Translations under genes and position numbers: made by a program
Notes under the pieces: generated by a model
What the model saw: the letters and a program-made list of their open reading frames with translations, nothing else
Told to the model about the DNA's origin: nothing
The model's database searches: none
Virus record (IMG/VR): IMGVR_UViG_2541047787_000006
Coordinates: 1 to 40,878 of that record
Strand: one strand, 5' to 3'
Source: a virus
Taxonomy: Duplodnaviria > Heunggongvirae > Uroviricota > Caudoviricetes
Length of the DNA stretch: 40,878 bases
Part shown: positions 1 to 40,878 of the stretch, one piece after another
How positions within the stretch are numbered: the stretch's first letter is position 1
Layout of the letters: the number at the start of each line of letters is the position of its first letter

Positions 1-516
1 ATGAAATTTAAAAAATGTCTTCTGCCTGTGGCAATGTTAGCGTCATTCACTCTGGCAGGATGCCAGTCAAATGCTGACGATCATGCCGCCGATGTTTATC
101 AAACCGATCAACTGAATACCAAACAAGAAACTAAAACCGTTAATATTATTTCCATTCTTCCCGCAAAAGTTGCCGTAGACAACTCCCAAAATAAACGGAA
201 CGCACAAGCCTTCGGCGCGCTTATTGGCGCAGTCGCTGGCGGTGTTATCGGCCACAACGTCGGTTCTGGCAGCAATTCCGGAACGACGGCAGGGGCAGTT
301 GGCGGCGGAGCTGTAGGCGCGGCAGCGGGTTCTATGGTGAATGATAAAACCTTAGTGGAAGGTGTTTCTTTAACATATAAGGAAGGCACCAAAGTGTATA
401 CCTCTACCCAGGTGGGTAAAGAGTGCCAGTTTACGACAGGTTTAGCCGTTGTTATTACCACAACGTATAACGAAACGCGTATTCAGCCAAATACTAAATG
501 TCCTGAAAAGAGCTAA
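1..516 (+). CDS. Host lipoprotein with glycine-rich (glycine-zipper-like) segment
   Basis: Signal peptide with lipobox LAGC; Gly/Ala-rich stretch GALIGAVAGGVIGHNVG typical of SlyB/Pcp-like outer membrane lipoproteins; lies outside the prophage. Confidence 0.6.
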   Translation: MKFKKCLLPVAMLASFTLAGCQSNADDHAADVYQTDQLNTKQETKTVNIISILPAKVAVDNSQNKRNAQAFGALIGAVAGGVIGHNVGSGSNSGTTAGAVGGGAVGAAAGSMVNDKTLVEGVSLTYKEGTKVYTSTQVGKECQFTTGLAVVITTTYNETRIQPNTKCPEKS

Positions 517-531
517 TAATCAGGAGGAGTC

Positions 532-1071
532 ATGAAGAAAGTTTTTCTTTGCGCCATCTTGGCCTCCTTAAGCTATCCGGCTATCGCCTCATCATTGCAG
601 GATCAACTCTCTGCTGTAGCAGAAGCTGAACAGCAAGGTAAAAATGAAGAGCAAAGGCAGCATGACGAATGGGTCGCGGAGCGCAACAGGGAAATCCAGC
701 AAGAGAAGCAACGTCGCGCAAATGCCCAGGCCGCCGCTAACAAAAGAGCGGCAACGGCAGCAGCAAATAAGAAAGCTCGTCAGGATAAACTGGACGCCGA
801 AGCCTCTGCGGACAAAAAACGCGATCAAAGTTATGAAGATGAGCTACGCAGCTTAGAGATTCAGAAACAAAAACTGGCGCTGGCGAAAGAAGAAGCCCGC
901 GTTAAGCGAGAAAACGAATTTATCGATCAGGAACTGAAGCACAAAGCTGCGCAAACCGATGTGGTGCAATCTGAAGCTGACGCCAACAGAAATATGACTG
1001 AAGGCGGTCGCGATCTGATGAAAAGCGTGGGCAAAGCAGAAGAGAACAAATCGGACAGCTGGTTTAATTAA
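532..1071 (+). CDS. Secreted coiled-coil protein, host, function unknown
   Basis: AGGAGG RBS at 522-527; N-terminal signal peptide; highly charged Q/K/E/A-rich body. Confidence 0.55.
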   Translation: MKKVFLCAILASLSYPAIASSLQDQLSAVAEAEQQGKNEEQRQHDEWVAERNREIQQEKQRRANAQAAANKRAATAAANKKARQDKLDAEASADKKRDQSYEDELRSLEIQKQKLALAKEEARVKRENEFIDQELKHKAAQTDVVQSEADANRNMTEGGRDLMKSVGKAEENKSDSWFN

Positions 1072-1111
1072 TCGATGTTAGTAACTTCAAGCCTATGATT
1101 CTTGAAGATAA

Positions 1112-1142
1112 AAAACCCTCTGTAGTAACAGAGGGTTTTGTT
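1112..1142 (+). terminator. Rho-independent terminator after the host operon
   Basis: Stem CCCTCTGT / ACAGAGGG with loop AGTA followed by TTTTGTT; preceded by an A-run, so possibly bidirectional. Confidence 0.6.
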
Positions 1143-1290
1143 CATTCATAGTGCAGGGATTAAAATCATTCCCACTCAATTATTTACGGCAGCCATAACC
1201 AATTGAGTGATAACATTTTTCCAAAACCTCATTTTTTTAGTACCGTTTTATATACCGTCACCGGAAATCAGTACCATGAAAAATGCCATG

Positions 1291-1773
1291 CTATCTTGTC
1301 AGGGTGTCATACTGTTTTTCGCAGACTCTTCCGGCTTCGGCTGCCCGGTCAGCATACTCTGCCAGTTGTCTGTTTCTCTCGAGAGATTTGCTGAGCACGT
1401 CGGCAAGCAAAACTCCGGTGTCTGCGGCTGACGTCCCAGCGCCGACAATGGCGTTATACTGCCTGAGCTGCTCACGGATGGCAAAGAGCTGTTGCTGCAA
1501 CCGGACAGCGCGAGCGGCAGCATCAAGAGCATCATTGCGCGCCTGGTCGATCCTCTGCTGAGCTTCACGTTCATTGGTCGTTTTCTCCTGTTCGTAGTGC
1601 TGACGAACTCTCTCATCTTCAGCTTTGCGGTCTTCCTTCGCCTGCGCATACCCGGCGTTGTACTGACGACTTCCGTGTACATTCCAGGCTGCAACTCCTG
1701 ATATGACCAGAACAGCAAGCATCACCATGATAACCAACTGTTTCCTGTATGCTTTTGCGAATGCCCAGATCAT
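1291..1773 (-). CDS. Rz-like i-spanin
   Basis: N-terminal transmembrane segment, coiled-coil charged periplasmic domain; directly downstream of and overlapping the endolysin gene. Confidence 0.7.
1299..1535 (-). CDS. Rz1-like o-spanin lipoprotein embedded in Rz in another frame
   Basis: Internal start [13 protein letters not shown] gives a lipobox signal peptide (LSGC) followed by a Pro/Ser-rich body; wholly inside the Rz ORF in the +1 frame. Confidence 0.5.
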   Translation of the reverse strand: MMLLMLPLALSGCSNSSLPSVSSSGSITPLSALGRQPQTPEFCLPTCSANLSRETDNWQSMLTGQPKPEESAKNSMTP

Positions 1774-2399
1774 ACCGCCAGCACCTTACTGGCAGTGATG
1801 TACCGCGCGCGCCGGTCGTCGATGCCGTTCCGGCCACCATTGATAATCAGAGTTACACGTGCAATATCGCCGGTATACTTCATGCAACCTTTGCTGGAGA
1901 AGAACCACGCCGCGCTACGAGCCGCGTATTCGTCCTGCGCCAGCAGTTCAGGATTCTCCAGCAAGTCCACTTTCAAGCCGTTTCCGCAGTCACGATAGTT
2001 ATTCAAACCAGTAATCTGGATAAGTCCGCGACCTCGGTAATTCCAGCCATCGCCGGGGGCATTGTTCCCCATGCGTTTGCTGTATACCAGATTTGCGATC
2101 GCTCGCTGGCGCTCGAGTGGCAATGGTGGCTCACCAGCACGGCGACCCAGTGCATTAGCCTGCCCCTGAGTGAGACGCCCAGCCCGAACGAAGTTATCCA
2201 GTCCGCTGACGCTGTAGTTGAAATTCTCCTGCAACCGGGTGAAGCCCCCAGACTCATGCCCGACTTGAGCAATAAACATTGCCTGATCTTCTGCTTTGCT
2301 GATACCAAACTCTTTCATCGCAGAAGTTATATGCGAGAACCAGCGAGCGGACAGCACCTCGCTAATACCAGCAGCTCGCTGGAATTGCTTAATCTCCAT
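1770..2399 (-). CDS. Endolysin, glycoside hydrolase family 19 (chitinase-like lysozyme)
   Basis: Motifs [24 protein letters not shown] and WFF typical of GH19 phage endolysins; position in lysis cassette. Confidence 0.85.
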
Positions 2400-2697
2400 C
2401 TTTAGACCTCGTTATTTTGAAAATCTGAACGACGTTACCGCGCGTTTTAATAACCGCAGCAAGCATGACAGCATTGATAATGACCTCAGATAAATCCACA
2501 GCCATTGGCGTGCGTAACCAGATTGCATAAACGACACGAACAGGAATACTGGCCGCAGCAACAATCAGGAAATAAGCAAGCCACCCTCCCCATCTTCGGT
2601 GTTGAGAACCGTTGCGCCGGAATGTGACAACGCGAATTGCTATACCAGTACAAATAACTGCATTGGTGATTAGCAAAAAAAGCTCATGAGTTACCAT
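2389..2697 (-). CDS. Small lysis-cassette membrane protein (second holin or antiholin-like)
   Basis: 102 aa with 2-3 predicted transmembrane helices; sits between holin and endolysin, overlapping both. Confidence 0.45.
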
Positions 2698-3100
2698 CGT
2701 CGTTTCTCCCAGGCATTAAGTCGCGTGGATTATCAGAGCGGTGATAGAGCCATATTCCAATACGCACTGCTACAATCGCTGACACAAATGCGCCAGCAGA
2801 GAAGACAACCCCGTTCTCGAAAGAATCCTGCGTAATGGTAGGGATTAGACTGGCTATTCCTATAAGAATTGATGCTGTCGCTTTGTAGAAGAGAAGACCG
2901 CAAAGGAAGCTGAGAATAGCCAAGAATAACCGCCGTTTTATTGGATACTCAACTGCAGAGGTAACAAAAATTACCGCACCAGCAAGAGCACCAAGCGCGA
3001 CTTCTGGAGGAACCCCGGCAACAACAGAAGCCAGCGCACCAAGGCTAATCCCCTGATTAAGTGACTCCGTTGTCAGCGTGGTTGCCATAGTGACCACCAT
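2684..3100 (-). CDS. Holin
   Basis: 138 aa, multiple hydrophobic helices, charged C-terminus; first gene of the lysis cassette. Confidence 0.6.
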   Translation of the reverse strand: MVVTMATTLTTESLNQGISLGALASVVAGVPPEVALGALAGAVIFVTSAVEYPIKRRLFLAILSFLCGLLFYKATASILIGIASLIPTITQDSFENGVVFSAGAFVSAIVAVRIGIWLYHRSDNPRDLMPGRNDDGNS

Positions 3101-3285
3101 TTATTGTGCATAATGAACCTCCCTTAGTTGGTGAGCTTATCATACACAACAAACCATATATGGTTAAAAAATATTAAAGATAATAGTAAAAGATTGCCTT
3201 CATGGACAGATTTAGGGATAGTTGCTATCCCTAAAAAATGTGATTTATGTATTGAAATAATAAGTACGGTTTTGCAGCATTATTG

Positions 3286-5532
3286 TTATGATATTTTCTT
3301 CCATGCAAATGCTGTAGTGCCAGTTGCTTTATACCACTCAAACTGACCAGCAGTTGTGTCAAGATATTCTTCTCCAATATATCTTGGAACTACATTGTTT
3401 ATTGGGTTTTGCGCCTGTTTCCTAACAAAGAAACGATCATCCCAAAGCTTTTGTGTTTCATAGTTTAGAAATGACATTCCAGCGATGGTTAATAATGGTG
3501 ATCCTGATGATTGATTTGAATTAATATACATACTAATCACATGCCATCCTCGTGATGCTATATGTATACGTGCCGATTTTTGAGTATCATACGATGAGTT
3601 TCTATCTATTGAAAGTGTATTATCTTTAACATTTAAGTTTAATGTTGCAGATGGTTTTGATTTAATATCACTATTAATAATTTCAACAACTCTATCATCA
3701 AGAGAATATTGTGATTGAGGAAGTCCAAAATCAAGCTCTATAGATAAAGCTGAATTTGCCACAATAATGCTTGGGGTGAAAATAAGATCATCCTCATCAG
3801 CGTAGAAGCATATAAACACTTTATTCCCATACTGGCTTGTTTCAACAACATAACCACCAGTGTAACTTGCTAACGGCGGGCTAACCATTGATGGTTTATT
3901 TAACTGAGTTCCCCATGCCCCATCCTTTAGCTTCATAGATGTTTCGAAAGTTCTTACATTAATATTTGTTCCTGATTTAACTTTCGTTGGGTTATTAAAT
4001 TTAGAAAGTAGAAAAGCAAAAACTTTTGCCGCAAGGTATTTATAACCTTCCTCACGAAAATGAACATTATCACTAAATCTTGTAGAGTCGATACCGTAAA
4101 AAACCTCTACACCGTCAAGAACTGGTATCCCGTATTGTTCTCCAATATTAAAAACAGCTTCTCTATAAGCATCAAGAAGCCTTACATTTGCACCATATTT
4201 TTTCTGTGGAGGTGGAGTTATCAAAATTACAGCAGCACCCTTTACAAGTTCTCTCGCAATTATTTTCTTATAATAAAAAATATAGTCTGATATTGACTGG
4301 TAAGGGCTGAATCCCTGTGCAGCATCATTTGTTCCGTACATGATAATAGTTAAATCACTATTAACATTTACATCCCAATCACCCCACCCTAATTTAGTAT
4401 TATCACCTGAATAGCCTTGGTTAATAACATTAATGGATGATGAAAATGCTTGCTGAAGATAGCCTTGCAACGCCTGAGGGTAAGTTGTCGCCGCCCTTGT
4501 TTTATTATGAACACGACCTGATGCTGTAGGAGTTGTATCTGGTGGAGTCGGTGCAATTATAGTGTCTTCTCCATATGTCAGGGAATCACCTCGGCAAACG
4601 ATGGTTATCGCGTCTGAATCACGTGCTACCTTTTCTGCATACTTGCTAAGATTTAGTCTCTGAAGCGCATGCAACTGCTTACCTGGAATTTTCTGGGTTC
4701 CGATATCAACTATGTCATTTTGAACAAGTTGAGAAGCGGAAACACCAGCAATACTTACATCACTGTTTACGTCAGAAAGATCACTGCGTAAAGACGCATC
4801 ACCCACACCTCTCCAAGCGCCAGGACCAACACCACCAGTAGTGGTAGGAGTTGATCCTGGAGGAACTACTTTGGGCAGTGGCCCGTCCCATCTGTAGTAT
4901 TCGCCGTTGCTTTCCCAGAGAAGAACATCGTTAAGATAGATGATGGTATTACCCAACTCAAAAGATTTCTTCGTGTTATAGCCATACAATCCATTTTCTA
5001 AGGTTTCAATAATGGTGCTAAGTATGGTACTAAATTTTGCATAAAGATCATCAGTATATTTTTTTGTAGCAGCATCTTGGGGAAGAGATGGATCACGAAG
5101 ATTTCTAATATAATTTGAAAGCGCGTCATAAAAAATTGCTACGTCATTTGGCTTTCTTAAAGCCAACTTATCATTTCTTAATGATTGTTGAATGAGCATA
5201 GTAAGTTTATCAAACGCATCCTCATGTACCTCAGCGAAGAACTTACCCTGATTACGTAAATCCGTTTCCTGAGTAGCTGGTAGTTCTCGTGATATAGATA
5301 TCTGATGACCGTTAGCCAACGCCTTCGAGAGAATTACATTACCGCCGTTGTACCCTCCTGCTCCGGTGACGATGTAATCTGTATCAAGAACCAGTACGTT
5401 TATATTCTCGTTAATGTCAACAACCTGTACTACCAGATCTGATTTTTTGAAGATCCTAAATTTGTAAGGGAATGTCGTCGTAACACCATTACCAGTGTAT
5501 TCGTTGTGGTTAACTTCGGTTGAGACCGTCAT
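3286..5532 (-). CDS. Tailspike / tail fibre with conserved podovirus N-terminal anchor and C-terminal SGNH (GDSL) hydrolase domain
   Basis: N-terminus EYTGNGVTTTFPYKF resembles the T7 gp17-type anchor; GDSLTYG, GTNDA and DNVHF motifs of SGNH esterases in the middle; AT-rich receptor-binding portion. Confidence 0.85.
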   Translation of the reverse strand: MTVSTEVNHNEYTGNGVTTTFPYKFRIFKKSDLVVQVVDINENINVLVLDTDYIVTGAGGYNGGNVILSKALANGHQISISRELPATQETDLRNQGKFFAEVHEDAFDKLTMLIQQSLRNDKLALRKPNDVAIFYDALSNYIRNLRDPSLPQDAATKKYTDDLYAKFSTILSTIIETLENGLYGYNTKKSFELGNTIIYLNDVLLWESNGEYYRWDGPLPKVVPPGSTPTTTGGVGPGAWRGVGDASLRSDLSDVNSDVSIAGVSASQLVQNDIVDIGTQKIPGKQLHALQRLNLSKYAEKVARDSDAITIVCRGDSLTYGEDTIIAPTPPDTTPTASGRVHNKTRAATTYPQALQGYLQQAFSSSINVINQGYSGDNTKLGWGDWDVNVNSDLTIIMYGTNDAAQGFSPYQSISDYIFYYKKIIARELVKGAAVILITPPPQKKYGANVRLLDAYREAVFNIGEQYGIPVLDGVEVFYGIDSTRFSDNVHFREEGYKYLAAKVFAFLLSKFNNPTKVKSGTNINVRTFETSMKLKDGAWGTQLNKPSMVSPPLASYTGGYVVETSQYGNKVFICFYADEDDLIFTPSIIVANSALSIELDFGLPQSQYSLDDRVVEIINSDIKSKPSATLNLNVKDNTLSIDRNSSYDTQKSARIHIASRGWHVISMYINSNQSSGSPLLTIAGMSFLNYETQKLWDDRFFVRKQAQNPINNVVPRYIGEEYLDTTAGQFEWYKATGTTAFAWKKIS

Positions 5533-5636
5533 GTTAAATCTCCAGATAGTCGCAGCACCCGTTGCGCCGCATATCTGGTTATTCTATTACCTGAAAAACC
5601 ACATATGGATAGAAAGACTGTAAATACGAATAGATA

Positions 5637-5651
5637 TTACCTTTCAGGTGA
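5637..5651. promoter_or_regulatory. Operator-like palindrome TTACCTTTCAGGTGA
   Basis: Matches the TTACC-N5-GGTAA family found in the immunity region; an extra TTACC half-site lies at 5587-5591. Confidence 0.45.
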
Positions 5652-5690
5652 TTTGCAAAACGTGCTGGATAGCAAACAAATTATTTGATA

Positions 5691-5706
5691 CTGTATAAAT
5701 ATACAG
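5691..5706. promoter_or_regulatory. LexA (SOS) box CTGTATAAATATACAG
   Basis: Perfect CTGT-N8-ACAG dyad with AT-rich spacer, flanked as TACTGTATAAATATACAGTT, about 20 bp upstream of the 5728 start codon and next to a TTGATA hexamer. Confidence 0.6.
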
Positions 5707-5727
5707 TTATTGCATGGAGAAGATAAG

Positions 5728-5985
5728 ATGCAGCAGTATCACTATCCACTGGAAGACGGATTTACCGAAAGGATTCACACGCCGGGAGGCGTCAGGTCAC
5801 TGGTGGAGGGATCGCACTTGATGAAATTACTCCGGGATCTCGATAAGGATGGATTTAATGTCGATGGCCCACTTGCCGAACTGACTGCACTGATTAACTA
5901 CGTCACCAGCTCACAGATGTCTATGCAGGATCTGCAAACACATCTCGACTATTGTGCCGAACAATTACGAAAACAAACCCGGTAA
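5728..5985 (+). CDS. Small protein homologous to the C-terminal domain of the antirepressor at 7373-8029; candidate SOS-induced antirepressor
   Basis: GGAGA RBS 7 nt upstream; product IHTPGGVRSLVEGSHLMKLL..DLQTH aligns with [25 protein letters not shown] of the 7373 protein; the ORF track start at 5710 is TTG without an RBS. Confidence 0.5.
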   Translation: MQQYHYPLEDGFTERIHTPGGVRSLVEGSHLMKLLRDLDKDGFNVDGPLAELTALINYVTSSQMSMQDLQTHLDYCAEQLRKQTR

Positions 5986-5992
5986 ATTTAAA

Positions 5993-6008
5993 GGCCGCAA
6001 GAGCGGCC
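5993..6008. terminator. Hairpin GGCCGC-AAGA-GCGGCC in the 24-bp gap between convergent genes
   Basis: 6-bp GC stem with tetraloop exactly between the stop codons at 5985 and 6010; no long T-run. Confidence 0.4.
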
Positions 6009-6009
6009 A

Positions 6010-6516
6010 TTAACAGTCGTAAAATTCCGGGTCCCACAAACTTGCATCGCGCGGCATGGATTCTAAATTTTTCAGCCGCAAAATTCTGTCACACTCGACA
6101 AGAAGTTTTTGTTTTTGTTCGTCAATTTCTACTTTTTTGTGTGCTGGCTCATCCCAGTAATCCAGAAGAAACGCATGTCGCTCAGACGTTACAAGATAAA
6201 TCACATACACATCACTGGTTGGTATTTTTTTATGCTTGTTGGTGGCCTTGTCTTTCTTCCCGGATGCCCAGTTTTTCCAGCATTGTTCCGTACCGCTCTC
6301 ACCAAACTTGTCAGTATAGTTTCCGATGTTTACGTGAACGTGGCGTATGTGATATTCCAGCATCTCTTTCGGTGGATCCCGAAACAGAGTGTCCTTTCCG
6401 AAATCCTTATGATGACCGTAGCGCCAGTGATCTATGAACGCGTTTTTGATAGGTATTAGCTCAGGGTCCTTCCCAAAAATTCCAGGGTGAACCAACCCCT
6501 GGAATTTATTCAGCAT
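6010..6516 (-). CDS. YafO-like toxin-domain protein (putative mRNA interferase-type toxin), module 1
   Basis: Motifs FGKD..F.DP, RHVHVN, IPTSD, VIYLVT and EPAHK resemble the YafO family as recalled from memory; paralogous to 8331-8876; start ATG at 6516 overlaps the upstream stop (ATGCTGAATAA). Confidence 0.45.
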   Translation of the reverse strand: MLNKFQGLVHPGIFGKDPELIPIKNAFIDHWRYGHHKDFGKDTLFRDPPKEMLEYHIRHVHVNIGNYTDKFGESGTEQCWKNWASGKKDKATNKHKKIPTSDVYVIYLVTSERHAFLLDYWDEPAHKKVEIDEQKQKLLVECDRILRLKNLESMPRDASLWDPEFYDC

Positions 6517-6925
6517 CGTCGTAGAGCTCCTGAGCCATATCTTCGGCAGTGCGTGCAAACATCCTGCGCGAGATTGCATGAGATTTCTCGACGGACATCT
6601 TTGGGACCTCATGCATAACATTTTTGGGAGTTGTGTAATAGCCTATTACAATTTTCACACCTGACTTATGATTAATATCAGCATAATATACTTCTTGTTC
6701 AGACGTTTCACGACGAACATAATCTGCCAGTTTTCCACATTTAAATTCCCCTCCCTGATGTTTTAAAATCTCCTCAACTGCACTATTTTCAGTGAAATAC
6801 CGAATAAGAAATTTCTGTCCAGTCTCTTCAGCATGAGGTATAACAGTATTATTGGAAGCCCGAACAATGGCCTTACTCAATATTTCATGGTCTTTATTTT
6901 TTTCTGATTTCCTCAAATGCTGCAT
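6506..6925 (-). CDS. Upstream partner of toxin-like gene (candidate antitoxin or immunity protein), no recognisable family
   Basis: 139 aa from the ATG at 6925; overlaps the downstream start by 11 nt; C-terminal tail KMSVEKSHAISRRMFARTAEDMAQELYDDAE resembles the tail of the 8177 small ORF. Confidence 0.4.
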   Translation of the reverse strand: MQHLRKSEKNKDHEILSKAIVRASNNTVIPHAEETGQKFLIRYFTENSAVEEILKHQGGEFKCGKLADYVRRETSEQEVYYADINHKSGVKIVIGYYTTPKNVMHEVPKMSVEKSHAISRRMFARTAEDMAQELYDDAE

Positions 6926-6961
6926 TACTGTAGCTCTCTTCGTGTTCACGGGCACCCCCAA

Positions 6962-6976
6962 CTACCTCTAGGGTAA
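6962..6976. promoter_or_regulatory. Operator-like palindrome CTACCTCTAGGGTAA upstream of module 1
   Basis: TTACC-N5-GGTAA family member about 40 bp upstream of the 6925 start on the minus strand; TTGCCA and TAGAAT hexamers immediately upstream on that strand. Confidence 0.45.
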
Positions 6977-7057
6977 ACATTCTATCGAAAGTATACGCAT
7001 ACTGGCAAAAAAATAGGCAGGTATTTTCTGAAATGGGATCAATCAAACCACATAGGG

Positions 7058-7101
7058 TTGAAATAACGTGAGTTATGCATTTATTATTACCTTTGCGGTA
7101 A
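7058..7101 (+). promoter_or_regulatory. Sigma70-like promoter (TTGAAA-N17-TTATTA) with overlapping operator TTACCTTTGCGGTAA at 7087-7101
   Basis: Hexamers read directly; perfect TTACC-N5-GGTAA dyad at the predicted transcription start. Confidence 0.5.
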
Positions 7102-7192
7102 ATTTACATCGCACTCCTCTTGTGCCATAGTAATCGGGCACTGGCAAAATCCAGTGCCGGGATTGGTCTCCCGGATTACTAAGTGGCGCATA

Positions 7193-7214
7193 CCACGCCA
7201 GACGTGGTTTTTTT
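7193..7214 (+). terminator. Rho-independent terminator inside the antirepressor leader
   Basis: Stem CCACG / CGTGG, loop CCAGA, followed by seven T; about 120 nt downstream of the 7058 promoter and 160 nt upstream of the 7373 start. Confidence 0.55.
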
Positions 7215-7372
7215 ATGCGTATAGCACAGTCATGCCAGAATTATGGTGGGCTGAATGGGGGTCCGAAAGGACGCCGGTACCACTTAGGCCGGTAAGACCA
7301 ACTCCGTTCAGTTCACCACCATCTGATTGGTCTCAGCGGTGGTGATGTAATTCGCTAAGTGGAGACGCCATC

Positions 7373-8029
7373 ATGAACGCTCAACTCATCCCCGTATTCA
7401 ACGGCACTATATCTAACGAAACAGCCCTACTTTGTAATGCCCGCGATCTGCACGCTTTTTTAGGTGTTAAAAAGGTGTTTGCAGCATGGATTACAAATCG
7501 CATATCAGAATACGAATTCATTGAAAATCAAGACTATATTTTGCTTTCCAATTTGGGAAAGCAAACATCTGGTAGAGGCGGCCACAACCGCAAAGAGTAC
7601 CACCTTACCCTTGATACAGCCAAAGAGCTGGCGATGGTCGAGCGTAACGAAAAAGGTCGCCAGGTGCGACGCTACTTCATTGAATGCGAGAAACGTTTAA
7701 GACAACAAGAAACAAAAGTGGAGAAGGTCTTGTCAGGCTTCATGCCCGCCATTATGGAGGCGATCAAGCTGGAAGACAAAAAAGAATACAGTGCCCCGCT
7801 GAAGCCCGGCTACCGCAGCCTGATTCATTCTCCGTCTGGTGTTCTCGGCCTGACGGAAAACTCACTGCTGATGAATCTGCTGAACCAGTTACAGGAAGAC
7901 GGGCACGACGTATCGGGCGCGGCGGCGGAGCTGACCACCATGTTCTGCTACATCGTCGGTGTGAGCAAATGCCTGCGTGATATCCAGACCCACGCGGAGT
8001 ACATCAACGACAAGGCTGGGTTCTTCTGA
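7373..8029 (+). CDS. Antirepressor, AntA/AntB-type N-terminal domain plus C-terminal domain shared with the 5728 protein
   Basis: N-terminal [34 protein letters not shown] matches the AntA antirepressor pattern; GGAG RBS at 7361. Confidence 0.7.
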
Positions 8030-8073
8030 CGGGCGGCGGCACAGGGATGTGCCTTTAAATAATTCTGTACAGA

Positions 8074-8116
8074 TTGCAGACTGTGGGTGAATAGCGTACT
8101 ATTACCTCAAGGGTAA
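8074..8116 (+). promoter_or_regulatory. Sigma70-like promoter (TTGCAG-N17-TACTAT) with overlapping operator TTACCTCAAGGGTAA at 8102-8116
   Basis: Same promoter-operator architecture as at 7058 and 35639. Confidence 0.45.
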
Positions 8117-8176
8117 ACGGATTGGTTTCATTTTTATTAATCCGTGTAATGAACTTATGAGATATGAGGTAATGTC

Positions 8177-8356
8177 ATGCGAAACGAAAAATTGCAGATG
8201 CGTAGAGCGCAAGCTGCCGCAAGACGTTCTTTCAATGGAAGCGTAGAGTACGTAAAAGTTACTATGACAAAAGATCACGCAAGTCGCGTATCCAGCGCTT
8301 TCTTTGATTCTCGTAACAATAAGGAAAATTATGAGTTCGTCTGCGTCGCAGAATGA
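8177..8356 (+). CDS. Small 59-aa protein overlapping the start of toxin-like gene (candidate antitoxin), module 2
   Basis: Not in the ORF track (under 60 aa); GAGG RBS at 8166-8169, ATG at 8177; overlaps the 8331 gene by 26 nt; tail KVTMTKDHASRVSSAFF...VAE resembles the C-terminus of the 6506-6925 product. Confidence 0.35.
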   Translation: MRNEKLQMRRAQAAARRSFNGSVEYVKVTMTKDHASRVSSAFFDSRNNKENYEFVCVAE

Positions 8357-8876
8357 TAAAAATCAAATTGTCAGATATAAGGGTCGAGTATTGCATACGC
8401 AAAATTTCTCGGCCCTTTGTGCATCTGATCTTGAGCTGAAGAAAGTATCTGATGCCTTTGCCCAGTATTGGAAAACGGGATACCATCCATCTCTTGGTAA
8501 AGATGCTGCATTTGCTCGTCCGACAGAAATGCTTAAACTAAATGTCAGGCATACTCATGTCGATAACCAAGACTATATTCCAGAAGATAGTGATAAAAAA
8601 CACACTGGTAAAAAATCATCTTGGGATGCATGGAAAAATATAGCGTCTGTACAAGTAAAATGCATACCAACAAGTGATTGCTTTTTAGTTTATTCGGTAA
8701 ATCACAATCGTGATGCGCTGGTTATGTTTTTTGTTGACGCAGATGCTCACAACATAACTGAGCAAGAAGAGTTTAAAGAGGCAGCAATCACTATCAGTTA
8801 TCAATTCTTTGAGAAAACAAAAACAGAACCAATGCCTTTAGAAGAAGATCTTTTTTCTGATAAATGGAAGGAATAG
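8331..8876 (+). CDS. YafO-like toxin-domain protein, module 2 (paralog of 6010-6516)
   Basis: AAGGA RBS 5 nt upstream of the ATG at 8331; shares W.TGYH, LGKD..F.RP.EML, RHTHVD, IPTSD, LVYSV and DAHN motifs with the 6010 product. Confidence 0.45.
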   Translation: MSSSASQNDKNQIVRYKGRVLHTQNFSALCASDLELKKVSDAFAQYWKTGYHPSLGKDAAFARPTEMLKLNVRHTHVDNQDYIPEDSDKKHTGKKSSWDAWKNIASVQVKCIPTSDCFLVYSVNHNRDALVMFFVDADAHNITEQEEFKEAAITISYQFFEKTKTEPMPLEEDLFSDKWKE

Positions 8877-8968
8877 CCCGCGGCGCGGGCTTTTTTGTGG
8901 ACGAAACAAAAGTCAGTGCTACACTCATTAACGCCACATTGAGGTGGCTTATAGATGGAAATTTCACA

Positions 8969-9130
8969 ATGAAAAAAGCATTTGCTGCACTGTTCGTTTT
9001 GTTGTCTCTGGTAGCTTCAACTCAGGCCTTTGCCGGTCGTTGTCAGCACGACAGCGATACTGCCGCTGACGGCTCCCGCTGCGGTGGGCGTTCTGCGGAT
9101 TCCCGCCCGGGCGGCGGTGGCATTCGTTAA
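8969..9130 (+). CDS. Small secreted Cys-containing peptide (53 aa), function unknown
   Basis: Internal ATG at 8969 gives signal peptide MKKAFAALFVLLSLVASTQAFA followed by a Gly/Arg/Cys-rich tail; terminator-like hairpin directly downstream. Confidence 0.35.
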   Translation: MKKAFAALFVLLSLVASTQAFAGRCQHDSDTAADGSRCGGRSADSRPGGGGIR

Positions 9131-9136
9131 AAACAA

Positions 9137-9152
9137 GGCCGCGAAAGCGGCC
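9137..9152. terminator. Hairpin GGCCGC-GAAA-GCGGCC between convergent genes, followed by palindrome GTGACATGTCAC (9154-9165)
   Basis: GC stem with GNRA-like loop; stem nearly identical to the hairpin at 5993-6008. Confidence 0.4.
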
Positions 9153-9166
9153 TGTGACATGTCACG

Positions 9167-9727
9167 CTACATTGATATATGATTCATAAAGTAGCTTAAA
9201 GATTTACTTCCCAGAAAAGAAATTTCTTTTCCTGGATATGTCGCAATAATTGAGCATGACTTATCCCCGTTAGAGGTAACAAATCCTGAATAACCTACTT
9301 GTTCTTTACCATTTTGTTGCTTGGCTAAAAAGTAGAGGTAGCTTATCTTTTTGCCCTCTGGGTAAAACTCTGCCAAACCAGTATCGGTGATTGAATATTT
9401 TATTCTCCCGCCTTGAGTAACGTTTTCCATCTCAAGTTTAGCTATGTCTTTTCTGTTGTATTCAGCATTGATTTTCCTTTCGAAATCAATATTGTTTTCA
9501 AATGAGTAGGAAGCAACAGTCTGAATAGATGGGAACACGTTTATCTGGATGCCTCCACAGTCGGCACAGGTATAAAGGTATGAATCAGATGGAATCCCCA
9601 TAAAAGAAAACTGAGTTACCTTAAATTTATCGCTATCTCCAAAGTATTGAAGTTCGCATTTAACATTTTGCCCTGCAAAAGAAAATGCAGACATCAATAT
9701 TGAAACAAAAAATATAATTGCCTTCAT
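9167..9727 (-). CDS. Secreted or periplasmic protein of unknown function (moron)
   Basis: Signal peptide MKAIIFFVSILMSAFSFA; 4 Cys; markedly AT-rich gene between core-protein gene and cargo island. Confidence 0.55.
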   Translation of the reverse strand: MKAIIFFVSILMSAFSFAGQNVKCELQYFGDSDKFKVTQFSFMGIPSDSYLYTCADCGGIQINVFPSIQTVASYSFENNIDFERKINAEYNRKDIAKLEMENVTQGGRIKYSITDTGLAEFYPEGKKISYLYFLAKQQNGKEQVGYSGFVTSNGDKSCSIIATYPGKEISFLGSKSLSYFMNHISM

Positions 9728-9729
9728 TA

Positions 9730-12282
9730 TTATTTACCTAGCATGAACTGCGATGGTGGGATCAGAAAGTCGTTACCCTGCTCACGCTCAACACGGCGCT
9801 GATAACGCTCAAGAGAGCCTGGGTCAAGGGCATCCTGTATCCGGTTCAATATTAAACCATTCATCGCCGTACGAAGCCAGAACACGTTGAGGAATGGCGT
9901 ATTGTCAAGTGCCGTGCGATACCAGTCACCCAAATCTGCATCCCCTCTCGTGGTCTGCTGGAGCAGCGTGATAATGCTGTCAGCGTTCGATGCTGCTGGC
10001 CCCATTAGCGACGTAACCGGCCCGGCCCCCATGCGGTTGACCTCGCCAAACATGAAGTCACCCAAGATGCCAAGACCGCCCCCCTGAGATGCGGCTGCGA
10101 GAAACGTCTTGGCATCTGCCGGGCGTGGTGTTTGCCCTTTCAGCATGAGTTTTGACTGCATGGAGATATAACCAAACATAGTCGCCCAGACAAAGAGGTT
10201 TGCAGCACCAAGGAAAGCCCCCTTCCCGTTACGTAGCAGCGCATTCGTCAGCGATCCGGTTTTCGACTCACCAAGCCCAGCAGGAATATAACCACGCCCG
10301 AATACTTCGCGTCCTAGTACGTTCTGCATGAAGCTTGCAGTGAACGATTTGTACTGACCAGCGAATCGTATTGCTTCCCCAGCCACCGTTCCTGGCACCG
10401 TGCCCATCTTCATAAACGCCTGCGTGCGATCGCCAGGCTCTGACATGGCGATATTCAGGCGGTCAAGGATGTAGCCGCGCAACTGCCCTTCCAATTGATC
10501 GCGTGCGTCAGCGATAGCGCGCTGCGTTGGTTTGATCCCCTTACTCTCTACATAACCGGCAATCACTTCGTCAGGCACGCCGCGGATGCCGCTGGTCGTC
10601 ATGAACTTACGACCTTCGCTATCGGCCATGTCCATGTTGCGAAAAATTTCCCACTCACGTTCGCCAATACCGTGCATATCCAGCACGCGTCGCAGGTCTT
10701 CCGGTAGACGCGCATGAGACTGGTCAGCATTCTTTGCAAGCCAGTTGGTTATCATCATGGCGTTGCTGTTGCGACCGCTCTCGGTCCAGAAGTTCATGAG
10801 GTTGTACTTAAAGAAAAGCTGCTGCGCGCGACCAAGCTTTCCATTCAGCGTGTCATCACCAGATATGCGTCGGATGATTTCCTGCGTCATGGAGTCGGAA
10901 TAAACTCCGATAGAGGAAAGGATCTCTTTCTGCTCCGCGCTGTTGTAACGCGTGAAGCGGCCTCTCATAGCACCAAGCAACGCCTGCATAAAATTCTGCC
11001 CTTGGTAGCGCATCTCGGTAGCGGCGATAGGCACGTCGTTAAACGATGAGATTACCGCGCCACCAAGTTGGCTCATACGCAACCAGCCGCGTACAGCCGC
11101 CGACGCATTGGCCCAGCCTACGCTGCCAGGAATATTTAGCGAGCCGTCAACCTGCGGCATTACGGTACGGTTAATGCGACGCACCTTCGTCATGTAGTCA
11201 GCCAACGCTGCCGGTCTTCCGGATTTGCTGATATCTTCAGCAATGGCGTCCGTCAGGTACTTAAACATGTTCTGTGGGTTAGTGCCCAGTACGCGCATCA
11301 TGCCCGTTGTGCGGGCAGCGCTGTTTAAGCCACCAAACAGCGCTTCTCGCAGGCTGCCGGTGCCGAATTGCTGGTTGTACTCGTGCCACGAGATACCATC
11401 TTTGAAGTGCAAAATTCGCTCTTGGCTGGCGCGTTTAGCTGCGTTCGCCGATCCCTTAAAGCCATTCATCCAATCGGGCTTTTCAGATGTAAGATGCACG
11501 CCGGAAGCCAGCCCGTTATAAATGTTACGCATGAACTGCTCGCGGTCAGCCACGCCGTCAAAAGTGCGCTCATCAAGGCGCGGGAGAATAGCATTTCGCC
11601 ATGCTTCATAACCTGCGGCGCGGATCTTCATGATGTCGTGTGACTGGCGCACTATATATCCCGGCTCTTTGCGTATCCATGCCCCGGCGCGGTTCTCATC
11701 AATGCGCGCAGTTTCCTGCCATTTCATGATGATTTGTGCAGCGCTTACGGATTGCTTTGTCATACCGTCAGTTGACTGCCCGCGCCCTATGCGCCACATT
11801 GCATCGGCAATTTCCCGGTCATTGCTGCCGCTGGCGATGAATTGCACCAGCCCGGCACGGTCAAAATCGTAGTTGATACCGGAATGATACTTGCCGCGCA
11901 GTTGCGCCACCTCCGAAGATACCGACCGGCGGGCGCCGGTACGCGCATCGTTGCGGCCAACCAGCATTGCTTCAAGCCCGATATCCGGGCGGTCTTTCCA
12001 GATAGTACGAAGCTCTCTAAGTCGTTGTGCGGCAATACGGGCGTTGATTGCCTTATTGCGAGCCTCAATCTGTTTTGCCAGCATATCGGCATTGCTCAGT
12101 TCTTCCGCTGCGCGCATCGCGGCCTCTTCCAGAGACAGCGCCTCATTGGTCGCCAGAATTCGCCTAGTGGTGTCGTTCATGTCACGCACCAGCGACTCCA
12201 TCTCATCGGAAGAAAGCTCGCGACCAGCGGCAGCATTTACACTGCGCTCGCACTGCGTCAAAAATTCGTTTGCTGCCATCAC
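9730..12282 (-). CDS. Large internal virion (ejection) protein
   Basis: 850 aa; last gene of the internal core block in T7-like gene order; no recognisable enzymatic motif. Confidence 0.55.
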   Translation of the reverse strand: MMAANEFLTQCERSVNAAAGRELSSDEMESLVRDMNDTTRRILATNEALSLEEAAMRAAEELSNADMLAKQIEARNKAINARIAAQRLRELRTIWKDRPDIGLEAMLVGRNDARTGARRSVSSEVAQLRGKYHSGINYDFDRAGLVQFIASGSNDREIADAMWRIGRGQSTDGMTKQSVSAAQIIMKWQETARIDENRAGAWIRKEPGYIVRQSHDIMKIRAAGYEAWRNAILPRLDERTFDGVADREQFMRNIYNGLASGVHLTSEKPDWMNGFKGSANAAKRASQERILHFKDGISWHEYNQQFGTGSLREALFGGLNSAARTTGMMRVLGTNPQNMFKYLTDAIAEDISKSGRPAALADYMTKVRRINRTVMPQVDGSLNIPGSVGWANASAAVRGWLRMSQLGGAVISSFNDVPIAATEMRYQGQNFMQALLGAMRGRFTRYNSAEQKEILSSIGVYSDSMTQEIIRRISGDDTLNGKLGRAQQLFFKYNLMNFWTESGRNSNAMMITNWLAKNADQSHARLPEDLRRVLDMHGIGEREWEIFRNMDMADSEGRKFMTTSGIRGVPDEVIAGYVESKGIKPTQRAIADARDQLEGQLRGYILDRLNIAMSEPGDRTQAFMKMGTVPGTVAGEAIRFAGQYKSFTASFMQNVLGREVFGRGYIPAGLGESKTGSLTNALLRNGKGAFLGAANLFVWATMFGYISMQSKLMLKGQTPRPADAKTFLAAASQGGGLGILGDFMFGEVNRMGAGPVTSLMGPAASNADSIITLLQQTTRGDADLGDWYRTALDNTPFLNVFWLRTAMNGLILNRIQDALDPGSLERYQRRVEREQGNDFLIPPSQFMLGK

Positions 12283-13976
12283 ATCCCCCGGTTAATCATA
12301 CAGGCGGCAAATGCCCGGAAAGCGTTGCTCATGCTATTGTCGCTGGCGTCGGCACGAATATCATTGAGTTTCTGGCGCAACGTGGTCGCAAGATCAGGGT
12401 TATCGACAGCGATATCGTCAAGCAGGGCGTTACTCAGGTTGAGCTCGTTATCAAGGTCTGCAGCGGCAGCGGTAATTTCATGATCTGCCTTTTGCGTTTC
12501 TTGATAAACCCGATCGGCTGTTTCGCTTGCTGGGCTGGCCGTTTCATCAACCTGCCGTGCCGGGTTCTGTATGCGATGGATGGCGCGTTCACGCAGTGCC
12601 GGTTTGTGCAGTTCATAGAAGGGCTCAACATCTGGGCTACGTCCTTCCATCATGTGTGCCAGCGCAGCGCGATACGCCTGCTGGTTCACGTTCCAGTCAG
12701 CATCCCTGATGGCGCTTGCGGCAGTGCGAACTGCGCCAGCGACCGGCGACATCTGCATGCCGTCCAGGATCTGCTGCGCACGCTCGGAAATGGTGACTTT
12801 CAGGTCGTCGGGGATCTCGCCGCGGGAAATCTGAGACTGGCGCCAGCGCGCCTGCTCTGCTGTCGCGTTCTGCTCCAGCGATGTGTTGATCTCCTGATTG
12901 CGTGCAGCGATGGCGTCTTTCTCGGCCTGAATCTCTTTCAGTGCCCTAGAGCGCGCATCCTTAAACTTCATCCGCTGCCCCTGATACTTTTTGGTGCGCT
13001 GCTGCAGCGTCGCATCAAGCGAGTCAGCATGACGTTGATTAGCCGCAAGCTCGGCACGCAGGTCGGCAACGTTACCGATCTGCCCGCTCTGTAACTCCTG
13101 CTGGCGCGCCATATAGTCAGGAACCACGTCGTCATAAGCCCGGCTGTATGCGTAGCTCTCCGCTTCACTGGAAATGGCCGCCGCCAGATCTGCGTTAGCG
13201 CCAACCTCAGGGATATTCACGCCCGCCGGAATGTTGTCAGGCGTTATCACCGGGGTTGGCTGCGCATCGACAGAAAACGCCGGGGACTCTCCCGTTGCAG
13301 CATCGGGAACGCGACGCGGTCGCACGATATCGGCGATAAGGCCGCCGCCGGCATGCATTAGACCGCCAGCCATCGTGTTAAAGAAAGTACTTTCCAACGC
13401 GTTGCTATAGGTGAAGTCGTCACCTTCCGCCGCCGCTGCCAGCCCGGTAAGCGGCACGGTCACCACCGCCTGCGCTGCCCCCATGCGTGCACCAGCAACA
13501 AATCGCTCGCCAAATCGGCCAAGCACAGAAGCCGCCTTTGCTTCTCCAGCGAACGGAACCAGCGCCAGCGCCACGTTACCAGGATCTGCCATTGAACCAG
13601 CTAGGCTGGCTGCGAAATTAAGCGGCGTGGCTACCCACCCGCTCGGTGACGACATCGCGATCTGCTGGCGTGCCAGAGAATCTTTGCGTTCGGCAATAAC
13701 ATGATCGAGAAAAGCCTGCGTAACGCCAGAATCTGGCACGTTTATGCTCTTTACGCCGTACTGCTTCAGGAGCTCATCCGCTTCCTGCTTACTGATAACT
13801 GTAGAGTTTGGGTCATTCGCCAGCGAGTCGGCCTGCGCAAAGCGGTAGCCGGACATGACCGGCCCCTCTTCAAATCCCTGCTTAAGGGAAGAAAGCAGCG
13901 ATTCGCCAAGCCCTGCTGGCGCGTTGCCAATTGGCTGGTTAATTCCCTGTCCCGGATCATCTGTGTAAATTGGCAT
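12279..13976 (-). CDS. Internal virion protein
   Basis: 565 aa, Ala/Gln-rich with coiled-coil segments; position within the core-protein block. Confidence 0.5.
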   Translation of the reverse strand: MPIYTDDPGQGINQPIGNAPAGLGESLLSSLKQGFEEGPVMSGYRFAQADSLANDPNSTVISKQEADELLKQYGVKSINVPDSGVTQAFLDHVIAERKDSLARQQIAMSSPSGWVATPLNFAASLAGSMADPGNVALALVPFAGEAKAASVLGRFGERFVAGARMGAAQAVVTVPLTGLAAAAEGDDFTYSNALESTFFNTMAGGLMHAGGGLIADIVRPRRVPDAATGESPAFSVDAQPTPVITPDNIPAGVNIPEVGANADLAAAISSEAESYAYSRAYDDVVPDYMARQQELQSGQIGNVADLRAELAANQRHADSLDATLQQRTKKYQGQRMKFKDARSRALKEIQAEKDAIAARNQEINTSLEQNATAEQARWRQSQISRGEIPDDLKVTISERAQQILDGMQMSPVAGAVRTAASAIRDADWNVNQQAYRAALAHMMEGRSPDVEPFYELHKPALRERAIHRIQNPARQVDETASPASETADRVYQETQKADHEITAAAADLDNELNLSNALLDDIAVDNPDLATTLRQKLNDIRADASDNSMSNAFRAFAACMINRGM

Positions 13977-13977
13977 G

Positions 13978-16599
13978 TTATCGTCCTGATTGCTGGCCGT
14001 TCTGGAAAATGTTAATCAGGTTGTCGCGCTGACTTTCTGCGCTGTATTCCTTAGACTGTCCGGGAGTATATTTCACCGGAGTATCAATGAACTTGGTAAT
14101 GCTGTTCCATACTGATCGGTTGGTTGTTCCCAGTTTCGCCAGATCGTTGAACGGCACCGTAATCGGGTTGCCGTCGGCACCGTTGACGATCAGCCCGTTG
14201 AGCATCAGGGTAAGTCCTGTTTCGTCGCTGTTGGTAACCCACTGCGCATTATCACGAATGCGGGAGATACTCTGCTCACGGTTGACCTCATCAGGTAGCC
14301 TTGGGTCACCAATAAGCGGCATAATCTGATCTGCTGACAGGTTTTTCAGATACGCATTGGCACCATCGTTAACGTCACGAATATCTATCCCTGCACGCTT
14401 AGGTAGCCGCCAAGTGCCATTGGTCTGGTACTGCTCGCCGAGGATGTCCTGATACGCCTGTTTTGCTGCATCAGACGCCGACATTCCGCGCTGCATGTTG
14501 ATGTAAGTAAGTCGTTTTCCCTGCTCGTTGAAGTTATTCCACACTGCAGTGCCACCAGGCTGAACAACCATCGTGCCAGCAAAATCTTTCGATTGGTCAT
14601 TCCATGACGAGTCGGCGCTATCCGCGTCAGTTTTCTCAAGACTGCCGCGTAAGTCAGCAGTTTTAACGCTACGGTTTTGCCAGAGCGCATTTGCCGCGCG
14701 CGGGTTCTCGGTAGCCATGACAACCTGCAACGCAGGATAAGCGCTCTTCTGAACCTGCTGCATCACCTGATCCGAGTATTTGCCGAACGACTGCGCCACC
14801 GACTGAATGGCCTTTACGCTAGATTCCTGCGTGTTGTCAATACGCTGCAGTACGTCGTTGACCATGGACTCCGGTAAAACTTTTTTGCTCATTATCCCCA
14901 GGCGGTCTTTTTCAGACTGTATGCGGGAAACTAGGTATTCACCAGATGAAGGGTCATTCAGGTACTGCTGGAATGCAGCCTGCACAACCGGAGAGTTTTG
15001 TTGCAGCCATGCCCCCGGATCCGCTTCCCGCGCCTTCAGTACCTGCCCAAGCTTGACCTTTGCCGATGCATAAAGCTCTGCTTTGTATTTAAAGTCAGGG
15101 TCGTTTTCCTGCGGTGCAATTGCCTGCACGGCGGCGGTACCCTGCTGAACGTTGCCCTGCATAATGGTCTGATAAACAGGTTGTAGCGTCATTGCCTGCT
15201 GGTATTGCTGGAAGGTTTTTTCCATCTGCAGGCGCTCGGCAGGCGCTGCCTGAAGCGGCATAACGGCGGCCCATTCGTGCGCTGAAATAGGCGTCACCTG
15301 CTTACCGGCCTCAATTTTGGATAGGTCGTCCTGCATTCGACTCTGTAGCGCAACGCGACCGGCTGAAGCCTGCATGTCGTACATGCCAGCAACCTTGCTC
15401 ATCATCTGCGACTTTTTGTCCGGACTCATGGCGTTCCAGAATGGCTGTGCGATGAGGTTTTCCATCGTCGCAGATCCAGGAATAGCTCCAGCACTGCCAG
15501 TTACTTTTGCCACATAATTGCGCGTCTCGTCGTATGGGATAGCTGCGGCAAACTGGGCGTTACTGACTTCGCCTGTGCGCGGATCGCCAATCTGTTTAAT
15601 CCAGCCGTCAACCTTTCCTGGGCCAGCGTTATAGGCAGCTACTGCCAGAACCGGGTTATTGTCGTATTTCTTCATCTGCGCGCCGAAATAAGCTTGCCCC
15701 AAGCGGGCATTATAGCGCGGGTCATTCAACCATTTATCTCGGTCCCACGGCACGCCAGCAAGGCGGGCAGCTTCGGGGCCAGTATCTTCCGTCACCTGCG
15801 CTACGCCAACAGCGCCTTTTGGCGACACCAGAGGTGTTCCGTCCTTTCCGTACTGATTTCCGCCACTCTCCTGCCAGATTATTGCAGAGAATAACTGCGC
15901 CTCACTCGGTGTATCGGTTACCTCAATCTTGCCGTTCGGACCCATCATCTGTTGATACATCGGCACATACCACGCCTCCGCCGCACCGTTCGCGGCATTC
16001 TCGCGCCACGAAACCCAGTTCTGTTCGATCTCTTCCTGACTTTGGCCGTGGGCTTCGCCGTAAGCGATGATGCTATGATATGCCTTCAATCCTGCCTGGT
16101 TTGCCATTGTCGGGTTACGGAACTGCATCGATAGGTTTTTTAGTGTCGCATCCTGCATATCCGCCTCATACTGGCGAACCTGTCCTATTTCGTACCTCCC
16201 GGCCTGCGTAGTGAACTGAATGCGCTGCTGCTGCGCCTGCTGCATGAAAGCATTACGAGCCTGTTCATCCGGCAGCGACATAGCCAGTTGTTCGACCTGA
16301 GCATCAAACTGCTGCGTATACTCCTGACCTTTTCCAATAGCATTTTTCCCTTTCAGGTTAAGCAAACCTGTTTCAGGGTTATTCAGCAGATCGCTGCCTG
16401 TCTGACTGAGTTTAAGGGATGCCTCCTGAACCAAGGCAATATTGGCACGCTGTTTTGCCTGACCCAGAACATCAATTGCCTCTGTCCCTGCCCGAACAAA
16501 AGCATCACTAATACCTGGCTGAGAAAACGTCTGCAAGCCTGCTGACTGAACTCCACGACTCTCAACCTGACGTCCCGATGTTGTTGGTACAACTGGCAT
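13978..16599 (-). CDS. Internal virion protein with soluble lytic transglycosylase (SLT) domain
   Basis: SLT motifs IWQESGGNQ, GAVGVAQV and AAYNAGPGKV; position equivalent to T7 gp15/gp16. Confidence 0.75.
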   Translation of the reverse strand: MPVVPTTSGRQVESRGVQSAGLQTFSQPGISDAFVRAGTEAIDVLGQAKQRANIALVQEASLKLSQTGSDLLNNPETGLLNLKGKNAIGKGQEYTQQFDAQVEQLAMSLPDEQARNAFMQQAQQQRIQFTTQAGRYEIGQVRQYEADMQDATLKNLSMQFRNPTMANQAGLKAYHSIIAYGEAHGQSQEEIEQNWVSWRENAANGAAEAWYVPMYQQMMGPNGKIEVTDTPSEAQLFSAIIWQESGGNQYGKDGTPLVSPKGAVGVAQVTEDTGPEAARLAGVPWDRDKWLNDPRYNARLGQAYFGAQMKKYDNNPVLAVAAYNAGPGKVDGWIKQIGDPRTGEVSNAQFAAAIPYDETRNYVAKVTGSAGAIPGSATMENLIAQPFWNAMSPDKKSQMMSKVAGMYDMQASAGRVALQSRMQDDLSKIEAGKQVTPISAHEWAAVMPLQAAPAERLQMEKTFQQYQQAMTLQPVYQTIMQGNVQQGTAAVQAIAPQENDPDFKYKAELYASAKVKLGQVLKAREADPGAWLQQNSPVVQAAFQQYLNDPSSGEYLVSRIQSEKDRLGIMSKKVLPESMVNDVLQRIDNTQESSVKAIQSVAQSFGKYSDQVMQQVQKSAYPALQVVMATENPRAANALWQNRSVKTADLRGSLEKTDADSADSSWNDQSKDFAGTMVVQPGGTAVWNNFNEQGKRLTYINMQRGMSASDAAKQAYQDILGEQYQTNGTWRLPKRAGIDIRDVNDGANAYLKNLSADQIMPLIGDPRLPDEVNREQSISRIRDNAQWVTNSDETGLTLMLNGLIVNGADGNPITVPFNDLAKLGTTNRSVWNSITKFIDTPVKYTPGQSKEYSAESQRDNLINIFQNGQQSGR

Positions 16600-17174
16600 C
16601 AGTAACCTCCTATTTTGAATCGGGAGTCAGAATTCATAAAACCTGAGTTAGATAACATTGGCGTCCCACCACTAGATGTACTTCCTTTAGAGAACGGACT
16701 CCACGTCCCACCAAACATCTGGTACGCACCGTATGCCTTCAGAGGCGCAGTGAGCAATGTTGTTGCTGCTCCCACATTCCCCTGTTTACGGGCTGAACTG
16801 GCTTCTGCTTTATAGTTGGCAGCCTGAACCTGATAACCGTAAGCCTCGCGTTGCGCGTTATTCGCCGTCGTCAGAGAATCAAGAGCGCCAAACTGAGCAG
16901 TGTCGCCAAATATATCCAGCGCATTACCTGTAGATAAATCAGCGCCGGTAGCCCCCATTGTCGCCGCCTGTGTACCAAGCCGCTGTCGGGTCTCTCTGCG
17001 CCGTTGCTCAGCTTCAGCGTTACCTCTGTTTATTGCATCATTTGCCTGAGCTGTGGCTATATCTGCGTTCGCTTCTGCAACCTTCGAGGCATACTTTCCC
17101 TGTTGGTACTGGGTGTATGCCTGAATGCCACTCATGGCGAGCATTGCGCCACCAGCAATAACCGGATCGCACAT
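16599..17174 (-). CDS. Internal virion protein (gp14-like position)
   Basis: 191 aa, Ala/Gln-rich; position and size match T7 gp14. Confidence 0.45.
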   Translation of the reverse strand: MCDPVIAGGAMLAMSGIQAYTQYQQGKYASKVAEANADIATAQANDAINRGNAEAEQRRRETRQRLGTQAATMGATGADLSTGNALDIFGDTAQFGALDSLTTANNAQREAYGYQVQAANYKAEASSARKQGNVGAATTLLTAPLKAYGAYQMFGGTWSPFSKGSTSSGGTPMLSNSGFMNSDSRFKIGGY

Positions 17175-17638
17175 TATTTTCTCTCCATGTGAAATCTGTG
17201 GAAATTAAGACCAAGAGCACCATAAGGCGCGGCTTCTTCAAGCCTGAATCCAAGCCAGTGCAGCCATGCTTTGGCAACATGGTTTCGCTCGTCGACATAG
17301 TTTTCCAGGCGCGGATAAACTGCCAGCATCTGCTGCAATACAGGGCGGCAGTGGCGAAGAAATGTCTTCTGATATTTTTCGATACGGCTGGTTCCGACCA
17401 GCCATGGCGTACCATTGCCACCGATCATTGACGCCGGAGATACGCCAAACATGGTTACCAGTTCTCCGTTCGCGAACCCTGACCAGGCCATAGTCGCAGT
17501 GCGAAGACCAACACGCAGCGCATCTTCGGTAGTCATCAGCGATACCGCATACAGTTCGTCAATATCAGCCTGACGAACATCCGGCAAAATCATCTGAAGA
17601 TGCTCTTCGGTGGCGGGAATAATTCGAACATCGATCAT
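17174..17638 (-). CDS. Internal virion or core assembly protein (gp13-like position)
   Basis: 154 aa immediately after tubular protein B; size and position match T7 gp13. Confidence 0.4.
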   Translation of the reverse strand: MIDVRIIPATEEHLQMILPDVRQADIDELYAVSLMTTEDALRVGLRTATMAWSGFANGELVTMFGVSPASMIGGNGTPWLVGTSRIEKYQKTFLRHCRPVLQQMLAVYPRLENYVDERNHVAKAWLHWLGFRLEEAAPYGALGLNFHRFHMERK

Positions 17639-20109
17639 CAGAATCCCCCAACAGTAAGACGAGGAATAACGGCAAGAACAGACAGCGGCAACGGATCGAG
17701 CTGACGGATTTTTACACGTCCGTTTTTGCCCCAGTTACTGTCCAGTTTCACTTCTACTTTTCCGGTAGCGTCATCAACAGGATCATCGTAGAACTCGAAT
17801 TCACGCTGTGGATATTCGTACCATTTACCGCCGGGCGTAGTCGCCCAGATGCCGCGACTGGCATTCACAACAAGAGTAACGGACGGGATCACCTGTTTTT
17901 TGTCCAGCAGCGTTTCCTGTCCGTTAATGTTGATATCCAGTGTTTCGAATTCAGCAGTTATTGGCAGGCCGATGTGCACAACAGCCCCAGGTGATTCCAG
18001 CGTGACGGCACCTCCGGAAACCACTTTCTGTGGTTCCACGTTCGCATCAGAGAGAATGTTTACGGTCTGGCCTTCAAGATGAGACAGGCCTCCAAATGTC
18101 CGGCGCGCCATCTGCCAGTACGTGGTGGCCACATTCCTGAGGGATGGCGGGACGTTCCTGTTAGCACGAACCACTACAGCGGTATTGCTGGTTACAGAAA
18201 TAATGTCGCAACGTAATTCTTTTGACACTTCATCGCCAGTATCAGGATCAGTTCCGGTATAAGGGAACTGTAGTTGCGCGCCGACATCACTACTGGTGAA
18301 GTACGCACCACCAGAAACACTGATTGTATATTCCGCACGGTAATCCCATTCACCAGAACCACCAGTGATGGTCATCGTTCTGTCAGACGTATTTCTTCCA
18401 TCATAGCTAAGGCCAGAATCAACAAAGAAAGCATCTTCATCGCTGGTAAATAAACGGCTGGACAGCCTCTCGATGTATCTCACTGTTTGCCCGTTAACGG
18501 TTCGGTTAACGACGAAATACACCGCATCTTCATTGCCTTCGCTGATACTGCATGTGCTTTCATATTTTCCGGTACTGGATTGTGGTGCCCATGCAAAAAC
18601 CTGCTGATCACGCAAATAGGTCATCACCAGTAATTTACCGTCATCACGAATGCAGAAGGCGCTGGAGTAAGGGACAATAGAGAAGCACCAGTCAACAATG
18701 CTGTGCTTCTGAAAAAGATGATTGGCAAGGATGGTCAGGTCGTTCCCCTGATAGCCGTCAACATCGAATGAGTAGGCCAGATCACGGACAACGCTGCCTT
18801 TCTCCTGGACGAACAGAGCAATATTCGCCACAGCAATTGGTGGGACGTTGCTTGAGCCATTTGATCCCTGAGAGCTGAATGCAAATGATGATGGGGTTAA
18901 CACTTTGTTCTGGTCGCCGGTGATGACGTACTCACCTCCGGAAGTCAGCGCCACCAGAGAACCAACATCAATCAGGTGACGGATCTCATTAACCTGACGC
19001 CCGGCATAGGTGTAGATAATTCTGTCGTCATCCTGCGTAGGATTGCTTTTGCCAAAATCCTTATAATCCCCGGTACGGCTGGCCCAGATAGTCTGAGGGA
19101 ACGCAGTCGATGCGGCGAAGTAAAGACGTTGTTGATAATAAACAACAGTGCCAGGATAACCATTAACACTGTTCCAGGCATATTTAGCCCATTTATAGCT
19201 GGCATTATCCTCGCCCACGACCTGCGAAGGGATATAGGAAATCACCTCGGCAGTTGCAGTAGTTCCATTTGCAGCAGTGATACGGGCAATGCCAAAACCA
19301 CTGTGCAGATATTCCCACTCAATGCCAGTATCATCATCACCGGATCCGCCCCAACCATCCCATGATGTGCCTTCTGTATGCGAAGGGCGCAAAGTACCTG
19401 TTTTGCCTGCTGTAACGGCGCGATAGTAGTTACTGTCTGCACGGCGAATATCGCCAATCGACGTACTCTTACTGGTTTCCCATACCGGCACAGAATCCAC
19501 TGCAGGCTGTTCCAGATAGAACAATTTGCCTGCCTGCTCCGCGCCAAAAATAGAGGCGCTTGCCGTTAACGTAATTGTCCCGGTGCTGGCGCTGGCATAA
19601 ACCGTCACTGACTCATCAATATTGATATCTTCAAATGGCCCGTTCTTCGTTACCACATCAACCAGTTGCCAGTTGTCATGCGCATAGCGGCGCAGCTCTT
19701 TCGGCGGGTATGCCGGGTGAACCAGCGTAAGCACGTCGGCGCTTTGCGTGAATTTAATTCGGAACAGATCGGCTTCAGTATATGGCGTGGCAATTTCATA
19801 AATAACATTGCTGCTGTTCAGCACCAACGCACCATCTTTGATAACGCGCATGTACTGGTGTCCGAACTCCAGAGCATAGGTCTGAACCGTCGAGAACTGG
19901 AACGGGATCAGGCGGCATTTCCGATTTGGGTATTTGGCGGCACCGACAAAACGCGTACCAGGTCGATTCTCAACGCCGCCATACTGCCGCACGATAAAGT
20001 TATCGCACTTGCGCAATGCCACCTGGTACTTCGCCATGTCGATACGACCGTACAACGACGGTCCAATCTCGCCACCGGCAAAGCTGGGCTGGATCCAACT
20101 GATAGCCAT
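17638..20109 (-). CDS. Tail tubular protein B (nozzle), T7 gp12-like
   Basis: 823 aa; N-terminal pattern ISWIQPSFAGGEIGP resembles the gp12 N-terminus; follows tubular protein A. Confidence 0.55.
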   Translation of the reverse strand: MAISWIQPSFAGGEIGPSLYGRIDMAKYQVALRKCDNFIVRQYGGVENRPGTRFVGAAKYPNRKCRLIPFQFSTVQTYALEFGHQYMRVIKDGALVLNSSNVIYEIATPYTEADLFRIKFTQSADVLTLVHPAYPPKELRRYAHDNWQLVDVVTKNGPFEDINIDESVTVYASASTGTITLTASASIFGAEQAGKLFYLEQPAVDSVPVWETSKSTSIGDIRRADSNYYRAVTAGKTGTLRPSHTEGTSWDGWGGSGDDDTGIEWEYLHSGFGIARITAANGTTATAEVISYIPSQVVGEDNASYKWAKYAWNSVNGYPGTVVYYQQRLYFAASTAFPQTIWASRTGDYKDFGKSNPTQDDDRIIYTYAGRQVNEIRHLIDVGSLVALTSGGEYVITGDQNKVLTPSSFAFSSQGSNGSSNVPPIAVANIALFVQEKGSVVRDLAYSFDVDGYQGNDLTILANHLFQKHSIVDWCFSIVPYSSAFCIRDDGKLLVMTYLRDQQVFAWAPQSSTGKYESTCSISEGNEDAVYFVVNRTVNGQTVRYIERLSSRLFTSDEDAFFVDSGLSYDGRNTSDRTMTITGGSGEWDYRAEYTISVSGGAYFTSSDVGAQLQFPYTGTDPDTGDEVSKELRCDIISVTSNTAVVVRANRNVPPSLRNVATTYWQMARRTFGGLSHLEGQTVNILSDANVEPQKVVSGGAVTLESPGAVVHIGLPITAEFETLDININGQETLLDKKQVIPSVTLVVNASRGIWATTPGGKWYEYPQREFEFYDDPVDDATGKVEVKLDSNWGKNGRVKIRQLDPLPLSVLAVIPRLTVGGF

Positions 20110-20717
20110 CAGGACAACCTCGCAATGGTAAACTCGTCAACCGGTGGCTGTGGTTCCTGTGATTCATTCTGGCTATGCGAGCCAGCACTAAGAATCACGC
20201 GATTGTACATATTGAGGGCAAACGTACCGAGGTCTGCATTCCCAGTCAGCGCCATGTTAATAGCTGCCGCAAGACGCCAGGCCAACGCCTCCATAAAAAT
20301 GGCATCAAACATGTTCACATCTGAAACGCGAGAGACATACTTGAGCCATGCCTGCGGCTGGTCTGTGTAGATCAACTTTCCTGTTCCGTTGGTGTCTGCA
20401 CCAACTTCGTACTGAACGCGCATTGCTGCTGTTGGATTGCGTACACCAGGAAGCATAATTTCAGTAATGCGCAGACAATCGGACGGGTACTGGTACGCAT
20501 ATTCCCAGTCAGGCGGTGGATTGCTCGTATCTGCAAGCGCCACGCGTTTGGTAGCAAAGTTCCAGTCAAAATCAGAAAGAACAGCATCACGGCAGGCCTC
20601 AAAGTGCAGCGAACATTCCCCCGCTTCCTTGCTGGCTTCCGTCAGGCTGTTAATGCTGCGGCTGTTGCCAATATTGGACAGCGCACGATTACAGATCTCT
20701 ACTACAGAGGCCATCAC
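20109..20717 (-). CDS. Tail tubular protein A / adaptor, T7 gp11-like
   Basis: 202 aa; N-terminal VVEICNRALSNIGNSRSINSLTEA resembles the gp11 N-terminus; position. Confidence 0.55.
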   Translation of the reverse strand: MMASVVEICNRALSNIGNSRSINSLTEASKEAGECSLHFEACRDAVLSDFDWNFATKRVALADTSNPPPDWEYAYQYPSDCLRITEIMLPGVRNPTAAMRVQYEVGADTNGTGKLIYTDQPQAWLKYVSRVSDVNMFDAIFMEALAWRLAAAINMALTGNADLGTFALNMYNRVILSAGSHSQNESQEPQPPVDEFTIARLS

Positions 20718-21043
20718 TCACCTCCGTTACCGTACAGAGTTTCAGCCGCTGATTTTTCTACATCCCTGGAAACAGGAGCGATCGCCATATCAGTGATCTG
20801 CAGATCGGCGCTGCGATTAACACCATCGTCAGTTTCTCTGGCAGACAGGCCTCGAATAACAGCCTTTGCAGTTATCATCACTTCTGTTCCGACGCCCTGA
20901 GGTTGCGCCTTCAGCTTATTCAATGTGTCGTTATTAAGAGTGATGCACAGCCCCCACGGGTATTCATCGCGAGTTCTGGTTTCTCCGCTCTCATCCTGGT
21001 AGCTGTCAGTGCCGGTTTTGAGGTTTACGAGTTCCATATACAC
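20714..21043 (-). CDS. Virion-module protein, unknown function
   Basis: 109 aa ORF in structural operon, overlapping the downstream start. Confidence 0.4.
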   Translation of the reverse strand: MYMELVNLKTGTDSYQDESGETRTRDEYPWGLCITLNNDTLNKLKAQPQGVGTEVMITAKAVIRGLSARETDDGVNRSADLQITDMAIAPVSRDVEKSAAETLYGNGGE

Positions 21044-21087
21044 TCCTGCAATAAAGGGGCCGAAGCCCCTTGTCTGATTCGCGAGGC

Positions 21088-21432
21088 TTACACGCCCAGT
21101 TCTTTACGCTTATCTGCGATCTTCTCGCGGAGCGTTTCGGCTTTGGCGTTATGGTGTGGCTTCTCGTTAAAGAGCAATTCGTACTCTTCACGGAGCTTAT
21201 CCAGTTCACCATCATCTGACACATCGTTGATGATTTTGGTGCTGGTTGCTGCCATAGTCACCTTTCCTGCTACCTTTGCTTTTGCCTGTCTGGCTGCATC
21301 GTTAACAGGTTCCAGTGCGCTACCAGGCTCACCTTCGTATTCGATTTCTGCCCCCTCCGGCCACAGTGTGTTATGGATATGAGAGAGGCGCAGAACGCGG
21401 TATCTTGGTTTCTCACCTGACATCGAAATCAC
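21088..21432 (-). CDS. Virion-module protein, unknown function
   Basis: 114 aa ORF between the decoration-like protein and tail genes. Confidence 0.4.
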   Translation of the reverse strand: MISMSGEKPRYRVLRLSHIHNTLWPEGAEIEYEGEPGSALEPVNDAARQAKAKVAGKVTMAATSTKIINDVSDDGELDKLREEYELLFNEKPHHNAKAETLREKIADKRKELGV

Positions 21433-21433
21433 C

Positions 21434-21871
21434 TTAACCAGTTACTTTTGAGCGGATCGGGTACGGTGTATTGGCATCAACATCCAGACTAATACCCGCA
21501 GTGAATTTGCCGGCCGTTAGTGGGCCAGTTGCGACGGAGTAGTTAACACGCAGATATCGCTGAACACCGGCAGGCACCTTTGCAGAAACAACTCGTTTAC
21601 CTGCTGTCAGGGCGGTCTTTGCCAGTGCGCCACTATCATAAATAGTGGTCCATGAGCTGTTATTCTCACTCGTCTGCAACTGGATGTTTACAGTTGCATC
21701 ACCGCTTGCCGCGGCGGCTGTGTTAACCAGCGCCCAAAACTCAAGCGGGTAACCAACGCCGATATCACGACGCTTTCCGTCAATTGGACCGAGATCGATT
21801 ACGTCAGTAGAAGCCGCGGTATTCGTAACCGCCTGAGCTTCGGAGAACATCAACAGTTTGTCGGTGATCAT
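21434..21871 (-). CDS. Putative capsid decoration or minor head protein
   Basis: 145 aa, beta-rich Thr/Ala/Val composition, directly downstream of the major capsid gene. Confidence 0.4.
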   Translation of the reverse strand: MITDKLLMFSEAQAVTNTAASTDVIDLGPIDGKRRDIGVGYPLEFWALVNTAAAASGDATVNIQLQTSENNSSWTTIYDSGALAKTALTAGKRVVSAKVPAGVQRYLRVNYSVATGPLTAGKFTAGISLDVDANTPYPIRSKVTG

Positions 21872-21922
21872 CTTCTTTCTCCATTAGTGGGTCTGTTACG
21901 ACCCACAGGTTAATAACAGGCG

Positions 21923-22915
21923 TTACACCACGCGGGCTTCTGTTTCCAGAAGCGCATCAGTTTCACGGATTGGTACACCACGGAATGAAGTCCACCACTC
22001 GCCTTCTGTCTCTTTTACGCTGATCGCCAGAGATGTTTTCTCCAGAGATTGCAGATCAAGAGCCTGGCCTACAGTGCGGTTCATGTAGAACACCGGGCGA
22101 CCCATTCCACGGTTTGGAATGCGATGCAGTGCTTTAACCATCAACTTCGCAATATTTGCGGCAGAGGAAGGTTCTGAAAGATTGCTGACATCGATGTTTG
22201 CAATGCGAACAACATAACGCCAGTCACGCAGAGCAAGTCCGTTGTCCCATTTGTAATGGGTGCGATAGCCTTCGTACTTGCCGCCATTAGCATCTTCCAG
22301 TGTCACCTGGCCTTTATCTTCCATCTGGATGCCAGCCTTCTGCCCTTTCGGGAAGATGCCATGCACGGTGTTTTCGCCCCACACCACTAACCAGATTGAG
22401 GTGTTATCTGTACCCGTGCCACCAGCATCAATGATGTTCTGAGCATTACCCGCAGACAGGCTGGAATAGCGGGAGGACAGTCCCATAAACTGCTGAGGGT
22501 TAACGCTGGAATCACCATAAAACAGCGTCTGCGCCATCTGCTGATTCATCGCTTCAATAAATGCGCGGTCTTCAGACAGGCGGAATTCAGCGGTATTGCC
22601 GTTCAGATCTGCCAGTGATTTATCGACTTCAGCATAGGTTTCCAGCATGCCAACGGAATCGGTTACCTGCACTGTGGTTGATTTGCTTGGCTGTACGCCA
22701 TAGTTCAGCAAACGCCAGGTAGCTGAAGGTAAACCAGAACGAATGGTGGTTCGGTGTCCGGTAGGAAGGTTCCCTTCGACAAAAGGCATATCCTGAAGGA
22801 TCGGGTTAGTTTGACCGAGAAGCTCGATAATCTTATCGACTTTCCCGTTTGGATCGACGCGCTTACCCCAGTCAGCCAGCGTTAGCGCAGTTAAGCCTTT
22901 AACAGCCATTGTCAT
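21923..22915 (-). CDS. Major capsid protein
   Basis: 330 aa, follows scaffold-like gene; size and position typical of a podovirus major capsid protein. Confidence 0.75.
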   Translation of the reverse strand: MTMAVKGLTALTLADWGKRVDPNGKVDKIIELLGQTNPILQDMPFVEGNLPTGHRTTIRSGLPSATWRLLNYGVQPSKSTTVQVTDSVGMLETYAEVDKSLADLNGNTAEFRLSEDRAFIEAMNQQMAQTLFYGDSSVNPQQFMGLSSRYSSLSAGNAQNIIDAGGTGTDNTSIWLVVWGENTVHGIFPKGQKAGIQMEDKGQVTLEDANGGKYEGYRTHYKWDNGLALRDWRYVVRIANIDVSNLSEPSSAANIAKLMVKALHRIPNRGMGRPVFYMNRTVGQALDLQSLEKTSLAISVKETEGEWWTSFRGVPIRETDALLETEARVV

Positions 22916-22923
22916 TTCCTCTC

Positions 22924-23625
22924 TTATTTGCCATAGAGCACTTCGGCCGCACTACGCTGGCCTTCATTACCACCGGTGACCATGCCATCTTCAGACATCG
23001 CCTTTCCGATTTTCACGAACGTTTTGACCAGATCAGGGTGATTACCCAGCCCGGTGGTGTTCAGATATTCTTTGAGTTCAGGTGTCCCGAACTGGTCAAG
23101 CGCACGCTGTGCGGCGCTAAGGTTAGAAATCAACTTGTCGCCACCGATTTCTTTGTCAGCTTTTACATCCGCAGCCCACTGCTCGGTTGTTTTCTGCCAG
23201 GCTTCTGCCTGGCGCTGCTGAACACCTGCCAGAATCTTCGGATAAGCATCAACCAGCTTTTGCGCTTGCTCGTTGGTCAGGTTAAGTTCTCGCGCCACCG
23301 GCTCGAATTCCTTCAACGCTTCTGTATCCAGCTCTACGCCTTCGGCAGCCTGAAACTCGTACTTCTCAGGCGCACCCTCTGGTTTATCGCCGTCCTTTTT
23401 TTCATCCTGCTTATCGTTTTCAGACTTTTTGTCATCAGCAGGTTTATCGCCATCAGCAACAGGTTGTGGCTTATCACCTTCCTGTTGTGATGGATCACCA
23501 ACTGGAGCAGGGTTATCACCTGCAGGCGCTGACGGTTCTGACGCAGCCGGAGCTGCTCCACCATCGACTGGTTGCTCATTGCAAAGACGGCGATACAGCA
23601 AACGCTCAAATAAATTCATGATCAC
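22924..23625 (-). CDS. Putative scaffolding protein
   Basis: Acidic, Pro/Asp/Lys-rich low-complexity N-terminus followed by helical C-terminus; between portal and capsid genes. Confidence 0.5.
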   Translation of the reverse strand: MIMNLFERLLYRRLCNEQPVDGGAAPAASEPSAPAGDNPAPVGDPSQQEGDKPQPVADGDKPADDKKSENDKQDEKKDGDKPEGAPEKYEFQAAEGVELDTEALKEFEPVARELNLTNEQAQKLVDAYPKILAGVQQRQAEAWQKTTEQWAADVKADKEIGGDKLISNLSAAQRALDQFGTPELKEYLNTTGLGNHPDLVKTFVKIGKAMSEDGMVTGGNEGQRSAAEVLYGK

Positions 23626-23918
23626 TCCTGTTCACTGGCCTCTTTGGCCATCTTCAAATACTGTTCAGGGCAATGCGCCATAACGCGCTGAAACAGTTCC
23701 AGCGCCAGATTGCGTTGCCCCTCATTAAATGCCATTGCCATAGCGTCCATCGGCGAGATAGCGGAAAACACACGACCTTTCTCCAGCACCGACCAGACAA
23801 CGCGACGCCCCTGTTCACTGCTCATGACAAAGCGAATGTCATCAATTTCACGCTGTGCCATGTCACGTTGCTTACGGGCGTTTTCTTCTTTCAGTTGATC
23901 ATCTTCGTAATCTGTCAT
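23622..23918 (-). CDS. Small acidic protein between portal and scaffold genes
   Basis: 98 aa, overlapping starts and stops with its neighbours. Confidence 0.4.
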   Translation of the reverse strand: MTDYEDDQLKEENARKQRDMAQREIDDIRFVMSSEQGRRVVWSVLEKGRVFSAISPMDAMAMAFNEGQRNLALELFQRVMAHCPEQYLKMAKEASEQE

Positions 23919-25594
23919 TGTGATTGCCCACCCTGACCACTAACTGCATTCGCCATAGCTGACAAAACACTCGGATCCGAAGTTTTAGCTTCGCTTAGCG
24001 TCTTGGCACCCTGTGCCGCCGCCATCCCCATCGTCATCATTTGTTGCTGCTGTTGTTGCTGTGCCCGTTGCTGGCGAGCCTGCTCAACCTGTTCCTGCGG
24101 AACAATGACGGTTGGAGACACTCCGGACATATCAGCGAATGCATCGATCGCCTGATCAACATTGAGTTTGTCGAGAGCTTCTGGTTTCGCTTGCGCAAGT
24201 TGACCAATGAAGTTGACCGTAGACGCCAGACTGGACAGGCCGATAGACTTCTGCGCCTGAGCCATGACAGAAATGTATTCGACCTTCAGGGGCATACCTT
24301 CCATCGCGTCAGGCGGTGGCGGCAGCATGTTTTTACGCACCATCATCGAGAAAGCGCGGTCAATGAGAGGATTAAGACATTCGTCGTTCAGACGCTCCAG
24401 AACCGGCCCCAACATCAGAAGTTTTTCTTCTTTCATTTCGATCACCGCTTCAACAGGCATCGAGCGGGTATTGATGTTCTGCAACATCATGAACAGATCG
24501 ACAAAGTAGGCGCTGTTAATGATTTGACGAGTGTCCTGAATGTCTGCCACCAAATCTGCTGTACTGGGGTTAACCAGATAAGCAGGCCTGAAGCCATCCT
24601 GACCAGTAATCTGATCGATATACGTGATGTCGCCAGGAAGAAGGGAGGCGCGCTGATTCTTGAGGGAAGTCGGAGCAACCATCGGCGGATTGGTGGCTTT
24701 ATCAATCAACTGCGACTTGCGTTTCTGGAGAAGCTGCAATGCCTTAACAGGTCCAAGCGCCAGCATACCCGGGCATGATGATCCATAAACATCTTCGCCA
24801 TTAACTTCCCAGCGCGGAGCCATAATTGGAAACTCATCGAATCCGGACTCACGCAACAACTTGTCGTTATCGCCACCAACCTCGTAATAAACCGATTTGA
24901 ATGGCTTGTTCTTGCTATCCAGCTTCGATGTATCGCGGTCAATGTTCGGGTAAACCGAATGCATCACTTCAATCCACTTCTCGTAGGTGCCGCTTTCCCA
25001 CATGCTTTTTACGGATTCGCTGACGTTATTTAGTCCGAATTCCTGAACAAGCTGACGAACAGTCATAGAGAACTTGCGAAAACAGGTGTCCACACTGCCA
25101 CGAGGTGAGTTAGCCAGGTAGTAACTGCCTATCGGGAATGGCATTGTGCGAATGATGTCCTCGTCATCCTCCAGCACCGCCATTGCACCAGTGCTGTATG
25201 TGCCGAGGCTTCCGTATAACTGCGGAAGAGACTGGTAGAGATTCGACTTATTGAACATATCGTTCATGCGGTTCTGCACCGCCTCAAGCCACAACTTAAC
25301 AGGGCCATAATCCATCATTTCAGGATCTGGCGTAGCCAGGCGAAACCACGGACGCGCGGGGCTTGTGATGCCTGACATCATGCCGCTGGCGAGAGTGCGC
25401 GCCGCCATAGTCCCGGTCGAATCAATAATGCGTGTATTGCGTCGATCGTTACGGTTGACCTCAGAAGTCAGAAAGCGGGAACCACGCGGGTTGATGTAAT
25501 CACTCAACTCGCGCCAGTGCGGCTCGAACGACTGACGCTCGCTTTCAAGTTGTGCGAACTGTTTGTTCAATCGCTCTTTAGTTGTTTCCGCCAT
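23915..25594 (-). CDS. Portal (head-to-tail connector) protein
   Basis: 559 aa; follows terminase genes; poly-Gln C-terminal tail; size and position of a podovirus portal. Confidence 0.8.
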   Translation of the reverse strand: MAETTKERLNKQFAQLESERQSFEPHWRELSDYINPRGSRFLTSEVNRNDRRNTRIIDSTGTMAARTLASGMMSGITSPARPWFRLATPDPEMMDYGPVKLWLEAVQNRMNDMFNKSNLYQSLPQLYGSLGTYSTGAMAVLEDDEDIIRTMPFPIGSYYLANSPRGSVDTCFRKFSMTVRQLVQEFGLNNVSESVKSMWESGTYEKWIEVMHSVYPNIDRDTSKLDSKNKPFKSVYYEVGGDNDKLLRESGFDEFPIMAPRWEVNGEDVYGSSCPGMLALGPVKALQLLQKRKSQLIDKATNPPMVAPTSLKNQRASLLPGDITYIDQITGQDGFRPAYLVNPSTADLVADIQDTRQIINSAYFVDLFMMLQNINTRSMPVEAVIEMKEEKLLMLGPVLERLNDECLNPLIDRAFSMMVRKNMLPPPPDAMEGMPLKVEYISVMAQAQKSIGLSSLASTVNFIGQLAQAKPEALDKLNVDQAIDAFADMSGVSPTVIVPQEQVEQARQQRAQQQQQQQMMTMGMAAAQGAKTLSEAKTSDPSVLSAMANAVSGQGGQSQ

Positions 25595-25608
25595 TTCAAT
25601 GACTCCGG

Positions 25609-25815
25609 TTACTGACCAAGCAGCGTTTTACCGCTGGTATTAGCGGTTGATGTGTCGCCCTGAGAACCGGTAAGCAGCGTAGAACTACGACCAGCAGCAG
25701 CGCGACGGCGACGTGTTTCTTCGTCGCGGGCATCAACAACGGCGGCATCCTGCTCCTGTGGTGCTGCCTGAACTTCTGGTGTTGCAGGCACTGATGGTGA
25801 GCTACCCATGCACAT
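25609..25815 (-). CDS. Small low-complexity protein upstream of portal
   Basis: GGAG RBS upstream of the ATG at 25815; 68 aa; weak support. Confidence 0.3.
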   Translation of the reverse strand: MCMGSSPSVPATPEVQAAPQEQDAAVVDARDEETRRRRAAAGRSSTLLTGSQGDTSTANTSGKTLLGQ

Positions 25816-25904
25816 ATCAATGACTCCGTACGCAATTAAATTATTACCAATTTAACCACATATGATTTATTTATCGTAGATAGTTGACATTTAACGCACG
25901 AATT

Positions 25905-25919
25905 ATTACCTTTCAGGTA
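25905..25919. promoter_or_regulatory. Operator palindrome TTACCTTTCAGGTAA, with TTGACA hexamer at 25883-25888
   Basis: Perfect TTACC-N5-GGTAA dyad; nearly identical to the site at 5637. Confidence 0.45.
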
Positions 25920-26242
25920 AGCAAAGAGTTCATTCCGGTTATTAACCTGACTGGCTTGTCGTTAAATTGAACAGGTGGAGTGAGCTTTTATTTTGAGCAG
26001 TACGGCGTATGGCACATGCGCCGATAGCGGTCTGGATACGTTTAAGGGGCACCCTCCCTTGCTCGAGCAAACGAACCAGGTAGCCGGAATGTGCAAGTCG
26101 AGCGGTTTTATTCCGCGCACGGGGATTCACCATCCCGGCGATTCGGTGTGACGCCTCGGAAGAGACGAGGGTGCAACGATGAGAGCATTTATGGAGCCGC
26201 GACAAAGTGTGGCGCCTTAACAGGCTAAGTGCTCTCAGCGTT

Positions 26243-26319
26243 GTGGCATTAGCTCAGTTGGACAGAGCAACCGCCTTCTAAGCGGTTGGTCGCAGGTTCG
26301 AATCCTGCATGCCACGCCA
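26243..26319 (+). tRNA. tRNA-Arg, anticodon UCU
   Basis: Cloverleaf read by hand: acceptor GTGGCAT/ATGCCAC, D-arm GCTC..GAGC, anticodon stem ACCGC/GCGGT with loop CTTCTAA, T-arm GCAGG-TTCGAAT-CCTGC, discriminator G and CCA. Confidence 0.85.
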
Positions 26320-26362
26320 GAATCACGCCTAAGGACCGTGATGCCAGAAGTTCCAGGGGCTT

Positions 26363-26404
26363 GGCGGTGATGGTTTCCCTTGAAGGACTATCACCGCCCT
26401 TTTT
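26363..26404 (+). terminator. Rho-independent terminator downstream of the tRNA
   Basis: Stem GGCGGTGAT / ATCACCGCC followed by CTTTTT. Confidence 0.55.
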
Positions 26405-26482
26405 ACAGCAGGACGCCATTGCGATGACTTCATGCTGTAAACCAGTACAGCCACGGAAGGCATAACTCATTGCTTCCAGTTC

Positions 26483-26506
26483 GCCCGGTTCGCCGGGCAT
26501 TTTTTT
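26483..26506 (+). terminator. Second rho-independent terminator
   Basis: Stem GCCCGG / CCGGGC followed by seven T. Confidence 0.6.
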
Positions 26507-26522
26507 AAGGTGAGATTAGACT

Positions 26523-26894
26523 ATGAGTGACAAAGACATTGAATCTGAAATTCAGGCTAAAGGTTTAGCCGCGCCGCGCGTTACGCCAGACCATATCGAG
26601 AGCATTATTGCTCAGGAGGCATATTTCACAGCAGAAGATGGTGCCTTTGGCGTAGCCATAAAAGCGAAACATACTGGCGGAGAGGTAAACTACCAGCCGC
26701 ACGAATCACTTTCTCTGCTGACGTTCTGCGTCCTGGTGCTGCGCAACGGCTTCACCGTCACCGGAGAGAGCGCCTGTGCAAGCCCGGAAAACTTTGATGC
26801 AGAAATTGGTCGGAAGATTGCCCGACAGAATGCTGTAAACAAAATCTGGATGCTTGAAGGTTACTTGCTGAAGCAGAAGTTAAGCGAGCAATAA
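26523..26894 (+). CDS. Conserved phage protein, possibly N4 gp49 / Sf6 gp66 family
   Basis: AAGGTGAG RBS; 123 aa; family assignment is from memory only; oriented opposite to the flanking late genes. Confidence 0.5.
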   Translation: MSDKDIESEIQAKGLAAPRVTPDHIESIIAQEAYFTAEDGAFGVAIKAKHTGGEVNYQPHESLSLLTFCVLVLRNGFTVTGESACASPENFDAEIGRKIARQNAVNKIWMLEGYLLKQKLSEQ

Positions 26895-26913
26895 CACCGT
26901 GACATATCACAAA

Positions 26914-26941
26914 CAGCCAGCCTATGAGCTGGCTTTGTTTT
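26914..26941 (+). terminator. Terminator after the plus-strand insert
   Basis: Stem GCCAGC / GCTGGC followed by TTTGTTTT. Confidence 0.5.
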
Positions 26942-26984
26942 ATCCTCATCAGAGGATATCAACAACATTATCCCCTCAAGCGGA

Positions 26985-28460
26985 TTAAGCATAGGGATCG
27001 TAATCTGTGATGGCCTTGCCTTGCTGGTTCTGCTGCCCGGGAATTCGCAGACGCTTAGACACAGGGAACGCAAACGTCAGCAGTAGCGCATCGCCTTTAC
27101 CCGGTGAACGCCCAAGCCGCTCCTTGATATCTTCCTTCGGTTCGATAACGATTTTACCGTCCACTCGAACTTTGTACTCTGCCGCCGACAGGTCGTCTGC
27201 TGTTTCCTGGTCGTCCAGCGCGCCGCCTAGCTTCAGCCACGTCTTGCAGCTGTTGAACATCTCTCCGCGCTTATTTAGCATCTGGGGATCGGTCGAGCCG
27301 CCGCCGAACGGGATTAGCTGCCATGTCCTGCCCCAGCCGTCACCGATGGACTTCAGCCCGGTGCCGTAACCGAAGTCGATGAACACCGCGTCAGCCTGGT
27401 ACTGGTCTTCAAAGTCGGCGATTCGCTTAGCCATAATCAAATCGTCGGTGGTCTTGTTGCCGGTCCAGAGCACTTTGCTGTGCAGCCCCTGCCGCAGGTA
27501 TATCACCGCGTCATCAACTCCGGAATACGCCGGGTCGACGCCGATAATCACAGGAGCGTGAGCAACCTGCCCGGCGGTAACCACCCGCTTCATGGCCTCG
27601 TCTGTAAGGCCTGTTGGGATAAACTGGAGTTCTGACGCGTCAGGGAAGATCCCCCGCACGCGGACCTTCACGAAGTCGCTGTCTTCGCCGTAGTCGTCAA
27701 CCCATTTCTGCAGCTGCTGCTTGTTTGTGCCTTCCACGGTGCGGCTGTCAATCTGCGCGCACTTCCAGCGGTGCTTGTACTTGCGGAAGCATTCGCGGAA
27801 GCGCCCGGTGTTACGCGTCGGGTTCCCAAACGCCACCCAGATAATTTCCGTGTCTTCGTCCGTCAGCGCACCTTCAGCAACTTCCCACACCAGATCTGCA
27901 ATGTTGGACGCTTCATCGAATACCACGATGATACGCTTACGCTCGTTGTGCAGCCCGGCGAACGCCTCTGTGTTGTGCTCAGACCACGGTATTGCGTCAG
28001 CTCGCCAGCGCTTGTCGTGGCCTGGGTCATTGCTGTACATCGCCGTGGCGGTGCAGGTGAACCACTCTTTCGTGATAGCCAGATTCGACCATTTGATGAT
28101 TTCCGGCCATGTCTTGGTGCGCAGCTGGTTGTCGGTGTTGGCGGTCACCACGACCTTACAATCCTCGCAAGTGGACATGCCCCAGTTGATCAGCATTGAG
28201 ATGAATGCGGATTTACCAATACCGTGACCAGAAGCGCGTGCCAGCATAAGCGGCTGATATCGCGTCTCTGGATTCTGCAGGTGATCACGTATCTCTCGGA
28301 ACGCATCGGCCTGCCACTGACGTGGACCGGTGGCATGTGCCAGTTCAGTCCCCTCTTCCCCCCACGGGAACGCATAGAGGGCATAACCAAGCGGATCGTG
28401 AGTAAACCCTGCAATATCCTCGATCAACTGCTCTTCAGGAGATAACACTGTATCTGTCAC
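26985..28460 (-). CDS. Terminase large subunit
   Basis: 491 aa; Walker A-like GHGIGKS; nuclease-type C-terminal region; GTG start. Confidence 0.9.
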   Translation of the reverse strand: MTDTVLSPEEQLIEDIAGFTHDPLGYALYAFPWGEEGTELAHATGPRQWQADAFREIRDHLQNPETRYQPLMLARASGHGIGKSAFISMLINWGMSTCEDCKVVVTANTDNQLRTKTWPEIIKWSNLAITKEWFTCTATAMYSNDPGHDKRWRADAIPWSEHNTEAFAGLHNERKRIIVVFDEASNIADLVWEVAEGALTDEDTEIIWVAFGNPTRNTGRFRECFRKYKHRWKCAQIDSRTVEGTNKQQLQKWVDDYGEDSDFVKVRVRGIFPDASELQFIPTGLTDEAMKRVVTAGQVAHAPVIIGVDPAYSGVDDAVIYLRQGLHSKVLWTGNKTTDDLIMAKRIADFEDQYQADAVFIDFGYGTGLKSIGDGWGRTWQLIPFGGGSTDPQMLNKRGEMFNSCKTWLKLGGALDDQETADDLSAAEYKVRVDGKIVIEPKEDIKERLGRSPGKGDALLLTFAFPVSKRLRIPGQQNQQGKAITDYDPYA

Positions 28461-29089
28461 TGATTACCATCCTGACGTTCTTTGAGTCGCTTCCTGGCTG
28501 CTGCTATGCGATCAGCAATTGTCACATTCACATTAACATCCAGGCGTTCTTTGAATGCGTTGACGTCGACGTGCTTACCAATCAGTTCGAGGTTTTTCAC
28601 CTTGTCGGGCCATTTCACCTTCTTCAGGATATGCTCGACATCCTCAACAGAGAGATCCGCCTCGCCATTCTCTTTTTGCAGAGAGGCCTGAGTCGTCTTG
28701 ATAGTAGCGATATCCATCGCGCTGAGAGAGGTGCGCCATACCTTAGGCCACTCAGCGATCGGCTTCATCCCGCCGTCGTCGTTCAAGATATCCAGGACAT
28801 CCATCTGGTCGATCTCTACCAGGCGCATGAGGACGTAATCAGCGCTGACGCGCATTCGTTTGTTGCGCTCCTCCATCAACTCGGCAATCCGTTTTTGAAT
28901 GCGTTCATCGCGCATCATGACACTGGCTTTAACTGCCGCTGTATTTGGGGAGAATCCTGCGTTAATCGCTGCCTGAGTCTGGTTTTCAGGCGTTTTGATG
29001 TATGACTGGCAATAAGCCTCCTGCATTGCTGTTAGTGGCTTAAATTGCGTTGATTTGCGTTTATAGGTTTTAGGTTCAGCAGGCATCAT
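28457..29089 (-). CDS. Terminase small subunit
   Basis: N-terminal HTH-like region TAMQEAYCQSYIK...AAINAGFSPNTAAVKAS typical of small terminases; start chosen at the internal ATG with a GGTGG RBS rather than the ORF track start at 29185. Confidence 0.65.
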   Translation of the reverse strand: MMPAEPKTYKRKSTQFKPLTAMQEAYCQSYIKTPENQTQAAINAGFSPNTAAVKASVMMRDERIQKRIAELMEERNKRMRVSADYVLMRLVEIDQMDVLDILNDDGGMKPIAEWPKVWRTSLSAMDIATIKTTQASLQKENGEADLSVEDVEHILKKVKWPDKVKNLELIGKHVDVNAFKERLDVNVNVTIADRIAAARKRLKERQDGNQ

Positions 29090-29095
29090 AACCAC

Positions 29096-29128
29096 CGTGG
29101 TAATAGTTACCGTTGTGGTAATAGTACC
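29096..29128. repeat. Tandem direct repeat GTGGTAATAG(T)TACC x2 immediately upstream of the small terminase gene
   Basis: Two adjacent copies, each an everted GGTAA-N3-TTACC arrangement. Confidence 0.5.
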
Positions 29129-29132
29129 ATGC

Positions 29133-29158
29133 AAAATAAAGCCGCCATAGTTGGCGGC
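29133..29158 (-). terminator. Minus-strand rho-independent terminator separating the small-gene block from the late operon
   Basis: On the minus strand: stem GCCGCCA / TGGCGGC followed by TTTATTTT. Confidence 0.5.
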
Positions 29159-29206
29159 AGTATTCAAAACCATCAAATTCATCATGCATAATCTACTCGT
29201 GACATG

Positions 29207-29548
29207 TCACACTATTAATTTCGTTTCATGCCAGCCTTTAGTCACCCAGCATTGCGAGTCACCATTACACGGGCATGAATTAACTGGAACTCTCTCGCCG
29301 CACTTACCGCAACATTTTCTGCTGATCGATTTTATACGCCCGCGCACGCGTGCATCATCCTGGCGGATCAGTAACGCTATATACTCACCAAATTCGTAAG
29401 GCGCACGCCCGGGGCGACGCGTGGCACAGTTACTCTCCAGCATTTCAATTTCCTGAGCATCAAGCACAATTTCCAGCTTACGCACACCAGATGCAGCTTG
29501 TCTGGCTCTCTGAGCGGCTTTGCGCTCTGCTGCTGATTTAGCCATCAA
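29207..29548 (-). CDS. Hypothetical protein with basic helical N-terminus and Cys-rich (zinc-binding-like) C-terminus
   Basis: C-terminal CCGKCG...CPCNGDSQC cluster; last gene before the late-operon terminator. Confidence 0.45.
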   Translation of the reverse strand: MMAKSAAERKAAQRARQAASGVRKLEIVLDAQEIEMLESNCATRRPGRAPYEFGEYIALLIRQDDARVRGRIKSISRKCCGKCGERVPVNSCPCNGDSQCWVTKGWHETKLIV

Positions 29549-29822
29549 TATTTACCTTTATCGCGAACACCTTTACCGGCTTATCGCCGAAGTGCGGATG
29601 TGTGATTGTTTTCACTTCATATCCGTTATACGGGACGTCTATTCTGCGACTGGAATCGTCGCGCTTCGGATATCCCTTTGTGATAATCAGACGGTCATAC
29701 TCCAGGAGCATAATTCGCTTATTCCAGTAGTCATTACACAGGCGATACTCTTCTGTTTTCTCTCCGCGAATCATGGCATCGAAGTATTCACCTTTGACGG
29801 CAAGTTGCAGGTTAGCCATCAC
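29538..29822 (-). CDS. ASCH / DUF3850-like (PUA-fold) protein
   Basis: Pattern KGEYFDAMIRGEKTEEYR resembles the ASCH-type consensus. Confidence 0.45.
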   Translation of the reverse strand: MMANLQLAVKGEYFDAMIRGEKTEEYRLCNDYWNKRIMLLEYDRLIITKGYPKRDDSSRRIDVPYNGYEVKTITHPHFGDKPVKVFAIKVNIDG

Positions 29823-30046
29823 TCATCATCCTCATCCCAATCATCGTCGTTATCGCCAACCGACCATAACAGTGGGTTGGTAACTTTGCTTATCTGGCTT
29901 GCATATCCGCTACGTCCAAGGCTTCTCAGTACGTTGTATATTTCAAACATCTCAGTGCGTTCATCGCCAATGTCTAGCTGGCAGGCCAGTGCGTGACACT
30001 CTGAAGCGAGCGAGTCTAACTTTTGGAGGAATTCTGATTTACTCAC
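29819..30046 (-). CDS. Small acidic hypothetical protein
   Basis: 75 aa, acidic C-terminal tail; overlapping neighbours. Confidence 0.4.
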   Translation of the reverse strand: MSKSEFLQKLDSLASECHALACQLDIGDERTEMFEIYNVLRSLGRSGYASQISKVTNPLLWSVGDNDDDWDEDDE

Positions 30047-30588
30047 GGATTCACCTCCTGCGGCGGTTCTGGTAGCAGCATCCAGAACAAGGCGTTCCCT
30101 AACCAGGATAAAGTGCCGTCGCTCAACTCCACGTATTCCCCTTGCACCTGTCCTGCCATATACTCACCGTGCTTTGAATAAATTAAAATCCAATCATCTT
30201 GAGCGGGCATTCGCTCACTACAGCTTATCCAACCATCCGGAGTTACCGGAGTTGGTCCATCGAATTCGGGCATGTCAGGACCTTTTCTGATAGCTTTAGC
30301 CAGCTCCAGCGGGTCATCGTAAAGCCAGTCGCCAGTTTGTGGGTGATTTGCTTCTGCAAGCTGCGCAGCCCATTCAAGACCATCTTTTTGACCTTGGAGA
30401 TAATCAAGCGGCAACTCTTCATGATTACTTGCAGGTTCTGCACTATCAGCTTCGCGCCGCTTCTGTAGCTCTGCTGCCATCGCTCTCACGACTTCAACTG
30501 GTGCCCTTGCAGCAAACTCTATGTTGGTGATCAGCTCATTAAGATATTGCTCGCTGGGATACTGTTTCTTATCGGTTATAGTGGTCAT
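30043..30588 (-). CDS. DUF551-domain protein
   Basis: C-terminal DGWISCSERMP..WILIY pattern typical of DUF551 in lambdoid early regions. Confidence 0.55.
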   Translation of the reverse strand: MTTITDKKQYPSEQYLNELITNIEFAARAPVEVVRAMAAELQKRREADSAEPASNHEELPLDYLQGQKDGLEWAAQLAEANHPQTGDWLYDDPLELAKAIRKGPDMPEFDGPTPVTPDGWISCSERMPAQDDWILIYSKHGEYMAGQVQGEYVELSDGTLSWLGNALFWMLLPEPPQEVNP

Positions 30589-30590
30589 AG

Positions 30591-30803
30591 CTATTTCACC
30601 TTAATCTCAACATTTCGCAGCTTTAGCTCTACTGGCAGGTCTGACTTTCCGGTTAATGCTAATGCGAGATTTTCTGGAGTAATGAGAGCCGTTATTGTTT
30701 TCCCCATCGAGATACGAATGATTATTCGTATCTCGCGATCGTCACATGCTCCCGGTCGAACAATTGAGATTTGTCCGTTCATCTCACTCTCCTTTGATGC
30801 CAA
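30591..30803 (-). CDS. Small hypothetical protein
   Basis: 70 aa ORF, tightly packed with neighbours. Confidence 0.4.
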   Translation of the reverse strand: MASKESEMNGQISIVRPGACDDREIRIIIRISMGKTITALITPENLALALTGKSDLPVELKLRNVEIKVK

Positions 30804-31383
30804 TGTTTACAGCCTTGCAAGCCTCTTTGAGTACCCAGTCAACAGCGTCTTTCCATGCTCCGGTTTCGACTGGCGGATTTTCACGCTTAACCTGTTCATA
30901 GAAGCGCACTGCTTTAACCAGTCCTTCCGGTACTACTGGCGATGGCTGTTTAGCTTCTAAATCAGCAATTCTGTCAACCACGGCATCGACGGCATCTGAA
31001 AAACTGAAACAGTTACTCCACTCCGGCCTATCCCCGGTTGCTGCAAAATACATATCAGATAAAGCAGACTCAGCATTGTCACGCTCATTGATGAGTTGCT
31101 CTTCGCTTTCCTCCAGCTCTGCAATGAGTTTGCTTTGGGCTTCTCGTTCATCCAACAGCGCCTGCGCTACTTCAGGGTTGAAAGCTGCGATATAACGAGC
31201 GTTGTTCTCTGCGTTTTTCTGTTCGTCGAATCCTGGCCAGTCGACAATATCTCCGTGATGATTATCACCTGGTGTGTGCACGGCGTACGTGCCGTATTTG
31301 CCCGGCGAAATAAATGCGACCCATTCGCCTTGTGTTGCCTTTTCTGCCGCCTCACGCAGTGCCTGGTAATTAATTTCGCTCAC
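30784..31383 (-). CDS. Ead/Ea22-like protein
   Basis: N-terminus MSEINYQALREAAEKATQGEW matches the Ead/Ea22 signature. Confidence 0.65.
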   Translation of the reverse strand: MSEINYQALREAAEKATQGEWVAFISPGKYGTYAVHTPGDNHHGDIVDWPGFDEQKNAENNARYIAAFNPEVAQALLDEREAQSKLIAELEESEEQLINERDNAESALSDMYFAATGDRPEWSNCFSFSDAVDAVVDRIADLEAKQPSPVVPEGLVKAVRFYEQVKRENPPVETGAWKDAVDWVLKEACKAVNIGIKGE

Positions 31384-32090
31384 TGTTTGCCTCCTTTTCC
31401 AAGCTGGGCGGCGATATCTTCGAGAACGCCATCAGAGAATGAGCGGTCAAAATCGCCTTCCGGCGCATTAGCCATAAACTCAGTAGAGGTAAGAATCATC
31501 CGGGCAATATCCGCGGCGTTCTTCGCAGTATCATCAATAAAACCAGCTTCCCAGGCAGCCAGCATTCTGTTCGCCACAAAGTAAGCGCCCTCCTTGCGTG
31601 CTTCAGTCTTCACTTCAGCCAGGAAAGCATCGGTGGCTGGGGTTTCGACATTAGGTCGAAGCTCATAATCACAAACTCTTTCAATCCATGGTGATACTCT
31701 GTCGCATTTCCTCTTCTTGCGTTCACCGATCTTGGTTGCCTGCTGAATAATTACCCCCCAGCAAATGCTTTCGACCTCTTCGCTCCATCCATCGCAAGCA
31801 TCGCCTCTATAGTCGTCAATTGCAGCCTCAGCAGCAGCGATAGCCTCCTCAGCAGTTTTGTGACACTCGAAAATAAATTCAGAGCCATATGAGAAATACA
31901 TAGCCCCGGCCTTCAGCGCCGCATTCTCCGCTGCCAGCGCATTAGCACGCGCCAGTTGCACTTCCAGTTGCGTTGCCAAATCGCTGATCAGCTTTGCCAC
32001 GCTGCGCATATCAACGGCACCACATTCAGCTTTCAGTTCCGAAGCCATCTCATGCCCGGCGGAAACTAACCCTTTGATATTACCGTCCAT
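31380..32090 (-). CDS. Hypothetical early protein
   Basis: 236 aa, Ala/Glu-rich helical; shares only positional context with the adjacent Ea22-like gene. Confidence 0.45.
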   Translation of the reverse strand: MDGNIKGLVSAGHEMASELKAECGAVDMRSVAKLISDLATQLEVQLARANALAAENAALKAGAMYFSYGSEFIFECHKTAEEAIAAAEAAIDDYRGDACDGWSEEVESICWGVIIQQATKIGERKKRKCDRVSPWIERVCDYELRPNVETPATDAFLAEVKTEARKEGAYFVANRMLAAWEAGFIDDTAKNAADIARMILTSTEFMANAPEGDFDRSFSDGVLEDIAAQLGKGGKQ

Positions 32091-32151
32091 CTTTACCCTC
32101 GCTTATCCACATAACTTATTGATTACATTGATAACTAAAAAGATCGTCGAT

Positions 32152-32496
32152 TCAGAACTCTTCGATGTTCCAGCCACCACCTGCTTTCTTTGGCTTAACC
32201 GTTACCCCGATGATTCGGAACGGATACTGATCTGCGGCGACTTTGGTTTTCACCCTGGCGTCGTCGGTCCAGAAACCTTTCACTTCGTGCAGTTCCATCT
32301 CGCCGGTGGCGAGCATCACAGCAAAATCGGGCGTATAGAACGTGTTATCAGCTAACCGCAGCTTGATACCCTCGAATCGATACCAGGCGATTTCCCCTGC
32401 ACGTTTACGCTGCTCAAGGTGCTGGCAATACGCAGATTCTGTTTTGTTCATCTGTCCTGTTTTGAGTCGACCAAGAGCCTGTATCTGTTTTCTCAT
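32152..32496 (-). CDS. DUF1064-family protein
   Basis: 114 aa; pattern GQMNKTESAYCQHLE...YTPDF resembles DUF1064. Confidence 0.55.
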   Translation of the reverse strand: MRKQIQALGRLKTGQMNKTESAYCQHLEQRKRAGEIAWYRFEGIKLRLADNTFYTPDFAVMLATGEMELHEVKGFWTDDARVKTKVAADQYPFRIIGVTVKPKKAGGGWNIEEF

Positions 32497-32561
32497 GATT
32501 TACCCCTGAGGTAATTAAAAACCACATAAGACATGAAATCAATAGATTTTAGAATATTTTA

Positions 32562-32576
32562 TTACCAAACAGGTAA
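32562..32576. promoter_or_regulatory. Operator palindrome TTACCAAACAGGTAA
   Basis: Perfect TTACC-N5-GGTAA dyad in the gap between the P-like and DUF1064 genes. Confidence 0.45.
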
Positions 32577-32613
32577 TTATCGAGACGTAAAAAAATGCGC
32601 TATCGCGCTGGTA

Positions 32614-33414
32614 TTACTTGATAAATCCTGACGCCTTTCCCCGCCTGTATTCCTCCATCAGCCACTGCGCCGGTGTTATTCCCCCCAGGGTGGCGGCGTT
32701 AGGCATACACCCGAAACTTCGCCCTGGTGGATGGTAAACGTCTCTCCCTGTGTCCGGAGGCGTACTCATGGGTTCTGGCTTTGCCTGTATGCTGATCACC
32801 GGATCGGGTATCTGCTGTCCGGAAGCCACCTTTTTCGCCCAATCATCGAGCAGCCTGCGCGCGTGTTTCTCAACCTCAATCTCGCTAAGCTGGCGCTGAT
32901 ACATTGCACGGCGGGTATCACATACGACCCAGTACATAACCGGATGCCGCCACGGGAATCTTTCGGGACCACCAGGATATAAACTTTTTTCCTTGCTGTA
33001 CCGGTGAAACTCCGTCATCACATCGTCAATGGTGACGCCAAGAACCATCTTGCTGTCTTTACACCACTTGATAAATTGCCCTGGCGACGGCCAGAACGGA
33101 GATTCACTGGCGCGGGCGTGGCGCATACCAGCAGAAACCTGTTCACGGGTTCGGATCCCCCCTTCGGCAAACGCAGCAATCCACTGCTGTTTTGCAGCAA
33201 CTTCCTGCTCTGGCGTCTTCAGGTTGGTTACCACTGCCGCCGGAAACAGTTGTTTCAGCTGTTTGAAAAGGGCATCAACAAGCCTCTCTGCTGACATGTT
33301 CACCACATTGTCATTGTTGGTGTACTGATGCTCATAACCTGACATGCGAGAAAGGGCTTCTCCGTCACGGTTTTGTATCGCGGTAAAAACGTTGTTCACA
33401 AGAAATCCTCCCAT
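32614..33414 (-). CDS. Replication protein P-like (helicase loader)
   Basis: QWIAAFAEGGIRTREQVSAGMRHARASESPFWPSPGQFIKWC closely parallels the lambda P motif RQWVLAFRENGITTMEQVNAGMRVARRQNRPFLPSPGQFVAWC. Confidence 0.8.
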   Translation of the reverse strand: MGGFLVNNVFTAIQNRDGEALSRMSGYEHQYTNNDNVVNMSAERLVDALFKQLKQLFPAAVVTNLKTPEQEVAAKQQWIAAFAEGGIRTREQVSAGMRHARASESPFWPSPGQFIKWCKDSKMVLGVTIDDVMTEFHRYSKEKSLYPGGPERFPWRHPVMYWVVCDTRRAMYQRQLSEIEVEKHARRLLDDWAKKVASGQQIPDPVISIQAKPEPMSTPPDTGRDVYHPPGRSFGCMPNAATLGGITPAQWLMEEYRRGKASGFIK

Positions 33415-34211
33415 GCTTCAGGGCTGTTCCAGTGCGGAACGTTGTTATCAGGTAATGTTGATTGCTTCTGTCTGCTAATCTGCAGCCGCCTTGCCAGCTT
33501 CTGCTCCCACTGTGCCTGATGGTATGCCTTACCCTCAGCCATCCAGTAAATTCTGAACTCTGCAAGTTCCTGTGCCGTTGGCAGACTGTCCAGGTAGATC
33601 CCCTGCAATGAGCTTTTCCGAAGAAAGTCATCTGATGGCTGCCATTGTTCATGCATGACAAATTTGCCTAATTGCCCTGGCCCACCAGGAGGAACAAAGT
33701 TATTCATCACGGCGTTGTTTGCACCGGGGTCATGAGGCACAGAATCCCCGCTTTTTGTCCTGCTCTCCCTCTCTTGGTTAAATGACTGGTTATATGACTG
33801 GTTCTGGATCCCGTTTTTGGGATCATTCAACATCCCGTTTTTGGGATCATTCAACATCCCGTTTTTGGGTATATTCCCGTTTTCGGTAACATTACCGTTT
33901 TCGGGTTCATTGCCCCCCTCCCGGTTGCCTTTAATGTTCCCGTTTTTGGTTATATTAAGAGAGAAAACCCGCACTCTTTTTGTCGCTCCCTTTCTCTCTC
34001 CGGTATCTGAAATAAGCCCCATTTTCATGAGCGATATAAGCCCGGCCTGCACGGTTTTTTTATTCAGGCAAGTGTCTTTAACGAGGCGTTCTATGCTGGG
34101 GTAGCAGAGGTTATATTCATCGGCTCTGTCAGCTATCGAGAGCAGTATGAGCTTTAATGATGAGCTACCTGGATCTGTCTCCCAGGCCCAATCTGTTGCA
34201 TGTCTGCTCAT
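33396..34211 (-). CDS. Replication initiator, O-like winged-helix N-terminus, with iterons inside the gene
   Basis: N-terminal LKLILLSIADRADEYNLCYPSIERLVKD..GLI winged-helix pattern; internal repeated NG..N peptide encoded by the iteron DNA. Confidence 0.7.
   Translation of the reverse strand: MSRHATDWAWETDPGSSSLKLILLSIADRADEYNLCYPSIERLVKDTCLNKKTVQAGLISLMKMGLISDTGERKGATKRVRVFSLNITKNGNIKGNREGGNEPENGNVTENGNIPKNGMLNDPKNGMLNDPKNGIQNQSYNQSFNQERESRTKSGDSVPHDPGANNAVMNNFVPPGGPGQLGKFVMHEQWQPSDDFLRKSSLQGIYLDSLPTAQELAEFRIYWMAEGKAYHQAQWEQKLARRLQISRQKQSTLPDNNVPHWNSPEAWEDFL
33808..33956. repeat. Iteron array (candidate replication origin) inside the O-like gene
   Basis: About six copies of (T/A)(T/A)CCCGTTTT(T/C)GG; the first three have an exact 24-bp period, two of them identical ATCCCGTTTTTGGGATCATTCAAC. 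Confidence 0.7.
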
Positions 34212-34226
34212 GATTAATCTCCGCTA

Positions 34227-34463
34227 TCAGCTTGAATGTTGTGGGGAGGAATTAATCATGATCTGCTTAATCTCTGCCCTGATGCGACGGTTTGATTCCA
34301 TGGTGCACTCAACACAGTGTCCGTTGTAAACCCAGCGTTCACTGTCATGTCCGTGCTTACATTGTTTTCCGGTGTAATAGCGTTTAAGTCCGCGCTTTGC
34401 GGCATCAATACGTGTAATGATTTCCATGGTAAGCCCTGTTATTAGTATTGGGATTACGGTCAT
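34227..34463 (-). CDS. Small Cys/His-rich (zinc-ribbon-like) protein in the cII-equivalent position
   Basis: Motif KQCKHGHDSERWVYNGHCVEC; start uncertain (ATG at 34463 or 34427). Confidence 0.4.
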   Translation of the reverse strand: MTVIPILITGLTMEIITRIDAAKRGLKRYYTGKQCKHGHDSERWVYNGHCVECTMESNRRIRAEIKQIMINSSPQHSS

Positions 34464-34507
34464 TTTGTGCTGACACAAAAAAAAGATCAACCAGATTCGG
34501 TTTTTTA

Positions 34508-34522
34508 TTACCTTTGAGGTGC
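34508..34522. promoter_or_regulatory. Operator-like site TTACCTTTGAGGTGC
   Basis: TTACC-N5-GGTGc between the cro terminator and the zinc-ribbon gene. Confidence 0.4.
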
Positions 34523-34530
34523 GAATAGAT

Positions 34531-34557
34531 ATGAAAAGACCGCCGGATGGCGGTCTA
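34531..34557 (-). terminator. Terminator immediately downstream of the cro-like gene
   Basis: On the minus strand: stem AGACCGCC / GGCGGTCT with loop followed by TTTTCAT. Confidence 0.45.
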
Positions 34558-34577
34558 CAGAGGGTTGTGGCTGGATA

Positions 34578-34808
34578 TCATGAGTAGAAGAAGTATGCCA
34601 GTTCTGCTTTTGAGCGCAGCCATTGTCTTGATTTACAGGCTTTAAAAAGCCCATTCATCAATACCTTACCTGGCATTTTGCGCTTACCTGTTAAGTGAGT
34701 CTGGATATAGTGACTCGTCGTTCCGGCTTCCTGTGCGAAGGCTTCACGCTCATCCGGAGTAAGTGCAAGCCAGTGCTTTTTGAAATCGAAATGTCCGTTA
34801 TCGCTCAT
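34578..34808 (-). CDS. Cro-like HTH protein (YdaS/Cro-type)
   Basis: 76 aa; HTH-like segment LTPDEREAFAQEAGTTSHYIQTHLTGKR; divergent from the repressor gene across an operator-rich intergenic region. Confidence 0.6.
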   Translation of the reverse strand: MSDNGHFDFKKHWLALTPDEREAFAQEAGTTSHYIQTHLTGKRKMPGKVLMNGLFKACKSRQWLRSKAELAYFFYS

Positions 34809-34844
34809 AGCTATTGCCTGATATTTATTTCAGATAATAAATAT

Positions 34845-34907
34845 TCACCTATAAGGTAACAAAAATCAAGGATAGTTACCTATGGGGTGCATTTACCTGT
34901 TGGGTAA
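34845..34907. promoter_or_regulatory. Immunity-region operator cluster: TCACCTATAAGGTAA (34845-34859), TTACCTATGGGGTGC (34876-34890), TTACCTGTTGGGTAA (34893-34907)
   Basis: Three copies of the TTACC-N5-GGTAA dyad within the 154-bp gap between the cro-like and repressor-like genes. Confidence 0.6.
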
Positions 34908-34962
34908 TATTGCTTTAAATTGAATCATCTACTGATTCATATATGAGGCGATTTTCCAGAAA

Positions 34963-35547
34963 ATGAAAAGTATCCAGGACGTCCGCAGGCAAAATCTCAA
35001 CGACTTGATCGACCGTGAATTCAATGGTGTTCAGACGCGGATGGCAGAAAAACTTGGAACTCAGGCAAATCTGGTAAACCGCTGGGCTCTTGGCAAGAAG
35101 GTTATCGGCGACCAGGTTGCGCGAAAAATTGAAGCTGCCGCAAATAAACCCCGTAACTGGCTTGATATCGATCGCTCGCTTTCTCAGGAGGGTTTTCAGC
35201 CTGTCGGCCCAAGCGACATTGGTCAGCTGGCGGCTCACAACCTGGAACGCTGGATGAGCGAAAGCCGCGACCTTTCAACTCAGGGAAAACTTCACCGCGC
35301 ATCCGGCGTCGCCCAGGTGACAATCAGCCGCCTGTTAAACAATGAGGTCAGCGTTTCCATTTCCACCCTGGAGAATGTTGCATCCGCATTCGGGCGTCAC
35401 GGCTATGAATTACTGATTCACCCGCACGACCCTGCGACTATCAACTATGATCGCTCGCGCTACGCATTGTTACCCGAAACCGAGAAAGCAAAGATCGAAA
35501 GTTACATTGAATTTGTCATCAACCAGAACGAAAAAAACAAACAATAA
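34963..35547 (+). CDS. Prophage repressor candidate with two HTH motifs and no peptidase domain
   Basis: Two HTH-like segments (QANLVNRWALGKK and GVAQVTISRLLNNE); no recognisable S24-type cleavage module; divergent from cro. Confidence 0.55.
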   Translation: MKSIQDVRRQNLNDLIDREFNGVQTRMAEKLGTQANLVNRWALGKKVIGDQVARKIEAAANKPRNWLDIDRSLSQEGFQPVGPSDIGQLAAHNLERWMSESRDLSTQGKLHRASGVAQVTISRLLNNEVSVSISTLENVASAFGRHGYELLIHPHDPATINYDRSRYALLPETEKAKIESYIEFVINQNEKNKQ

Positions 35548-35569
35548 AACTATAGTTTTCAGCAAGTAA

Positions 35570-35591
35570 GCCGCCTCATGGCGGCTTTTTT
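35570..35591 (+). terminator. Rho-independent terminator after the repressor gene
   Basis: Stem GCCGCC / GGCGGC, loop TCAT, followed by TTTTTT. Confidence 0.6.
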
Positions 35592-35604
35592 ATTGCCTGT
35601 TAGA

Positions 35605-35626
35605 TTACCCGCCGGGTAATTTTTTT
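35605..35626 (+). promoter_or_regulatory. Perfect operator dyad TTACCCGCCGGGTAA followed by a T-run (operator and/or second terminator)
   Basis: TTACC-N5-GGTAA at 35605-35619 then seven T; dual reading possible. Confidence 0.45.
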
Positions 35627-35638
35627 AACTCATATCTA

Positions 35639-35681
35639 TTGACATCAAACCAGATACGCATAATTATTACCTCAACGGTAA
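35639..35681 (+). promoter_or_regulatory. Early rightward promoter (TTGACA-N16-TAATTA) with overlapping operator TTACCTCAACGGTAA at 35667-35681
   Basis: Consensus -35 hexamer, AT-rich -10, operator at the predicted transcription start. Confidence 0.55.
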
Positions 35682-35700
35682 CAGACCGAGGTAACAAGTT

Positions 35701-35853
35701 ATGCAGTGGAAAATCATCAACGGTTGGTACTGCGTTACTGCATGCGGATTCATGAGCTGGAAGTTCCGCACCTTACAGGAAGGCATTAAGTGGGCTTTCG
35801 TCAGCAAAGAAGCTCGCGATGTGGCCAACGATAACGAGATATGGGAGGGCTGA
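35701..35853 (+). CDS. Small 50-aa Trp/Cys-rich protein, first gene of the rightward early operon
   Basis: GAGG RBS at 35688-35691; not in the ORF track (under 60 aa); could be a small host-interaction protein. Confidence 0.3.
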   Translation: MQWKIINGWYCVTACGFMSWKFRTLQEGIKWAFVSKEARDVANDNEIWEG

Positions 35854-35855
35854 TA

Positions 35856-36155
35856 ATGAACGTTAATCAGCAGAAAAATCTTCAAAAAATCATGCTGGCA
35901 TTCGACAAGGACTACCGCCTGTCAGAACAGCTATATGACCGACAAGTTGAACTGATTGAGAGCATCCGACTTCATCAACTGTCCTCAACTTTCGACGTTG
36001 TAACAGGCAAAGGCGTTCGTCAGGAAGTGCTGGAAGCAGCTAAAGACAGCCCTGAGTTCGAAGAACTGATGGATGCCTATCGGCGCGAGGCAATGGCAAT
36101 TATCGCCCGCTGGGATCTGGCTGATCAGCTTGATGGGCAGAGGGACGCGGCATGA
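35856..36155 (+). CDS. Hypothetical protein upstream of the exonuclease gene
   Basis: GGGAGGG RBS; 99 aa helical acidic protein; position analogous to accessory genes of recombination modules. Confidence 0.45.
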   Translation: MNVNQQKNLQKIMLAFDKDYRLSEQLYDRQVELIESIRLHQLSSTFDVVTGKGVRQEVLEAAKDSPEFEELMDAYRREAMAIIARWDLADQLDGQRDAA

Positions 36156-37051
36156 TGCGGAACGCTGGAATCATGGATAGAACAAAATACATCGGAGGAA
36201 GCGATGTTGCAGGGATTCTTGGAATTAGCCCATGGCGCACCCCGCTTGAGGTTTATCTGGATAAGGTCAAGCCACGTGTCAAACCAGTAGACCCAAGCAA
36301 GCAGAAAGTTTTCACGCGTGGCCAGCGTATGGAGCCATACGTAATAGACCTGCTTTCTGAGGAAACAGGGATGGAAATCGTTCATCGCGGAAACCGCTAT
36401 ATCCACCGTGATTACGATTTTATTGCAGCTGAGATCGATGCAGAAGCAGCGTCAGGCGAGAACATTGAGATCAAAACAGTTAGTCCGTTCAAAGCCAAAG
36501 AATGGGGAGAAATCCAGACAGATGCAATTCCTGTGCATTACACGGCCCAGGCCATGCACGGGTTGATGGTTACAAACAAACAGGTATGCGTTTTCGGTGT
36601 GCTTATCGGTGGCGACGACTTCCGAATCTATCGGGTTGAGCGTGATGAAGAAACTATCCAGGCGATCTTAGAAAAAGAAATCGCTTTCTGGGACCGAGTG
36701 AAAAATCTTAACCCGCCGGAAGCTACCAGCGTAAGCGATGTATCGCTGATGTTTGAGAAAGATGCCGGGACAAGTATCGAGGCTGACGGAAAGGCACTCG
36801 CACTATTCAACGATCTACGAGACATGAAGTCACGCAGAAAATCACTGGAAGAAGAAATAGCTATATCAGAAGAGAAGCTGAAGATGTACATGCAAGAGCA
36901 CTCAGTCCTGACCCTGGACGGAAAGCCGCTCTGCACATGGAAATCTCAGATCAGCAACAGATTCGACCAGAAGCTATTCCAGTCAGTACACCCTGAGTTA
37001 TTCGAAAAATTCAAAACAACAACGACACAACGCGTCTTCAGAATGAAGTAA
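36152..37051 (+). CDS. YqaJ-like recombination exonuclease (PD-(D/E)XK)
   Basis: N-terminus YIGGSDVAGILGISPWRTPLEVY and overall pattern of YqaJ / lambda Exo-like viral recombinases; paired with recT. Confidence 0.85.
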   Translation: MMRNAGIMDRTKYIGGSDVAGILGISPWRTPLEVYLDKVKPRVKPVDPSKQKVFTRGQRMEPYVIDLLSEETGMEIVHRGNRYIHRDYDFIAAEIDAEAASGENIEIKTVSPFKAKEWGEIQTDAIPVHYTAQAMHGLMVTNKQVCVFGVLIGGDDFRIYRVERDEETIQAILEKEIAFWDRVKNLNPPEATSVSDVSLMFEKDAGTSIEADGKALALFNDLRDMKSRRKSLEEEIAISEEKLKMYMQEHSVLTLDGKPLCTWKSQISNRFDQKLFQSVHPELFEKFKTTTTQRVFRMK

Positions 37052-37060
37052 GGAGAAAAA

Positions 37061-38083
37061 ATGTCTATCAATGCACTTAAGGCAGCGGCTACCGGTAACC
37101 AAGTTGCACATCATAATGAGAAACCAACAACTCTGGCCGGACTTCTGGCAGACCCAAAAATTAAAGCTCAGATGGCTTTGGCACTTCCAAAGCACATGAC
37201 AGCAGACCGTCTGGCGCGCATAGCAACCACAGAGATCAGAAAGGTTCCAAAACTTGCATCATGCGACCAAGCCAGCTTCCTGGGGGCAATTATGCAATGT
37301 GCCCAATTGGGTCTTGAACCAGGCGGAGCTCTTGGACACGCTTACCTGATACCGTTCGACAAACGCCAGAAAGTAAATGGAAGATGGGAAACCGTATCTA
37401 CAGAAGCACAGCTGATTATCGGCTATCGCGGAATGATTGACCTTGCCCGCCGCTCTGGGCAGATCCTGAGTATCTCGGCTCGTACCGTACATACAAACGA
37501 CAAATTCAGCTACTCATACGGCCTGGAAGAAACGCTCGAGCATTTACCTTGCGAAACAGGTGACCGCGGAGAATTAACGCACGTTTACGCCGTTGCACGA
37601 CTGAAAGATGGCGGAGTCCAATTTGAAGTTATGAGCCGGGCAGACGTTGAGAAAGTTCGTGCACTGAGCAAAGCCGGTAGCAGTGGCCCATGGGTTGATC
37701 ACTTCGATGAGATGGCTAAAAAAACAGTAATTCGCCGACTGTTCAAATATCTTCCTGTTTCTATTGAAATGCAGAAGGCTGTTGTTATGGATGAGCGCGC
37801 TGAAGCTGGACTTAGCCAAGATAACGCAGCTGTTATCACTGGTGAATATTCCGTAGTTGACGATGAGCGTCAACACCTGTCGCCAATTTCAGATTCAGAA
37901 CGAGAAGAAGCTCGAGAATATATCATCGCGATACTTAATAGCCTGGATCCATCTGCTGAAGATGCAAAAACGATGTTCAAGCGCGCTGAAAATGAAATTA
38001 ACACCATGGCTGAAAAGCTCGGTGATGAATATCACCAAAAATTCATGATGACGCTTAACGATATGCGTCCAGAATTCGAGTAA
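37061..38083 (+). CDS. recT: RecT-family single-strand annealing protein
   Basis: RecT-like motifs (LGLEPGG..HAYLIPF, TVIRRLFKYLP); immediately follows the YqaJ exonuclease. Confidence 0.85.
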   Translation: MSINALKAAATGNQVAHHNEKPTTLAGLLADPKIKAQMALALPKHMTADRLARIATTEIRKVPKLASCDQASFLGAIMQCAQLGLEPGGALGHAYLIPFDKRQKVNGRWETVSTEAQLIIGYRGMIDLARRSGQILSISARTVHTNDKFSYSYGLEETLEHLPCETGDRGELTHVYAVARLKDGGVQFEVMSRADVEKVRALSKAGSSGPWVDHFDEMAKKTVIRRLFKYLPVSIEMQKAVVMDERAEAGLSQDNAAVITGEYSVVDDERQHLSPISDSEREEAREYIIAILNSLDPSAEDAKTMFKRAENEINTMAEKLGDEYHQKFMMTLNDMRPEFE

Positions 38084-38132
38084 CCACCACCGCGGCGCCA
38101 CGTGCGCCGCACTGCAACCAAGAGAGGTATTC

Positions 38133-38381
38133 ATGAAAGGTGCATTAGGTAAGAAAGAACTCCTGGCGGTGGTGCCACTGTCATGGAGCACTATCGACCG
38201 TATGGAGCGCGCAGGGGAATTTCCTAAACGCTGGTATATCACCGATAAACGCTGCGCATGGAACCGTGATGAAGTTGAGCGTTGGCTTGATGAACGTCAG
38301 GCAGCAAGCCCGGCAGAGTTCCAGGGTAAAAAACCTCCTGTTCAGCAACGTGTATATCGTCCTGTGAGCAACGCTGCATGA
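38133..38381 (+). CDS. AlpA-family HTH protein (regulator or excisionase candidate)
   Basis: LLAVVPLSWSTIDRMERAGEFPKRWYITDKRCAWNRDEVERWLDER matches the AlpA pattern. Confidence 0.65.
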   Translation: MKGALGKKELLAVVPLSWSTIDRMERAGEFPKRWYITDKRCAWNRDEVERWLDERQAASPAEFQGKKPPVQQRVYRPVSNAA

Positions 38382-38490
38382 GTGCGCTGCTAAGGCACTG
38401 GAGCAAATGGTCAGGATGGTACTTATTCCTGGCCTCTGTTTCAGCATGGCTTTATCTGCTGGCATTAATTTTCAGAGAGGGTTGGATTAA

Positions 38491-38790
38491 GTGAGAAAGT
38501 TAAGCCGACTTGAAAAATATCACATGAACAAGGTTTCAATGCGCAGTCCGTCAAAGATTGTCGCCGTTACTCCTGCGGCGATAGAGTTCGAAAAACGCGC
38601 AATTGAAAGAGAGAAAAAAGGACAGTTCCGCATTGCCGCTCACCTTTGGCTTCAGTGTATGGATGTTGCTTCTGGTGATGTTGAGCGTGCAAGGATCGCG
38701 GTTCGCAGGGACCAATGTATCACAAAAGGTAACGGCCTTCGCCGTGGCGACTATAGCGGCATAGGATGTTGCGGGGTGGTTTATGACTAA
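38491..38790 (+). CDS. Small basic protein, possibly PerC-like regulator
   Basis: 99 aa from a GTG start; weak resemblance only. Confidence 0.35.
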   Translation: MRKLSRLEKYHMNKVSMRSPSKIVAVTPAAIEFEKRAIEREKKGQFRIAAHLWLQCMDVASGDVERARIAVRRDQCITKGNGLRRGDYSGIGCCGVVYD

Positions 38791-39433
38791 GAAATACACG
38801 CTAATCTATGCGGATCCACCCTGGGTATACCGGGACAAAGCCGCAGATGGTAATCGCGGTGCCGGTTTTAAATATCCGGTTATGAGTGTGCTGGATATCT
38901 GCCGCCTTCCTGTGTGGGATTTGGCCGATGAAAACTGTCTGTTGGCCATGTGGTGGGTGCCAACACAACCACTCGAAGCACTAAAAGTTGTTGAAGCCTG
39001 GGGATTCCGTCTGATGACCATGAAGGGCTTCACGTGGATAAAATGTGGTAGTCGACAACCAGATAAACTGGTTATGGGTATGGGACACATGACTCGCGCC
39101 AATAGTGAAGATTGCCTGTTTGCGGTAAAGGGAAAACTACCTACGCGCATTAATGCAGGGATCGTTCAGTCATTTACCGCACCGCGGCTTGAGCATTCAA
39201 GAAAACCAGATATCGTTCGTGAAAAACTTGTGCAATTGTTAGGCGATGTTTCTCGCATTGAACTGTTCGCCCGCCAGTCGTCTCATGGCTTCGATGTTTG
39301 GGGTAATCAGTGCGAAGACCCGGCCGTGCAACTACACCCAGGATACGCGTTGGATATTGGCGGATTAACAAATTCATTCAGCAATGCTCCGCTGTCACCA
39401 ACAGACAACCAGGGGCGGGAGCGTGCAGCATGA
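38783..39433 (+). CDS. DNA N6-adenine methyltransferase (phage Dam / MT-A70-like)
   Basis: Catalytic DPPW motif near the N-terminus (LIYADPPWVY); 216 aa. Confidence 0.8.
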   Translation: MTKKYTLIYADPPWVYRDKAADGNRGAGFKYPVMSVLDICRLPVWDLADENCLLAMWWVPTQPLEALKVVEAWGFRLMTMKGFTWIKCGSRQPDKLVMGMGHMTRANSEDCLFAVKGKLPTRINAGIVQSFTAPRLEHSRKPDIVREKLVQLLGDVSRIELFARQSSHGFDVWGNQCEDPAVQLHPGYALDIGGLTNSFSNAPLSPTDNQGRERAA

Positions 39434-39624
39434 ACAGGGCATCACCAGCAGATTTAAGGAAATGCCTTGAAACTGCAAACATGCTTGCACACAGCGGGAT
39501 CAGGTTTGTTCCTGTTCCCGCTGTCACTGATGCTGAATTTGCAACACTGTCAGCAATATTCGCAGATAAAATTGAATCACTGGCAGCAGAAGCAGAGATG
39601 GAAGAAAATCAGCAGAACTATTAA
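39430..39624 (+). CDS. Small acidic protein convergent with the integrase
   Basis: ATGA overlap with the methyltransferase stop; 64 aa; function unknown. Confidence 0.4.
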   Translation: MNRASPADLRKCLETANMLAHSGIRFVPVPAVTDAEFATLSAIFADKIESLAAEAEMEENQQNY

Positions 39625-39627
39625 ACG

Positions 39628-40878
39628 TTATTCCCCCGCCATCCACTTCTCAAACTTCGACGGGGAGAACGGAATCAGATCCGTATGCTCCCCGTTAATC
39701 CAGGAATCAATCATATCGGCCCACTGCTGCAACATGTAGGCGCGCTGTCTGGCGTATTCCGCTTTGTTATATACGGCGCGCACACCTTTCTGCTCATGTG
39801 CCAGAGCCTTTTCAATCCAGTCTGAAGGATAACCAGCCTCATGCAACAACGTACTGGCTGTACGACGCATATCGTGTACGGTGAAGTCCTGAATATGCTC
39901 ACCATCTTCATTTATTATTTTCACCGTTCTGTCGATCAGAGAGTTCAGCGCGGCATTAGATAATGGCTTCCGGAAATTGTAACGACCAGGAACCAGATAT
40001 TCACTTCCACCAGCGCACATCTGCAACCCGACCAATATATCCTGTGCCTGTTTAGGCAGGTAAATAACGTGCGCCCGGCTTCCCTTCATGCGGTCTGAAG
40101 GAATTGTCCATGTCCATTTTTTAAAATCTATTTCATCCCACGTTGCATTGGTGAATTCGCCTTTACGAACCATAGTGATAAGCACCAGCCTTAAAGCCAT
40201 TTTCATAGTGCCCATAGCACCAATGGCATCCAGCGTACGGAAGAACAGGCCAATTTCTTCTGGTGTCAGTGTTCGCTCTCGTGGTTTAAATATGGCGATA
40301 GACGAAGGTTTAATGTCAGCCGCAGGATTAAACAAACCATGACCACGGTCATTGGCGTGACGGTATACGCTGCTGATGATCTCCCTTGCCTGTACTGCTG
40401 TTGCCCGACCACCGCGTTCGACAATCCGGTCACACAAATCACGAACCATCGATGTGGTAATTTCAGTCATCATTTTGTTGCCAAGAACTGGAAGTATGTC
40501 ACGGTCGATCACCGCCTGCTTCATTGCGCGGGTACTGTCAGCCAGGATGACGTGTTTCATATAACTGTCGGTATGTACCGTAAACGTCTCGGCACCACGA
40601 ATCTTTTTGATACCGTCACGTTTAGCCGCAGCCGGTGACTGGCCTGCTTTAAGCAGCTTCTTTGCAGCAATCAGTTCTTCTCGCGCTTCTGCCAGGCTGA
40701 TACCGTCACGCCCATACTGCCCGATTACCAGTGTTTCGCGGCGACCGTTGATACGGTAGTCATAGCGAAACGAGACCGTGCCTGACGTAAGCACAGCTAC
40801 ATACAGCCCGTCACGATCGGAGACCTTGTACAGTTTGTCCTGCGGCTTGAGGTTTTTTAATTTTGTATCGGTAAGCAC
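39628..40878 (-). CDS. int: Tyrosine integrase, P4-type; N-terminus truncated by the window edge
   Basis: N-terminal LTDTKLKNLKP arm-binding signature; C-terminal catalytic region with HDMRRTA and the tyrosine-containing segment VRAVYNKAEY; ORF runs to the last base of the window. Confidence 0.85.
   Translation of the reverse strand: MLTDTKLKNLKPQDKLYKVSDRDGLYVAVLTSGTVSFRYDYRINGRRETLVIGQYGRDGISLAEAREELIAAKKLLKAGQSPAAAKRDGIKKIRGAETFTVHTDSYMKHVILADSTRAMKQAVIDRDILPVLGNKMMTEITTSMVRDLCDRIVERGGRATAVQAREIISSVYRHANDRGHGLFNPAADIKPSSIAIFKPRERTLTPEEIGLFFRTLDAIGAMGTMKMALRLVLITMVRKGEFTNATWDEIDFKKWTWTIPSDRMKGSRAHVIYLPKQAQDILVGLQMCAGGSEYLVPGRYNFRKPLSNAALNSLIDRTVKIINEDGEHIQDFTVHDMRRTASTLLHEAGYPSDWIEKALAHEQKGVRAVYNKAEYARQRAYMLQQWADMIDSWINGEHTDLIPFSPSKFEKWMAGE

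Follow-up and report, generated by a model that had tools for sequence, protein, structure and literature searches.

An SGNH esterase tailspike on an epsilon15-type anchor in an Escherichia coli prophage, a probable deacetylase of host surface polysaccharide

What does the receptor-binding protein of this prophage do to the surface of its host, and on which glycan would it act? The stretch of DNA analysed here (40,878 nucleotides, record IMGVR_UViG_2541047787_000006 of IMG/VR; hereafter the window) carries, at positions 3286..5532 of the minus strand, a single intact open reading frame of 748 amino acids plus stop codon, beginning with ATG. An initial annotation, made from the sequence, had read it as a tailspike that modifies rather than cleaves a surface polysaccharide. 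The explanation that accounts best for our results, and that we consider quite probable as a whole, is that the gene encodes the sole tailspike of a temperate Uetakevirus (epsilon15/phiV10-type) podovirus residing as a prophage in E. coli, and that the protein is a deacetylating spike of the G7C gp63.1 type, docked on an epsilon15-type anchor, with O-antigen as its most likely substrate.

Deacetylation is a known, less common way for phages to recognise their hosts, and the mechanism is already established in relatives of this spike; deacetylating tailspikes are on record for G7C, Moo19 and B2, epsilon15, Pectobacterium and Acinetobacter phages, and Klebsiella prophages. As related in PMC10743462, G7C gp63.1 removes acetyl groups from the E. 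coli 4s O-antigen without cutting the chain and is essential for infection, and mutants deficient in O-acetylation resist the phage; the description of gp63.1 as an O-acetyl esterase is credited there, and in PMC13123978, to Prokhorov et al. 2017. The spikes of the Shigella phages Moo19 and B2 hydrolyse p-nitrophenyl acetate, and both phages need O-antigen modification (PMC11654681). In Klebsiella prophages, few enzymatic receptor-binding proteins are commoner than those with an SGNH domain, and two of the latter are active on p-nitrophenyl acetate (PMC13123978). Recently, epsilon15 gp20 was described as carrying an SGNH "petal" esterase besides its endorhamnosidase (bioRxiv 10.64898/2026.07.31.742079).

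The setting of the gene is that of an integrated podovirus. The first 1.07 kb of the window consists of the E. coli chromosomal genes yfgH and yfgI, which form the only chromosomal flank inside the window, and the prophage integration site adjoins these two genes. Next, on the minus strand, comes a lysis cassette with genes for an Rz-like protein, a GH19 endolysin, a holin, and a membrane protein, and positions 1-3170 share approximately 94% identity with hundreds of E. coli genomes. An antirepressor region lies on the other side of the spike gene. After it come the structural genes of the podovirus, which encode internal virion proteins, both tail tubular proteins (A and B), the major capsid and portal proteins, and terminase; the far end of the window carries genes for recombination together with those of an MT-A70 methylase and an integrase. 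Over the 58-59% of the structural region (5533-28460) that aligns, DNA identity to phages phiv142-3, TL-2011b, and phiV10, all members of the genus Uetakevirus (epsilon15 group), reaches 96-97%. As in these Uetakevirus relatives, the spike gene has the structural genes on one side and the lysis cassette on the other, and its counterparts by synteny are the tail fibre gene Orf6 in phiv142-3, gp20 in epsilon15, and p25 in phiV10. A Shine-Dalgarno sequence (GGAG, 5540..5543, minus strand) is visible 7 nt 5' of the ATG; a promoter scan around the spike gene gave no signal beyond shuffled expectation, and a terminator scan 3' of its stop codon gave no convincing candidate.

Tail fibre PHROG families match the open reading frame with an E value of 5e-186, and its N-terminus is a virion anchor of the epsilon15/phiV10 (Uetakevirus) type (amino acids 1-165; 5038..5532, minus strand), as indicated by its identity to gp20 and by PHROG and PDB matches. 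Over residues 1-163, the protein is 80% identical to gp20, the tailspike of epsilon15, and 83-84% identical to those of TL-2011b and PAS61. Uetakevirus tailspikes are marked by a conserved anchor of approximately 165-205 amino acids; anchor identity to relatives is 63-84%, and this, together with the location in a Uetakevirus genome, places the present protein among them. PHROGs 1640, 32960, and others cover residues 1-164, PDB entry 28lx matches the N-terminus in a sequence search, and Foldseek pairs the N-terminus with 8ck1_B (phage tail-fibre assembly) at 44% identity. Given this anchor identity and the position of the gene in the tailspike slot, the conserved podovirus anchor proposed in the initial annotation is correct, and anchor, slot, and PHROG tail families together mark the product as a receptor-binding protein. 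A helix predicted at residues 154-179 could form a coiled coil. It is followed by Tail_spike_N (PF18668; amino acids 185-245; 4798..4980, minus strand; Pfam E 3.5e-18), an interdomain module common to the CBA120 tailspikes and G7C gp63.1, and sequence matches to 4oj5, 5w6h, 6nw9, and 4qnl are confined to this stretch.

The distal part of the spike contains an SGNH/GDSL esterase domain (amino acids 306-510; 4003..4617, minus strand), delimited by fold and by Pfam. Two profiles exceed their gathering cut-offs, namely Lipase_GDSL_2 (PF13472; amino acids 315-498, 67.3 bits versus 32.9, E 3.2e-18, profile positions 3-177 of 178) and Lipase_GDSL (PF00657; amino acids 311-503, 38.8 bits versus 23.6, E 1.5e-9). 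The GDSL-type signature quoted in the initial annotation is present in full (GDSLTYG at residues 315-321, GTNDA at 400-404, and DNVHF at 488-492), and a block II motif that had not been listed, GYSGD, lies at residues 373-377. The Pfam scores put this match far beyond chance.

Whether the catalytic residues align with those of SGNH enzymes was the point on which the initial annotation had staked its claim. A profile of 36 SGNH segments from family members was compared by hhalign with mature E. coli TesA, using a reference sequence that we take to be correct and whose numbering matches the published S10, G44, and N73. The alignment (probability 95.7%) pairs all five residues, and the claim stands: Ser317, the block I nucleophile of the GDS motif (codon 4582..4584), with Ser10; Gly376, the block II oxyanion-hole glycine (4405..4407), with Gly44; Asn402, the block III oxyanion-hole asparagine of the GTND motif (4327..4329), with Asn73; and Asp488 and His491, the acid and base of the triad in the block V DxxH motif Asp-Asn-Val-His (4060..4071), with Asp154 and His157, all codons being on the minus strand. 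Ser317 likewise falls on the GDS motif in alignments to 9lna, 9d84, and 9d80, and in 9lna and 9d80 the block V DxxH is matched by SDGTH. Relative to TesA, a 21-residue insertion follows block I, at the same site where solved phage tail-fibre esterases have an insertion. The D, S, and L of block I occupy columns conserved in at least 90% of close-family sequences, and in a mixed alignment of 66 sequences, 64 rows are occupied at both of the SGNH positions that were checked, 62 of them with glycine at the position of Gly376. The likely active-site geometry is that suggested by this alignment.

Structure prediction agrees with the profile searches. The full-length AlphaFold monomer model has a mean pLDDT of 75.8; it is confident over the anchor strands, Tail_spike_N, the SGNH domain, and the beta-sandwich that follows (pLDDT 80-95), with the SGNH domain at approximately 90, and poor over residues 86-156 and 703-719. 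The model is predicted to adopt the alpha/beta/alpha flavodoxin-like SGNH fold, and Foldseek returned target TM-scores of 0.76-0.78 for 1yzf, 6lfb, and 1ivn (0.77 for the last, TesA) and 0.59-0.75 for the other listed matches. The best PDB matches are esterase tailspikes: B2 Gp48 (E 4e-29), SFP21A Gp09, and Moo19 Gp82, then G7C gp63.1 (4QNL, E 1.4e-17), followed by the two-domain acetyl-mannan esterase 6hfz. By sequence, the closest solved structures are likewise SFP21A Gp09 (9LNA, E 5e-34), B2 Gp48 (9D84), and Moo19 Gp82 (9D80/9D81), with matches of E 5e-34 to 6e-26 over residues 156-509.

It is important to note how far these likenesses extend, given that the catalytic domain is no closer than approximately 25% identity to any characterised esterase relative. 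With the spikes of Moo19, B2, and SFP21A it shares the GDS, GxND, and DxxH blocks and a family-specific insertion after block I, but their C-terminal domains and anchors are different and the Foldseek alignments show 17-22% identity; Moo19 and B2 are, moreover, lytic N4-like phages whose spike biochemistry used a generic substrate only. Identity to G7C gp63.1 is 16% overall, with sequence similarity detectable only in Tail_spike_N, so that kinship of the SGNH domains rests on fold, and G7C is a lytic, N4-like member of the Schitoviridae with a branched two-spike system and an anchor different from the present one. The Klebsiella prophage proteins of PMC13123978 resemble the present spike by description, in being temperate, in having SGNH as the sole enzymatic domain, and in their proposed deacetylation without depolymerisation, but they are linked to capsule types, not to O-antigen.

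The initial annotation had also pointed to an AT-rich C-terminal region. The GC content of residues 511-748 is indeed 34.5%, against 38.5% for the SGNH part (residues 306-510) and 49.4% for the whole window. Fold matching assigns residues 511-700 (3433..4002, minus strand) to a beta-sandwich resembling CBM6 and CBM35, the matches including CBM6, CBM35, CBM61, and CBM86 modules and domain III of Cry toxins. Because of these matches to carbohydrate-binding modules, we read the AT-rich C-terminal part as a CBM-like jelly roll, as in G7C gp63.1; the annotation had missed this character of the region. The spike thus has the layout of G7C gp63.1, in which Tail_spike_N, SGNH, and a C-terminal beta-sandwich succeed one another without a beta-helix. 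At the very end, a motif, NPxxNVxPRYxGEEYLDTxxGxFxWYKxTGxxxxxWKxI (residues 706-748; 3289..3417, minus strand), is kept in homologues from E. coli through to Vibrio and Aeromonas, those of the last two having it in two tandem copies. It is predicted to form three short strands (pLDDT 87-93 in a domain model) and has a putative trimerisation or capping role.

Pfam, the AlphaFold model, and fold matching revealed no beta-helix and no other glycosidase or lyase domain in the 748 residues, and the SGNH esterase, which is intact, is the only enzyme domain detected in the spike. The absence of a glycosidase or lyase domain makes modification rather than cleavage of a polysaccharide the best reading, and the fold matches to esterase spikes lend the same proposal support. 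Could the enzyme instead be a lipase or lysophospholipase that breaches the membrane by attacking lipid A acyl chains or outer-membrane phospholipid, and no carbohydrate esterase at all? The Pfam family name ("lipase/acylhydrolase") and the presence of TesA and lysophospholipase L1-like proteins among the matches would suit such an activity. We nevertheless consider it very improbable, given that the structures closest to the domain are those of tailspikes and of esterases acting on polysaccharides, not of lipases, that a CBM-like beta-sandwich is joined to it, as happens in carbohydrate esterases such as 6hfz and 2waa, and that its distal place on the spike, where the receptor is bound, is the first to encounter O-antigen.

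A comparison with the Salmonella phage epsilon15, whose gp20 is the type spike of the genus, bears on whether the domain works as an enzyme. Both spikes belong to the same genus and share the anchor and the position before the lysis cassette, and the gp20 SGNH deacetylates O-antigen galactose. The gp20 protein, however, is 1070 amino acids long; its main activity is that of a beta-helix endorhamnosidase and its SGNH petal is C-terminal, whereas the present spike is without a beta-helix. BLASTP against gp20 returned no match outside the anchor, and a direct relationship of the two SGNH domains was considered and rejected (hhalign probability 0.3% against petal residues 734-1070, with a weak overlap at block V only). 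By analogy with gp20, which pairs a glycosidase with a petal whose esterase activity seems dispensable, the SGNH domain might be a catalytically silent binding module, or the C-terminal part, whose last 40 residues have no assigned function, might hide a second depolymerase activity. This is the least credible of the readings that we weighed: hhalign shows no kinship with the petal domain, the beta-helix is missing, and the C-terminal fold matches non-catalytic CBMs. Furthermore, the SGNH catalytic residues are all intact and are kept in homologues from E. coli down to those of Vibrio at 45-54% identity, which argues for selection on catalysis.

For an active polysaccharide esterase, there remains the question of its substrate. 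The same enzyme and mechanism could be directed at an acetylated capsule (K antigen), colanic acid, ECA, or another exopolysaccharide, and several observations lean that way: in Klebsiella prophages, receptor-binding proteins of the SGNH kind show an association with capsule types (PMC13123978), Vi-capsule phages of Salmonella Typhi are among the tblastn matches, a near-identical protein (P0005) is named "endo-alpha-sialidase" by one source, and a sister protein with the same anchor (P0039) carries a sialate O-acetylesterase domain. The sialidase name is without Pfam domain support, however, and the closest structural relatives, the spikes of G7C, Moo19, and B2, act on O-antigen. The receptor-binding proteins of Uetakevirus, among them that of epsilon15, and of Lederbergvirus that have been characterised in E. 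coli and Salmonella are specific for O-antigen (PMC10408124), and a P22-like prophage that carries the same module (locus L003) has an oac-type AT3 acyltransferase gene immediately downstream of its spike, the classical position for O-antigen conversion. It is the specificity of these proteins together with the AT3 gene that makes O-antigen the likelier substrate; a capsular or other exopolysaccharide target is unlikely, although it is the alternative that we take most seriously. In the prophage of the window, a Pfam search of ten accessory open reading frames found no O-antigen conversion gene, and tblastn with the AT3 protein of L003 found no counterpart.

The P22-like prophage is one of several carriers, and their comparison brings out the modularity of the spike. 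In a large protein database, full-length E. coli proteins (P0001-P0008) are 97-99% identical to the spike and mostly named "GDSL-type esterase/lipase family protein". BLASTP revealed three exchange points within the family: (i) residues 1-254 are 92-98% identical at the amino acid level in proteins with entirely different C-termini (P0023, P0031), (ii) residues 180-748 are 91-93% identical in proteins with a T7 tail-fibre N-terminus (P0011, P0012, P0014), and (iii) residues 254-748 are 94% identical in proteins with a P22 head-binding N-terminus (P0016, P0018). P0012 is carried by a T7-like contig of 39.8 kb and P0016 by the P22-like prophage, so that the same module serves a T7-like lytic phage as tail fibre and a P22-like prophage as tailspike. 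The parts shared with the T7-like and P22-like carriers are 94.7% and 97.1% identical to the present gene at the DNA level, respectively, which indicates recent transfer. More distant versions of the module occur in Enterobacter (70-73% amino acid identity) and in Aeromonas, Vibrio, and their phages (45-54%). In 5,426 complete E. coli genomes, whole-gene megablast and sensitive blastn with the module found the esterase module to be absent, the megablast matching just the first 345 nt of the gene (the anchor), and among 50,697 phage records the module was matched by Vibrio phages only.

The AT3 gene beside the module in the P22-like prophage suggests that what is being contested is the acetylation of O-antigen. 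A bolder reading, which we regard as distinctly doubtful, would make the module a recent import, with its nearest kin among isolated phages in those of Vibrio, that swept three unrelated podovirus lineages of E. coli (Uetakevirus, P22-like, and T7-like; 94-97% DNA identity) and would join AT3 and spike in a writer/eraser circuit for superinfection exclusion, undescribed for esterase spikes; if this were true, the P22-like carrier would encode both the writer of the O-acetyl group (AT3) and its eraser (the spike).

Returning to the deacetylating spike that we favour, the sequence of events at the cell surface may be envisaged as follows. The N-terminal 165 residues would dock a presumably trimeric spike onto the tail, with the G7C gp63.1-like module, comprising the SGNH esterase and the CBM-like beta-sandwich, forming its distal part. 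On the host surface, the spike would bind a polysaccharide that bears O-acetyl groups, most likely O-antigen, and hydrolyse the O-acetyl ester with Ser317 as nucleophile, His491 as base, and Asp488 as acid, the oxyanion hole being contributed by the backbone NH groups of Ser317 and Gly376 and by Asn402. The glycan backbone would be left uncut, and repeated cycles of binding, deacetylation, and release would bring the virion down to the outer membrane. We infer trimer formation, esterase activity, the identity of the substrate, and processivity for this spike. Host range would therefore depend both on the glycan and on its acetylation.

Conceptually, nothing in this scheme is new, deacetylating tailspikes being already established. 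What is new is the placement of the fold beside those of G7C, Moo19, and B2, the recognition of the AT-rich tail as CBM-like, the spread of the module over three lineages, and its rarity in E. coli. The host range of an esterase spike hinges on acetyl decoration, not on the sugar backbone alone, and consequently serotype-based host prediction, phage typing, and the engineering of phage-tail bacteriocins with this module would have to take into account whether the target is acetylated. The module is portable, being found already on three different anchors, and could be used as a probe or deacetylase for one acetylated E. coli glycan.

A search of 5,426 complete RefSeq E. coli genomes, sensitive blastn included, did not match the part of the tailspike that comprises the esterase and the carbohydrate-binding-module (CBM)-like domain (window 3286-4720); near-identical copies were present in draft E. 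coli assemblies. In the phage collection, matches to this part came from Vibrio phages only, with 68-69% DNA identity over 340 nt. The spike ends in a 40-aa motif (…PRYIGEEYLDTTAGQFEWYKATG…WKKI; window 3289-3417, aa 706-748) that is without a Pfam family. Its conservation extends from E. coli to Vibrio, and the homologues of Vibrio and Aeromonas (P0022, P0024, P0025, P0029, and P0032) have it twice in tandem.

The Uetakevirus anchor plus Tail_spike_N, equivalent to window 4771-5532, also occurs in proteins of other enterobacterial prophages, where the usual fusion partners are beta-helix domains. In P0039/P0041, P0073, and P0082 from such prophages, the partners are enzymes other than glycosidases: a sialate O-acetylesterase of the SASA family (PF03629), a glycerophosphodiester phosphodiesterase (PF03009), and a domain of the endonuclease/exonuclease/phosphatase type (PF03372).

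The divergent intergenic region that separates the start of the tailspike gene from the plus-strand ORFs leading to the AntA antirepressor ORF (window 7373-8029) contains a near-consensus LexA (SOS) box, TACTGTATAAATATACAGTT (window 5689-5708; 2 mismatches relative to the 20-nt consensus). The window has no second site of this kind, and 100 shuffles produced none. This suggests that antirepressor induction is under LexA control, for which Gifsy phages and tum of coliphage 186 provide precedents. The 91-aa ORF at window 5710-5985 resembles the C-terminal half of the AntA ORF, a likeness visible in the stretch SLVEGSHLMKLLRDLDKDGFNVDGPLAELTALINY, and could represent an antirepressor module that was duplicated or truncated. 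Two further ORFs, in opposite orientation and paralogous-looking by eye, flank the antirepressor on either side (window 6010-6621, minus strand; window 8304-8876, plus strand). While the former had no match in a Pfam search, the latter matched YafO_toxin (E = 1.2e-5); the pair looks like moron cargo.

The 185 bp separating the tailspike from the membrane-protein/holin genes (window 3101-3285) contain no ORF. The corresponding slot, empty here, is occupied in epsilon15 by the O-antigen polymerase together with its inhibitor and in phiV10 by the O-acetyltransferase gene oac. No acyltransferase or Gtr gene was detected elsewhere in the prophage, either by Pfam analysis of ten accessory ORFs or by tblastn with the Acyl_transf_3 (AT3) protein of L003, the locus of a P22-like prophage that carries the same esterase module at 97% DNA identity. 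In L003, the esterase spike (L003 6001-7893) is adjoined directly downstream by the AT3 gene (L003 8018-9007, minus strand), followed by the integrase. A single phage would then carry genes for a deacetylating spike as well as for a probable acetyltransferase of the O-antigen.

Follow-up and report, generated by a model that had tools for sequence, protein, structure and literature searches.

We consider it likely that the 4.2-kb island at positions 5533-9729 of the window (the whole 40,878-nucleotide stretch of DNA analysed here) is a known lysis-lysogeny region of the anti-repressor (anti-immunity, induction-switch) kind, which has been enlarged by exchangeable cassettes; it is a tidy case of a known kind and not a new system. 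This reading rests on the phage family, the small antirepressor Ant, the repressor Rep, its operator, a larger antirepressor, an RNA leader, variability among relatives, the duplication of a terminator hairpin and the fold of the putative toxins. Homology or the sequence itself shows what the parts are, and likewise the operators, the complementary RNA segments, the duplicated hairpin and the variable gene content. The window belongs to the epsilon15/phiV10-like (Uetakevirus) prophages of Escherichia coli, and its nearest phage records are EC.W1-9, TL-2011b, phiv142-3 and phiV10.

The island is flanked by the tailspike gene (3286-5532, minus strand) and an 850-residue core gene (9730-12282, minus strand), the last of the internal core genes, and its own genes run on both strands. 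An earlier reading of the sequence alone (hereafter, the sequence-only reading) had placed it, with mixed strand orientation, between the internal core genes and the tailspike. The coordinates and strands of that reading were correct, as were its positions for the individual genes, for the LexA box and for the two GGCCGC hairpins (Table 1). Its claim of a lower GC content than in the flanking structural genes holds for the core genes (43.2% in the island against 55-58%) and fails for the tailspike gene (38.1%); the whole window has 49.4%. Within the island, the composition is uneven, ranging from 35% in the gene for the 186-residue protein, the lowest value, through 37.5% in the gene for the second YafO-like protein and 49% in ant to 58% in the gene for the 53-residue peptide.

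Table 1. Features of the island, in order of position in the window.
Feature	Positions	Strand	Remarks
Rep operator ATTACCTTTCAGGTGAT	5636-5652		Between tailspike gene and ant; 1 mismatch to ATTACC-N5-GGTAAT
LexA (SOS) box TACTGTATAAATATACAGTT	5690-5709		Perfect; read directly from sequence
Small antirepressor Ant (85 residues)	5728-5985	+	Epsilon15 gp19 homologue; SPC32H ant homology, PDB 5D50
Hairpin 1, GGCCGC-AAGA-GCGGCC	5993-6008		Terminator; ant/YafO-like-1 junction
YafO-like-1 (168 residues), slot A	6010-6516	-	YafO-like/RelE-superfamily putative toxin; PHROG 1651
139-residue partner	6506-6925	-	Putative antitoxin; overlaps YafO-like-1 start by 11 nt; PHROG 9503
Promoter-like site TTGCCA-18-TAGAAT	6961-7008	-	Predicted to drive slot A; Rep operator 6961-6977 directly downstream of -10
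Promoter-like site TTGAAA-18-TATTAT	7058-7102	+	Predicted to drive IsrK/C4-Ant unit; overlaps Rep operator 7086-7102
IsrK-like leader RNA	7138-7214	+	Own terminator; a1 7163-7169, b1 7179-7186; Rfam
C4-type antisense RNA	7239-7323	+	Rfam C4
C4 targets a2 (7327-7333) and b2 (7355-7362)	7327-7362	+	Just upstream of large Ant start codon, adjoining GGAG ribosome-binding sequence
Large antirepressor	7373-8029	+	AntA N-terminal domain, C-terminal domain homologous to small Ant; Pfam, PDB 5D50
Promoter-like site TTGCAG-17-TACTAT	8074-8117	+	Predicted resident slot B promoter; overlaps Rep operator 8101-8117
59-residue ORF	8177-8356	+	Putative antitoxin by position only; overlaps YafO-like-2 start
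YafO-like-2 (181 residues), slot B	8331-8876	+	YafO-like/RelE-HigB-fold putative toxin
Rho-independent terminator	8875-8891	+	3' of YafO-like-2
53-residue peptide	8969-9130	+	Secreted or membrane-anchored; PHROG 3117 and 14503
Hairpin 2, GGCCGC-GAAA-GCGGCC (9137-9152), with palindrome GTGACATGTCAC (9154-9165)	9137-9165		Late-operon terminator, minus strand
186-residue secreted protein, slot C	9167-9727	-	PHROG 11983

Small Ant is 88% identical (tblastn) to the product of the SPC32H gene annotated "ant: anti-repressor protein" and matches PDB 5D50 chain E (E = 4e-47), and the prophage repressor encoded at 34963-35547 matches SPC32H Rep (5D50_A, E = 4e-42). Pfam and PHROG searches identified only HTH domains in this repressor and no S24 peptidase (autocleavage) domain. 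The SOS-box gene of the sequence-only reading proved to be ant itself, with its perfect LexA box upstream; the whole window has only 3 CTGT-N8-ACAG sites, this box included. The box is retained in all 14 E. coli loci examined as well as in epsilon15 and SPC32H; no match to the strict pattern was found in the Cedecea and Serratia loci. In the published switch, cleavage of LexA leads to the production of Ant, which inhibits the repressor, binding as a tetramer and breaking up the Rep tetramer (PMC7380047, PMC9638917). The switch predicted here is a homologue of the SPC32H Ant/Rep system, in which SOS induction would result in cleavage of LexA, production of Ant and inactivation of the non-cleavable Rep. 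Besides the near relationship of Ant, it shares with SPC32H and epsilon15 the position of ant beside the tailspike gene, the preceding LexA box, a Rep homologue with no domain for autocleavage, and the 17-bp palindromic operator. Hence, the SOS-box gene and the antirepressor, previously counted as cargo, are instead the predicted induction switch, which is present in every relative examined. In SPC32H and epsilon15, this place holds only ant and a small membrane-protein gene (about 0.66 kb), whereas the window has about 3.1 kb extra between 2 terminator copies, including a second, larger antirepressor.

Predicted Rep operators are strongly over-represented. The window contains 11 sites with at most 1 mismatch to ATTACC-N5-GGTAAT against 0.075 expected; when up to 2 mismatches are allowed, there are 42 matches over the two strands against 6.7 expected. 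The rep-cro intergenic region likewise contains predicted operators, and the GenBank record of epsilon15 lists this sequence as a repressor binding site, all of which is consistent with binding by Rep. The site nearest to the tailspike gene, at 5636, is kept in all loci examined and is homologous to an annotated repressor binding site of epsilon15; it could serve the divergent tailspike promoter instead of ant. Two of the operators are imperfect, that at 6961 having 2 mismatches and that at 5636 having 1. All 4 promoters in the inner island carry an operator of the phage repressor.

The antirepressor that the sequence-only reading had recognized is of the AntA type (Pfam AntA, E = 4e-26). Residues 137-210 of this larger protein are 42% identical to small Ant and match PDB 5D50 chain E (E = 4.6e-14), which identifies its C-terminal domain, by homology, as the same Rep-binding domain. 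Across loci, the C-terminal domain stays, and BRO-N or ORF6N takes the place of the N-terminal domain. Overexpression of a BRO-N-type homologue from phage ZX5 promoted lytic growth (PMC9782041). The leader RNA scores 67.7 bits with the Rfam isrK model (gathering score 50) and 39.9 bits with c4-a1b1, under the gathering score of 46.7; the antisense RNA scores 61.2 bits with C4 (RF01695; gathering score 45). In the minimum-energy fold, the C4 loops CCACTTAG (7280) and AGACCAA (7295) stay unpaired; their exact complements are, respectively, CTAAGTGG (two copies, 7179 and 7355) and TTGGTCT (two copies, 7163 and 7327). Large Ant would form a second element of the conserved backbone, with a Rep operator at its promoter and IsrK/C4 loops that would pair just upstream of its start codon. 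An ORF at 7232-7345, which overlaps C4 and ends 27 nt before the gene, marks a candidate position for an icd-like ORF. The isrK-orf45-anrP architecture has already been published (PMC4825925). The immI region of P1/P7 (c4-icd-ant) and isrK-orf45-anrP of Gifsy-1 have their order in common with the window, namely, a repressor-controlled promoter, an a1/b1 leader, a C4-type RNA, a2/b2 at the ribosome-binding site and an antirepressor. Unlike in P1 immI and Gifsy-1, there is no recognizable icd gene in the window, and b2 directly adjoins the ribosome-binding sequence of the antirepressor gene. Moreover, the repressor is an SPC32H-type Rep, in contrast to C1 of P1, and the C-terminal domain of the antirepressor has the SPC32H-Ant fold.

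Three slots accommodate the cassettes. Slots A and C lie on the minus strand, the former between ant and the gene for large Ant and the latter where the late operon ends; slot B lies on the plus strand, 3' of the large-Ant gene. In the window, slots A and B each carry one RelE/HigB-fold (YafO-like) putative toxin gene with an overlapping partner gene 5' of it, and slot C carries the gene for the 186-residue secreted protein. The expectation of the sequence-only reading that the island would be variable beside a conserved flanking core gene, rather than carry the same genes in all relatives, was borne out: the slots of 18 related loci differ in content, also among loci whose core genes share at least 99% identity. 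Among 5,426 complete E. coli genomes, 61 carry the flanking core gene at at least 99% identity, and none has at least 80% of the island, the best match covering 75%. Many unrelated genes occupy one and the same slot among the relatives, and the slot is filled in nearly all those from E. coli.

The boundaries of the mosaic fall exactly at the operator and the hairpin; in slot B, related loci diverge directly after operator 8101-8117. The near-identical GC hairpins reported at 2 convergent gene junctions were both located there, with predicted folding energies of -14 to -18 kcal/mol. Their likeness is not due to chance: sequence comparison identifies them as 2 copies of the single ant-gp18 terminator of epsilon15 and SPC32H. 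Hairpin 1 is the left copy of this ancestral terminator, with the ant-side flank kept, and hairpin 2 is the right copy, with the GTGACATGTCAC flank kept as in epsilon15 and SPC32H.

The 2 toxin-like modules of the sequence-only reading correspond to 2 toxin-like genes, one of which has a Pfam YafO match. This match, of YafO-like-2 to YafO_toxin, scores 25.7 bits, barely above the cutoff of 25; YafO-like-1 has no match in Pfam, and neither protein has one in NCBIfam. Homologues of YafO-like-1, which is found in 4 of the 16 loci, are named YafO family toxin in RefSeq, and the 2 proteins, with 31% identity, belong to the same PHROG family. Both have the RelE/HigB fold and are presumed to be active toxins, and homologues in different genera share invariant His, Arg and Tyr residues of catalytic type. 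The homologues of the 139-residue partner are variable in the N-terminal part and invariant in the C-terminal 35 residues; the AlphaFold2 model of the partner is poor (pLDDT 48), the C-terminal helix excepted. The 59-residue ORF had no family match, and its pair with YafO-like-2 recurs in TL-2011b as gp45/gp44. Searches of Pfam, NCBIfam and PADLOC assigned neither upstream partner to a known antitoxin family (YafN/Phd-YefM, RelB, etc.), and hhalign comparison of the slot B partners (the 59-residue ORF and a 108-residue protein of JNE25-001) with the family of the 139-residue partner was not significant. Compared with YafNO and other type II systems of the RelE/HigB superfamily, the putative toxins are longer (168-181 residues versus about 90-130), the partners match no antitoxin family, and the promoters carry a phage repressor operator.

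The sequence-only reading had singled out the island as the most likely place for an accessory defence or lysogenic-conversion system, that is, toxin-antitoxin pairs and secreted proteins expressed from the prophage, which would either shield the lysogen, through abortive infection or superinfection exclusion, or alter its surface. We regard this as unlikely. Gene content is variable between nearly identical flanks, several cargo genes are low in GC, toxins with RelE/HigB-type folds can act in abortive infection, and toxin-antitoxin pairs of prophages often function in defence or addiction and are expressed in the lysogen, all of which agrees with such a system, the last point also counting against a lytic-phase role. 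However, no PADLOC defence model matched any of 6 island proteins or 4 cargo proteins from relatives, and NCBIfam recognized no defence system among them either. Furthermore, wherever slot A or B is occupied in the 18 related loci, including those of Cedecea and Serratia, the cargo is preceded by a predicted Rep operator, and, counting the window, the 17-bp operator covers the -10/+1 region of the slot A and B promoters in all 19 loci, so that neither slot has the repressor-free promoter typical of a moron. Because an operator sits over every one of these promoters, the cargo of slots A and B is probably silent in the lysogen, judging from operator position, which argues against lysogenic conversion. 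The presence of YafO-like-2 homologues (60-67% identity) in the same slot of Cedecea and Serratia prophages fits a lineage-tied gene better than fast-turnover defence cargo, and the O-antigen conversion genes of the epsilon15/phiV10-like family are separated from the island by the tailspike gene. Under the preferred reading of an enlarged switch region, the cargo of slots A and B would come on together with the early genes at infection or induction and might serve the lytic phase in an accessory role, for example by shutting off translation or by taking part in competition among prophages.

More doubtful still is that the cassettes, as addiction modules and orphan genes, are selfish or neutral passengers gathered, without function for phage or host, at a recombination-permissive junction with the operator on one flank and the terminator hairpin on the other: the exact mosaic edges, the many unrelated genes in the same slot and the lack of any cassettes in epsilon15 and SPC32H would fit, but the reading frames are intact, the His, Arg and Tyr residues do not vary, nor does the C-terminal end of the partner protein, the slot is filled in nearly all relatives from E. 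coli, and each cassette keeps a well-placed promoter and operator.

The 2 secreted proteins of the sequence-only reading do have signal peptides (MKKAFAALFVLLSLVASTQAFA and MKAIIFFVSILMSAFSFA, each followed by G). The gene for the 53-residue peptide, followed by the late-operon terminator, is the third element of the conserved backbone, beside small and large Ant; the peptide is conserved in E. coli relatives, being present at 98-99% identity in 12 of the 16 loci. The gene for the 186-residue protein starts 2 nt beyond the core-gene stop codon and is present in 5 of the 16 loci, with all homologues unnamed. No Rep operator was found upstream of the former gene or at the latter, and both could well be expressed either in the lysogen or at a late stage of infection. 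Their signal peptides and the lack of operators agree with a defence or conversion role, as does the "moron" category of PHROG 14503, to which the small peptide belongs.

The immI/sieA region of P22, also a short-tailed temperate phage, similarly combines an antirepressor locus with accessory genes and occupies the same place as the island, between the last injected/core protein gene and the tailspike gene. The 2 regions differ in their control (Rep, LexA and C4 RNA in the window versus Mnt, Arc and sar RNA in P22), and the phage lineages differ as well. A P22-like arc/ant pair is found in slot C of some relatives (TL-2011b and strain 2013C_3963).

At the DNA level, the window resembles phages of the genus Uetakevirus, podoviruses of the epsilon15/phiV10 type (EC.W1-9, TL-2011b, phiv142-3, ZX5, and phiV10), and these matches ruled out a P22-like prophage, the first identity considered. 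Since host lipoprotein genes fill its extreme left, the left prophage end is placed near 1100-1290; the right part carries the immunity and replication region, followed by an integrase gene cut by the window end. The ORF listing and direct reading confirm that the island lies between the tailspike and a virion core gene and has genes on both strands, as the sequence-only reading had described. In phiV10, TL-2011b, and SPC32H, an O-antigen-modifying gene follows the tailspike, whereas the window has none there and the lysis genes follow directly. The esterase domain of the tailspike suggests that a surface polysaccharide is deacetylated or cleaved; in relatives, the receptor-binding part of the tailspike is quite unlike this one, being of the endosialidase, GH28, or beta-helix type. 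The lower GC content ascribed to the island relative to its structural neighbors holds against the core genes and fails against the tailspike, the most AT-rich gene near the island, and its composition is a patchwork.

Features of the island and its surroundings, with positions in the window; operators are predicted Rep sites
Feature	Position	Strand	GC	Remarks
Whole window			49.4%	
Host lipoprotein genes	1-1071			left end of window
Lysis cassette	1291-3100			left part of window
Tailspike	3286-5532	-	38.1% (GC3 27%)	island flank; Tail_spike_N and SGNH/GDSL domains
Island	5533-9729		43.2%	
Operator	5636			abuts ant promoter region
LexA box	5690-5709			TACTGTATAAATATACAGTT; read directly
Small ant	5728-5985	+	48%	85 residues
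Left hairpin	5993-6008			GGCCGC-AAGA-GCGGCC
YafO-like-1	6010-6516	-		slot A
139-residue partner		-	39%	slot A
Operator	6961			directly downstream of TTGCCA-18-TAGAAT promoter of minus-strand toxin pair
Operator	7086			overlaps TATTAT -10 hexamer of large antirepressor unit
isrK	7138-7214			
a1; b1	7163; 7179			C4 complements
ORF	7232-7345			
C4 RNA	7239-7323			
a2; b2	7327; 7355			C4 complements
Large Ant	7373-8029	+	49%	
Operator	8101			overlaps TACTAT -10 hexamer of plus-strand toxin pair
Inverted repeat	8118-8146			ACGGATT...AATCCGT
YafO-like-2	8331-8876	+	37.5%	slot B
53-residue gene	8969-9130		58%	
Right hairpin	9137-9152			GGCCGC-GAAA-GCGGCC
Palindrome	9154-9165			GTGACATGTCAC
186-residue gene	9167-9727	-	35%	slot C
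Virion core gene	9730-12282	-		island flank; 850 residues; PHROG 684 match
Core genes			55-58%	
Operator	25905 (25905-25921)			intergenic
Operators	29088, 29106 (29088-29122)			upstream of small terminase gene
Operators	32499/32561 (32499-32577)			intergenic
Operators	34844, 34892 (34844-34908)			rep-cro intergenic region
Repressor (Rep)	34963-35547			
Operators	35604, 35666 (35604-35682)			just downstream of rep, before recET-like genes
Integrase	39628-40878 region			cut by window end

To separate conserved from variable parts, the annotated regions of 16 relatives, phages as well as prophages, were compared and a BLAST presence matrix was drawn up. Conserved among the relatives are ant and its promoter, including the LexA box, an IsrK/C4 leader, the C-terminal domain of the large antirepressor (Ant), and the 53-residue gene with its terminator. 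By contrast, the N-terminal domain of large Ant varies (AntA, BRO-N, or ORF6N), as does the content of 3 positions: slot A, on the minus strand between small ant and large Ant, is empty or holds a YafO-like pair or a 242-residue protein; slot B, on the plus strand after large Ant, holds one of two kinds of YafO-like pairs, DUF4760, DUF2335, or several unnamed proteins; and slot C, on the minus strand at the end of the late operon, holds a 186-residue protein, a 283-residue protein, a pair of 98 and 123 residues, a P22-like arc/ant pair, or a 46-64-residue membrane protein. More than 500 E. coli genomes match an anchor at the tailspike N-terminus and ant. The flanking core gene occurs at ≥99% identity in 61 complete E. 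coli genomes; at least 80% of the island is found in no complete E. coli genome (best 75%, strain JNE25-001), and strains with an identical core protein nevertheless have different islands. In epsilon15 and SPC32H, only ant and one small membrane-protein gene occupy the island position. Gene content thus differs among relatives with a near-identical core gene rather than being uniform, and the proposal of variable cargo therefore stands. A literature search on DUF4760 and phage-borne YafO returned nothing relevant.

Not all of the island is cargo, however. The LexA box claimed from the sequence is present, and CTGT-N8-ACAG occurs only 3 times in the window. The product of small ant shares 88% identity with that of an SPC32H gene annotated "ant: anti-repressor protein" and 84% with epsilon15 gp19, and matches PDB 5D50 chain E ("Anti-repressor protein," E = 4e-47), while the prophage repressor, which has two HTH regions and lacks an S24 peptidase domain, matches chain A of the same entry ("Repressor," E = 4e-42). 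As the ortholog of SPC32H ant and epsilon15 gp19, the SOS-box gene is not cargo; it is predicted to be the prophage induction switch. The original papers on the SPC32H Rep/Ant switch reportedly date from 2013 and 2016. Two publications describe how LexA self-cleavage leads to production of the antirepressor, which inhibits the repressor through protein-protein contact (PMC7380047), and how Rep, which binds palindromic DNA sites as a tetramer, is taken apart by tetrameric Ant (PMC9638917). In the more distant Cedecea and Serratia loci L017-L019, Rep operators are present, but the region upstream of the small ant homolog yielded no strict CTGT-N8-ACAG match.

Large Ant combines an AntA N-terminal domain with 75 C-terminal residues that are 42% identical to small Ant and match 5D50 chain E (E = 4.6e-14). 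Its gene is preceded by isrK (Rfam score 67.7 bits, gathering score 50), a C4 antisense RNA (61.2 bits, gathering score 45), and a below-threshold Rfam match to the c4-a1b1 target family. The C4 loops CCACTTAG and AGACCAA are both unpaired in the predicted fold, and CTAAGTGG (b1 and b2) and TTGGTCT (a1 and a2) are each the exact complement of a C4 loop, with b2 adjoining the GGAG ribosome-binding sequence of large ant. This arrangement of leader and antirepressor is shared with P1 immI and with the Gifsy-1 isrK-orf45-anrP locus, where translation of the antirepressor is governed by two transcripts, a leader RNA that terminates and an mRNA that reads through (PMC4825925). In phage ZX5, overexpression of a BRO-N version of large Ant causes a shift to lytic growth (PMC9782041). 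Overlapping the C4-like RNA is an ORF that gives 37 residues when read from ATG and 63 when read from a GTG farther upstream; it ends 27 nt before ant and resembles by position orf45 of the Gifsy-1 locus or icd of P1. A further antirepressor lies in slot C of the related loci L014 (5163-6108), L002 (6600-7784), and L013 (5599-7329), one being a second AntA gene in reverse orientation, preceded by a Rep operator of its own, and the two others P22-like arc/ant pairs; thus, up to three antirepressors are possible per prophage.

The 17-bp palindrome ATTACC-N5-GGTAAT, attributed to Rep, occurs 11 times in the window with at most 1 mismatch, against 0.075 expected from composition-preserving shuffles, and gives 42 matches (both strands counted) with at most 2 mismatches, against 6.7 expected. 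The homologous epsilon15 site, ATTACCTTACAGGTAAT, is annotated as a "repressor" binding site in its GenBank record. Four of the predicted operators fall within the island and those outside it are often paired; such scatter suggests that the regulon of the repressor is dispersed, as it is for P1 C1. In all 19 loci, including the window, each promoter of slots A and B has a predicted operator over its -10/+1 region. Just past the operator of the second toxin pair, its leader contains the inverted repeat ACGGATT...AATCCGT, which could be an autoregulation site for the partner protein or an RNA structure.

The two YafO-like proteins share 31% identity, and the start of each gene overlaps another gene upstream; homologs retain invariant His, Arg, and Tyr. 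In the 139-residue partner family, the N-terminal part is variable and the C-terminal 35 residues are invariant, a pattern that would suit a toxin-binding tail; the AlphaFold2 model of this partner (pLDDT 48) was too poor for a fold search. Neither partner matched a known antitoxin family, and because profile comparisons of the slot-B partners (the 59-residue ORF and a 108-residue protein of strain JNE25-001) with the 139-residue family were not significant (E = 0.12 and 0.065), we do not claim homology between them. Homologs of YafO-like-2 in Cedecea and Serratia (60-67% identity) occupy the same slot of similar prophages, also behind an operator. No match emerged when all island proteins were scanned with PADLOC and NCBIfam, or when four cargo proteins of relatives were scanned with PADLOC.

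The two GC hairpins are exactly as described from the sequence; they are stable, with predicted energies between -14 and -18 kcal/mol, and on the minus strand they carry U-rich tails. Epsilon15 and SPC32H have a single hairpin, GGCCGC-N4-GCGGCC, between ant and gp18, with the ant 3' end to its left and the palindrome GTGACATGTCAC to its right. In the window, the left copy retains the ant-side flank and the right copy the palindrome flank, so that the 3.1-kb block 6009-9136 sits between two copies of an ancestral terminator. Loci with an empty slot A are without the left copy, slot A cargoes of different kinds abut the same hairpin, and in slot B the loci diverge directly past the operator; the cassettes are thus bounded at one end by the operator and at the other by the terminator. 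The perfect 12-bp palindrome beside the right hairpin is kept in place in epsilon15, SPC32H, and most E. coli loci examined, is absent from EC.W1-9 and strain ST648, and may be bound by a protein or form an additional stem.

As an AT-rich, mixed-strand toxin block, the island resembles a defense island, yet the predicted induction switch of the prophage itself makes up half of it. Because the slot A and slot B promoters all have an operator over -10/+1, we infer that the cargo of these slots, like the antirepressors, is probably repressed in the lysogen and turned on with the early genes. A defense role that needs expression in the lysogen is weakened by this placement and by the lack of PADLOC matches. 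Lysogenic conversion, also proposed from the sequence, is argued against by the same operator placement.

Tentatively, and with low confidence, we consider that the phage keeps fixed expression slots, each with a resident promoter and Rep operator at one end and a terminator hairpin at the opposite end, into which diverse genes are swapped and from which cargo is expressed only upon loss of repression, the RelE/HigB-fold toxin pairs being induction-coupled weapons rather than lysogen-expressed defense. If so, the toxins might act, for example, in host translation shut-off or in competition with prophages or satellites induced by the same SOS signal, roles that are guesses, and a lineage-tied lytic-phase function would account for the long stay of YafO-like-2 in one and the same slot in phages of Escherichia, Cedecea, and Serratia. 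Counterparts have been described for all of the regulatory parts (SPC32H Rep/Ant, the epsilon15 operator, C4/IsrK of P1 and Gifsy-1, and RelE-family toxins), and published comparisons show that the region is mosaic among Uetakevirus genomes (PMC9782041). In the literature, we found no description of a fixed slot architecture, a duplicated terminator as cassette boundary, or a consistent operator before cargo, which are modest additions to the known picture. With the cargo apparently wired to the phage repressor, operator position can separate lysogen-expressed from lytic-phase accessory genes. The conserved operators and duplicated terminator offer anchors for mining several hundred E. coli prophages for accessory genes, and could also be used to test the action of phage-borne RelE-like toxins during induction.

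The genes for the two secreted proteins, of 53 and 186 residues, have no Rep operator upstream, and a lysogen-expressed role is possible for both. The 186-residue protein has no Pfam match, and a PDB sequence search gave only a chance signal-peptide match to T5 Llp (E = 0.27); its homologs, none of them named, occur only in Enterobacterales prophages. The 53-residue peptide is nearly invariant among E. coli relatives. Since the 186-residue gene starts 2 nt past the core gene stop, it probably belongs to the late operon.

Follow-up and report, generated by a model that had tools for sequence, protein, structure and literature searches.

The prophage carried on this stretch of DNA very probably leaves lysogeny through the induction switch already known from the epsilon15/phiV10 type, in which a small antirepressor made under LexA control, Ant, would disable a repressor, Rep, that does not cleave itself. 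On every sequence criterion examined, the ant/rep pair is a member of the Ant/Rep family of Salmonella phage SPC32H, and LexA binding, SOS induction and Ant-Rep binding are predicted for this pair from sequence.

The window, by which we mean the whole stretch of 40,878 nucleotides analysed, opens with yfgH and yfgI, two genes of the E. coli chromosome (bases 1-1163), followed at 1164-1180 by ATTGAGTGGGAATGATT, the guaA 3'-end attachment core, and closes with the integrase gene (39628-40878), the prophage being the remainder after position 1180. The same core is used by phiV10, epsilon15, and vB_EcoP_ZX5 (hereafter ZX5) (PMC9782041). Inserted at the guaA 3' end, the prophage is a phiV10-type member of the epsilon15/phiV10 group in the genus Uetakevirus. 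Some prophages of this kind, phiV10 and TL-2011b among them, were found in EHEC hosts (O157 and O103).

The ant gene and its predicted promoter with a LexA box

The features at and around ant are as follows.

5637-5651, no strand assigned: operator-type palindrome TTACCTTTCAGGTGA, one mismatch to TTACC-N5-GGTAA, its centre ~57 bp upstream of the predicted ant start
5666-5694, plus strand: predicted ant promoter, with -35 TGGATA (5666-5671), 17-bp spacer, extended -10 TG (5686-5687), and -10 TACTGT (5689-5694), from conservation
5689-5708, no strand assigned: LexA box TACTGTATAAATATACAGTT, 16-mer core at 5691-5706, from weight matrix and conservation
5728-5985, plus strand: ant, stand-alone antirepressor of 85 aa, SPC32H Ant orthologue, phrog_450, from PDB match and SPC32H identity
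5993-6008, no strand assigned: GC-rich hairpin GGCCGCAAGAGCGGCC, terminator candidate between the convergent ant and YafO-like genes

The ant gene runs from an ATG at 5728, preceded by GGAG at 5716-5719, to 5985, and lies between the tailspike gene, from which it is divergent, and the virion-protein operon, far from rep; the hairpin behind it, GGCCGCAAGAGCGGCC, has a T-run on the minus strand only. The product aligns over 83 of its 85 residues with chain E of PDB entry 5D50, "Anti-repressor protein" (E 4e-47), and is 88% identical to the SPC32H ant product. It also matches residues 137-210 of the 7373-8029 product with 42% identity (31/74, E 3e-16), in line with the preliminary description, which had called the small-gene product homologous to the C-terminal domain of an AntA-type antirepressor. 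No Pfam or NCBIfam model matches Ant, PHROGs labels phrog_450 "unknown function", and the gene, whose locus is found in 529 of 5426 complete E. coli genomes (~10%), is annotated "hypothetical protein" in every example among the matches listed from these genomes. All phage records with Ant (35/35) also encode a Rep homologue.

A LexA-type dyad had been proposed about 20 bp upstream of this gene, and both the site and its spacing hold. The dyad CTGTATAAATATACAG is present at 5691-5706 and is near-consensus, the surrounding 20-mer at 5689-5708 (TACTGTATAAATATACAGTT) matching 18 of the 20 positions of the textbook LexA consensus TACTGTATATATATACAGTA; the 20-mer ends 19 nt and its 16-mer core 21 nt before the ATG at 5728. 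Weight-matrix scoring, the check suggested earlier, was carried out with an ad hoc symmetrised matrix of 24 known LexA sites of E. coli and gave the box 27.75 bits (heterology index 1.47), more than any training site (maximum 26.5) and more than the best site in 30 shuffled windows (19.2). The next-best LexA-type site in the window reaches 11.7 bits, so that the weight-matrix scan found no other box above 11.7 bits, a value under the shuffle maxima, and neither the YafO-like genes nor ant2 have an SOS box of their own in this window scan. Matches to CTGT-N8-ACAG at 21893 and 26435 were rejected as LexA boxes, their matrix scores marking them as weak or chance occurrences.

After a first comparison of nine phages, the conservation analysis was widened to 18 loci drawn from roughly a dozen enterobacterial genera (Escherichia, Salmonella, Enterobacter, Klebsiella, Citrobacter, Erwinia, Superficieibacter, Pseudocitrobacter, Scandinavium, Kluyvera, and Buttiauxella). 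In 16 of these 18 loci a LexA box scoring 13-28 bits precedes the ant ATG by 17-23 nt; the remaining two (Erwinia dacicola and Kluyvera, with the box 1 and 3 nt from the ATG) are cases where the script chose an upstream ATG. Across the 18 loci the arms of the box are invariant and its centre is variable. Upstream of the box and into it, TGGATA, a 17-bp spacing, TG, one base, and TACTGT are likewise invariant, the spacer sequence itself varying, and we therefore read these elements as the -35, extended -10, and -10 of a promoter. On this reading the ant promoter would span 5666-5694 and transcription would begin near 5701, the left arm of the LexA box serving as the -10 hexamer TACTGT. The assignment draws on conservation because a generic sigma-70 scan found no promoter 5' of ant; the alternative -35 hexamers TTGCAA (5653-5658) and TTGATA (5685-5690) were dropped, their partner hexamers not being conserved.

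Two known phages bear on this arrangement. The record of phage 186 likewise assigns the -10 of the SOS promoter p95 to the left arm, TACTGT, of a LexA site, and the 186 LexA 20-mer is identical to the one upstream of epsilon15 ant. SPC32H and SPC32N differ by a single base across the 213-bp upstream stretch compared, and that base (CTGTATGTTTATACAG versus ...ATAAAG) falls inside the LexA box, where it is the C of the right CAG arm, equivalent to C5704 in the window. Kim and Ryu (J Virol 87:11775, 2013) reportedly found one base changed in SPC32N, relative to SPC32H, within the LexA site that overlaps the promoter of ant, a change that makes Ant constitutive.

Rep, its candidate operators and the SPC32H family

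The repressor gene and the operator-type sites beside it are listed below.

34834-34907, no strand assigned: candidate operator cluster (34845, 34876, 34893) between rep and the divergent cro-like gene, including a minus-strand promoter TTGTTA-17-TATTAT
34963-35547, plus strand: rep, two-domain repressor of 194 aa without S24, SPC32H Rep homologue, from 5D50_A match and Pfam
35605-35681, plus strand: early promoter TTGACA-17-AATTAT (35639-35667) bracketed by two exact operators 62 bp apart (35605-35619 and 35667-35681), from motif scan

The repressor had been described as having two HTH motifs and no S24 peptidase module, a picture that agrees with the domain searches. Pfam assigns residues 106-147 to HTH_3 and, weakly, residues 21-61 to a YdaS-type HTH, NCBIfam returns weak HTH-type matches only, and the proposed HMM check for a cryptic S24 domain gave no Peptidase_S24 match, even at E 0.1. 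Rep aligns at full length with chain A of PDB 5D50, "Repressor" (residues 1-190 versus 2-197, E 4e-42), and a cryptic S24 domain was rejected on the strength of this end-to-end alignment together with the Pfam and NCBIfam results. As Rep has no protease domain, RecA-driven self-cutting is not expected. The protein is 100% identical to the Rep of phiV10, ZX5, phiv142-3, and others, and 42% identical to SPC32H Rep (52% in the N-domain and 37% in the C-domain).

The 5D50 chains are Ant and Rep of SPC32H (Rep-Ant complex), and the SPC32H GenBank record names the genes ant and rep. The SPC32H switch was described by Kim and Ryu in J Virol in 2013 and by Kim et al. in PNAS in 2016, with structures PDB 5D4Z and 5D50. 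A mechanism in which a LexA-controlled antirepressor acts on a non-cleavable repressor, as suggested in the preliminary description, thus has a precedent in the orthologous SPC32H pair (5D50_E, E 4e-47; 5D50_A, E 4e-42), for which it was demonstrated by experiment and by structure. According to PMC7380047, self-cleavage of LexA in SPC32H-type systems leads to production of the antirepressor, which inhibits the repressor by protein-protein contact. Two further papers describe SPC32H Rep as binding DNA as a tetramer that is broken when tetrameric Ant binds two Rep dimers (PMC9638917), and its C-terminal domain as responsible for tetramerisation and Ant contact (PMC9986798). For the pair in this prophage the Ant-Rep interface is assumed, by analogy, to be that of SPC32H, since Rep is only 42% identical to its SPC32H counterpart, whereas Ant is 88% identical.

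The resemblance to SPC32H extends beyond the proteins. Both phages belong to the genus Uetakevirus and share the position of ant divergent from the tailspike gene, the 88% identical Ant, a Rep that is a full-length homologue with the same two-domain build, the distance from LexA box to ATG, the operator palindrome, and the 62-bp operator pairing. On the other hand, Rep is only 42% identical, the palindrome upstream of ant has one mismatch in the E. coli clade, and the interval from ant to the virion genes holds ~3.7 kb of additional genes in this prophage, absent from SPC32H, which include the second antirepressor gene ant2. The parallel drawn earlier with Gifsy-type prophages stands for the logic and not for the sequences. 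As judged from sequence features, the prophage has in common with Gifsy-1/-3 GfoA/GfhA and 186 Tum a non-cleavable repressor and a small LexA-boxed antirepressor gene outside the immunity region. In contrast, the Gifsy-1 and 186 tum regions have no detectable similarity to Ant or Rep; when Ant, the ant2 product, and Rep were compared by tblastn with all of Gifsy-1 and with positions 26000-30624 of 186, the lowest E was 0.54. We therefore rejected an assignment by sequence to the Gifsy or 186 Tum families, the family being that of SPC32H Ant/Rep.

The motif TTACC-N5-GGTAA occurs in nine exact copies in the window, where 0.02 are expected, and in five further copies with one mismatch. Three candidate operators lie between rep and the cro-like gene (one exact, one with one mismatch, and one with two), another 62-bp pair is found at 32500 and 32562, and the remaining copies precede structural gene blocks and accessory genes. 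Both epsilon15 and SPC32H have the same operator motif and the same 62-bp pairs, and the epsilon15 GenBank record annotates these sites as "protein_bind: repressor".

One such palindrome stands upstream of ant itself. This site (5637-5651) is perfect in the Salmonella phages SPC32H and epsilon15, in the latter of which it too is annotated as "protein_bind: repressor", and has one mismatch in the E. coli clade. Its distance to the ant ATG is 74-77 nt at 16 of the 18 loci, the 58 nt at the other two reflecting a mis-picked upstream ATG. With its centre ~57 bp upstream of the predicted start, it is too far away for simple occlusion. Repression of ant by Rep through this site is also unlikely because SPC32H and SPC32N differ only in the LexA box over the 213 bp, and the single LexA-box mutation is reportedly (Kim and Ryu 2013) enough for constitutive Ant in SPC32N, a phenotype which argues that loss of LexA control alone turns ant on. 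The palindrome may serve the tailspike promoter or looping. Its conservation is a point against our best explanation, which leaves it unaccounted for.

The ant2 gene and its RNA leader

The region upstream of the second antirepressor gene contains the following features.

7087-7131, plus strand: exact operator palindrome (7087-7101) abutting the isrK promoter, with -35 TTTACA (7103-7108) and -10 CATAGT with an upstream TG (7126-7131), from conservation
7138-7214, plus strand: isrK-family RNA with terminator (Rfam 67.7 bits, gathering score 50)
7239-7323, plus strand: C4-family antisense RNA, RF01695 (Rfam 61.2 bits, gathering score 45)
7327-7364, plus strand: ant2 leader with C4 target sites TTGGTCT (7327-7333) and CTAAGTGG (7355-7362), from complementarity to C4
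7373-8029, plus strand: ant2, 218 aa, AntA N-domain (residues 22-92) and Ant-like C-domain (~135-218), from Pfam and a full-length phrog_377 match

Ant2 joins an AntA domain (PF08346, E 4.2e-26) to a C-domain of the Ant type. In sister phages Bro-N stands in place of the AntA N-domain and the C-domain is nearly identical; ORF4 of ZX5, for example, pairs a Bro-N N-domain with a C-domain that shares 96% identity with that of Ant2, and in phiV10 the ant2 counterpart is truncated within the C-domain. Within the phage collection, the ant2-type C-domain occurs only in records with an SPC32H-type Rep (34 records), and the Salmonella members have no ant2. Overexpression of ZX5 ORF4 cuts lysogen numbers 1000-fold, from 1e9 to 1e6 (PMC9782041). 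We infer from the N-domain swaps, the restriction to Rep-carrying records, and the effect of ZX5 ORF4 that the C-domain is a Rep-specific module.

The gene had been taken to be a second antirepressor under repressor control, and an exact operator does abut the -35 of the promoter; this account was nevertheless incomplete, in that isrK and C4 RNAs precede the gene and their loops pair with the Shine-Dalgarno region. The half-sites of the operator at 7087-7101 are invariant and its centre is variable in 8 phages. The promoter TTTACA-17-CATAGT (7103-7131) is conserved and fits an isrK 5' end at 7138. The operator centre lies ~44 bp upstream of the isrK start, a position compatible with either repression or activation by Rep.

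Downstream of this promoter, ant2 is apparently gated by antisense RNA. Two stretches of C4, CCACTTAG (7280-7287) and AGACCAA (7295-7301), can pair perfectly with the ant2 leader over 8 and 7 nt, and the target CTAAGTGG overlaps the ant2 Shine-Dalgarno GGAG (7361-7364). Both sides of the C4-leader pairing covary, giving three specificity types among 8 phages. The isrK RNA contains copies of both C4-pairing sequences (7163-7169 and 7179-7186), which follow the covariation in most phages, two having a one-base mismatch, and all related phages with an ant2-type gene (7/7) have isrK and C4. No icd-like frame was found between the end of C4 (7323) and the ant2 ATG (7373), the 49 nt holding no ORF.

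This organisation recalls two known systems. As in the immI locus of P1/P7 (c4, icd, ant1/2), an AntA-domain protein stands behind a C4-family RNA, two short C4 stretches pair with the leader and the ribosome-binding site, target copies lie upstream, a repressor operator is found at the promoter, and many operators are dispersed over the genome; in P1 the synthesis of Ant is held down by c4 RNA, and 22 operators of C1 are spread over the genome (PMC8546580). Unlike P1/P7, the prophage has no icd-like frame, its repressor is Rep and not C1, the C-terminal domain is of the SPC32H Ant type, and the target copies sit inside an isrK-family RNA with its own terminator. The Gifsy-1 isrK-orf45-anrP locus (Hershko-Shalev et al. 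2016, PMC4825925) likewise places a terminator-bearing isrK-family RNA ahead of an antirepressor gene whose expression depends on read-through; here, in contrast, C4 lies between isrK and the antirepressor gene and no orf45-like frame is evident. The target of the antirepressor encoded downstream of isrK and C4 in this prophage is presumably Rep.

Induction of the prophage and alternative readings

In the switch that we favour, lysogeny would be kept by Rep bound at TTACC-N5-GGTAA at many prophage promoters, LexA would hold ant through a box covering the -10 hexamer and start site of its promoter, and C4 would block any ant2 translation in the lysogen. DNA damage would destroy LexA and Ant would be made; by homology with SPC32H, Ant would bind the C-terminal tetramerisation domain of Rep and split the DNA-binding tetramer into dimers, and release of Rep would free early promoters such as that at 35639, opening the early operons. 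Such induction is documented for ZX5, a sister phage in which mitomycin C raises the free-phage titre from 1e7 to 1e9 PFU/mL (PMC9782041). The Rep and Ant of ZX5 are identical to those of this prophage.

A further layer involving ant2 can be drawn, to which we give somewhat less than even credence. If Rep represses the promoter at 7103-7131, loss of Rep would raise the transcript carrying isrK, C4, and ant2; C4 would mask the ant2 ribosome-binding site, the decoys in isrK would titrate C4, and ant2 would then reinforce the decision to induce. A gate of the P1 immI kind on ant2 could lock in induction or act during infection.

Among the other readings, the one that survives best, and which we regard as unlikely, is that the small Ant is not the inducer of its own Rep, this role falling to the ant2 product or another factor, and that Ant acts elsewhere, for example on the repressors of co-resident prophages. 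It would fit the uneven identity of the pair to SPC32H (88% for Ant, 42% for Rep), the 1000-fold lower lysogeny on overexpression of ZX5 ORF4 with its fused-type C-domain, and the antirepressor cross-talk between prophages that PMC7380047 documents for Gifsy and Fels-2. Against it, Ant and Rep co-occur in 35 of 35 phage records, and the position of ant, its LexA box, and its promoter are kept even between clades with Reps more than 50% different, which speaks for a single conserved function; moreover, the Salmonella members have the same system without ant2, and ZX5 is mitomycin-inducible while ant alone has a LexA box in the window. Far less probable is the reading that Rep is cut by RecA-stimulated self-cleavage through a cryptic protease module, the LexA box merely tuning an accessory gene: nothing was found in its favour beyond the general rule for lambdoid repressors, no Peptidase_S24 appears even at E 0.1, the NCBIfam matches are weak and HTH-type only, and Rep can be aligned along its whole length to a repressor of solved structure in which the C-terminal half serves for tetramerisation and Ant binding. 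It is hardly credible that the dyad is a chance palindrome of an AT-rich intergenic region in which the sigma-70 scan found no promoter, or that it serves the divergent tailspike gene, because its score exceeds all shuffles, its arms are invariant around a variable centre at a fixed distance from the ant ATG in 18 loci, it lies ~160 bp from the tailspike start and overlaps a conserved -10/TG pointing to ant, and the SPC32N base change falls inside it.

LexA-driven Ant acting on Rep thus remains the preferred explanation of how this prophage is induced. The switch as such had been described before, down to a crystal structure, and the finding adds an orthologue to it and no new principle. What is new is the pairing of LexA-wired and RNA-gated copies of the same antirepressor domain, undescribed as far as we searched; no description of a two-input reading of such copies was found in the literature searched, and the ZX5 paper, which studied the fused protein, leaves the small ant, LexA, C4, and SPC32H unmentioned (PMC9782041). 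We tentatively propose that E. coli Uetakevirus members may possess a two-input circuit built on one portable Rep-binding domain, with a LexA-wired stand-alone copy and a copy fused to AntA or Bro-N behind a Rep operator and a C4/isrK gate, where the fused copy would act as a positive-feedback lock or as superinfection anti-immunity and the ~80-aa C-domain would set repressor specificity. From a practical point of view, because ant is labelled hypothetical, has no Pfam or NCBIfam model, and is of "unknown function" in PHROGs, annotation pipelines miss how these prophages sense SOS-inducing antibiotics. From a regulatory point of view, the paired antirepressors may offer a tidy system in which a damage signal and an RNA-based immunity signal would converge on one repressor.

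Putative Rep operators along the prophage

The palindrome TTACC-N5-GGTAA, the putative operator of Rep (the presumed target repressor of the antirepressor Ant), occurs in nine exact copies in the window against 0.02 expected, with five further copies carrying one mismatch.

5637, 6962, 7087, 8102, 9351, 25906, 29089, 29107, 32500, 32562, 34845, 34893, 35605, 35667: putative Rep operator copies, exact and one-mismatch

These sites are scattered along the prophage in the same manner as the dispersed C1 operators of P1. A spacing of 62 bp occurs twice (35605/35667 and 32500/32562), and such 62-bp pairs are also found in epsilon15 and SPC32H, a Salmonella phage with a characterized Ant/Rep pair; sites of this type are already annotated in the epsilon15 record. 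A terminator scan also reported a hairpin with a downstream T-run at 35602-35622; this assignment was rejected, the element being the operator palindrome at 35605-35619, and the candidate terminator of rep is listed below.

35568-35587: candidate rep terminator

The RNA module of ant2 and its YafO-like neighbors

The second antirepressor gene, ant2, is preceded by two RNA genes, and two paralogous YafO-like genes stand one on either side of this isrK-C4-ant2 module.

6010-6516, minus strand: first YafO-family toxin-like gene (phrog_1651)
6506-6925, minus strand: 139-aa gene without assigned function (phrog_9503)
7138-7214: isrK RNA gene
7239-7323: C4 antisense RNA gene
8304-8876, plus strand: second YafO-family toxin-like gene (phrog_1651; Pfam YafO_toxin, E 1e-5)

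Across Uetakeviruses, three specificity types can be distinguished among the two segments of C4, their targets in the ant2 leader, and the copies in isrK; the pairing between C4 and leader covaries perfectly. The phrog_9503 gene is upstream of the first YafO-like gene and overlaps it, a layout also seen in toxin-antitoxin pairs. The Rep-type palindromes at 6962 and 8102 lie upstream of the two YafO-like units, and LexA-site scoring of the window found no SOS box for either.

Prophage boundaries and tRNA gene

The host flank, comprising yfgH and yfgI (1-1163), extends to the attachment core; because it runs into this core, the window represents a chromosomal prophage. The second junction is just past the integrase gene with which the window ends on the right. 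A tRNA gene occupies the gap separating the portal and terminase gene blocks, both of which are on the minus strand.

1164-1180: attachment core ATTGAGTGGGAATGATT, at the 3' end of guaA
26243-26319, plus strand: tRNA-Arg gene, anticodon TCT

Antirepressors in related phages

The "anti-immunity protein" of phiV10, phiV10p23 (L003:4071-4655), is truncated within the Ant-like C-domain relative to its counterparts in ZX5, TL-2011b, and the window, and may be a frameshifted or inactivated copy. Phage TL-2011b carries, within its accessory region (L013:9223-9290), a match to sar, the antisense RNA of P22 immI, at 44.8 bits (gathering score 43), which hints at a further immI-type module in this accessory slot. 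The LexA 20-mer of the phage 186 tum promoter is identical to that upstream of epsilon15 ant, although the antirepressors of these two phages are unrelated in sequence.

L026:3045-3064: LexA 20-mer of the phage 186 tum promoter (p95), TACTGTATGTTTATACAGTA

Ant (5728-5985) shares 88% identity with its SPC32H orthologue, whereas Rep (34963-35547) shares 42% with SPC32H Rep (52% in the N-domain and 37% in the C-domain); the operator half-sites are unchanged. Judged from these identities, Ant is far more constrained than Rep, its presumed target.

Follow-up and report, generated by a model that had tools for sequence, protein, structure and literature searches.

YafO is an mRNA-degrading toxin with a BECR fold (PMC11980606; PMC2814082) that counts among the least understood toxins of E. 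coli, and its dependence on the ribosome is disputed (PMC11980606). A preliminary description of the DNA studied here, a window of 40,878 nucleotides that judged by its sequence is an E. coli prophage of the epsilon15/phiV10 type (Uetakevirus), had proposed a YafO-like toxin gene coupled to an unusual upstream partner. The pair was placed in an AT-rich cargo island behind an operator-like dyad, possibly as a toxin-antitoxin (TA) or abortive-infection module controlled by the prophage repressor. The present analysis suggests that the locus is probably a self-contained accessory operon, with promoter, operator, two genes and terminator, that lies in the immI/cargo region and encodes a YafO-family type II TA pair. 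The assignment of the toxin, hereafter T1, is already present in the RefSeq annotation, the NCBI pipeline having named it "type II toxin-antitoxin system YafO family toxin". In the literature searched we found no description of the partner family with its design of a constant tail and a variable body, and none of paired YafO modules that flank an antirepressor gene and carry repressor operators on their promoters. On present evidence the T1 pair is a relative, yet to be characterised, of a system already known.

The coordinates of the locus and its neighbours are collected in Table 1. Upon re-reading of the sequence the toxin-like open reading frame was found as described, on the minus strand with a stop after 168 codons, and the quoted motifs FGKDTLF, RHVHV, IPTSD and EPAHK were all recovered from its product, which is indeed longer than E. 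coli YafO (168 versus 132 aa). For the partner, strand and end (6506) could be retained but the proposed ATG start at 6925, giving 139 aa, could not. Homologues start with MNTKR..., mostly with an ATG where the window has GTG at 6949, and PGAP annotated a 99.9% identical gene as 444 nt; the partner is therefore taken to have 147 aa and to span 6506-6949. The 11 nt overlap between both genes, ATGCTGAATAA at 6516-6506, is as previously read, and a GGAG is found at 6530-6527, 10 nt ahead of the toxin ATG. The predicted promoter of the operon has 10 out of 12 consensus matches according to a consensus scan, and its sequence is near-identical among clade I loci despite their different partner bodies.

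Table 1. Features of the T1 operon, the second YafO pair and the region between them (positions in the window; promoters, operators and terminators are predictions)
Feature	Position	Strand	Description
Partner (putative antitoxin) gene	6506..6949	-	GTG start, 147 aa; basic N-terminus (MNTKR...), fast-evolving body, conserved C-terminal tail
Partner C-terminal tail codons	6509..6616	-	residues 112-147, ...EVPKMSVEKSHAISRRMFARTAEDMAQELYDDAE; putative toxin-neutralising helix
Overlap of partner and toxin genes	6506..6516	-	ATGCTGAATAA; toxin start within partner end, read from sequence
Toxin gene T1	6010..6516	-	168 aa, divergent YafO family, RelE/HigB BECR fold
Terminator-like hairpin	5993..6008	-	GGCCGCTCTTGCGGCC then TTTAAATTTA; directly after toxin stop; predicted by pattern scan, weak T-run
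Sigma-70-type promoter	6979..7008	-	predicted; -35 TTGCCA 7008-7003, 18-nt spacer, -10 TAGAAT 6984-6979
Repressor operator	6962..6976	.	predicted; TTACC-CTAGA-GGTAG, 1 mismatch to TTACC-N5-GGTAA
Operator-motif copies in window	5637, 6962, 7087, 8102, 9351, 25906, 29089, 29107, 32500, 32562, 34845, 34893, 35605, 35667		
Second-pair promoter	within 8074-8891	+	predicted; TTGCAG-17-TACTAT
Second-pair operator	8102-8116		perfect motif, after -10
Second-pair upstream partner	8177-8356	+	59 aa, phrog_6685, overlaps T2
Second-pair toxin T2	8331-8876	+	181 aa, phrog_1651
Second-pair terminator	8875-8891	+	
isrK Hfq-binding RNA	7138-7214	+	Rfam, 67.7 bits
C4 antisense RNA	7239-7323	+	Rfam, 61.2 bits
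c4 a1b1 targets	7125-7177	+	Rfam, 39.9 bits, below gathering score
AntA antirepressor-like gene	7373-8029		RNA matches lie between it and the T1 operon

The YafO-like character of the downstream gene is supported at the family level, as that of a YafO-family toxin homologue with a RelE/HigB fold. T1 itself has no match in Pfam or NCBIfam, even at E<=1, and in that respect the expected match to PF13957 failed, whereas members of its family, its paralogue T2 and a profile-profile alignment do lead to YafO. Eleven of the 13 aligned family members match PF13957 at E<=1 (best E-value 1.1e-5). T2, encoded in the same window and 31% identical to T1 (E 4e-23), barely clears the PF13957 gathering threshold, with 25.7 versus 25 bits. 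Alignment by hhalign of the T1-family profile with a canonical YafO profile made from 16 sequences gave a probability of 87.5%, below 95%, and an E-value of 3.6e-6 over 110 columns that correspond to YafO 15-131. Identity in this alignment is about 22%, with FG[KR]D, xHxH, T[SN]D and PxxHK in register, and the motifs common to T1 and YafO are invariant within the T1 family. Pairwise BLASTP gives a weak match of T1 to YafO (E 0.002 over 54 aa). T1 falls in phrog_1651, a PHROG of unknown function.

The predicted structure of T1 shows the fold of the RelE/ParE superfamily (BECR). Foldseek against PDB yielded no significant match, the top one being the HigBA2 complex entry 5jaa (E 0.25), a fold search of the viral BFVD was likewise without significant match, and a PDB profile search found no YafO chain. 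A designed-repeat match that appeared in the PDB profile searches with both the T1 family and YafO was discarded as spurious. The dN/dS of the T1 gene is about 0.02-0.05 in diverged pairs, indicative of purifying selection. We conclude from these sequence comparisons that T1 is a divergent, longer YafO-family protein of the BECR fold with predicted RNase activity and toxicity, for which the family-invariant residues D42, H61 and H126 are candidate catalytic residues. The T1 branch thus offers a confident structural model and invariant residues to test.

Co-occurrence of toxin and partner was studied in a set of 41 loci, 36 viral-contig loci obtained by a toxin-family profile search and five others. 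All 41 toxin genes have an overlapping upstream partner, with an overlap of 11, 14 or 4 nt. Co-directional genes, the 11 nt overlap in the window and the strict co-occurrence together constitute the architecture of a type II operon, in agreement with the two-gene TA layout proposed before. T1 could instead be a non-toxic protein of the RelE fold that binds RNA or has a regulatory function in the immI region, and its partner an unrelated co-translated phage protein. This would fit with scores below Pfam thresholds and Foldseek significance, with the approximately 36 residues, an inserted helix included, by which T1 exceeds YafO, and with the position of the pair beside the c4/isrK-ant immunity region. 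We nevertheless regard it as highly improbable, given that the T1 family does not vary in the motifs it has in common with YafO, that a toxin without partner occurs in 0 of 41 loci and that partner tail and toxin co-vary.

The partner was said to resemble neither YafN nor any recognised family, and this holds: profile searches of Pfam, NCBIfam, PADLOC and PDB gave no match and the sole family match is phrog_9503 (4e-88), of unknown function. What was called unusual is a member of a rare family, since only 21 relatives were found by profile search among 1.84 billion (1.84e9) representative proteins, but it does not stand alone, being one allele within a modular family whose tail is constant. 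The last 36 or so residues of the partner (...EVPKMSVEKSxAISRRMFARTAEDMAQELYDDAE) are near-invariant across alleles, and the bodies that precede them are of at least ten unrelated types. The toxins form clades, each with its own tail type, and body types cross the clade boundaries. Among toxins that are at least 90% identical, mean identity is 97% for the tail and 55% for the body (minimum 24%). Toxin and tail identity are correlated with a Spearman coefficient of 0.87. The loci L031 and L003 show the reverse combination, with bodies that are 50% identical, toxins 39% and tails 25%. An anchored test indicates that the tails of clades I-IV are related to one another (z 6-7.4).

The tail has an omega of 0-0.08, with saturated dS (1-2) and dN of 0-0.1, and its conservation is therefore not merely a matter of recent ancestry. 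The body shows an omega of 0.3-0.6, and pervasive positive selection on it, which we considered, is unsupported by these pairwise values. Locus L019 differs from the window by a dS of 0.02 in the toxin and 0.53 in the tail, and its body is about 35% identical to that of the window at the protein level, as it is in the near-identical allele L021; the contrast places a recombination breakpoint near the junction of tail and toxin. The computations hence show that the partner tail co-varies with the toxin clade while the remainder of the protein changes rapidly and is replaced through recombination.

When predicted alone by AF2, the partner is poorly modelled (pLDDT 51); a pLDDT of 66-78 is reached solely in the predicted helix 120-146. 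Pfam and PDB-profile searches found no DNA-binding domain in it. A resemblance of the tail to the C-terminus of YafN is persuasive by eye and was rejected: an HMM of 32 tails ranks YafN at position 1619 out of 5001 against shuffles, and an ungapped test anchored at the C-terminus is marginal (z 3.1, p about 0.0025). As far as sequence and model go, the partner fits an antitoxin with the C-terminal helix as its neutralising element and the body as a replaceable module. A model in which this helix wraps over the toxin rests on conservation and analogy, since the partner alone folds poorly. The natural series of partners, with a tail of about 36 residues kept constant and the body exchanged, is well suited for mapping both the minimal neutralising element and the role of the body.

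The T1 pair is present in 58 of 5426 complete E. coli genomes (about 1%), and also in an isolated phage, EC.W1-9, whose annotation calls both genes "hypothetical". The cargo island is AT-rich as stated before, with a GC content of 0.36-0.49 over 3-10 kb, and of about 0.40-0.44 in the region of the T1 pair, compared with about 0.51 elsewhere. The T1 pair lies between a homologue of gp19 and the antirepressor gene; this slot is empty in phiV10 (L052) and holds an unrelated protein of 242 aa in TL-2011b (L002 2508-3236), and the pair is therefore considered optional cargo. The TL-2011b protein has a hydrophobic segment at its N-terminus and a Cys-rich C-terminus; a gene at L013 1274-2002 agrees with it in size and position. 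Such a low and patchy occurrence, together with the 21 partner representatives in 1.84e9 proteins, a body that is poorly predicted and has an omega of 0.3-0.6, and breakpoints near the tail/toxin junction, would be expected of a selfish addiction cassette or a recombination passenger that brings neither phage nor host any benefit and persists through the cost of its loss or through hitch-hiking, the body being a weakly constrained linker. Strong purifying selection on toxin and tail over saturated dS, the conserved placement of the operator and the retention of two paralogous pairs in a single phage argue against this, and we consider it unlikely.

The dyad at 6962-6976 is real, with arms of 5 bp and one mismatch, and is an instance of a phage-wide repressor motif. 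It was not picked up by a generic scan for inverted repeats and was recognised after alignment of the upstream regions of divergent loci, in which TTACC-N5-GGTAA is conserved directly after the -10 element. With at most one mismatch this motif occurs 14 times in the window where 0.68 are expected, a count reached in none of 100 shuffles, and the dyad is thus far above chance. Most copies directly follow -10-like hexamers ahead of operons. Two pairs, 34845/34893 and 35605/35667, flank the gene for an HTH repressor (34963-35547), the copy at 7087 is on the divergent c4/ant promoter, that at 5637 is upstream of ORF 5728-5985 and that at 8102 is on the second YafO pair. The copy at 9351 is located within an ORF and may be due to chance. 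In the RefSeq feature table of epsilon15 (NC_004775.2) the identical motif is annotated as 'protein_bind: repressor; lysogeny'. The annotated sites of epsilon15 front the terminase, structural and lysis operons; in the window the motif also fronts the early operon beside the repressor gene. By this similarity the 14 copies appear to constitute a regulon of dispersed operators like that annotated in epsilon15, and the earlier idea of control by the prophage repressor is well founded on motif and annotation, with binding as a prediction. The 194-aa HTH protein of the window is 100% identical to the repressor of phiV10 and vB_EcoP_ZX5. Overexpression of the ZX5/phiV10 repressor abolished free phage and lowered lysis-gene transcripts by about 99.9% (PMC9782041).

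In the T1 operon the operator begins 3 nt after the -10 element and spans the expected transcription start and 5'UTR. Each of the 13 type-a loci has the GGTAG variant 27 nt upstream of the partner start, 12 of them with one mismatch and L019 with two. An operator with at most one mismatch is present upstream of the partner in 33 out of 42 loci, and EC.W1-9 has the identical set of four operator sites. In the six type-b loci (L003, L011, L027, L028, L031 and L032), which are those with partners of the MH.TK[KR]AGP type, the best match is CTACAATTTAGGTAC with three mismatches; every other partner type retains the operator. Because of these six loci repressor control is not universal, and regulation of the TA promoter may differ by allele. 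Alleles whose bodies are unrelated have the same promoter and operator, which makes it less likely that the body is an allele-specific DNA-binding domain for autoregulation.

A site on the transcription start implies that the operon is damped in the lysogen, which argues against a simple always-on role in protection of the lysogen. Such a role is what an abortive-infection module would have: leaky expression would supply the pair, an invader that stops host transcription or binds the body would cause loss of the labile partner, and the mRNase would kill the cell before the invader matures. In its favour, the pair is prophage cargo in a variable slot, the body of the partner changes rapidly and moves between clades as an arms-race surface would, the conserved imperfect half-site GGTAG may let some transcription leak, type-b alleles are without operator, and yafO-like prophage genes have been proposed as defence candidates (PMC9836087). 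Against it stand the motif on the transcription start, which is common to early, terminase, structural and lysis operons and predicts repression in lysogens, the lack of any match in PADLOC-DB v2 (0 of 6 proteins, T1, partner and T2 included, match a family at E<=1), and a mean omega of the body below 1. Taken together we judge abortive infection rather unlikely.

A second YafO pair is encoded on the far side of the antirepressor gene. This pair and the clade II and III pairs of other Uetakevirus prophages have, like the T1 pair, a toxin of the YafO type, and their layout is that of the T1 pair: the upstream partner overlaps the toxin gene, the -10 is followed by an operator, and a terminator closes the operon. 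They differ from the T1 pair in partner size, which ranges from 59 to 183 aa, and in the tail type, which is specific for each toxin clade. In other genomes the slot of the second pair holds a clade III pair of 108 aa and 170 aa. By its Rfam matches the region 7125-7323, between both pairs, is an immI control region (c4/ant) of the P1 type, here in a podophage, and it has an operator of its own (7087-7101).

Three further ORFs were noted in the vicinity. ORF 5728-5985 (plus strand, 85 aa) is a homologue of epsilon15 gp19 and phiV10 gp24 (phrog_450), and its product matches the C-terminal domain of the AntA-like protein (7373-8029) with 42% identity over 74 aa; it has the appearance of a stand-alone version of this domain, with its own operator at 5637. 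The cargo ORF 9167-9727 (minus strand) encodes 186 aa with a signal-peptide-like N-terminus and belongs to phrog_11983, function unknown. A cargo ORF at about 8969-9130 (plus strand) encodes a peptide of about 53 aa, MKKAFAALFVLLSLVASTQAFAG..., also with a signal-peptide-like N-terminus, which by position only is likened to the 53-aa 'putative transmembrane anchored protein' of TL-2011b.

For the YafO-family TA pair that we favour, a working model can be outlined. T1 would cleave mRNA in association with the ribosome, by analogy with YafO and HigB, and the C-terminal helix of the partner would wrap over the toxin and neutralise it, as in antitoxins of the RelB, HigA2 and YafN type. The overlapping frames and the separate GGAG before the toxin start would keep the ratio of partner to toxin safe. 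The prophage repressor would damp the operon in the lysogen, the imperfect half-site permitting perhaps some leak, such that synthesis of the pair would be largely confined to infection or induction. The position of the operator thus predicts a TA pair that is switched on with the lytic programme and not in the lysogen, a timing that, if true, would alter the interpretation of such prophage "morons". As to its role, our best guess is that it serves in conflict between phages or as a kill-switch upon entry or induction; constitutive protection of the lysogen seems less probable to us. A more specific version, which we consider speculative and quite improbable, sees the partner as a two-part switch, a constant clamp on the mRNase joined to a swapped sensor or specificity body, repressor-gated and armed at infection or induction. 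The variable body would then bind, for example, a host protein or one from a competing phage. If this were true, the pair would be a phage-borne, repressor-timed and sensor-coupled mRNA interferase in phage-phage or phage-host conflict.

Among the closest described systems is YafN-YafO (dinB-yafNOP, PF13957), in which, as in the T1 pair, the antitoxin gene comes first and the toxin gene second. Homology extends over nearly all of YafO, and FG[KR]D, xHxH and PxxHK are common to both toxins; at about 22% identity T1 differs in its greater length (168 versus 132 aa), and has a helix inserted as well as extensions at its termini. The T1 partner, unlike YafN, has no Phd/YefM domain and shares no significant similarity with it. 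The genes of the T1 pair overlap by 11 nt and are under a prophage repressor operator, whereas yafN and yafO are separated and belong to the chromosomal dinB operon. HigB2/HigA2 of Vibrio cholerae and HigB1 of M. tuberculosis represent ribosome-dependent mRNases of the RelE superfamily with about 14% identity to T1; HigBA loci have the toxin first and antitoxins with HTH, where the T1 pair has the partner first. The operator of the T1 operon has the motif of the dispersed repressor sites of epsilon15 (ATTACC-N5-GGTAAT), with an imperfect half-site, GGTAG. By analogy these dispersed operators are akin to the C1 operators of phage P1 with its c4/ant immI system, and a C4 RNA, a1b1 targets and an isrK-like RNA are found between the T1 operon and the antirepressor gene.

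Follow-up and report, generated by a model that had tools for sequence, protein, structure and literature searches.

In the immunity operon immI of phages P1 and P7 (c4-icd-ant1/2), as outlined by Citron and Schuster (1990, 1992), the RNA C4 has two pairs of targets, a1/b1 and a2/b2, and competition of a1b1 for C4 was proposed for P1 in 1990. C4 of P1 is annotated as a 77-nt misc_RNA (GenBank AF234172). It is excised from the leader transcript in P1 and forms a stable antisense RNA of 77 nt. Its 5' end is made by RNase P. A second described system is the isrK-orf45-anrP locus of the Salmonella prophage Gifsy-1 (Hershko-Shalev et al., 2016; PMC4825925), where IsrK is an experimentally detected sRNA. 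Hfq binding and activation of antirepressor translation in trans are known only for Gifsy-1, and its locus was read in that study by analogy with CI/seqA of P4, without mention of P1 c4 (PMC4825925).

The window, that is the whole stretch of 40,878 nucleotides that was analysed, is an Escherichia coli phiV10/epsilon15-like (Uetakevirus) prophage. Its region 7058-7372 is very probably the regulatory leader of an immunity module of the P1/P7 immI type, of the same kind as the Gifsy-1 isrK locus. Three parts are predicted for the module: a short RNA of the IsrK type, a terminator, and an antisense RNA of the C4 type, which would mask the ribosome binding site (RBS) of an antirepressor gene. The structured leader of the preliminary description is a copy, so far unannotated, of an immunity module well known from phages and not a new attenuator. 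Every feature listed in that description could be located in the sequence, well above what chance would give. The module found in the region supports the earlier view that this is not a simple 5' untranslated region. It is real and functional-looking, but ordinary and of an already known kind. All features given below are on the plus strand unless stated otherwise.

Between 7239 and 7323 the window contains an 85-nt match to the C4 antisense RNA family (Rfam RF01695, clan CL00128; 61.2 bits at a threshold of 45, E = 1.3e-9) that covers the model over its full length (1-87). From the alignment with the annotated 77-nt C4 of P1, the mature RNA is predicted to extend from about 7245 to 7320. Its predicted fold consists of a 17-bp closing stem, a GAAA-capped (GNRA) hairpin, a second hairpin that presents b' (CCACTTAG, 7280-7287) in a 9-nt loop, and a single-stranded junction with a' (AGACCAA, 7295-7301), both a' and b' being unpaired. 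A segment occurring twice (7161-7186 and 7325-7362) had been noticed earlier, and it was indeed found as GATTGGTCTC at 7161-7170 and 7325-7334 followed by CTAAGTGG at 7179-7186 and 7355-7362. What had been missed is the C4-type RNA between the two copies, with the exact complements a' and b' inside it. The segment would be present twice because its copies are the predicted upstream (a1/b1, 7163-7186) and downstream (a2/b2, 7327-7362) pairing sites of C4. Both a1 (7163-7169) and a2 (7327-7333) read TTGGTCT, the complement of a'. The b1 site (7179-7186) can form a duplex of -14.2 kcal/mol with b', and b2 (7355-7362) overlaps a Shine-Dalgarno sequence, GGAG (7361-7364), the two together spanning 7355-7364. 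The complements are exact and in the right order and orientation, over 7 nt for a1/a'/a2 and over 8 nt for b1/b'/b2. The composite TTGGTCT-N(5-35)-CTAAGTGG occurs exactly three times in the 40.9 kb (0.00 expected), twice on the plus strand and once on the minus strand at 7280-7301, where its complement is on the transcribed strand. When C4 was folded with its target or with the IsrK-like RNA in RNAcofold, ddG was about 0 and no better than for shuffled sequences. This result is uninformative rather than negative, because loop-loop and pseudoknotted pairing cannot be represented in such a calculation; site-level duplex energies with cross-locus controls were used instead.

Upstream of C4 a 77-nt stretch (7138-7214) matches the IsrK family, with c4-a1b1 character (Rfam RF01394, 67.7 bits at a threshold of 50, E = 1.6e-12). 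It contains hairpin P1 (7138-7157), hairpin P2 (7158-7173) with a1 in its loop, a linker with b1 and an intrinsic terminator. The c4-a1b1 model itself (RF03163) overlaps the same hairpins at 39.9 bits, which is under its threshold of 46.7. Other Rfam matches below threshold (RT-7, snoRNAs, gut-2) were treated as chance. The terminator, reported earlier at 7193-7214, was found with a stem at 7192-7208 (ACCACG-CCAGA-CGTGGT) and seven T up to 7214; from there it is 159 nt to the ATG at 7373. Of 100 unique viral leaders, 98 have a run of five or more T in the corresponding place. The terminator splits the transcripts into short and read-through forms, and a short terminated RNA of the IsrK family is the expected main product.

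The length of this RNA depends on the promoter. A proximal promoter (TTTACA-17-CATAGT with an extended -10 TG, 7103-7131), analogous to P51b of P1 and to the isrK promoter, predicts a transcription start near 7137/7138. It had been overlooked in the preliminary description and is the phylogenetically conserved one of the two: among 109 unique upstream regions a -10-like hexamer begins 12 nt 5' of the first hairpin in 106, the window included, and a -35 of the TTGACA/TTTACA type stands at a fixed upstream distance in most. Computationally, an IsrK-type RNA with a promoter of its own and a start at the first hairpin is thereby predicted. The promoter and operator that had been proposed at 7058-7101 were both found as well. 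The former is a distal promoter-like site (TTGAAA-18-TATTAT, 7058-7087, 10/12 matches), analogous to P51a of P1, that is kept only in the Uetakevirus-like subgroup of leaders. Of the earlier proposal of a small RNA of about 120 nt, the short terminated RNA is retained, but the conserved promoter predicts 77 nt from near 7138, and a 121-nt RNA would arise solely from the distal promoter.

The operator-like palindrome TTACCTTTGCGGTAA (7087-7101, no strand assigned) belongs to the motif TTACC-N5-GGTAA, which has 14 sites in the window against 0.68 expected. Sites of this motif also flank an ORF resembling an HTH_3 repressor (34963-35547) together with a TTGACA/CATAAT promoter. The palindrome is inferred to be the binding site of the prophage repressor. 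The last base of the distal -10 hexamer (7087) and the distal transcription start lie within it, and its end is 1 bp short of the proximal -35 hexamer. The tandem promoter-like sites with the enriched palindrome between them can be compared with the P1 type, in which the upstream promoter is under an operator of the primary repressor. An inverted repeat in the spacer of the distal promoter, ATAACGTGAGTTAT (7063-7076), was also considered as operator. It is present in one exact copy and its near-matches are not enriched, for which reason TTACC-N5-GGTAA was preferred.

Conservation was studied in a consensus structure of 78 homologues and, for co-variation, in about 100 unique viral leaders. The covariance search that had been suggested for related prophages gave conserved helices with compensatory changes in 18 of 34 consensus base pairs, located among others in the first hairpin of the IsrK-type RNA and in the closing stem and first hairpin of C4. 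For the a sites, a1 and a2 both equal the reverse complement of a' in 94 of the 96 unique viral leaders compared, with 8 alleles represented. Strong pairing to both b1 and b2 of the own locus was found for 53 of the 59 distinct b' loops. The b'-b1 energy was -11.9 kcal/mol within a locus vs -6.1 across loci, and the b'-b2 energy was -14.4 vs -8.8 kcal/mol. A disruptive change in b', for instance CCACTTAG to CCAGTTAG, is predicted to be derepressing. Downstream of a2, GGTGGTGA (7338-7345) could pair with its complement TCACCACC (7313-7320) in the 3' strand of the closing stem of C4, and a2 would then lie in the loop of this alternative helix. Of 98 leaders, 84 have such complementarity over at least 7 nt, and the variants match each other, as in CATCACC/GGTGATGG and CGCCACC/GGTGGCGA.

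The co-variation bears on the possibility that the 77-nt RNA is mainly an Hfq-dependent sRNA directed at host mRNAs, with its complementarity to C4 as a secondary matter. Such a role would agree with the name of the Rfam family ('isrK Hfq binding RNA') and with the terminator and its U tail, a typical Hfq-binding module. A host target would, however, hold a1 and b1 constant, so that this role is disfavoured: the sites are variable and track the C4 of their own locus, not a host sequence. A principal function on host mRNAs is improbable, although an action of this kind would be compatible with the explanation by C4.

The same sites argue against a module that is merely the inactive relic of a decaying prophage. 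The module is unannotated in RefSeq and in phage GenBank records and two toxin-like cassettes are inserted around it, as might be expected of a relic. However, none of the six pairing sites has a mismatch, the reading frame of ant is intact and the phage record phiv142-3 has a leader of 100% identity, which makes decay very unlikely. Similar leaders are present in 467 of 5426 complete E. coli genomes. When 596 Gb were scanned genome-wide with a 16-base pattern, 120 matches were obtained, mostly in Gammaproteobacteria (Pseudomonas, Vibrio, Aeromonas, Xanthomonas, Enterobacterales and others). Only 39 of them had the full architecture, many of the others being expected chance matches to a pattern of 16 bases.

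The leader had originally been thought to contain two hairpins that share sequence and are mutually exclusive, as in a transcription attenuator. Two hairpins are present (7138-7157 and 7158-7173), but they share no sequence: they abut, contest at most nucleotide 7158 and form together in the minimum free energy (MFE) fold as well as in the consensus of the 78 homologues. Folding, which had been suggested as a check, gave energies far below those of shuffled sequences, both over 7094-7214 (z = -5.85) and over 7094-7390 (z = -5.94). In the MFE fold an optional 'third stem' is formed by a 5' arm (7121-7135) that pairs with 7173-7190 and masks b1, with a duplex energy of -20.2 kcal/mol. Only transcripts that start at the distal promoter contain this arm. 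A comparable extra stem is called 'sometimes found' in the supplement of Weinberg (2010). A classical attenuator, in which alternative 5' hairpins would decide between terminator and antiterminator and control would lie purely at read-through into ant, could draw on the strong terminator 159 nt upstream of ant. It could also draw on the 8-fold rise that Gifsy-1 IsrK in trans caused in a transcriptional fusion (PMC4825925), so that some control of read-through or mRNA stability exists in the family. The coexistence of the two stems removes the logic of competing hairpins, no conserved pairing competes with the terminator stem, and the three-way co-varying a and b sites and the fold of C4 are left unexplained. 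Attenuation of this type is therefore highly unlikely.

The gene downstream of the leader (7373-8029, 218 aa) belongs to the AntA family (Pfam PF08346, 91.8 bits) and is named 'phage antirepressor Ant' in RefSeq at a 99.8% identical E. coli locus. Its antirepressor function is presumed from family membership. It has its Shine-Dalgarno GGAG 8 nt upstream of the ATG. No ORF was found between C4 and ant in the window leader, where an icd-like ORF might have been located, so control must act directly on the RBS of ant. Among 85 viral leaders the first ORF has at least 100 codons in 69 and 62-86 codons in 16, and the icd-type ORF is a feature of the P1 operon, not of the RNA family. Other frames in the leader were rejected as genes. 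A GTG frame of 63 aa (7154-7345) has no Pfam match and spans the terminator and C4; frames from 7214, 7243 and 7255 have 26, 3 and 10 codons and are not conserved; and a 34-aa frame on the minus strand (7087-7191) was disregarded because all conservation follows the RNA pairing of the plus strand. The Gifsy-1 model as published, in which the short RNA opens the RBS of an orf45-type frame and ant is translated by coupling only, has the same RNA family, an AUG at the same position (7243) and the support for coupling in the Gifsy-1 data in its favour, but it is extremely unlikely here, given that the frame in the window (ATG GTG GGC TGA) stops after 3 codons, 118 nt short of the start of ant, that an orf45-like frame ending near the downstream start was found in only 26 of 82 classified leaders, with an early stop in 27, and that ant has a Shine-Dalgarno of its own.

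The following mechanism is proposed for the immI-type module. The sites named are observed in the window, and from their arrangement transcription would start mainly near 7138 from the promoter at 7103-7131, and perhaps also from that at 7058-7087, with the operator-like palindrome at 7087-7101 between them as one of the dispersed sites of the prophage repressor. Most transcripts would stop at 7192-7214 and yield the 77-nt IsrK-type RNA, with a1 in a hairpin loop and b1 just 3' of it, an RNA that has been demonstrated for the Gifsy-1 homologue. Transcripts that read through would carry the C4-type RNA (about 7245-7320), which may be excised as in P1. In the leader of ant, b2 would be paired by the b' loop of C4 and a2 by its a' junction, as their complementarity and co-variation suggest. 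Since b2 overlaps the Shine-Dalgarno, Ant would remain untranslated and the prophage repressor active; repression by C4 would correspond to what is described for P1 and Gifsy-1. The pairing should also work in trans when a superinfecting phage carries identical a/b alleles. The a1b1 RNA, which has the same two sites, may compete for C4 and so relieve repression. This competition is the least certain step; it is consistent with the activation of anrP translation by IsrK in trans, which exceeds 100-fold. The model requires that C4 be made in the lysogen, and the position of the operator 1 bp from the proximal -35 is a point against it.

A more elaborate possibility, to which we give a rather small chance, is that the leader acts as a self-contained RNA toggle in which the choice of promoter matters and one transcript exists in three states, as sponge, as antisense RNA and as target. 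The 77-nt a1b1 RNA from the proximal promoter, with b1 exposed, would be an active sponge for C4. In the transcript from the distal promoter the extra arm 7121-7135 would pair with 7173-7190 and hide b1. Because the operator overlaps the distal -10 and start, occupancy of 7087-7101 by the repressor would then govern both how much transcript is made and how active the decoy is. The alternative helix 7313-7320/7338-7345 may contribute to the three states.

Independently of this toggle, the immI-type module is a probable account of how the antirepressor of phiV10/epsilon15-like phages stays silent. For the annotation of a common type of E. coli prophage it means two further RNA genes, with their targets, that had not been annotated. 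The a/b alleles (TTGGTCT and CTAAGTGG in the window) predict which co-resident or superinfecting phages have the same anti-immunity specificity. The conceptual gain is small, because Rfam already contains the two RNA families and the idea that a1b1 competes dates from 1990.

Among the more distant systems, P4 immunity (CI, seqA and seqC) also uses a small RNA that is processed from the leader of its own operon and pairs upstream and downstream, but its outcome is premature termination of transcription of the replication genes and not occlusion of an antirepressor RBS, as is known from PMC4825925 and general background. No P4 family was among the Rfam matches. In the immI region of P22 the antisense RNA sar controls ant and keeps translation of this antirepressor off, as is proposed here for C4, but it is made from the strand opposite to its target (cis-antisense; PMC12197685). 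The antisense RNA of the window shares one strand with its targets, and the predicted pairing is through short sites dispersed along it. In the APSE phages of Hamiltonella (GenBank LR794147) isrK, C4, a' and b' are annotated upstream of a Bro-N gene. The two RNA families and their order upstream of an antirepressor-like gene are those of the window, but the downstream gene is of a different family than the AntA gene. The pairing of isrK with C4 is thus already recognized and annotated in APSE. Its authors treated IsrK and C4 as separate sRNAs and sought targets of C4 elsewhere in the genome, barring the region upstream of the adjacent Bro-N gene.

Gifsy-1 is much closer. Its locus matches isrK (79.3 bits), C4 (69 bits) and also c4-a1b1 in Rfam, and it shares with the window the isrK family, the position of the terminator, a C4 homologue in the same place and a b2 that overlaps the antirepressor Shine-Dalgarno. 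What is called orf45/STnc1160 scores as C4, the AUG of orf45 being the AUG at the C4 5' end. Numbered from the transcription start, set at 7138 in the window, the sites agree exactly with those of Gifsy-1 (a1 26-32, a' 158-164). The published mutations map to a1 (G28, G31), a' (C159, C162) and the closing stem of C4 (G114, G173, C175). The a' mutations C159U and C162U derepress anrP and raise its translation from 4 to 484-926 units, and IsrK in trans activates 114-171-fold, for which G28 and G31 are required (PMC4825925). In cis, the a1 mutations G28A and G31A derepress from 4 to 93-218 units, and compensatory double mutations partly restore repression (PMC4825925). This suggests that pairing of a1 with a' in cis also aids the repressed state or the biogenesis of C4, an effect that a pure 'a1b1 only decoy' model does not predict. 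The two loci differ in that a 45-codon frame, which was shown to require translation for control, extends in Gifsy-1 from the AUG of C4 as far as the start of anrP, whereas the frame in the window has 3 codons, and in that the window has the TTACC-N5-GGTAA operator and the distal promoter, which Gifsy-1 is without. By its match, 'orf45' of Gifsy-1 is a C4 RNA, which suggests that the mechanism of IsrK could be re-read as anti-antisense titration.

With P1 the module has the whole arrangement in common apart from the icd-type ORF. The immI region of P1 matches the same three Rfam models, and an operator or operator-like site, two promoters or promoter-like sites, a1, b1, a terminator-like hairpin, C4, a2, b2 and the first ORF follow each other in the same order. 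Both have two hairpins with a1 in the second loop, a' and b' in the same structural positions, b2 at the RBS of the first ORF, a known or predicted antirepressor as downstream product and dispersed operators, putative ones in the window, for the repressor, C1 in the case of P1. The icd-type ORF that is specific to P1 and P7 and needed there for ant expression is absent from the window, where b2 is directly on the RBS of ant; Ant is of the AntA family, unlike Ant1/Ant2 of P1; neither the operator sequence nor the repressor is related to its P1 counterpart; the a/b alleles are TTGGTCT/CTAAGTGG instead of TTTGACA/GTTAGTG; and the module is carried by a podovirus-type Uetakevirus and not by a plasmid prophage. 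The one point of wider interest is that IsrK of Salmonella and c4 of P1, each with a literature of its own, belong to one and the same module, so that the two literatures can be linked.

Searching the leader (7058-7372) upstream of ant against Rfam gave two plus-strand matches above the gathering threshold, one to isrK at 7138-7214 (67.7 bits) and one to the C4 antisense RNA at 7239-7323 (61.2 bits), together with a sub-threshold match to c4-a1b1 over two hairpins. The segment that the preliminary description had noted as a repeat is therefore a pair of C4 target sites; two copies each of GATTGGTCTC and CTAAGTGG were indeed found (7161-7186 and 7325-7362). In the nomenclature of P1, a1 (TTGGTCT, 7163-7169) lies in the loop of hairpin 2 and b1 (CTAAGTGG, 7179-7186) immediately past this hairpin. 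On the 3' side of C4 these are followed by a2 (TTGGTCT, 7327-7333) and by b2 (CTAAGTGG, 7355-7362), which overlaps the GGAG of ant. Within C4, b' (CCACTTAG, 7280-7287) lies in the loop of the second hairpin and a' (AGACCAA, 7295-7301) in the single-stranded junction, and both are unpaired in the predicted C4 fold. The 40.9 kb contain three occurrences of the composite TTGGTCT-N(5-35)-CTAAGTGG, against 0.00 expected; two are on the plus strand and the third, at 7280-7301, is in reverse complement. The leader belongs to a family that has been described since 1990 and for which curated Rfam models detect the window copy above threshold. The system is therefore already known, and this copy is simply unannotated.

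The elements proposed earlier were all recovered: a promoter-like site at 7058-7087, the operator-like palindrome TTACCTTTGCGGTAA at 7087-7101 and a terminator at 7192-7214. The two hairpins (7138-7157 and 7158-7173) are also present, but they are adjacent and form together instead of being mutually exclusive. Compared with shuffled sequences, the short and the long fold of the region both gained about 6 standard deviations in stability. The proposal of a short terminated RNA in place of a simple untranslated region holds, although it had overlooked the antisense RNA that organizes the whole region. Two further conserved pairings were found. Pairing of 7121-7135 with 7173-7190 would mask b1 in longer transcripts only. 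The other involves GGTGGTGA (7338-7345, between a2 and b2), which complements the 3' strand of the C4 closing stem (7313-7320) and would compete with this stem. Such complementarity of at least 7 nt was present in 84 of 98 leaders, the variants matching on both sides, and it could act as a switch between folded C4 and a hairpin presenting a2. Stems of both kinds have been described for the family, and the a2-presenting hairpin is a terminator in some genomes (supplement of Weinberg et al., 2010).

Scanning viral contigs with a pattern derived from the two hairpins yielded 120 loci, which reduced to about 100 unique leaders. The full order of hairpin 1, hairpin 2, b1, terminator, C4, a2, b2 and start codon was found in nearly all of these. 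In 94 of 96 leaders a1, the reverse complement of a' and a2 were identical, with 8 alleles represented; the two leaders with discordant a sites look like recombinants. The b' loops were far more diverse (59-60 distinct). An exact complement of b' of at least 7 nt was present in b2 in 78 of 96 leaders (8% for cross-locus pairings) and in b1 in 56 of 96 (3%). When G-U pairs were allowed, the mean duplex energy with the own-locus site was -11.9 kcal/mol for b1 and -14.4 kcal/mol for b2, compared with -6.1 and -8.8 kcal/mol across loci, and 53 of the 59 loop alleles paired strongly with both their own b1 and b2. Because the leaders are related to each other p-values are not strict, and the argument is carried by the number of independent alleles. 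RNAalifold on 78 sequences returned 34 pairs, 18 of which showed compensatory changes, in hairpin 1 and the C4 stems. The frame opened by the C4 AUG was not conserved among 82 classified leaders: it stopped early in 27 (after 3 codons in the window), was orf45-like in 26, ran past the start out of frame in 15 and was in frame with the downstream gene in 14. The first ORF past b2 had at least 100 codons in 69 of 85 leaders, including the window.

The module is spread across the Gammaproteobacteria, and of 5426 complete E. coli genomes 467 have it. Its full architecture was also seen in two contigs assigned to non-proteobacterial genomes, L135 (Parabacteroides goldsteinii) and L206 (a Solirubrobacteraceae MAG), likely as a result of contamination or mis-binning. 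Among the leaders that look recombinant, a1 deviates from a matching a'/a2 pair in L026 and L120, and a2 from a matching a1/a' pair in L086. Mixed allele combinations occur as well, the b allele of the window, CTAAGTGG, being combined with a = TTGGCGT in locus L061. This suggests modular shuffling of the specificity determinants. In about 13 leaders, terminator and C4 are separated by an insert of about 45 nt with a TATAAT-like hexamer, which may be a separate C4 promoter in a P1-like subtype; in seven viral contigs with the insert (L029, L083, L088, L102, L111, L115 and L117) the first ORF is icd-sized (63-65 codons).

Of 109 unique regions upstream of hairpin 1, 106 contain a -10-like hexamer that begins 12 nt ahead of it, and most have a TTGACA/TTTACA-type -35 at constant spacing farther upstream. 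This implies a conserved start at about 7138, which is position 1 of the isrK model. The promoter at 7058-7087 is conserved in the Uetakevirus-like subgroup only. The operator-like palindrome ends 1 bp from the -35 hexamer of the proximal promoter (7103-7131), a position that may bear on C4 synthesis in lysogens. Its pattern, TTACC-N5-GGTAA, occurs at 14 sites in the window (0.68 expected): 5637, 6962, 7087, 8102, 9351, 25906, 29089/29107, 32500/32562, 34845/34893 and 35605/35667. Sites on either side of an HTH_3 repressor-like ORF (34963-35547) also flank a strong promoter, and others are found at promoter-like regions across the prophage. This distribution suggests a set of dispersed operators comparable to that of P1 C1, and we infer that the palindrome is the putative operator of the HTH_3 protein.

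The region around the leader shares 98.8-100% identity with Escherichia phage phiv142-3 and 99.8% with a prophage of E. coli IMT16316; further relatives are phiV10, TL-2011b and Enterobacter phage Tyrion, all Uetakevirus. These phages carry the leader with the tail-fibre gene on one side and a gene annotated as anti-repressor or 'anti-immunity' on the other, and neither their records nor RefSeq annotate an RNA there. The ant ORF (7373-8029) encodes a predicted antirepressor of the AntA family, the C-terminal part of which (residues 134-210, 7772-8002, plus strand) is 44% identical to a stand-alone, epsilon15p19-like ORF of 91 aa (5710-5985, plus strand), located 1.4 kb upstream and preceded by the site at 5637. 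The ant module is flanked by two YafO-toxin-like cassettes (6010-6961, minus strand; 8177-8876, plus strand), each with a small upstream ORF and a palindrome site (6962 and 8102). Their toxins, both named YafO family toxins in RefSeq, are 31% identical to each other, and the upstream cassette is missing at the corresponding position of phiV10 and phiv142-3. A tRNA-Arg gene (anticodon TCT) is located within the prophage at 26243-26319 (plus strand).

The analysis itself shows the sites, which are complementary and co-vary, the folds, a conserved promoter and terminator, and a b2 site that overlaps the Shine-Dalgarno sequence. By analogy with P1 and Gifsy-1, C4 would be cut out as a stable RNA and would keep ant from being translated, both in cis and in trans. 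Competition for C4 by the 77-nt terminated RNA would promote Ant synthesis and induction, and the a and b alleles would set specificity classes.

In Gifsy-1 (NC_010392) the antQ-anrP intergenic region (isrK locus, 34131-34316, minus strand) matched isrK (79.3 bits), c4-a1b1 (48.1 bits) and, over the published 'orf45/STnc1160', C4 (69 bits). Counted from the isrK start, the mutated residues G28 and G31 fall in a1 (UUGGCGU, 26-32), C159 and C162 in a' (ACGCCAA, 158-164) and G114, G173 and C175 in the C4 closing stem, while A107, in the first AUG of 'orf45', belongs to the AUG at the C4 5' end. According to Hershko-Shalev et al. (2016; PMC4825925), anrP translation rises from 4 to 484-926 units when a' is mutated, IsrK supplied in trans gives 114-171-fold activation and does so only if G28 and G31 are intact, and 'orf45' yields STnc1160, a stable RNA of about 80 nt produced by processing. 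These data fit C4-type repression lifted by an a1b1 competitor, an idea proposed for P1 in 1990 (summarized in the supplement of Weinberg et al., 2010). Mutations of a1 in cis derepress too (4 to 93-218 units; PMC4825925), so a1:a' pairing in cis apparently has a part in keeping the gene repressed, and a pure decoy model does not fit this result. The same study likens the system to P4 CI/seqA and neither mentions nor cites P1 c4.

The annotated order in P1 immI (AF234172) is the C1 operator Op51, P51a, P51b, a1, b1, a terminator-like hairpin, C4 (77 nt), a2, b2, icd and ant1/2, and the same three Rfam models match it and the window. The window differs from P1 in having no icd-type ORF, an Ant from another protein family and an unrelated operator and repressor. 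It keeps the P1 order, including two tandem promoter-like sites and an operator-like palindrome, the spread of which resembles that of the dispersed C1 operators. A comparable arrangement is found in APSE-7, for which isrK, C4, a' and b' are already annotated next to one another in GenBank records.

What the first reader, a model, noticed from the sequence alone, without database searches (positions are those of the whole stretch)
8074..8876. Cargo module 2: paralogous YafO-like gene with a different 59-aa overlapping partner, on the opposite strand
The 8331-8876 product is a clear paralog of the 6010-6516 product (shared W.TGYH, GKD, RH.HV, IPTSD, LVY and AH motifs; roughly 30 percent identity by eye). 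Its upstream partner here is only 59 aa (8177-8356, absent from the ORF track) and overlaps the toxin-like start by 26 nt. The tail of that small ORF resembles the C-terminal tail of the module 1 partner, suggesting a shared toxin-binding segment attached to different N-terminal parts. Two diverged copies flanking the antirepressor, each behind a promoter plus operator, look like a duplicated and diversifying system.
Basis: partly seen in the sequence, partly recalled or inferred. Interest (0 to 1): 0.8.

Follow-up and report, generated by a model that had tools for sequence, protein, structure and literature searches.

The report
Prophage YafO-like toxin with mini-antitoxin
This is a two-gene toxin-antitoxin cassette carried as cargo by an epsilon15-like E. 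coli prophage: a distant YafO-family RNase-type toxin preceded by a real but mostly unannotated 59-residue partner. The toxin is already named in RefSeq, so the find is largely ordinary.

Summary
ORFs 8177-8356 (59 aa) and 8331-8876 (181 aa) overlap by 26 nt. The 181-aa protein is a paralog of the 6010-6516 product (31% identity, E 3e-23).

The large protein is a diverged YafO-family toxin:
- It matches Pfam PF13957 just above the cut-off.
- Its family profile retrieves bona fide YafO proteins.
- RefSeq already names it "YafO family toxin".

The 59-aa ORF is a real gene:
- It is intact in 45 of 45 loci with a close toxin.
- Its dN/dS is about 0.2 in its own frame only.
- It belongs to PHROG 6685.
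- It has no DNA-binding domain, is unrelated to YafN, and is predicted to be largely disordered.

The claimed tail resemblance to the module-1 partner is weak (profile P about 0.003, permutation p about 0.01, BLASTP and HMM not significant).

The two modules are not a local duplication. Each toxin is closer to toxins in other phages than to the other.

The "operator" (TTACC-N5-GGTAA) is not specific to the cassette. It occurs 10 times in the window, including around the repressor gene. I infer that the phage repressor controls the cassette.

Verdict: a new variant of a known kind, of modest interest.

The parts
8038..8064 (+). Probable terminator of the ant transcript: hairpin GGCACA-GGGA-TGTGCC followed by TTTAAATAATT
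   Evidence: Read from the sequence. The hairpin keeps pairing through sequence changes in related loci (GCGCAGGGACGCGC, GGCGCAGGGATGCGCC). The terminator scanner did not flag it, because the T-run is too short.
8074..8102 (+). Promoter-like site: -35 TTGCAG (8074-8079), 17-nt spacer, -10 TACTAT (8097-8102)
   Evidence: Read from the sequence. It is weak by consensus (7/12) and was not listed by the scanner. A TTGnnn-17-TAATAT/CAAAAT unit sits at the same position, fused to the palindrome, in diverged loci L034, L037, L041, L042 and L043. Stretch 8040-8121 is shared at 96% with phage phiv142-3, which carries different cargo downstream.
8102..8116 (.). Operator-like palindrome TTACC-TCAAG-GGTAA, abutting the -10 and covering the expected transcription start
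   Evidence: TACC-N5-GGTAA occurs at 10 sites in the window against 0.1 expected. Eight or nine of the sites are fused to an A/T-rich hexamer ending in AT. The motif is conserved upstream of the small ORF in loci from other genera and absent in the siphovirus contexts.
8177..8356 (+). 59-aa partner, the candidate antitoxin. It has a basic N-terminal helix (residues 2-17), a conserved VKVTMTK-H segment and a conserved C-terminal NYEFVCVAE
   Evidence: Full-length match to phrog_6685, E 1.4e-44. Ten homologs of 59 aa at 73-98% identity, found in Hafnia and Lelliottia among others. Intact in 45 of 45 loci whose toxin is at least 56% identical, always overlapping the toxin start by 23-26 nt. dN/dS is 0.18-0.35 in its own frame and about 1 or above in the other two frames. 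No Pfam, NCBIfam or PADLOC family. No similarity to YafN. The AF2 monomer has pLDDT 55, with only two helices.
8331..8876 (+). 181-aa YafO-family (RelE/HigB-fold) toxin candidate
8875..8897 (+). Intrinsic terminator closing the two-gene operon
   Evidence: Hairpin AGCCCGCGGCGCGGGCT (7 pairs, 6 of them G-C) followed by TTTTTTGTGG.
6010..6516 (-). Module-1 paralogous toxin (168 aa)
   Evidence: 31% identity to the module-2 toxin, E 3e-23. phrog_1651. No Pfam hit of its own. PGAP names its ortholog in E. coli EC24 a YafO family toxin.
6506..6925 (-). Module-1 partner (139 aa from ATG 6925), with a conserved C-terminal tail
   Evidence: phrog_9503 aligns from Met13 of the longest ORF. The tail REVPKMSVEKSHAISRRMFARTAEDMAQELYDDAE is nearly identical on at least four unrelated N-terminal bodies.
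6962..7008 (-). Module-1 promoter (TTGCCA-18-TAGAAT, 7008-6979) and palindrome CTACC-TCTAG-GGTAA (6962-6976)
   Evidence: Promoter scan, 10/12 matches; palindrome.

Best explanation
Region 8074-8897 is a self-contained two-gene type II toxin-antitoxin-like operon carried as low-GC cargo in the antirepressor (immI-like) region of a Uetakevirus (epsilon15/phiV10/TL-2011b-like) prophage of E. coli. The downstream gene encodes a 181-aa member of a phage-borne branch of the YafO family. It has a RelE/HigB (BECR) fold and keeps the conserved His, Ser and Tyr positions. By analogy with E. coli YafO and the other RelE-type toxins, it is expected to cleave mRNA and arrest translation (inferred). The upstream overlapping gene encodes a 59-aa, largely disordered protein with no DNA-binding domain. 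I take it to neutralise the toxin by direct binding through its conserved middle and C-terminal segment, with the 26-nt overlap giving coupled translation (inferred). Because the partner has no recognisable DNA-binding module, the operon is probably not autoregulated in the classical way. It is instead read from a backbone promoter whose start is covered by the palindrome TTACC-N5-GGTAA. The same palindrome sits at the phage's other early-type promoters, including those flanking the HTH repressor gene. The prophage repressor (or its Cro-like partner) therefore probably sets the cassette's expression (inferred). Shown here: the genes, their overlap, paralogy, YafO homology, the predicted fold, coding selection on the small ORF, co-inheritance of the pair across three genomic contexts, and the multi-site palindrome. 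Inferred: toxicity, neutralisation, RNase activity, repressor binding and biological role. The most likely role is abortive-infection-type defence or competition between phages.
For: Toxin identity:
- Pfam PF13957 at 25.9 bits against a cut-off of 25.
- A profile of 18 family members finds 87 representatives among 1.84 billion proteins. The lower part of that list includes 131-135-aa proteins that are strong Pfam YafO_toxin members.
- The motif positions GxD, RHxH, TSD..LVY and AH align with E. coli YafO.
- RefSeq gives it the same name.

Partner is real and linked to the toxin:
- PHROG 6685, full length.
- Intact in 45 of 45 loci.
- dN/dS is low only in its own frame.
- The pair is kept after a Bro-N antirepressor (L004/L005), next to a primase (L007) and between tail genes (L006).
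- More distant toxin subfamilies always have some overlapping upstream partner.

Operon structure: Shine-Dalgarno sites, the overlap and the terminator.

Regulation:
- 10 palindromes against 0.1 expected, fused to -10-like hexamers.
- Sites lie at 34893, 35605 and 35667 around an HTH_3 protein encoded at 34963-35547.
- The motif is absent where the cassette sits in siphoviruses.
- No Pfam domain was found in any partner type.

Background: YafO belongs to the RelE/ParE BECR superfamily, with antitoxin-then-toxin gene order (PMC11980606). The Uetakevirus repressor and antirepressor have been tested functionally in phage ZX5 (PMC9782041).
Against: - The Pfam score is only 0.9 bits above threshold. 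The module-1 paralog has no Pfam hit.
- hhalign against the single E. coli YafO sequence gives a probability of only 11.5%.
- Foldseek against PDB has no significant hit (best E 0.22, though the top hits are again HigB2 and HigB).
- No PADLOC model matches.
- The toxin carries about 50 residues absent from the canonical 132-aa YafO: an N-terminal extension, an insert at 78-112 and a conserved C-terminal tail MPLEEDLFSDKW. Their roles are unknown.
- The partner has no detectable relationship to any known antitoxin, and its monomer model is uninformative.
- No interaction, toxicity or cleavage was or could be tested.
- The module-2 promoter is weak by consensus (7/12) and was not called by the scanner.
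- Which protein binds the palindrome is unknown.
- If the repressor really shuts the promoter off in lysogens, a classical lysogen-protecting role becomes harder to explain.
Confidence: 0.7

Rival explanations
1. The pair is a lytic-phase host-takeover device rather than a toxin-antitoxin system in the usual sense. The promoter is shut by the prophage repressor in lysogens. The RNase-like protein is made only after infection or induction, to degrade host mRNA. The small protein acts as a timing or dosage modulator.
For: The palindrome over the transcription start is the same as at promoters flanking the repressor gene and at other early-type promoters. The cassette sits beside the antirepressor operon, which carries the same site at 7087. 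The partner lacks a DNA-binding domain, so there is no sign of autonomous regulation.
Against: The cassette is dispensable and patchily distributed. It is found in 61 of 5426 complete E. coli genomes and in only 2 phages (3 records; TL-2011b is deposited twice) of 50,697 records. Related phages such as phiv142-3 carry unrelated small genes at the same place. It has low GC and moves between unrelated phage types and positions as a pair. Both are typical of accessory defence or addiction cargo rather than of a core lytic function. Repressor binding has not been shown.
Confidence: 0.15
2. The large protein is a catalytically inactive or repurposed RelE-fold protein, for example a ribosome- or RNA-binding factor. 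The small ORF is an unrelated co-transcribed phage peptide. There is then no toxin-antidote relationship.
For: Membership in YafO is borderline by Pfam score. Large clade-specific extensions are present. No known antitoxin family matches the partner. No YafO-family structure has been solved against which to check the active site.
Against: The positions conserved between this clade and canonical YafO are exactly the polar His, Ser and Tyr positions expected of an active site. The strict co-inheritance, the conserved translational overlap and the presence of some overlapping upstream partner in every subfamily are what a toxin-antidote pair predicts.
Confidence: 0.1
3. The 59-aa ORF is not a functional gene. 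On this reading it is a chance ORF or only a translational leader, and the toxin homolog is an orphan.
For: PGAP does not annotate it in RefSeq E. coli genomes. Its monomer model has low confidence.
Against: It is kept intact, at 58-60 aa, in 45 of 45 loci down to 48% protein identity. dN/dS is 0.18-0.35 in its own frame against about 1 or above in the others. It matches PHROG 6685 over its full length. It has a good Shine-Dalgarno sequence.
Confidence: 0.03

Closest known systems
E. coli YafN-YafO (dinB-yafNOP operon), Pfam PF13957 YafO_toxin
   Same: Homologous toxin: Pfam hit above the cut-off, reciprocal profile retrieval, and shared GxD / RHxH / TSD..LVY / AH motifs. The gene order is antitoxin then toxin, with overlapping or abutting genes. 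The expected activity is mRNA cleavage that blocks translation (PMC2814082, PMC11980606).
   Different: Only remote sequence similarity: BLASTP not significant and hhalign probability 11.5%. The toxin is 181 aa rather than 132, with an N-terminal extension, an internal insert and a conserved acidic/aromatic C-terminal tail. The partner is unrelated to YafN, has 59 aa and no DNA-binding domain. The cassette is prophage cargo behind a phage-type operator rather than part of an SOS operon.
Vibrio cholerae HigB2-HigA2 and other HigB/RelE-type ribosome-dependent mRNases
   Different: Sequence identity is 8-9%. Gene order is toxin then antitoxin in the HigB families (PMC11980606). From general knowledge, HigA2 carries an HTH DNA-binding domain; the 59-aa partner here does not.
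PaaA2-ParE2 (with the separate regulator PaaR2) of E. coli O157:H7 prophage
   Different: ParE2 belongs to a different branch of the toxin superfamily (from general knowledge). There is no sequence similarity between PaaA2 and the 59-aa protein in any search run here. The regulator here appears to be the phage's general repressor rather than a dedicated third gene.
Phage P1/P7 immI region (C1-controlled operator, c4 antisense RNA, ant)
   Same: An antirepressor gene preceded by a C4-family antisense RNA (Rfam RF01695, 61.2 bits, and isrK, 67.7 bits). The region is apparently under an operator that recurs at many scattered sites in the genome. From general knowledge, P1 C1 operators are scattered in the same way.
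   Different: This concerns the neighbourhood, not the cassette itself. The operator sequence and the repressor are unrelated to those of P1. From general knowledge, P1 immI carries no toxin-antitoxin cassettes.

Membership tests
YafO toxin family (Pfam PF13957) | Sequence match to the family model at or above the curated threshold | tested here: met
   25.9 bits against a cut-off of 25, residues 46-148 on model positions 3-88 of 101. This is borderline, and the module-1 paralog does not reach E 0.1.
YafO toxin family (Pfam PF13957) | Reciprocal homology: a profile of this clade finds undisputed YafO proteins | tested here: met
   The A1 profile finds P0095 (E 2.5e-6) and P0110 (E 6.7e-5) among 1.84 billion proteins. 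These score 82.9 and 88.9 bits on PF13957.
YafO toxin family (Pfam PF13957) | Conservation of the family's invariant polar residues | tested here: met
   In alignment A5, which includes E. coli YafO, G56 and H76 are invariant, and P64, H74, S115, Y121 and H140 are conserved in at least 90% of sequences. Which of these are catalytic is not established for any YafO.
YafO toxin family (Pfam PF13957) | Cognate antitoxin of the YafN (Phd/YefM-like) type | tested here: not met
   No local alignment between the 59-aa protein and YafN. No Pfam or NCBIfam family.
YafO toxin family (Pfam PF13957) | mRNA endonuclease activity that inhibits translation | not testable with these tools
   Needs expression and RNA-cleavage assays.
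RelE/ParE (BECR-fold) toxin superfamily | The alpha/beta fold of RelE/HigB | tested here: met
Type II toxin-antitoxin system | Two adjacent co-directional genes in one operon, with a small upstream protein partner and translational coupling | tested here: met
   26-nt overlap, one promoter-like site and one terminator. The overlap is conserved in 45 of 45 loci.
Type II toxin-antitoxin system | The pair is inherited as a unit across different genomic contexts | tested here: met
   The pair occurs after Bro-N ant, next to a primase and between tail genes, and in 73 viral loci. Every subfamily has an overlapping upstream partner.
Type II toxin-antitoxin system | Antitoxin with a DNA-binding domain that autoregulates the operon | tested here: not met
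   No HTH, RHH, AbrB or Phd domain in the 59-aa protein or in any of nine partner types. The monomer model shows two helices with pLDDT 55. The upstream palindrome is shared with 9 other sites in the phage. Some accepted systems, such as PaaA2-ParE2, also lack this feature.
Type II toxin-antitoxin system | Toxin arrests growth; antitoxin binds and neutralises it and is proteolytically labile | not testable with these tools
   Needs genetics and biochemistry.
Known anti-phage defence systems (PADLOC-DB v2) | Match to a model of a described defence protein | tested here: not met
   No hit at E up to 0.1 for either toxin or either partner.

The most novel reading that the evidence does not exclude
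The YafO-like cassettes of Uetakevirus prophages are wired into the phage immunity circuit. Their promoters carry the same operator as the early promoters, so they stay silent under the prophage repressor. They fire only when repression is lifted, whether by induction, by the neighbouring antirepressor, or by an invading phage's anti-repressor. That would make them a derepression-triggered toxin switch. Their antitoxins would form a previously undescribed family built from a short conserved C-terminal neutralising tail and freely exchangeable N-terminal bodies. The 59-aa protein would be the minimal form of that family.
Probability: 0.25. Interest if true: 0.55.

Novelty: new variant of a known kind. 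Interest (0 to 1): 0.33.

Why it matters
If the pair works as inferred, it adds a phage-borne branch to the small and poorly studied YafO family, for which no structure has been solved. It also adds a new DNA-binding-domain-less mini-antitoxin that genome annotation pipelines currently miss. Without that partner, the toxin looks like an orphan in RefSeq.

Two wider points deserve a bench test. First, the cassette promoter shares its operator with the prophage's early promoters, which would tie toxin expression to the lysis-lysogeny switch. Second, the partner proteins of this toxin clade show tail-plus-swappable-body modularity.

None of this overturns current understanding. Prophage toxin-antitoxin cargo, RelE-fold toxins and modular antitoxins are all well known.

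Tried and rejected
1. Direct similarity of the 59-aa protein to YafN gave nothing.
2. NCBIfam and PADLOC scans of all cargo proteins gave no meaningful hits.
3. BLASTP of the two partner proteins gave E 0.58. An HMM of the other partner tails against all 742 window ORFs placed the 59-aa ORF at about rank 37. I therefore do not claim homology of the tails. I report only weak profile-level similarity.
4. Foldseek of the toxin model against PDB and BFVD gave no significant matches. The afdb50 library was unavailable.
5. The AF2 model of the 59-aa protein alone had low confidence and was not used for fold search.
6. A sequence search of PDB with the family profile found no solved relative.
7. A Pfam scan of nine partner types, looking for a DNA-binding domain, found none.
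8. The idea that the palindrome is the antitoxin's own operator was rejected. It occurs at 10 sites across the phage and is absent where the cassette sits in siphoviruses.
9. The idea of a local duplication was rejected from the identity matrix.
10. My first automatic partner-finding script mis-set some toxin starts (L004, L036-L040, L047, WIN1). A tblastn-based check corrected this.

Full report
**What is at the coordinates.** The window is 99.3% identical across this region to Escherichia phage TL-2011b. It also matches prophages in E. coli chromosomes. The genome type is Uetakevirus (epsilon15/phiV10-like), as the taxonomy of the related phiv142-3 record shows.

- ORF 8177-8356 (+) encodes 59 aa and ORF 8331-8876 (+) encodes 181 aa. 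They overlap by 26 nt.
- Each has a Shine-Dalgarno sequence: GAGGT at 8166-8170 and AAGGA at 8321-8325.
- A strong intrinsic terminator follows at 8875-8897.
- Upstream lie a probable terminator of the antirepressor transcript (8038-8064), a promoter-like TTGCAG-17-TACTAT (8074-8102) and the palindrome TTACCTCAAGGGTAA (8102-8116).
- The cassette has 38.6% GC against 49.4% for the window.

**Paralogy.** The 181-aa product and the 6010-6516 product share 31% identity over 154 residues, E 3e-23. Both belong to phrog_1651. The two genes lie on opposite strands on either side of the AntA/Bro-type antirepressor gene 7373-8029.

**What the large protein is.**
- It matches Pfam YafO_toxin (PF13957) at 25.9 bits against a cut-off of 25. 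That is borderline, and the module-1 paralog does not match.
- I built an alignment of 18 relatives and searched 1.84 billion representative proteins with its profile. It found 87 hits at E up to 1e-3. The family is therefore small.
- The lower part of the hit list includes 131-135-aa proteins that score 56-89 bits on PF13957. The link to canonical YafO is thus reciprocal.
- An alignment that includes E. coli YafO (fetched) keeps G56 and H76 invariant. P64, H74, S115, Y121 and H140 are nearly invariant.
- Comparison with the single E. coli YafO sequence is weak: hhalign E 0.0026, probability 11.5%, and BLASTP shows nothing.
- The AF2 model is confident (pLDDT 86, pTM 0.82).
- Foldseek ranks the same proteins first but without significance.
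- No YafO-family structure has been solved.
- The literature places YafO in the RelE/ParE BECR-fold superfamily, with antitoxin-then-toxin gene order and mRNA degradation as its activity (PMC11980606, PMC2814082).
- RefSeq already names this protein, and the module-1 ortholog in strain EC24, "type II toxin-antitoxin system YafO family toxin".
- Compared with the 132-aa canonical YafO, this clade has an N-terminal extension, an insert around residues 78-112 with two conserved Trp, and a conserved C-terminal tail MPL(D/E)EDLFSDKW.

**Is the 59-aa ORF a gene?** Yes.
- It matches PHROG 6685 over its full length (E 1.4e-44).
- Homologs of exactly 59 aa, at 73-98% identity, occur in Hafnia and Lelliottia among others.
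- Among 77 related loci, all 45 whose toxin is at least 56% identical keep an intact 58-60-aa ORF. It overlaps the toxin start by 23-26 nt.
- Over codons 1-51, outside the overlap, dN/dS is 0.18-0.35 in the ORF's own frame and about 1 or above in the other two frames. Substitutions concentrate at third codon positions.
- The pair is kept together in three different settings. These are after a Bro-N antirepressor in a Serratia prophage, next to a primase and SSB region in Pectobacterium, and between tail genes of a siphovirus contig.
- PGAP does not annotate this ORF. The TL-2011b record calls it a hypothetical protein.

**What the 59-aa protein looks like.**
- It has no Pfam, NCBIfam or PADLOC family and no similarity to YafN.
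- AF2 predicts only two helices (2-17 and 32-38), at pLDDT 55.
- That fits a disordered antitoxin which folds on its toxin. It argues against an autonomous DNA-binding domain.

**The tail claim.**
- Direct BLASTP of the two partners gives E 0.58.
- In the wider family, every toxin subfamily has an overlapping upstream partner of 55-183 aa.
- The last 35 aa or so of these partners follow a loose common pattern: a K-hydrophobic-S/T strand-like segment, then (I/V)S(R/K), then an acidic/aromatic C-terminus.
- The tails of four partner groups are related to each other with hhalign P from 5.5e-6 to 0.019.
- The 59-aa family aligns to them in the same register, with P 0.003, 0.003, 0.14 and 0.045.
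- In column-shuffle tests, 3/300, 2/300, 0/300 and 19/300 shuffles reached the observed score.
- An HMM of all the other tails does not pick the 59-aa ORF out of the window's 742 ORFs (rank about 37, E 21).
- I therefore rate the resemblance as suggestive, not established.
- The modular idea itself does hold for the module-1 partner. Its 36-aa tail REVPKMSVEKSHAISRRMFARTAEDMAQELYDDAE is nearly identical on at least four unrelated N-terminal bodies.
- One of those bodies (MHRTKRAGPN...) also occurs with a different tail type in L073.
- None of the bodies has a Pfam domain.

**Not a local duplication.** The module-1 toxin is 42-45% identical to toxins in L055, L071 and L073. The module-2 toxin is 44-45% identical to toxins in L006 and L050. 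The two window copies are only 31% identical to each other. L055 has the same post-ant promoter sequence as the window but carries a cassette of the other subfamily. phiv142-3 shares 8040-8121 at 96% and then carries unrelated small genes. The two positions are therefore cargo slots where old, diverged cassettes are exchanged.

**The operator.**
- TACC-N5-GGTAA occurs at 10 sites in the window against 0.1 expected from shuffles.
- The sites are at 6962 (module 1), 7087 (upstream of the isrK-like and C4 RNAs and ant), 8102 (module 2), 25906, 29107, 32500, 32562, 34893, 35605 and 35667.
- Eight or nine of them are fused to an A/T-rich hexamer ending in AT. Several have a good -35, for example TTGACA-17-AATTAT at 35640.
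- Three sites surround a 194-aa HTH_3 protein encoded at 34963-35547. This is the likely repressor, divergent from a 76-aa Cro-like gene.
- A paper on phage ZX5 showed that the Uetakevirus HTH repressor blocks lytic transcription and that the Bro-type antirepressor counteracts it. It describes no operator (PMC9782041).
- The motif is kept upstream of the small ORF in loci from several genera. It is absent where the cassette sits in siphoviruses, which have other palindromes there.
- I infer that the cassette promoter belongs to the phage repressor's regulon and that the small protein does not autoregulate. Binding has not been shown.

**Mechanism proposed.** The steps are marked as shown or inferred.
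- Transcription starts at about 8109 from a repressor-controlled promoter (inferred).
- The 59-aa protein and the toxin are translated in a coupled manner (gene layout shown, coupling inferred).
- The small protein binds and blocks the RelE-fold toxin (inferred from co-inheritance and analogy).
- If freed, the toxin cleaves mRNA and stops translation (inferred from YafO/RelE homology).

The biological role is open. It could be abortive-infection-type defence or inter-phage competition, or a function tied to derepression.

**Distribution and novelty.** Module 2 is present in 61 of 5426 complete E. coli genomes. Among 50,697 phage records, TL-2011b (deposited twice) carries it and EC.W1-9 carries a 31%-identical homolog. 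No complete genome carries the full two-module stretch at 80% coverage or more. EC24 comes closest, at 76%. A yafO-like gene in a Salmonella prophage has been mentioned in the literature without study (PMC9836087). I found no experimental work on this clade or its partner. I file it as a new variant of a known kind, with modest interest.

Noticed in passing
window 7138-7214 and 7239-7323: An isrK-family sRNA (67.7 bits) and a C4-family antisense RNA (61.2 bits) lie in tandem directly upstream of the antirepressor gene 7373-8029. A promoter-like site (TTGAAA-18-TATTAT, 7058-7087) is fused to the palindrome at 7087-7101. The layout resembles the P1/P7 immI region.
   Followed up: partly
window 6962, 7087, 8102, 25906, 29107, 32500, 32562, 34893, 35605, 35667 (15-bp sites): The palindrome TTACC-N5-GGTAA occurs 10 times against 0.1 expected. 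Most copies are fused to a -10-like hexamer, and three surround the HTH repressor gene 34963-35547. This looks like the operator set of the phage's master repressor. I found no published description of it.
   Followed up: partly
window 5710-5985 (+): A 91-aa ORF (phrog_450) is 44% identical (E 1e-16) to residues 134-210 of the antirepressor encoded at 7373-8029. It is a free-standing copy of the Ant C-terminal domain just across module 1. It could be a decoy or modulator of Ant.
   Followed up: partly
window 6506-6925 (-), and proteins P0124, P0126, P0132, P0143, P0145: The last 36 residues of the module-1 partner are nearly identical on at least four unrelated N-terminal bodies. One of those bodies also occurs with a different tail type (locus L073). 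The antitoxin-like partners of this toxin clade are strikingly modular.
   Followed up: partly
window 8331-8876, residues 168-180 of the product; also the 6010-6516 product: Toxins of this clade end in a conserved acidic/aromatic tail, MPL(D/E)EDLFSDKW, that canonical 132-aa YafO proteins lack. Its character resembles the C-terminal ends of the partner proteins (ELYDDAE, SFDGPE, EFDVFE).
   Followed up: no
window 8970-9130 (+) and 9167-9727 (-): More low-GC cargo lies after the cassette. One is a 53-aa signal-peptide protein (phrog_14503, 'membrane associated protein', moron category). The other is a 186-aa protein with an N-terminal signal-like sequence (phrog_11983, 35% GC).
   Followed up: no
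window 26243-26316 (+): A tRNA gene (Rfam 73.3 bits) lies about 320 nt downstream of one of the palindrome sites (25906).
   Followed up: no
window 8117-8145 (+): A 7-bp inverted repeat (ACGGATT ... AATCCGT, 15-nt loop) sits in the 5' leader of the cassette, at the point where similarity to phiv142-3 ends (about 8121). It is not conserved in diverged loci such as L034.
   Followed up: no
locus L001 3169-4257 (TL-2011b, NC_019445.1 34153-35241): In TL-2011b the position corresponding to module 1 is annotated only as a misc_feature 'similar to hypothetical protein'. This may mean a disrupted copy of module 1 in that phage.
   Followed up: no

Follow-up and report, generated by a model that had tools for sequence, protein, structure and literature searches.

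The window analysed here, a stretch of 40,878 nucleotides of viral DNA, is an epsilon15/phiV10-like (Uetakevirus-type) E. coli prophage. Two short genes on opposite strands, henceforth referred to as the small ORF (53 aa) and the 186-aa gene, converge in it on a shared hairpin. The region between positions 8300 and 10300 is 99.4% identical to prophages of several complete E. coli chromosomes, in which the neighbouring genes are annotated as a GH19 endolysin, holins, a tail fibre, Bro/Ant-type proteins, a YafO-family toxin, an SLT-domain protein and three large “hypothetical” virion genes. Parts of the region were also matched by phages TL-2011b, phiv142-3, EC.W1-9 and phiV10. The 3' part of the late operon, on the minus strand, contains a module of three genes encoding the SLT-domain protein, a 565-aa protein and an 850-aa protein. 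The last of these matches the “virion structural protein” family phrog_684, and its distant relatives are annotated as internal virion proteins. The features of the locus are listed in Table 1.

Table 1 Features of the two convergent genes and of the adjoining three-gene module, with positions in the window.
Feature	Position	Strand	Basis or remark
Intrinsic terminator, 7-bp GC stem followed by a T-run	8875-8891	+	Terminator scan and fold; directly 3' of the YafO-like stop codon
-10-like box TACACT, putative promoter element of the small ORF	8920-8925	+	Alignment of gammaproteobacterial copies
5'-UTR hairpin GCCAC-N6-GUGGC	8933-8948	+	Followed by a CUACACA-like motif
Weak Shine-Dalgarno sequence GGA of the small ORF	8957-8959	+	
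Small ORF, 53 aa	8969-9130	+	RefSeq CDS (WP_000708858.1); phrog_14503
Predicted Sec signal peptide of the small ORF, codons 1-22, ending AFA	8969-9034	+	Inspection and hydropathy
Predicted mature 31-aa peptide of the small ORF	9035-9127	+	C25-x12-C38 loop and motif DGSRCGGRSADSRPGG
Shared hairpin AGGCCGC-GAAA-GCGGCCT	9136-9153	both	Terminator scan and fold; -17.9 kcal/mol, z -2.9
Perfect 12-bp palindrome GTGACATGTCAC	9154-9165	both	Abuts the shared hairpin
186-aa ORF	9167-9727	-	RefSeq CDS (WP_000643933.1); phrog_11983
Predicted signal peptide of the 186-aa protein, residues 1-18, ending SFA	9674-9727	-	Inspection and hydropathy
850-aa internal virion / ejection-type protein gene	9730-12282	-	Third gene of module; epsilon15 gp17-like, phrog_684
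565-aa protein gene	12279-13976	-	Second gene of module
SLT-domain protein gene, 873 aa	13978-16599	-	First gene of module

The initial annotation had described the locus as a convergent pair of AT-rich genes for secreted proteins, lying in a cargo island and resembling the morons of other prophages. The convergence is as described, with both ORFs facing the shared hairpin. The composition holds for one gene only: the 186-aa gene has 35% GC, whereas the small ORF has 58%, compared with 49% for the whole window and 55% for the adjacent 850-aa gene. The signal peptides were assigned by eye and from hydropathy. Both ORFs start with a basic n-region, an h-region of 10–15 hydrophobic residues and small residues at positions -3 and -1, without a lipobox, and this pattern is kept in all homologues. 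The N-terminal segment is the single strongly hydrophobic stretch of each protein. Judged by these leaders, both products look exported, in agreement with the earlier proposal.

The small ORF is present where it had been placed, and its product is indeed a signal-peptide-bearing, Cys/Gly/Arg-rich protein, reading MKKAFAALFVLLSLVASTQAFA up to the predicted signal peptide cleavage site and GRCQHDSDTAADGSRCGGRSADSRPGGGGIR beyond it. The predicted mature peptide of 31 residues contains 8 Gly, 5 Arg and 2 Cys. The product matched phrog_14503 (E 2e-40; “membrane associated protein”, moron category) and phrog_3117, and it carries the NCBI name “transmembrane anchored protein”.

Upstream of the small ORF, the terminator behind the YafO-like gene forms the 5' edge of a compact cassette. 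The order of terminator, -10-like box, 5' hairpin, ORF and downstream hairpin is that of a self-contained small-gene unit. A TAnnnT box is kept in 12 of 13 aligned gammaproteobacterial copies, about 45 nt upstream of the ATG, and is absent only from the Tolumonas copy; its variants at the same place include TACAAT, TAAACT, TATGAT and TACGCT, among others. A crude sigma-70 scan did not flag the TACACT box of the window, and its promoter activity is therefore treated as putative. A hairpin of 4–6 bp occupies the same 5'-UTR position in 11 of the 13 copies. The stems differ (GCCGUC/GAUGGC, CGCCGC/GGCGG and CUGC/GCAG, for example), and the z-scores of single sequences are modest, from -0.5 to -2.6. 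These hairpins were compared sequence by sequence, because the MAFFT alignment misplaces some of them.

By BLAST, the block from 8875 to 9166 (about 290 bp) is 97–99% identical among phages that have different genes on its flanks. The small ORF is present in TL-2011b, phiv142-3, EC.W1-9 and Klebsiella phages and absent from phiV10. It follows a holin-endolysin-spanin cassette in Enterobacter and Franconibacter, precedes one in Rouxiella, and in Pectobacterium lies at the end of a virion operon, on which it converges; overall, prophages of several types carry the cassette at an operon end. Phage morons, such as bor and lom of lambda and gp15 of HK97, are autonomous promoter-gene-terminator insertions. 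The small-ORF cassette resembles them as a terminator-flanked unit of about 290 bp with a composition unlike that of its flanks, a variable presence in related genomes and a place at the ends of operons. It differs in that the peptide family also occurs outside phages and that the promoter is putative. The cassette thus has both the anatomy and the behaviour of a moron, with a promoter that is predicted. A role as antitoxin or partner of the adjacent YafO-like toxin was considered and rejected, since a terminator separates the two genes and most copies of the small ORF lack YafO.

A profile search placed the small peptide in a family of at least 1320 clusters within the Proteobacteria, including members from Pseudomonas, Mesorhizobium and Methylobacterium. 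No Pfam or NCBIfam model and no PDB relative was found for this family, and a literature search by “transmembrane anchored protein” and by motif returned no paper. In an alignment of 26 enterobacterial members, residues 23–49 are nearly invariant, while the signal peptide varies in sequence and keeps its character. This nearly invariant 27-residue core has the form C-x12-C-GGRSA-x-SRPGG. Family-wide, the invariant residues are C25, A32, G35, S36, R37, C38, G39, G40, R41, S42, R46 and G49. An Excalibur or EF-hand-like calcium loop (DxDxxxDG) was considered for the peptide and set aside as speculative, as D30 is not kept outside the Enterobacterales and no Pfam model matched.

The codon pattern of the family bears on whether the small ORF acts as a protein at all. 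Among 15 copies from different genera, pS is about 0.7, which is near saturation, with pN/pS values of 0.19 for the mature peptide and 0.43 for its leader. Because synonymous sites are near saturation while the mature part is kept at this low ratio, the ORF is selected as a peptide and not as an RNA or DNA element, and the mature motif is under strong purifying selection. The contrary explanation is that the ORF has no function as a protein and that its conservation reflects an RNA or terminator element or a recent spread. The very short length of the ORF, its weak Shine-Dalgarno sequence, the conserved RNA hairpin upstream and the terminator hairpin just downstream would fit such an explanation, but an almost invariant mature peptide amid near-saturated intergeneric synonymous differences would not. 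Nor would the signal peptide, which varies and yet keeps its character, or the motif itself, which from the Enterobacterales to Mesorhizobium and Methylobacterium lies in frame behind an export signal or lipobox every time; in addition, an Rfam scan of positions 8000–10000 gave no match. This explanation is considered extremely improbable.

In Mesorhizobium, the same peptide module forms the end of lipoprotein-like proteins of about 110 aa. Some of the alphaproteobacterial chromosomal loci of the family are not phage-like, and their existence argues for a general rather than a phage-specific role of the peptide in the envelope.

The hairpin between the two genes serves them unequally. Its U-run is found only on the minus strand, that of the late operon, so that the 186-aa gene ends in a genuine intrinsic terminator and the small ORF in a hairpin lacking a U-tract. 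In phiV10, a terminator is annotated at the homologous place. The adjacency of the genes, their convergence on a common hairpin and the predicted export of both products could be taken to indicate a two-component secreted system. The distribution of the genes contradicts this: among 5426 complete E. coli genomes, the small ORF was found in about 422–532 and the 186-aa gene in 56, making the former about eight times commoner. Furthermore, each gene occurs alone. Hafnia, K. michiganensis and E. coli F719 have the 186-aa gene but lack the small ORF, and the small ORF is found without the 186-aa gene alongside different slot genes and in further types of prophage. Given this unequal distribution, the “pair” of the initial annotation does not hold, and the locus consists of two independent accessory genes that share a terminator hairpin by chance. 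A two-component system is thus very improbable, and both it and the non-coding explanation were judged to be excluded on the evidence of distribution and codons.

The 186-aa protein begins with MKAIIFFVSILMSAFSFA, followed after the predicted cleavage site by GQNVKC. As previously described, it has a signal-peptide-like N-terminus and exactly four cysteines, here C24, C54, C57 and C158. After residue 18 there is no hydrophobic segment (maximum KD(9) of 1.23). Homologues were recovered down to 29% identity, and an alignment with five divergent members contains 17 invariant columns, the four cysteines among them. In all homologues the leader shows the canonical n-h-c organisation and has small residues at -3 and -1, and its sequence is poorly conserved. 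With this pattern of conservation, the ORF is more than a chance reading frame.

The 186-aa family is small. It comprises 17 close clusters, all from Enterobacterales, and an exhaustive HMMER search of 1.84 billion representatives recovered only 8 clusters at 50% identity. Its sole PHROG match is phrog_11983, which is function-less. A tblastn search of 50,697 phage records gave no match, likely because no isolated phage has this allele of the gp17-like gene, the best being 49% identical. Neither the 186-aa protein nor the small peptide matched Pfam, NCBIfam or PADLOC, and their PHROG matches carry no function; both are therefore unlike known virion or lysis proteins, as had been noted. For the 186-aa protein, no Pfam match was obtained at E values up to 1, which covers PsbP, Mog1, DUF1795, Tli4_C and LpqN. 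A PDB profile search returned nothing relevant, and the family, PDB and PADLOC searches together revealed no sequence-level link to any immunity or exclusion family. Weak matches to HxsA3, NlpE, T5 Llp, Spackle and PhrK cover signal peptides only and were discarded as chance.

Of the profile and structure searches called for by the initial annotation, the structural ones gave a fold. The AlphaFold model of the 186-aa protein had a pLDDT of 44 with 14 close homologues, which rose to 86.8 (pTM 0.81) when the five divergent members were added. The mature domain of about 168 aa is predicted to adopt a Mog1/PsbP-like alpha/beta fold, an alpha-beta-alpha sandwich that can be superposed on PsbP/Mog1, and Foldseek agreed with this assignment. 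The leader was modelled as a detached helix of low confidence. A fold search of BFVD with the model gave only two weak lipoprotein matches. The fold is shared with the PsbP/Mog1/DUF1795 superfamily, including DcrB, SciW and EagT6. DcrB is a periplasmic envelope protein needed for infection by phages C1 and C6. The 186-aa protein differs from this superfamily in lacking a Pfam match to the clan and in having four invariant cysteines, including a CxxC, and it differs from DcrB in having no lipobox. The Mog1/PsbP fold alone is no sign of an immunity role, because it is a generic scaffold found in photosystem subunits, chaperones and lipid-binding proteins.

The genomic position of the 186-aa gene is more specific. 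Its ATG lies 2 nt after the stop codon of the 850-aa gene, no sigma-70-like site was detected on its strand within 1.9 kb upstream of the ATG, and the gene ends at the only good terminator. From the spacing and the lack of a sigma-70-like site, it seems to be the final cistron of the late operon, and the cargo-island description, which suits the small ORF, does not extend to it. In 8 of 9 contexts examined, the homologue lies 2–24 nt behind a gp17-like gene of 845–855 aa belonging to the same three-gene module. These syntenic homologues, of 34–74% identity, come from Hafnia, K. michiganensis, three metagenomic lineages and two further genome assemblies, and the neighbour downstream changes from tailspike to Arc/Ant, AlpA, a tail fibre plus chaperone, or YafO. 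The exception, a homologue of 29% identity, comes from a contig of 1.5 kb on which it neighbours a SymE toxin gene and the module is not visible. In E. coli, this gp17-like allele was found in 63 genomes, and 56 of them carry the 186-aa gene. At one of the loci (L040), the 186-aa protein is 45% identical and the gp17-like protein 87%, and the former diverges faster than its neighbour. By gene order, the 186-aa gene is tied to one type of ejection or internal-protein module and is thus not a free-floating moron.

The slot behind the gp17-like gene is variable in related phages, among them those with the other gp17 type and those whose gp17-like homologues are more distant. It is occupied by p21, a 46-aa two-helix membrane protein, in phiV10; by a 98-aa membrane protein with three transmembrane segments in phiv142-3 and BUCT711; by a 283-aa signal-peptide protein in EC.W1-9; and by a 204-aa protein without a signal peptide in ST512-KPC3phi13.3. 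In E. coli PF9285, a 123-aa signal-peptide protein stands behind a gp17-like protein that is 99% identical, and in Stenotrophomonas phage BUCT708 a 95-aa ORF stands behind one that is 49% identical. Membrane or signal-peptide proteins thus account for 4 of the 6 other occupants examined (p21 and the 98-, 283- and 123-aa proteins). In Pseudomonas phage Ab31 the slot is empty, and the gp17-like gene is directly followed by the tail fibre gene. A check for homologues that are conserved virion components showed that the 186-aa protein is not one, with Ab31 lacking the gene and PF9285 carrying a different one, and the gene is accessory and dispensable in phages with homologous modules. Both genes of the locus are present or absent among otherwise related phages, as expected of accessory genes.

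From its location, export and fold, we infer that the 186-aa protein may act in superinfection exclusion or host interaction, the two roles originally suggested. The reading preferred here, which is tentative and given somewhat less than even confidence, combines two independent accessory genes, with the 186-aa protein acting as a periplasmic neutraliser of incoming ejection proteins and the small peptide as a periplasmic ligand. After export, DsbA would probably form two disulfides in the 186-aa protein and one in the peptide. An exported 186-aa protein would meet proteins of the module type only in the periplasm and during infection, which is the reason for regarding it as a neutraliser of incoming ejection proteins. 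Most likely, it would bind or neutralise the ejection proteins released there by related phages (the SLT-domain protein and both of its partners) and thereby keep the trans-envelope DNA conduit from forming; the SLT-domain protein would be the obvious candidate target. In this role, the 186-aa protein would be a soluble periplasmic counterpart of P22 SieA, T4 Spackle or the same-fold immunity proteins of the type VI secretion system (T6SS).

The closest positional parallel is sieA of P22, which has the last ejection-protein gene on one side and the tailspike gene on the other; its product blocks injection, and escape mutations map to the ejection proteins (PMC10883804). The 186-aa gene is likewise a prophage accessory gene between the last ejection-protein gene and a tailspike, present in only some related phages. 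The step of infection at which SieA intervenes is that at the envelope, and its specificity is set by the ejection proteins (PMC10883804). The two proteins differ in kind. SieA, a polytopic protein of the inner membrane, is expressed from a promoter of its own and has the motif FxRYPxEAxxFNK on its cytoplasmic side, whereas the 186-aa protein is predicted to be soluble, exported and alpha/beta and to lack transmembrane segments beyond its leader, and no promoter was detected for its gene. The FxRYPxEAxxFNK motif is absent from the 186-aa sequence, and family searches revealed no similarity to SieA. The phage lineages differ as well, P22-like in one case and epsilon15-like in the other.

The T6SS immunity proteins Tsi3, Tli4/TplEi and Tli5/PA3488 have a Mog1/PsbP-like fold and act in the periplasm, where each neutralises an incoming protein that degrades the envelope. 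Tse3, for example, is a muramidase, and the module beside the 186-aa gene similarly starts with an SLT-domain protein. The parallel does not extend to context, since the window offers no T6SS setting, no sequence similarity and no adjoining cognate effector, and the neighbours are phage virion genes. T4 Spackle inhibits the incoming tail lysozyme. Together with Cor and Llp, it belongs to the Sec-exported phage proteins that counter a superinfecting phage from the periplasm or at the outer membrane. T4 Sp is counted among the DNA-injection inhibitors (PMC11436027). Spackle differs in being all-helical, and its Pfam model matched neither protein of the window; Cor and Llp differ in being lipoproteins, whereas both window proteins have no lipobox. 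A more far-reaching version combines several of these parallels. In it, the 186-aa protein would represent an unrecognised, disulfide-stabilised Mog1/PsbP class of soluble periplasmic exclusion or immunity proteins that both co-evolves with and neutralises the ejectosome of epsilon15-like podophages and is convergent with, or structurally related to, the T6SS immunity proteins, while the peptide would represent a widespread, unnamed family of periplasmic mini-proteins with a conserved target in the envelope, spread by phages as a cassette. This joint reading is regarded as unlikely.

The timing of expression is relevant to the preferred neutraliser reading. Classical superinfection exclusion needs expression from the lysogen, which is doubtful for the 186-aa gene because no promoter of its own was detected; the classical form of the exclusion reading is weakened accordingly. 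With transcription seemingly tied to the late operon, the protein may act mainly in the lytic phase and not in the quiescent lysogen.

The variability of the slot also invites an explanation unrelated to phage entry. The 186-aa protein could be a lysogenic-conversion or host-envelope factor, binding for example a host periplasmic protein, lipid or cell-wall component in the manner of the same-fold LpqN and DcrB, and the slot could be merely a convenient insertion site at an operon end. Such a factor would account for the unrelated genes that fill the slot in related phages, for the low GC of the 186-aa gene (35%), which indicates foreign origin, and for a fold family that includes lipid- and envelope-biogenesis proteins. 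It would not account for a family whose members, down to 34% identity, stay behind one and the same type of module as every downstream neighbour changes, nor for one found hardly anywhere else, as the count of 8 clusters indicates. A host-directed role is considered rather unlikely.

An assembly helper would also fit the order of the genes and the apparent transcription of the 186-aa gene together with the ejection genes. On this account, the N-terminal helix would remain uncleaved, and the 186-aa protein would be a cytoplasmic Eag/SciW-like chaperone that covers hydrophobic segments of the ejection proteins while virions are assembled, or a minor packaged protein. The canonical n-h-c leader of every homologue, poorly conserved in sequence and modelled as a detached, low-confidence element, argues against this, as do four invariant cysteines that fit an oxidising compartment. 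Moreover, the gene is dispensable with homologous modules, both in Ab31 and in PF9285 with its 99% identical gp17-like protein. A chaperone or packaged protein is therefore improbable.

The initial annotation was largely right in what it observed, and its interpretation is plausible, with support in part. As matters stand, the two genes are ordinary “hypothetical” prophage accessory genes with an anatomy that is better defined than before. The 186-aa protein, if it is indeed a binder of ejection proteins, would provide a tractable, soluble handle on the trans-periplasmic DNA conduit of short-tailed phages, and it would constitute a second, mechanistically different exclusion system at the genomic position of P22 sieA. 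The small peptide, on the preferred reading, would probably be expressed in the lysogen as a disulfide-looped periplasmic ligand of a conserved envelope target. It is encoded in about 8–10% of complete E. coli genomes and belongs to a family of more than 1000 sequence clusters without a Pfam model, and learning its target would annotate many genes together.

A minor feature of the intergenic region is the perfect palindrome that abuts the shared hairpin. The palindrome GTGACATGTCAC is absent from Klebsiella phage ST512-KPC3phi13.3 and recurs 3' of the small ORF in another Klebsiella phage (L005), in a K. pneumoniae genome and in Buttiauxella.

One slot, flanked by the last internal virion protein gene and the terminator, acts as a hot spot at which unrelated small genes are found. 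In the window this slot lies directly behind the gp17-like gene, which encodes an 850-aa internal virion or ejection-type protein, and it was compared in loci L003, L004, L005, L006, L013, L035 and L039. Six alternative slot occupants were examined, none of which matched a Pfam family; membrane or signal-peptide proteins accounted for four of them. The same genomic position is held by sieA in P22-like phages. Coordinates of the individual features are listed in the table.

Features of the prophage and of two compared loci (window positions unless a locus is named).
Feature	Coordinates	Strand	Remarks
Tailspike/tail-fibre gene	3286-5532	-	38% GC
YafO-like ORF, second	6010-6621	-	31% identical to the first
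Small ORF upstream of second YafO-like ORF	6506-6961	-	short, overlaps it
Small ORF upstream of first YafO-like ORF	8177-8356	+	short, overlaps it
YafO-like ORF, first	8304-8876	+	Pfam YafO_toxin, E 1e-5
5'-UTR hairpin upstream of the 53-aa ORF	8933-8948	+	followed by CUACACA-like motif
Perfect palindrome GTGACATGTCAC	9154-9165		abuts shared terminator hairpin
tRNA-Arg gene	26243-26319	+	anticodon TCT
Lipobox protein gene with C-x12-C-GGRSAESRPGG module	L026 (Mesorhizobium), around 5800-6153		
P0080, homologue of the 186-aa protein	L011, 861-1421		29% identity, most divergent

The hairpin in the 5'-UTR of the small ORF for the 53-aa exported peptide keeps its position while its stem varies in sequence; this holds for 11 of 13 gammaproteobacterial copies (equivalents in L005, L006, L014-L017, L019-L021 and L023). 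It matches no Rfam family and may serve as an mRNA 5'-end stabiliser or regulatory element. The palindrome on the other side of the ORF may be bound by a protein or may form a second small hairpin. It was also found 3' of the small ORF in a Klebsiella phage (L005), a K. pneumoniae genome (L017) and Buttiauxella (L023), and is absent after the ORF in Klebsiella phage ST512-KPC3phi13.3 (L006).

In Mesorhizobium (L025, L026, L028-L030 and L032), lipobox-bearing proteins of ~110 aa end in the small peptide's module. The module-bearing gene of L026 overlaps the start of the adjoining gene, the product of which, judged by eye, looks like a secreted thermonuclease. P0080, the most divergent homologue of the 186-aa protein, adjoins a gene of the SymE toxin family; no ejection module is visible there, on a contig of only 1.5 kb that is too short to judge.

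Two YafO-like ORFs are present in the cargo island, and the short ORF overlapping each could be its antitoxin; neither putative partner has a Pfam match. One or other of the pairs is also carried by the related phages TL-2011b and EC.W1-9. Conservation of the tailspike/tail-fibre with relatives is confined to the N-terminal ~160 residues (57-83% identity), a pattern typical of receptor-binding domain swapping.
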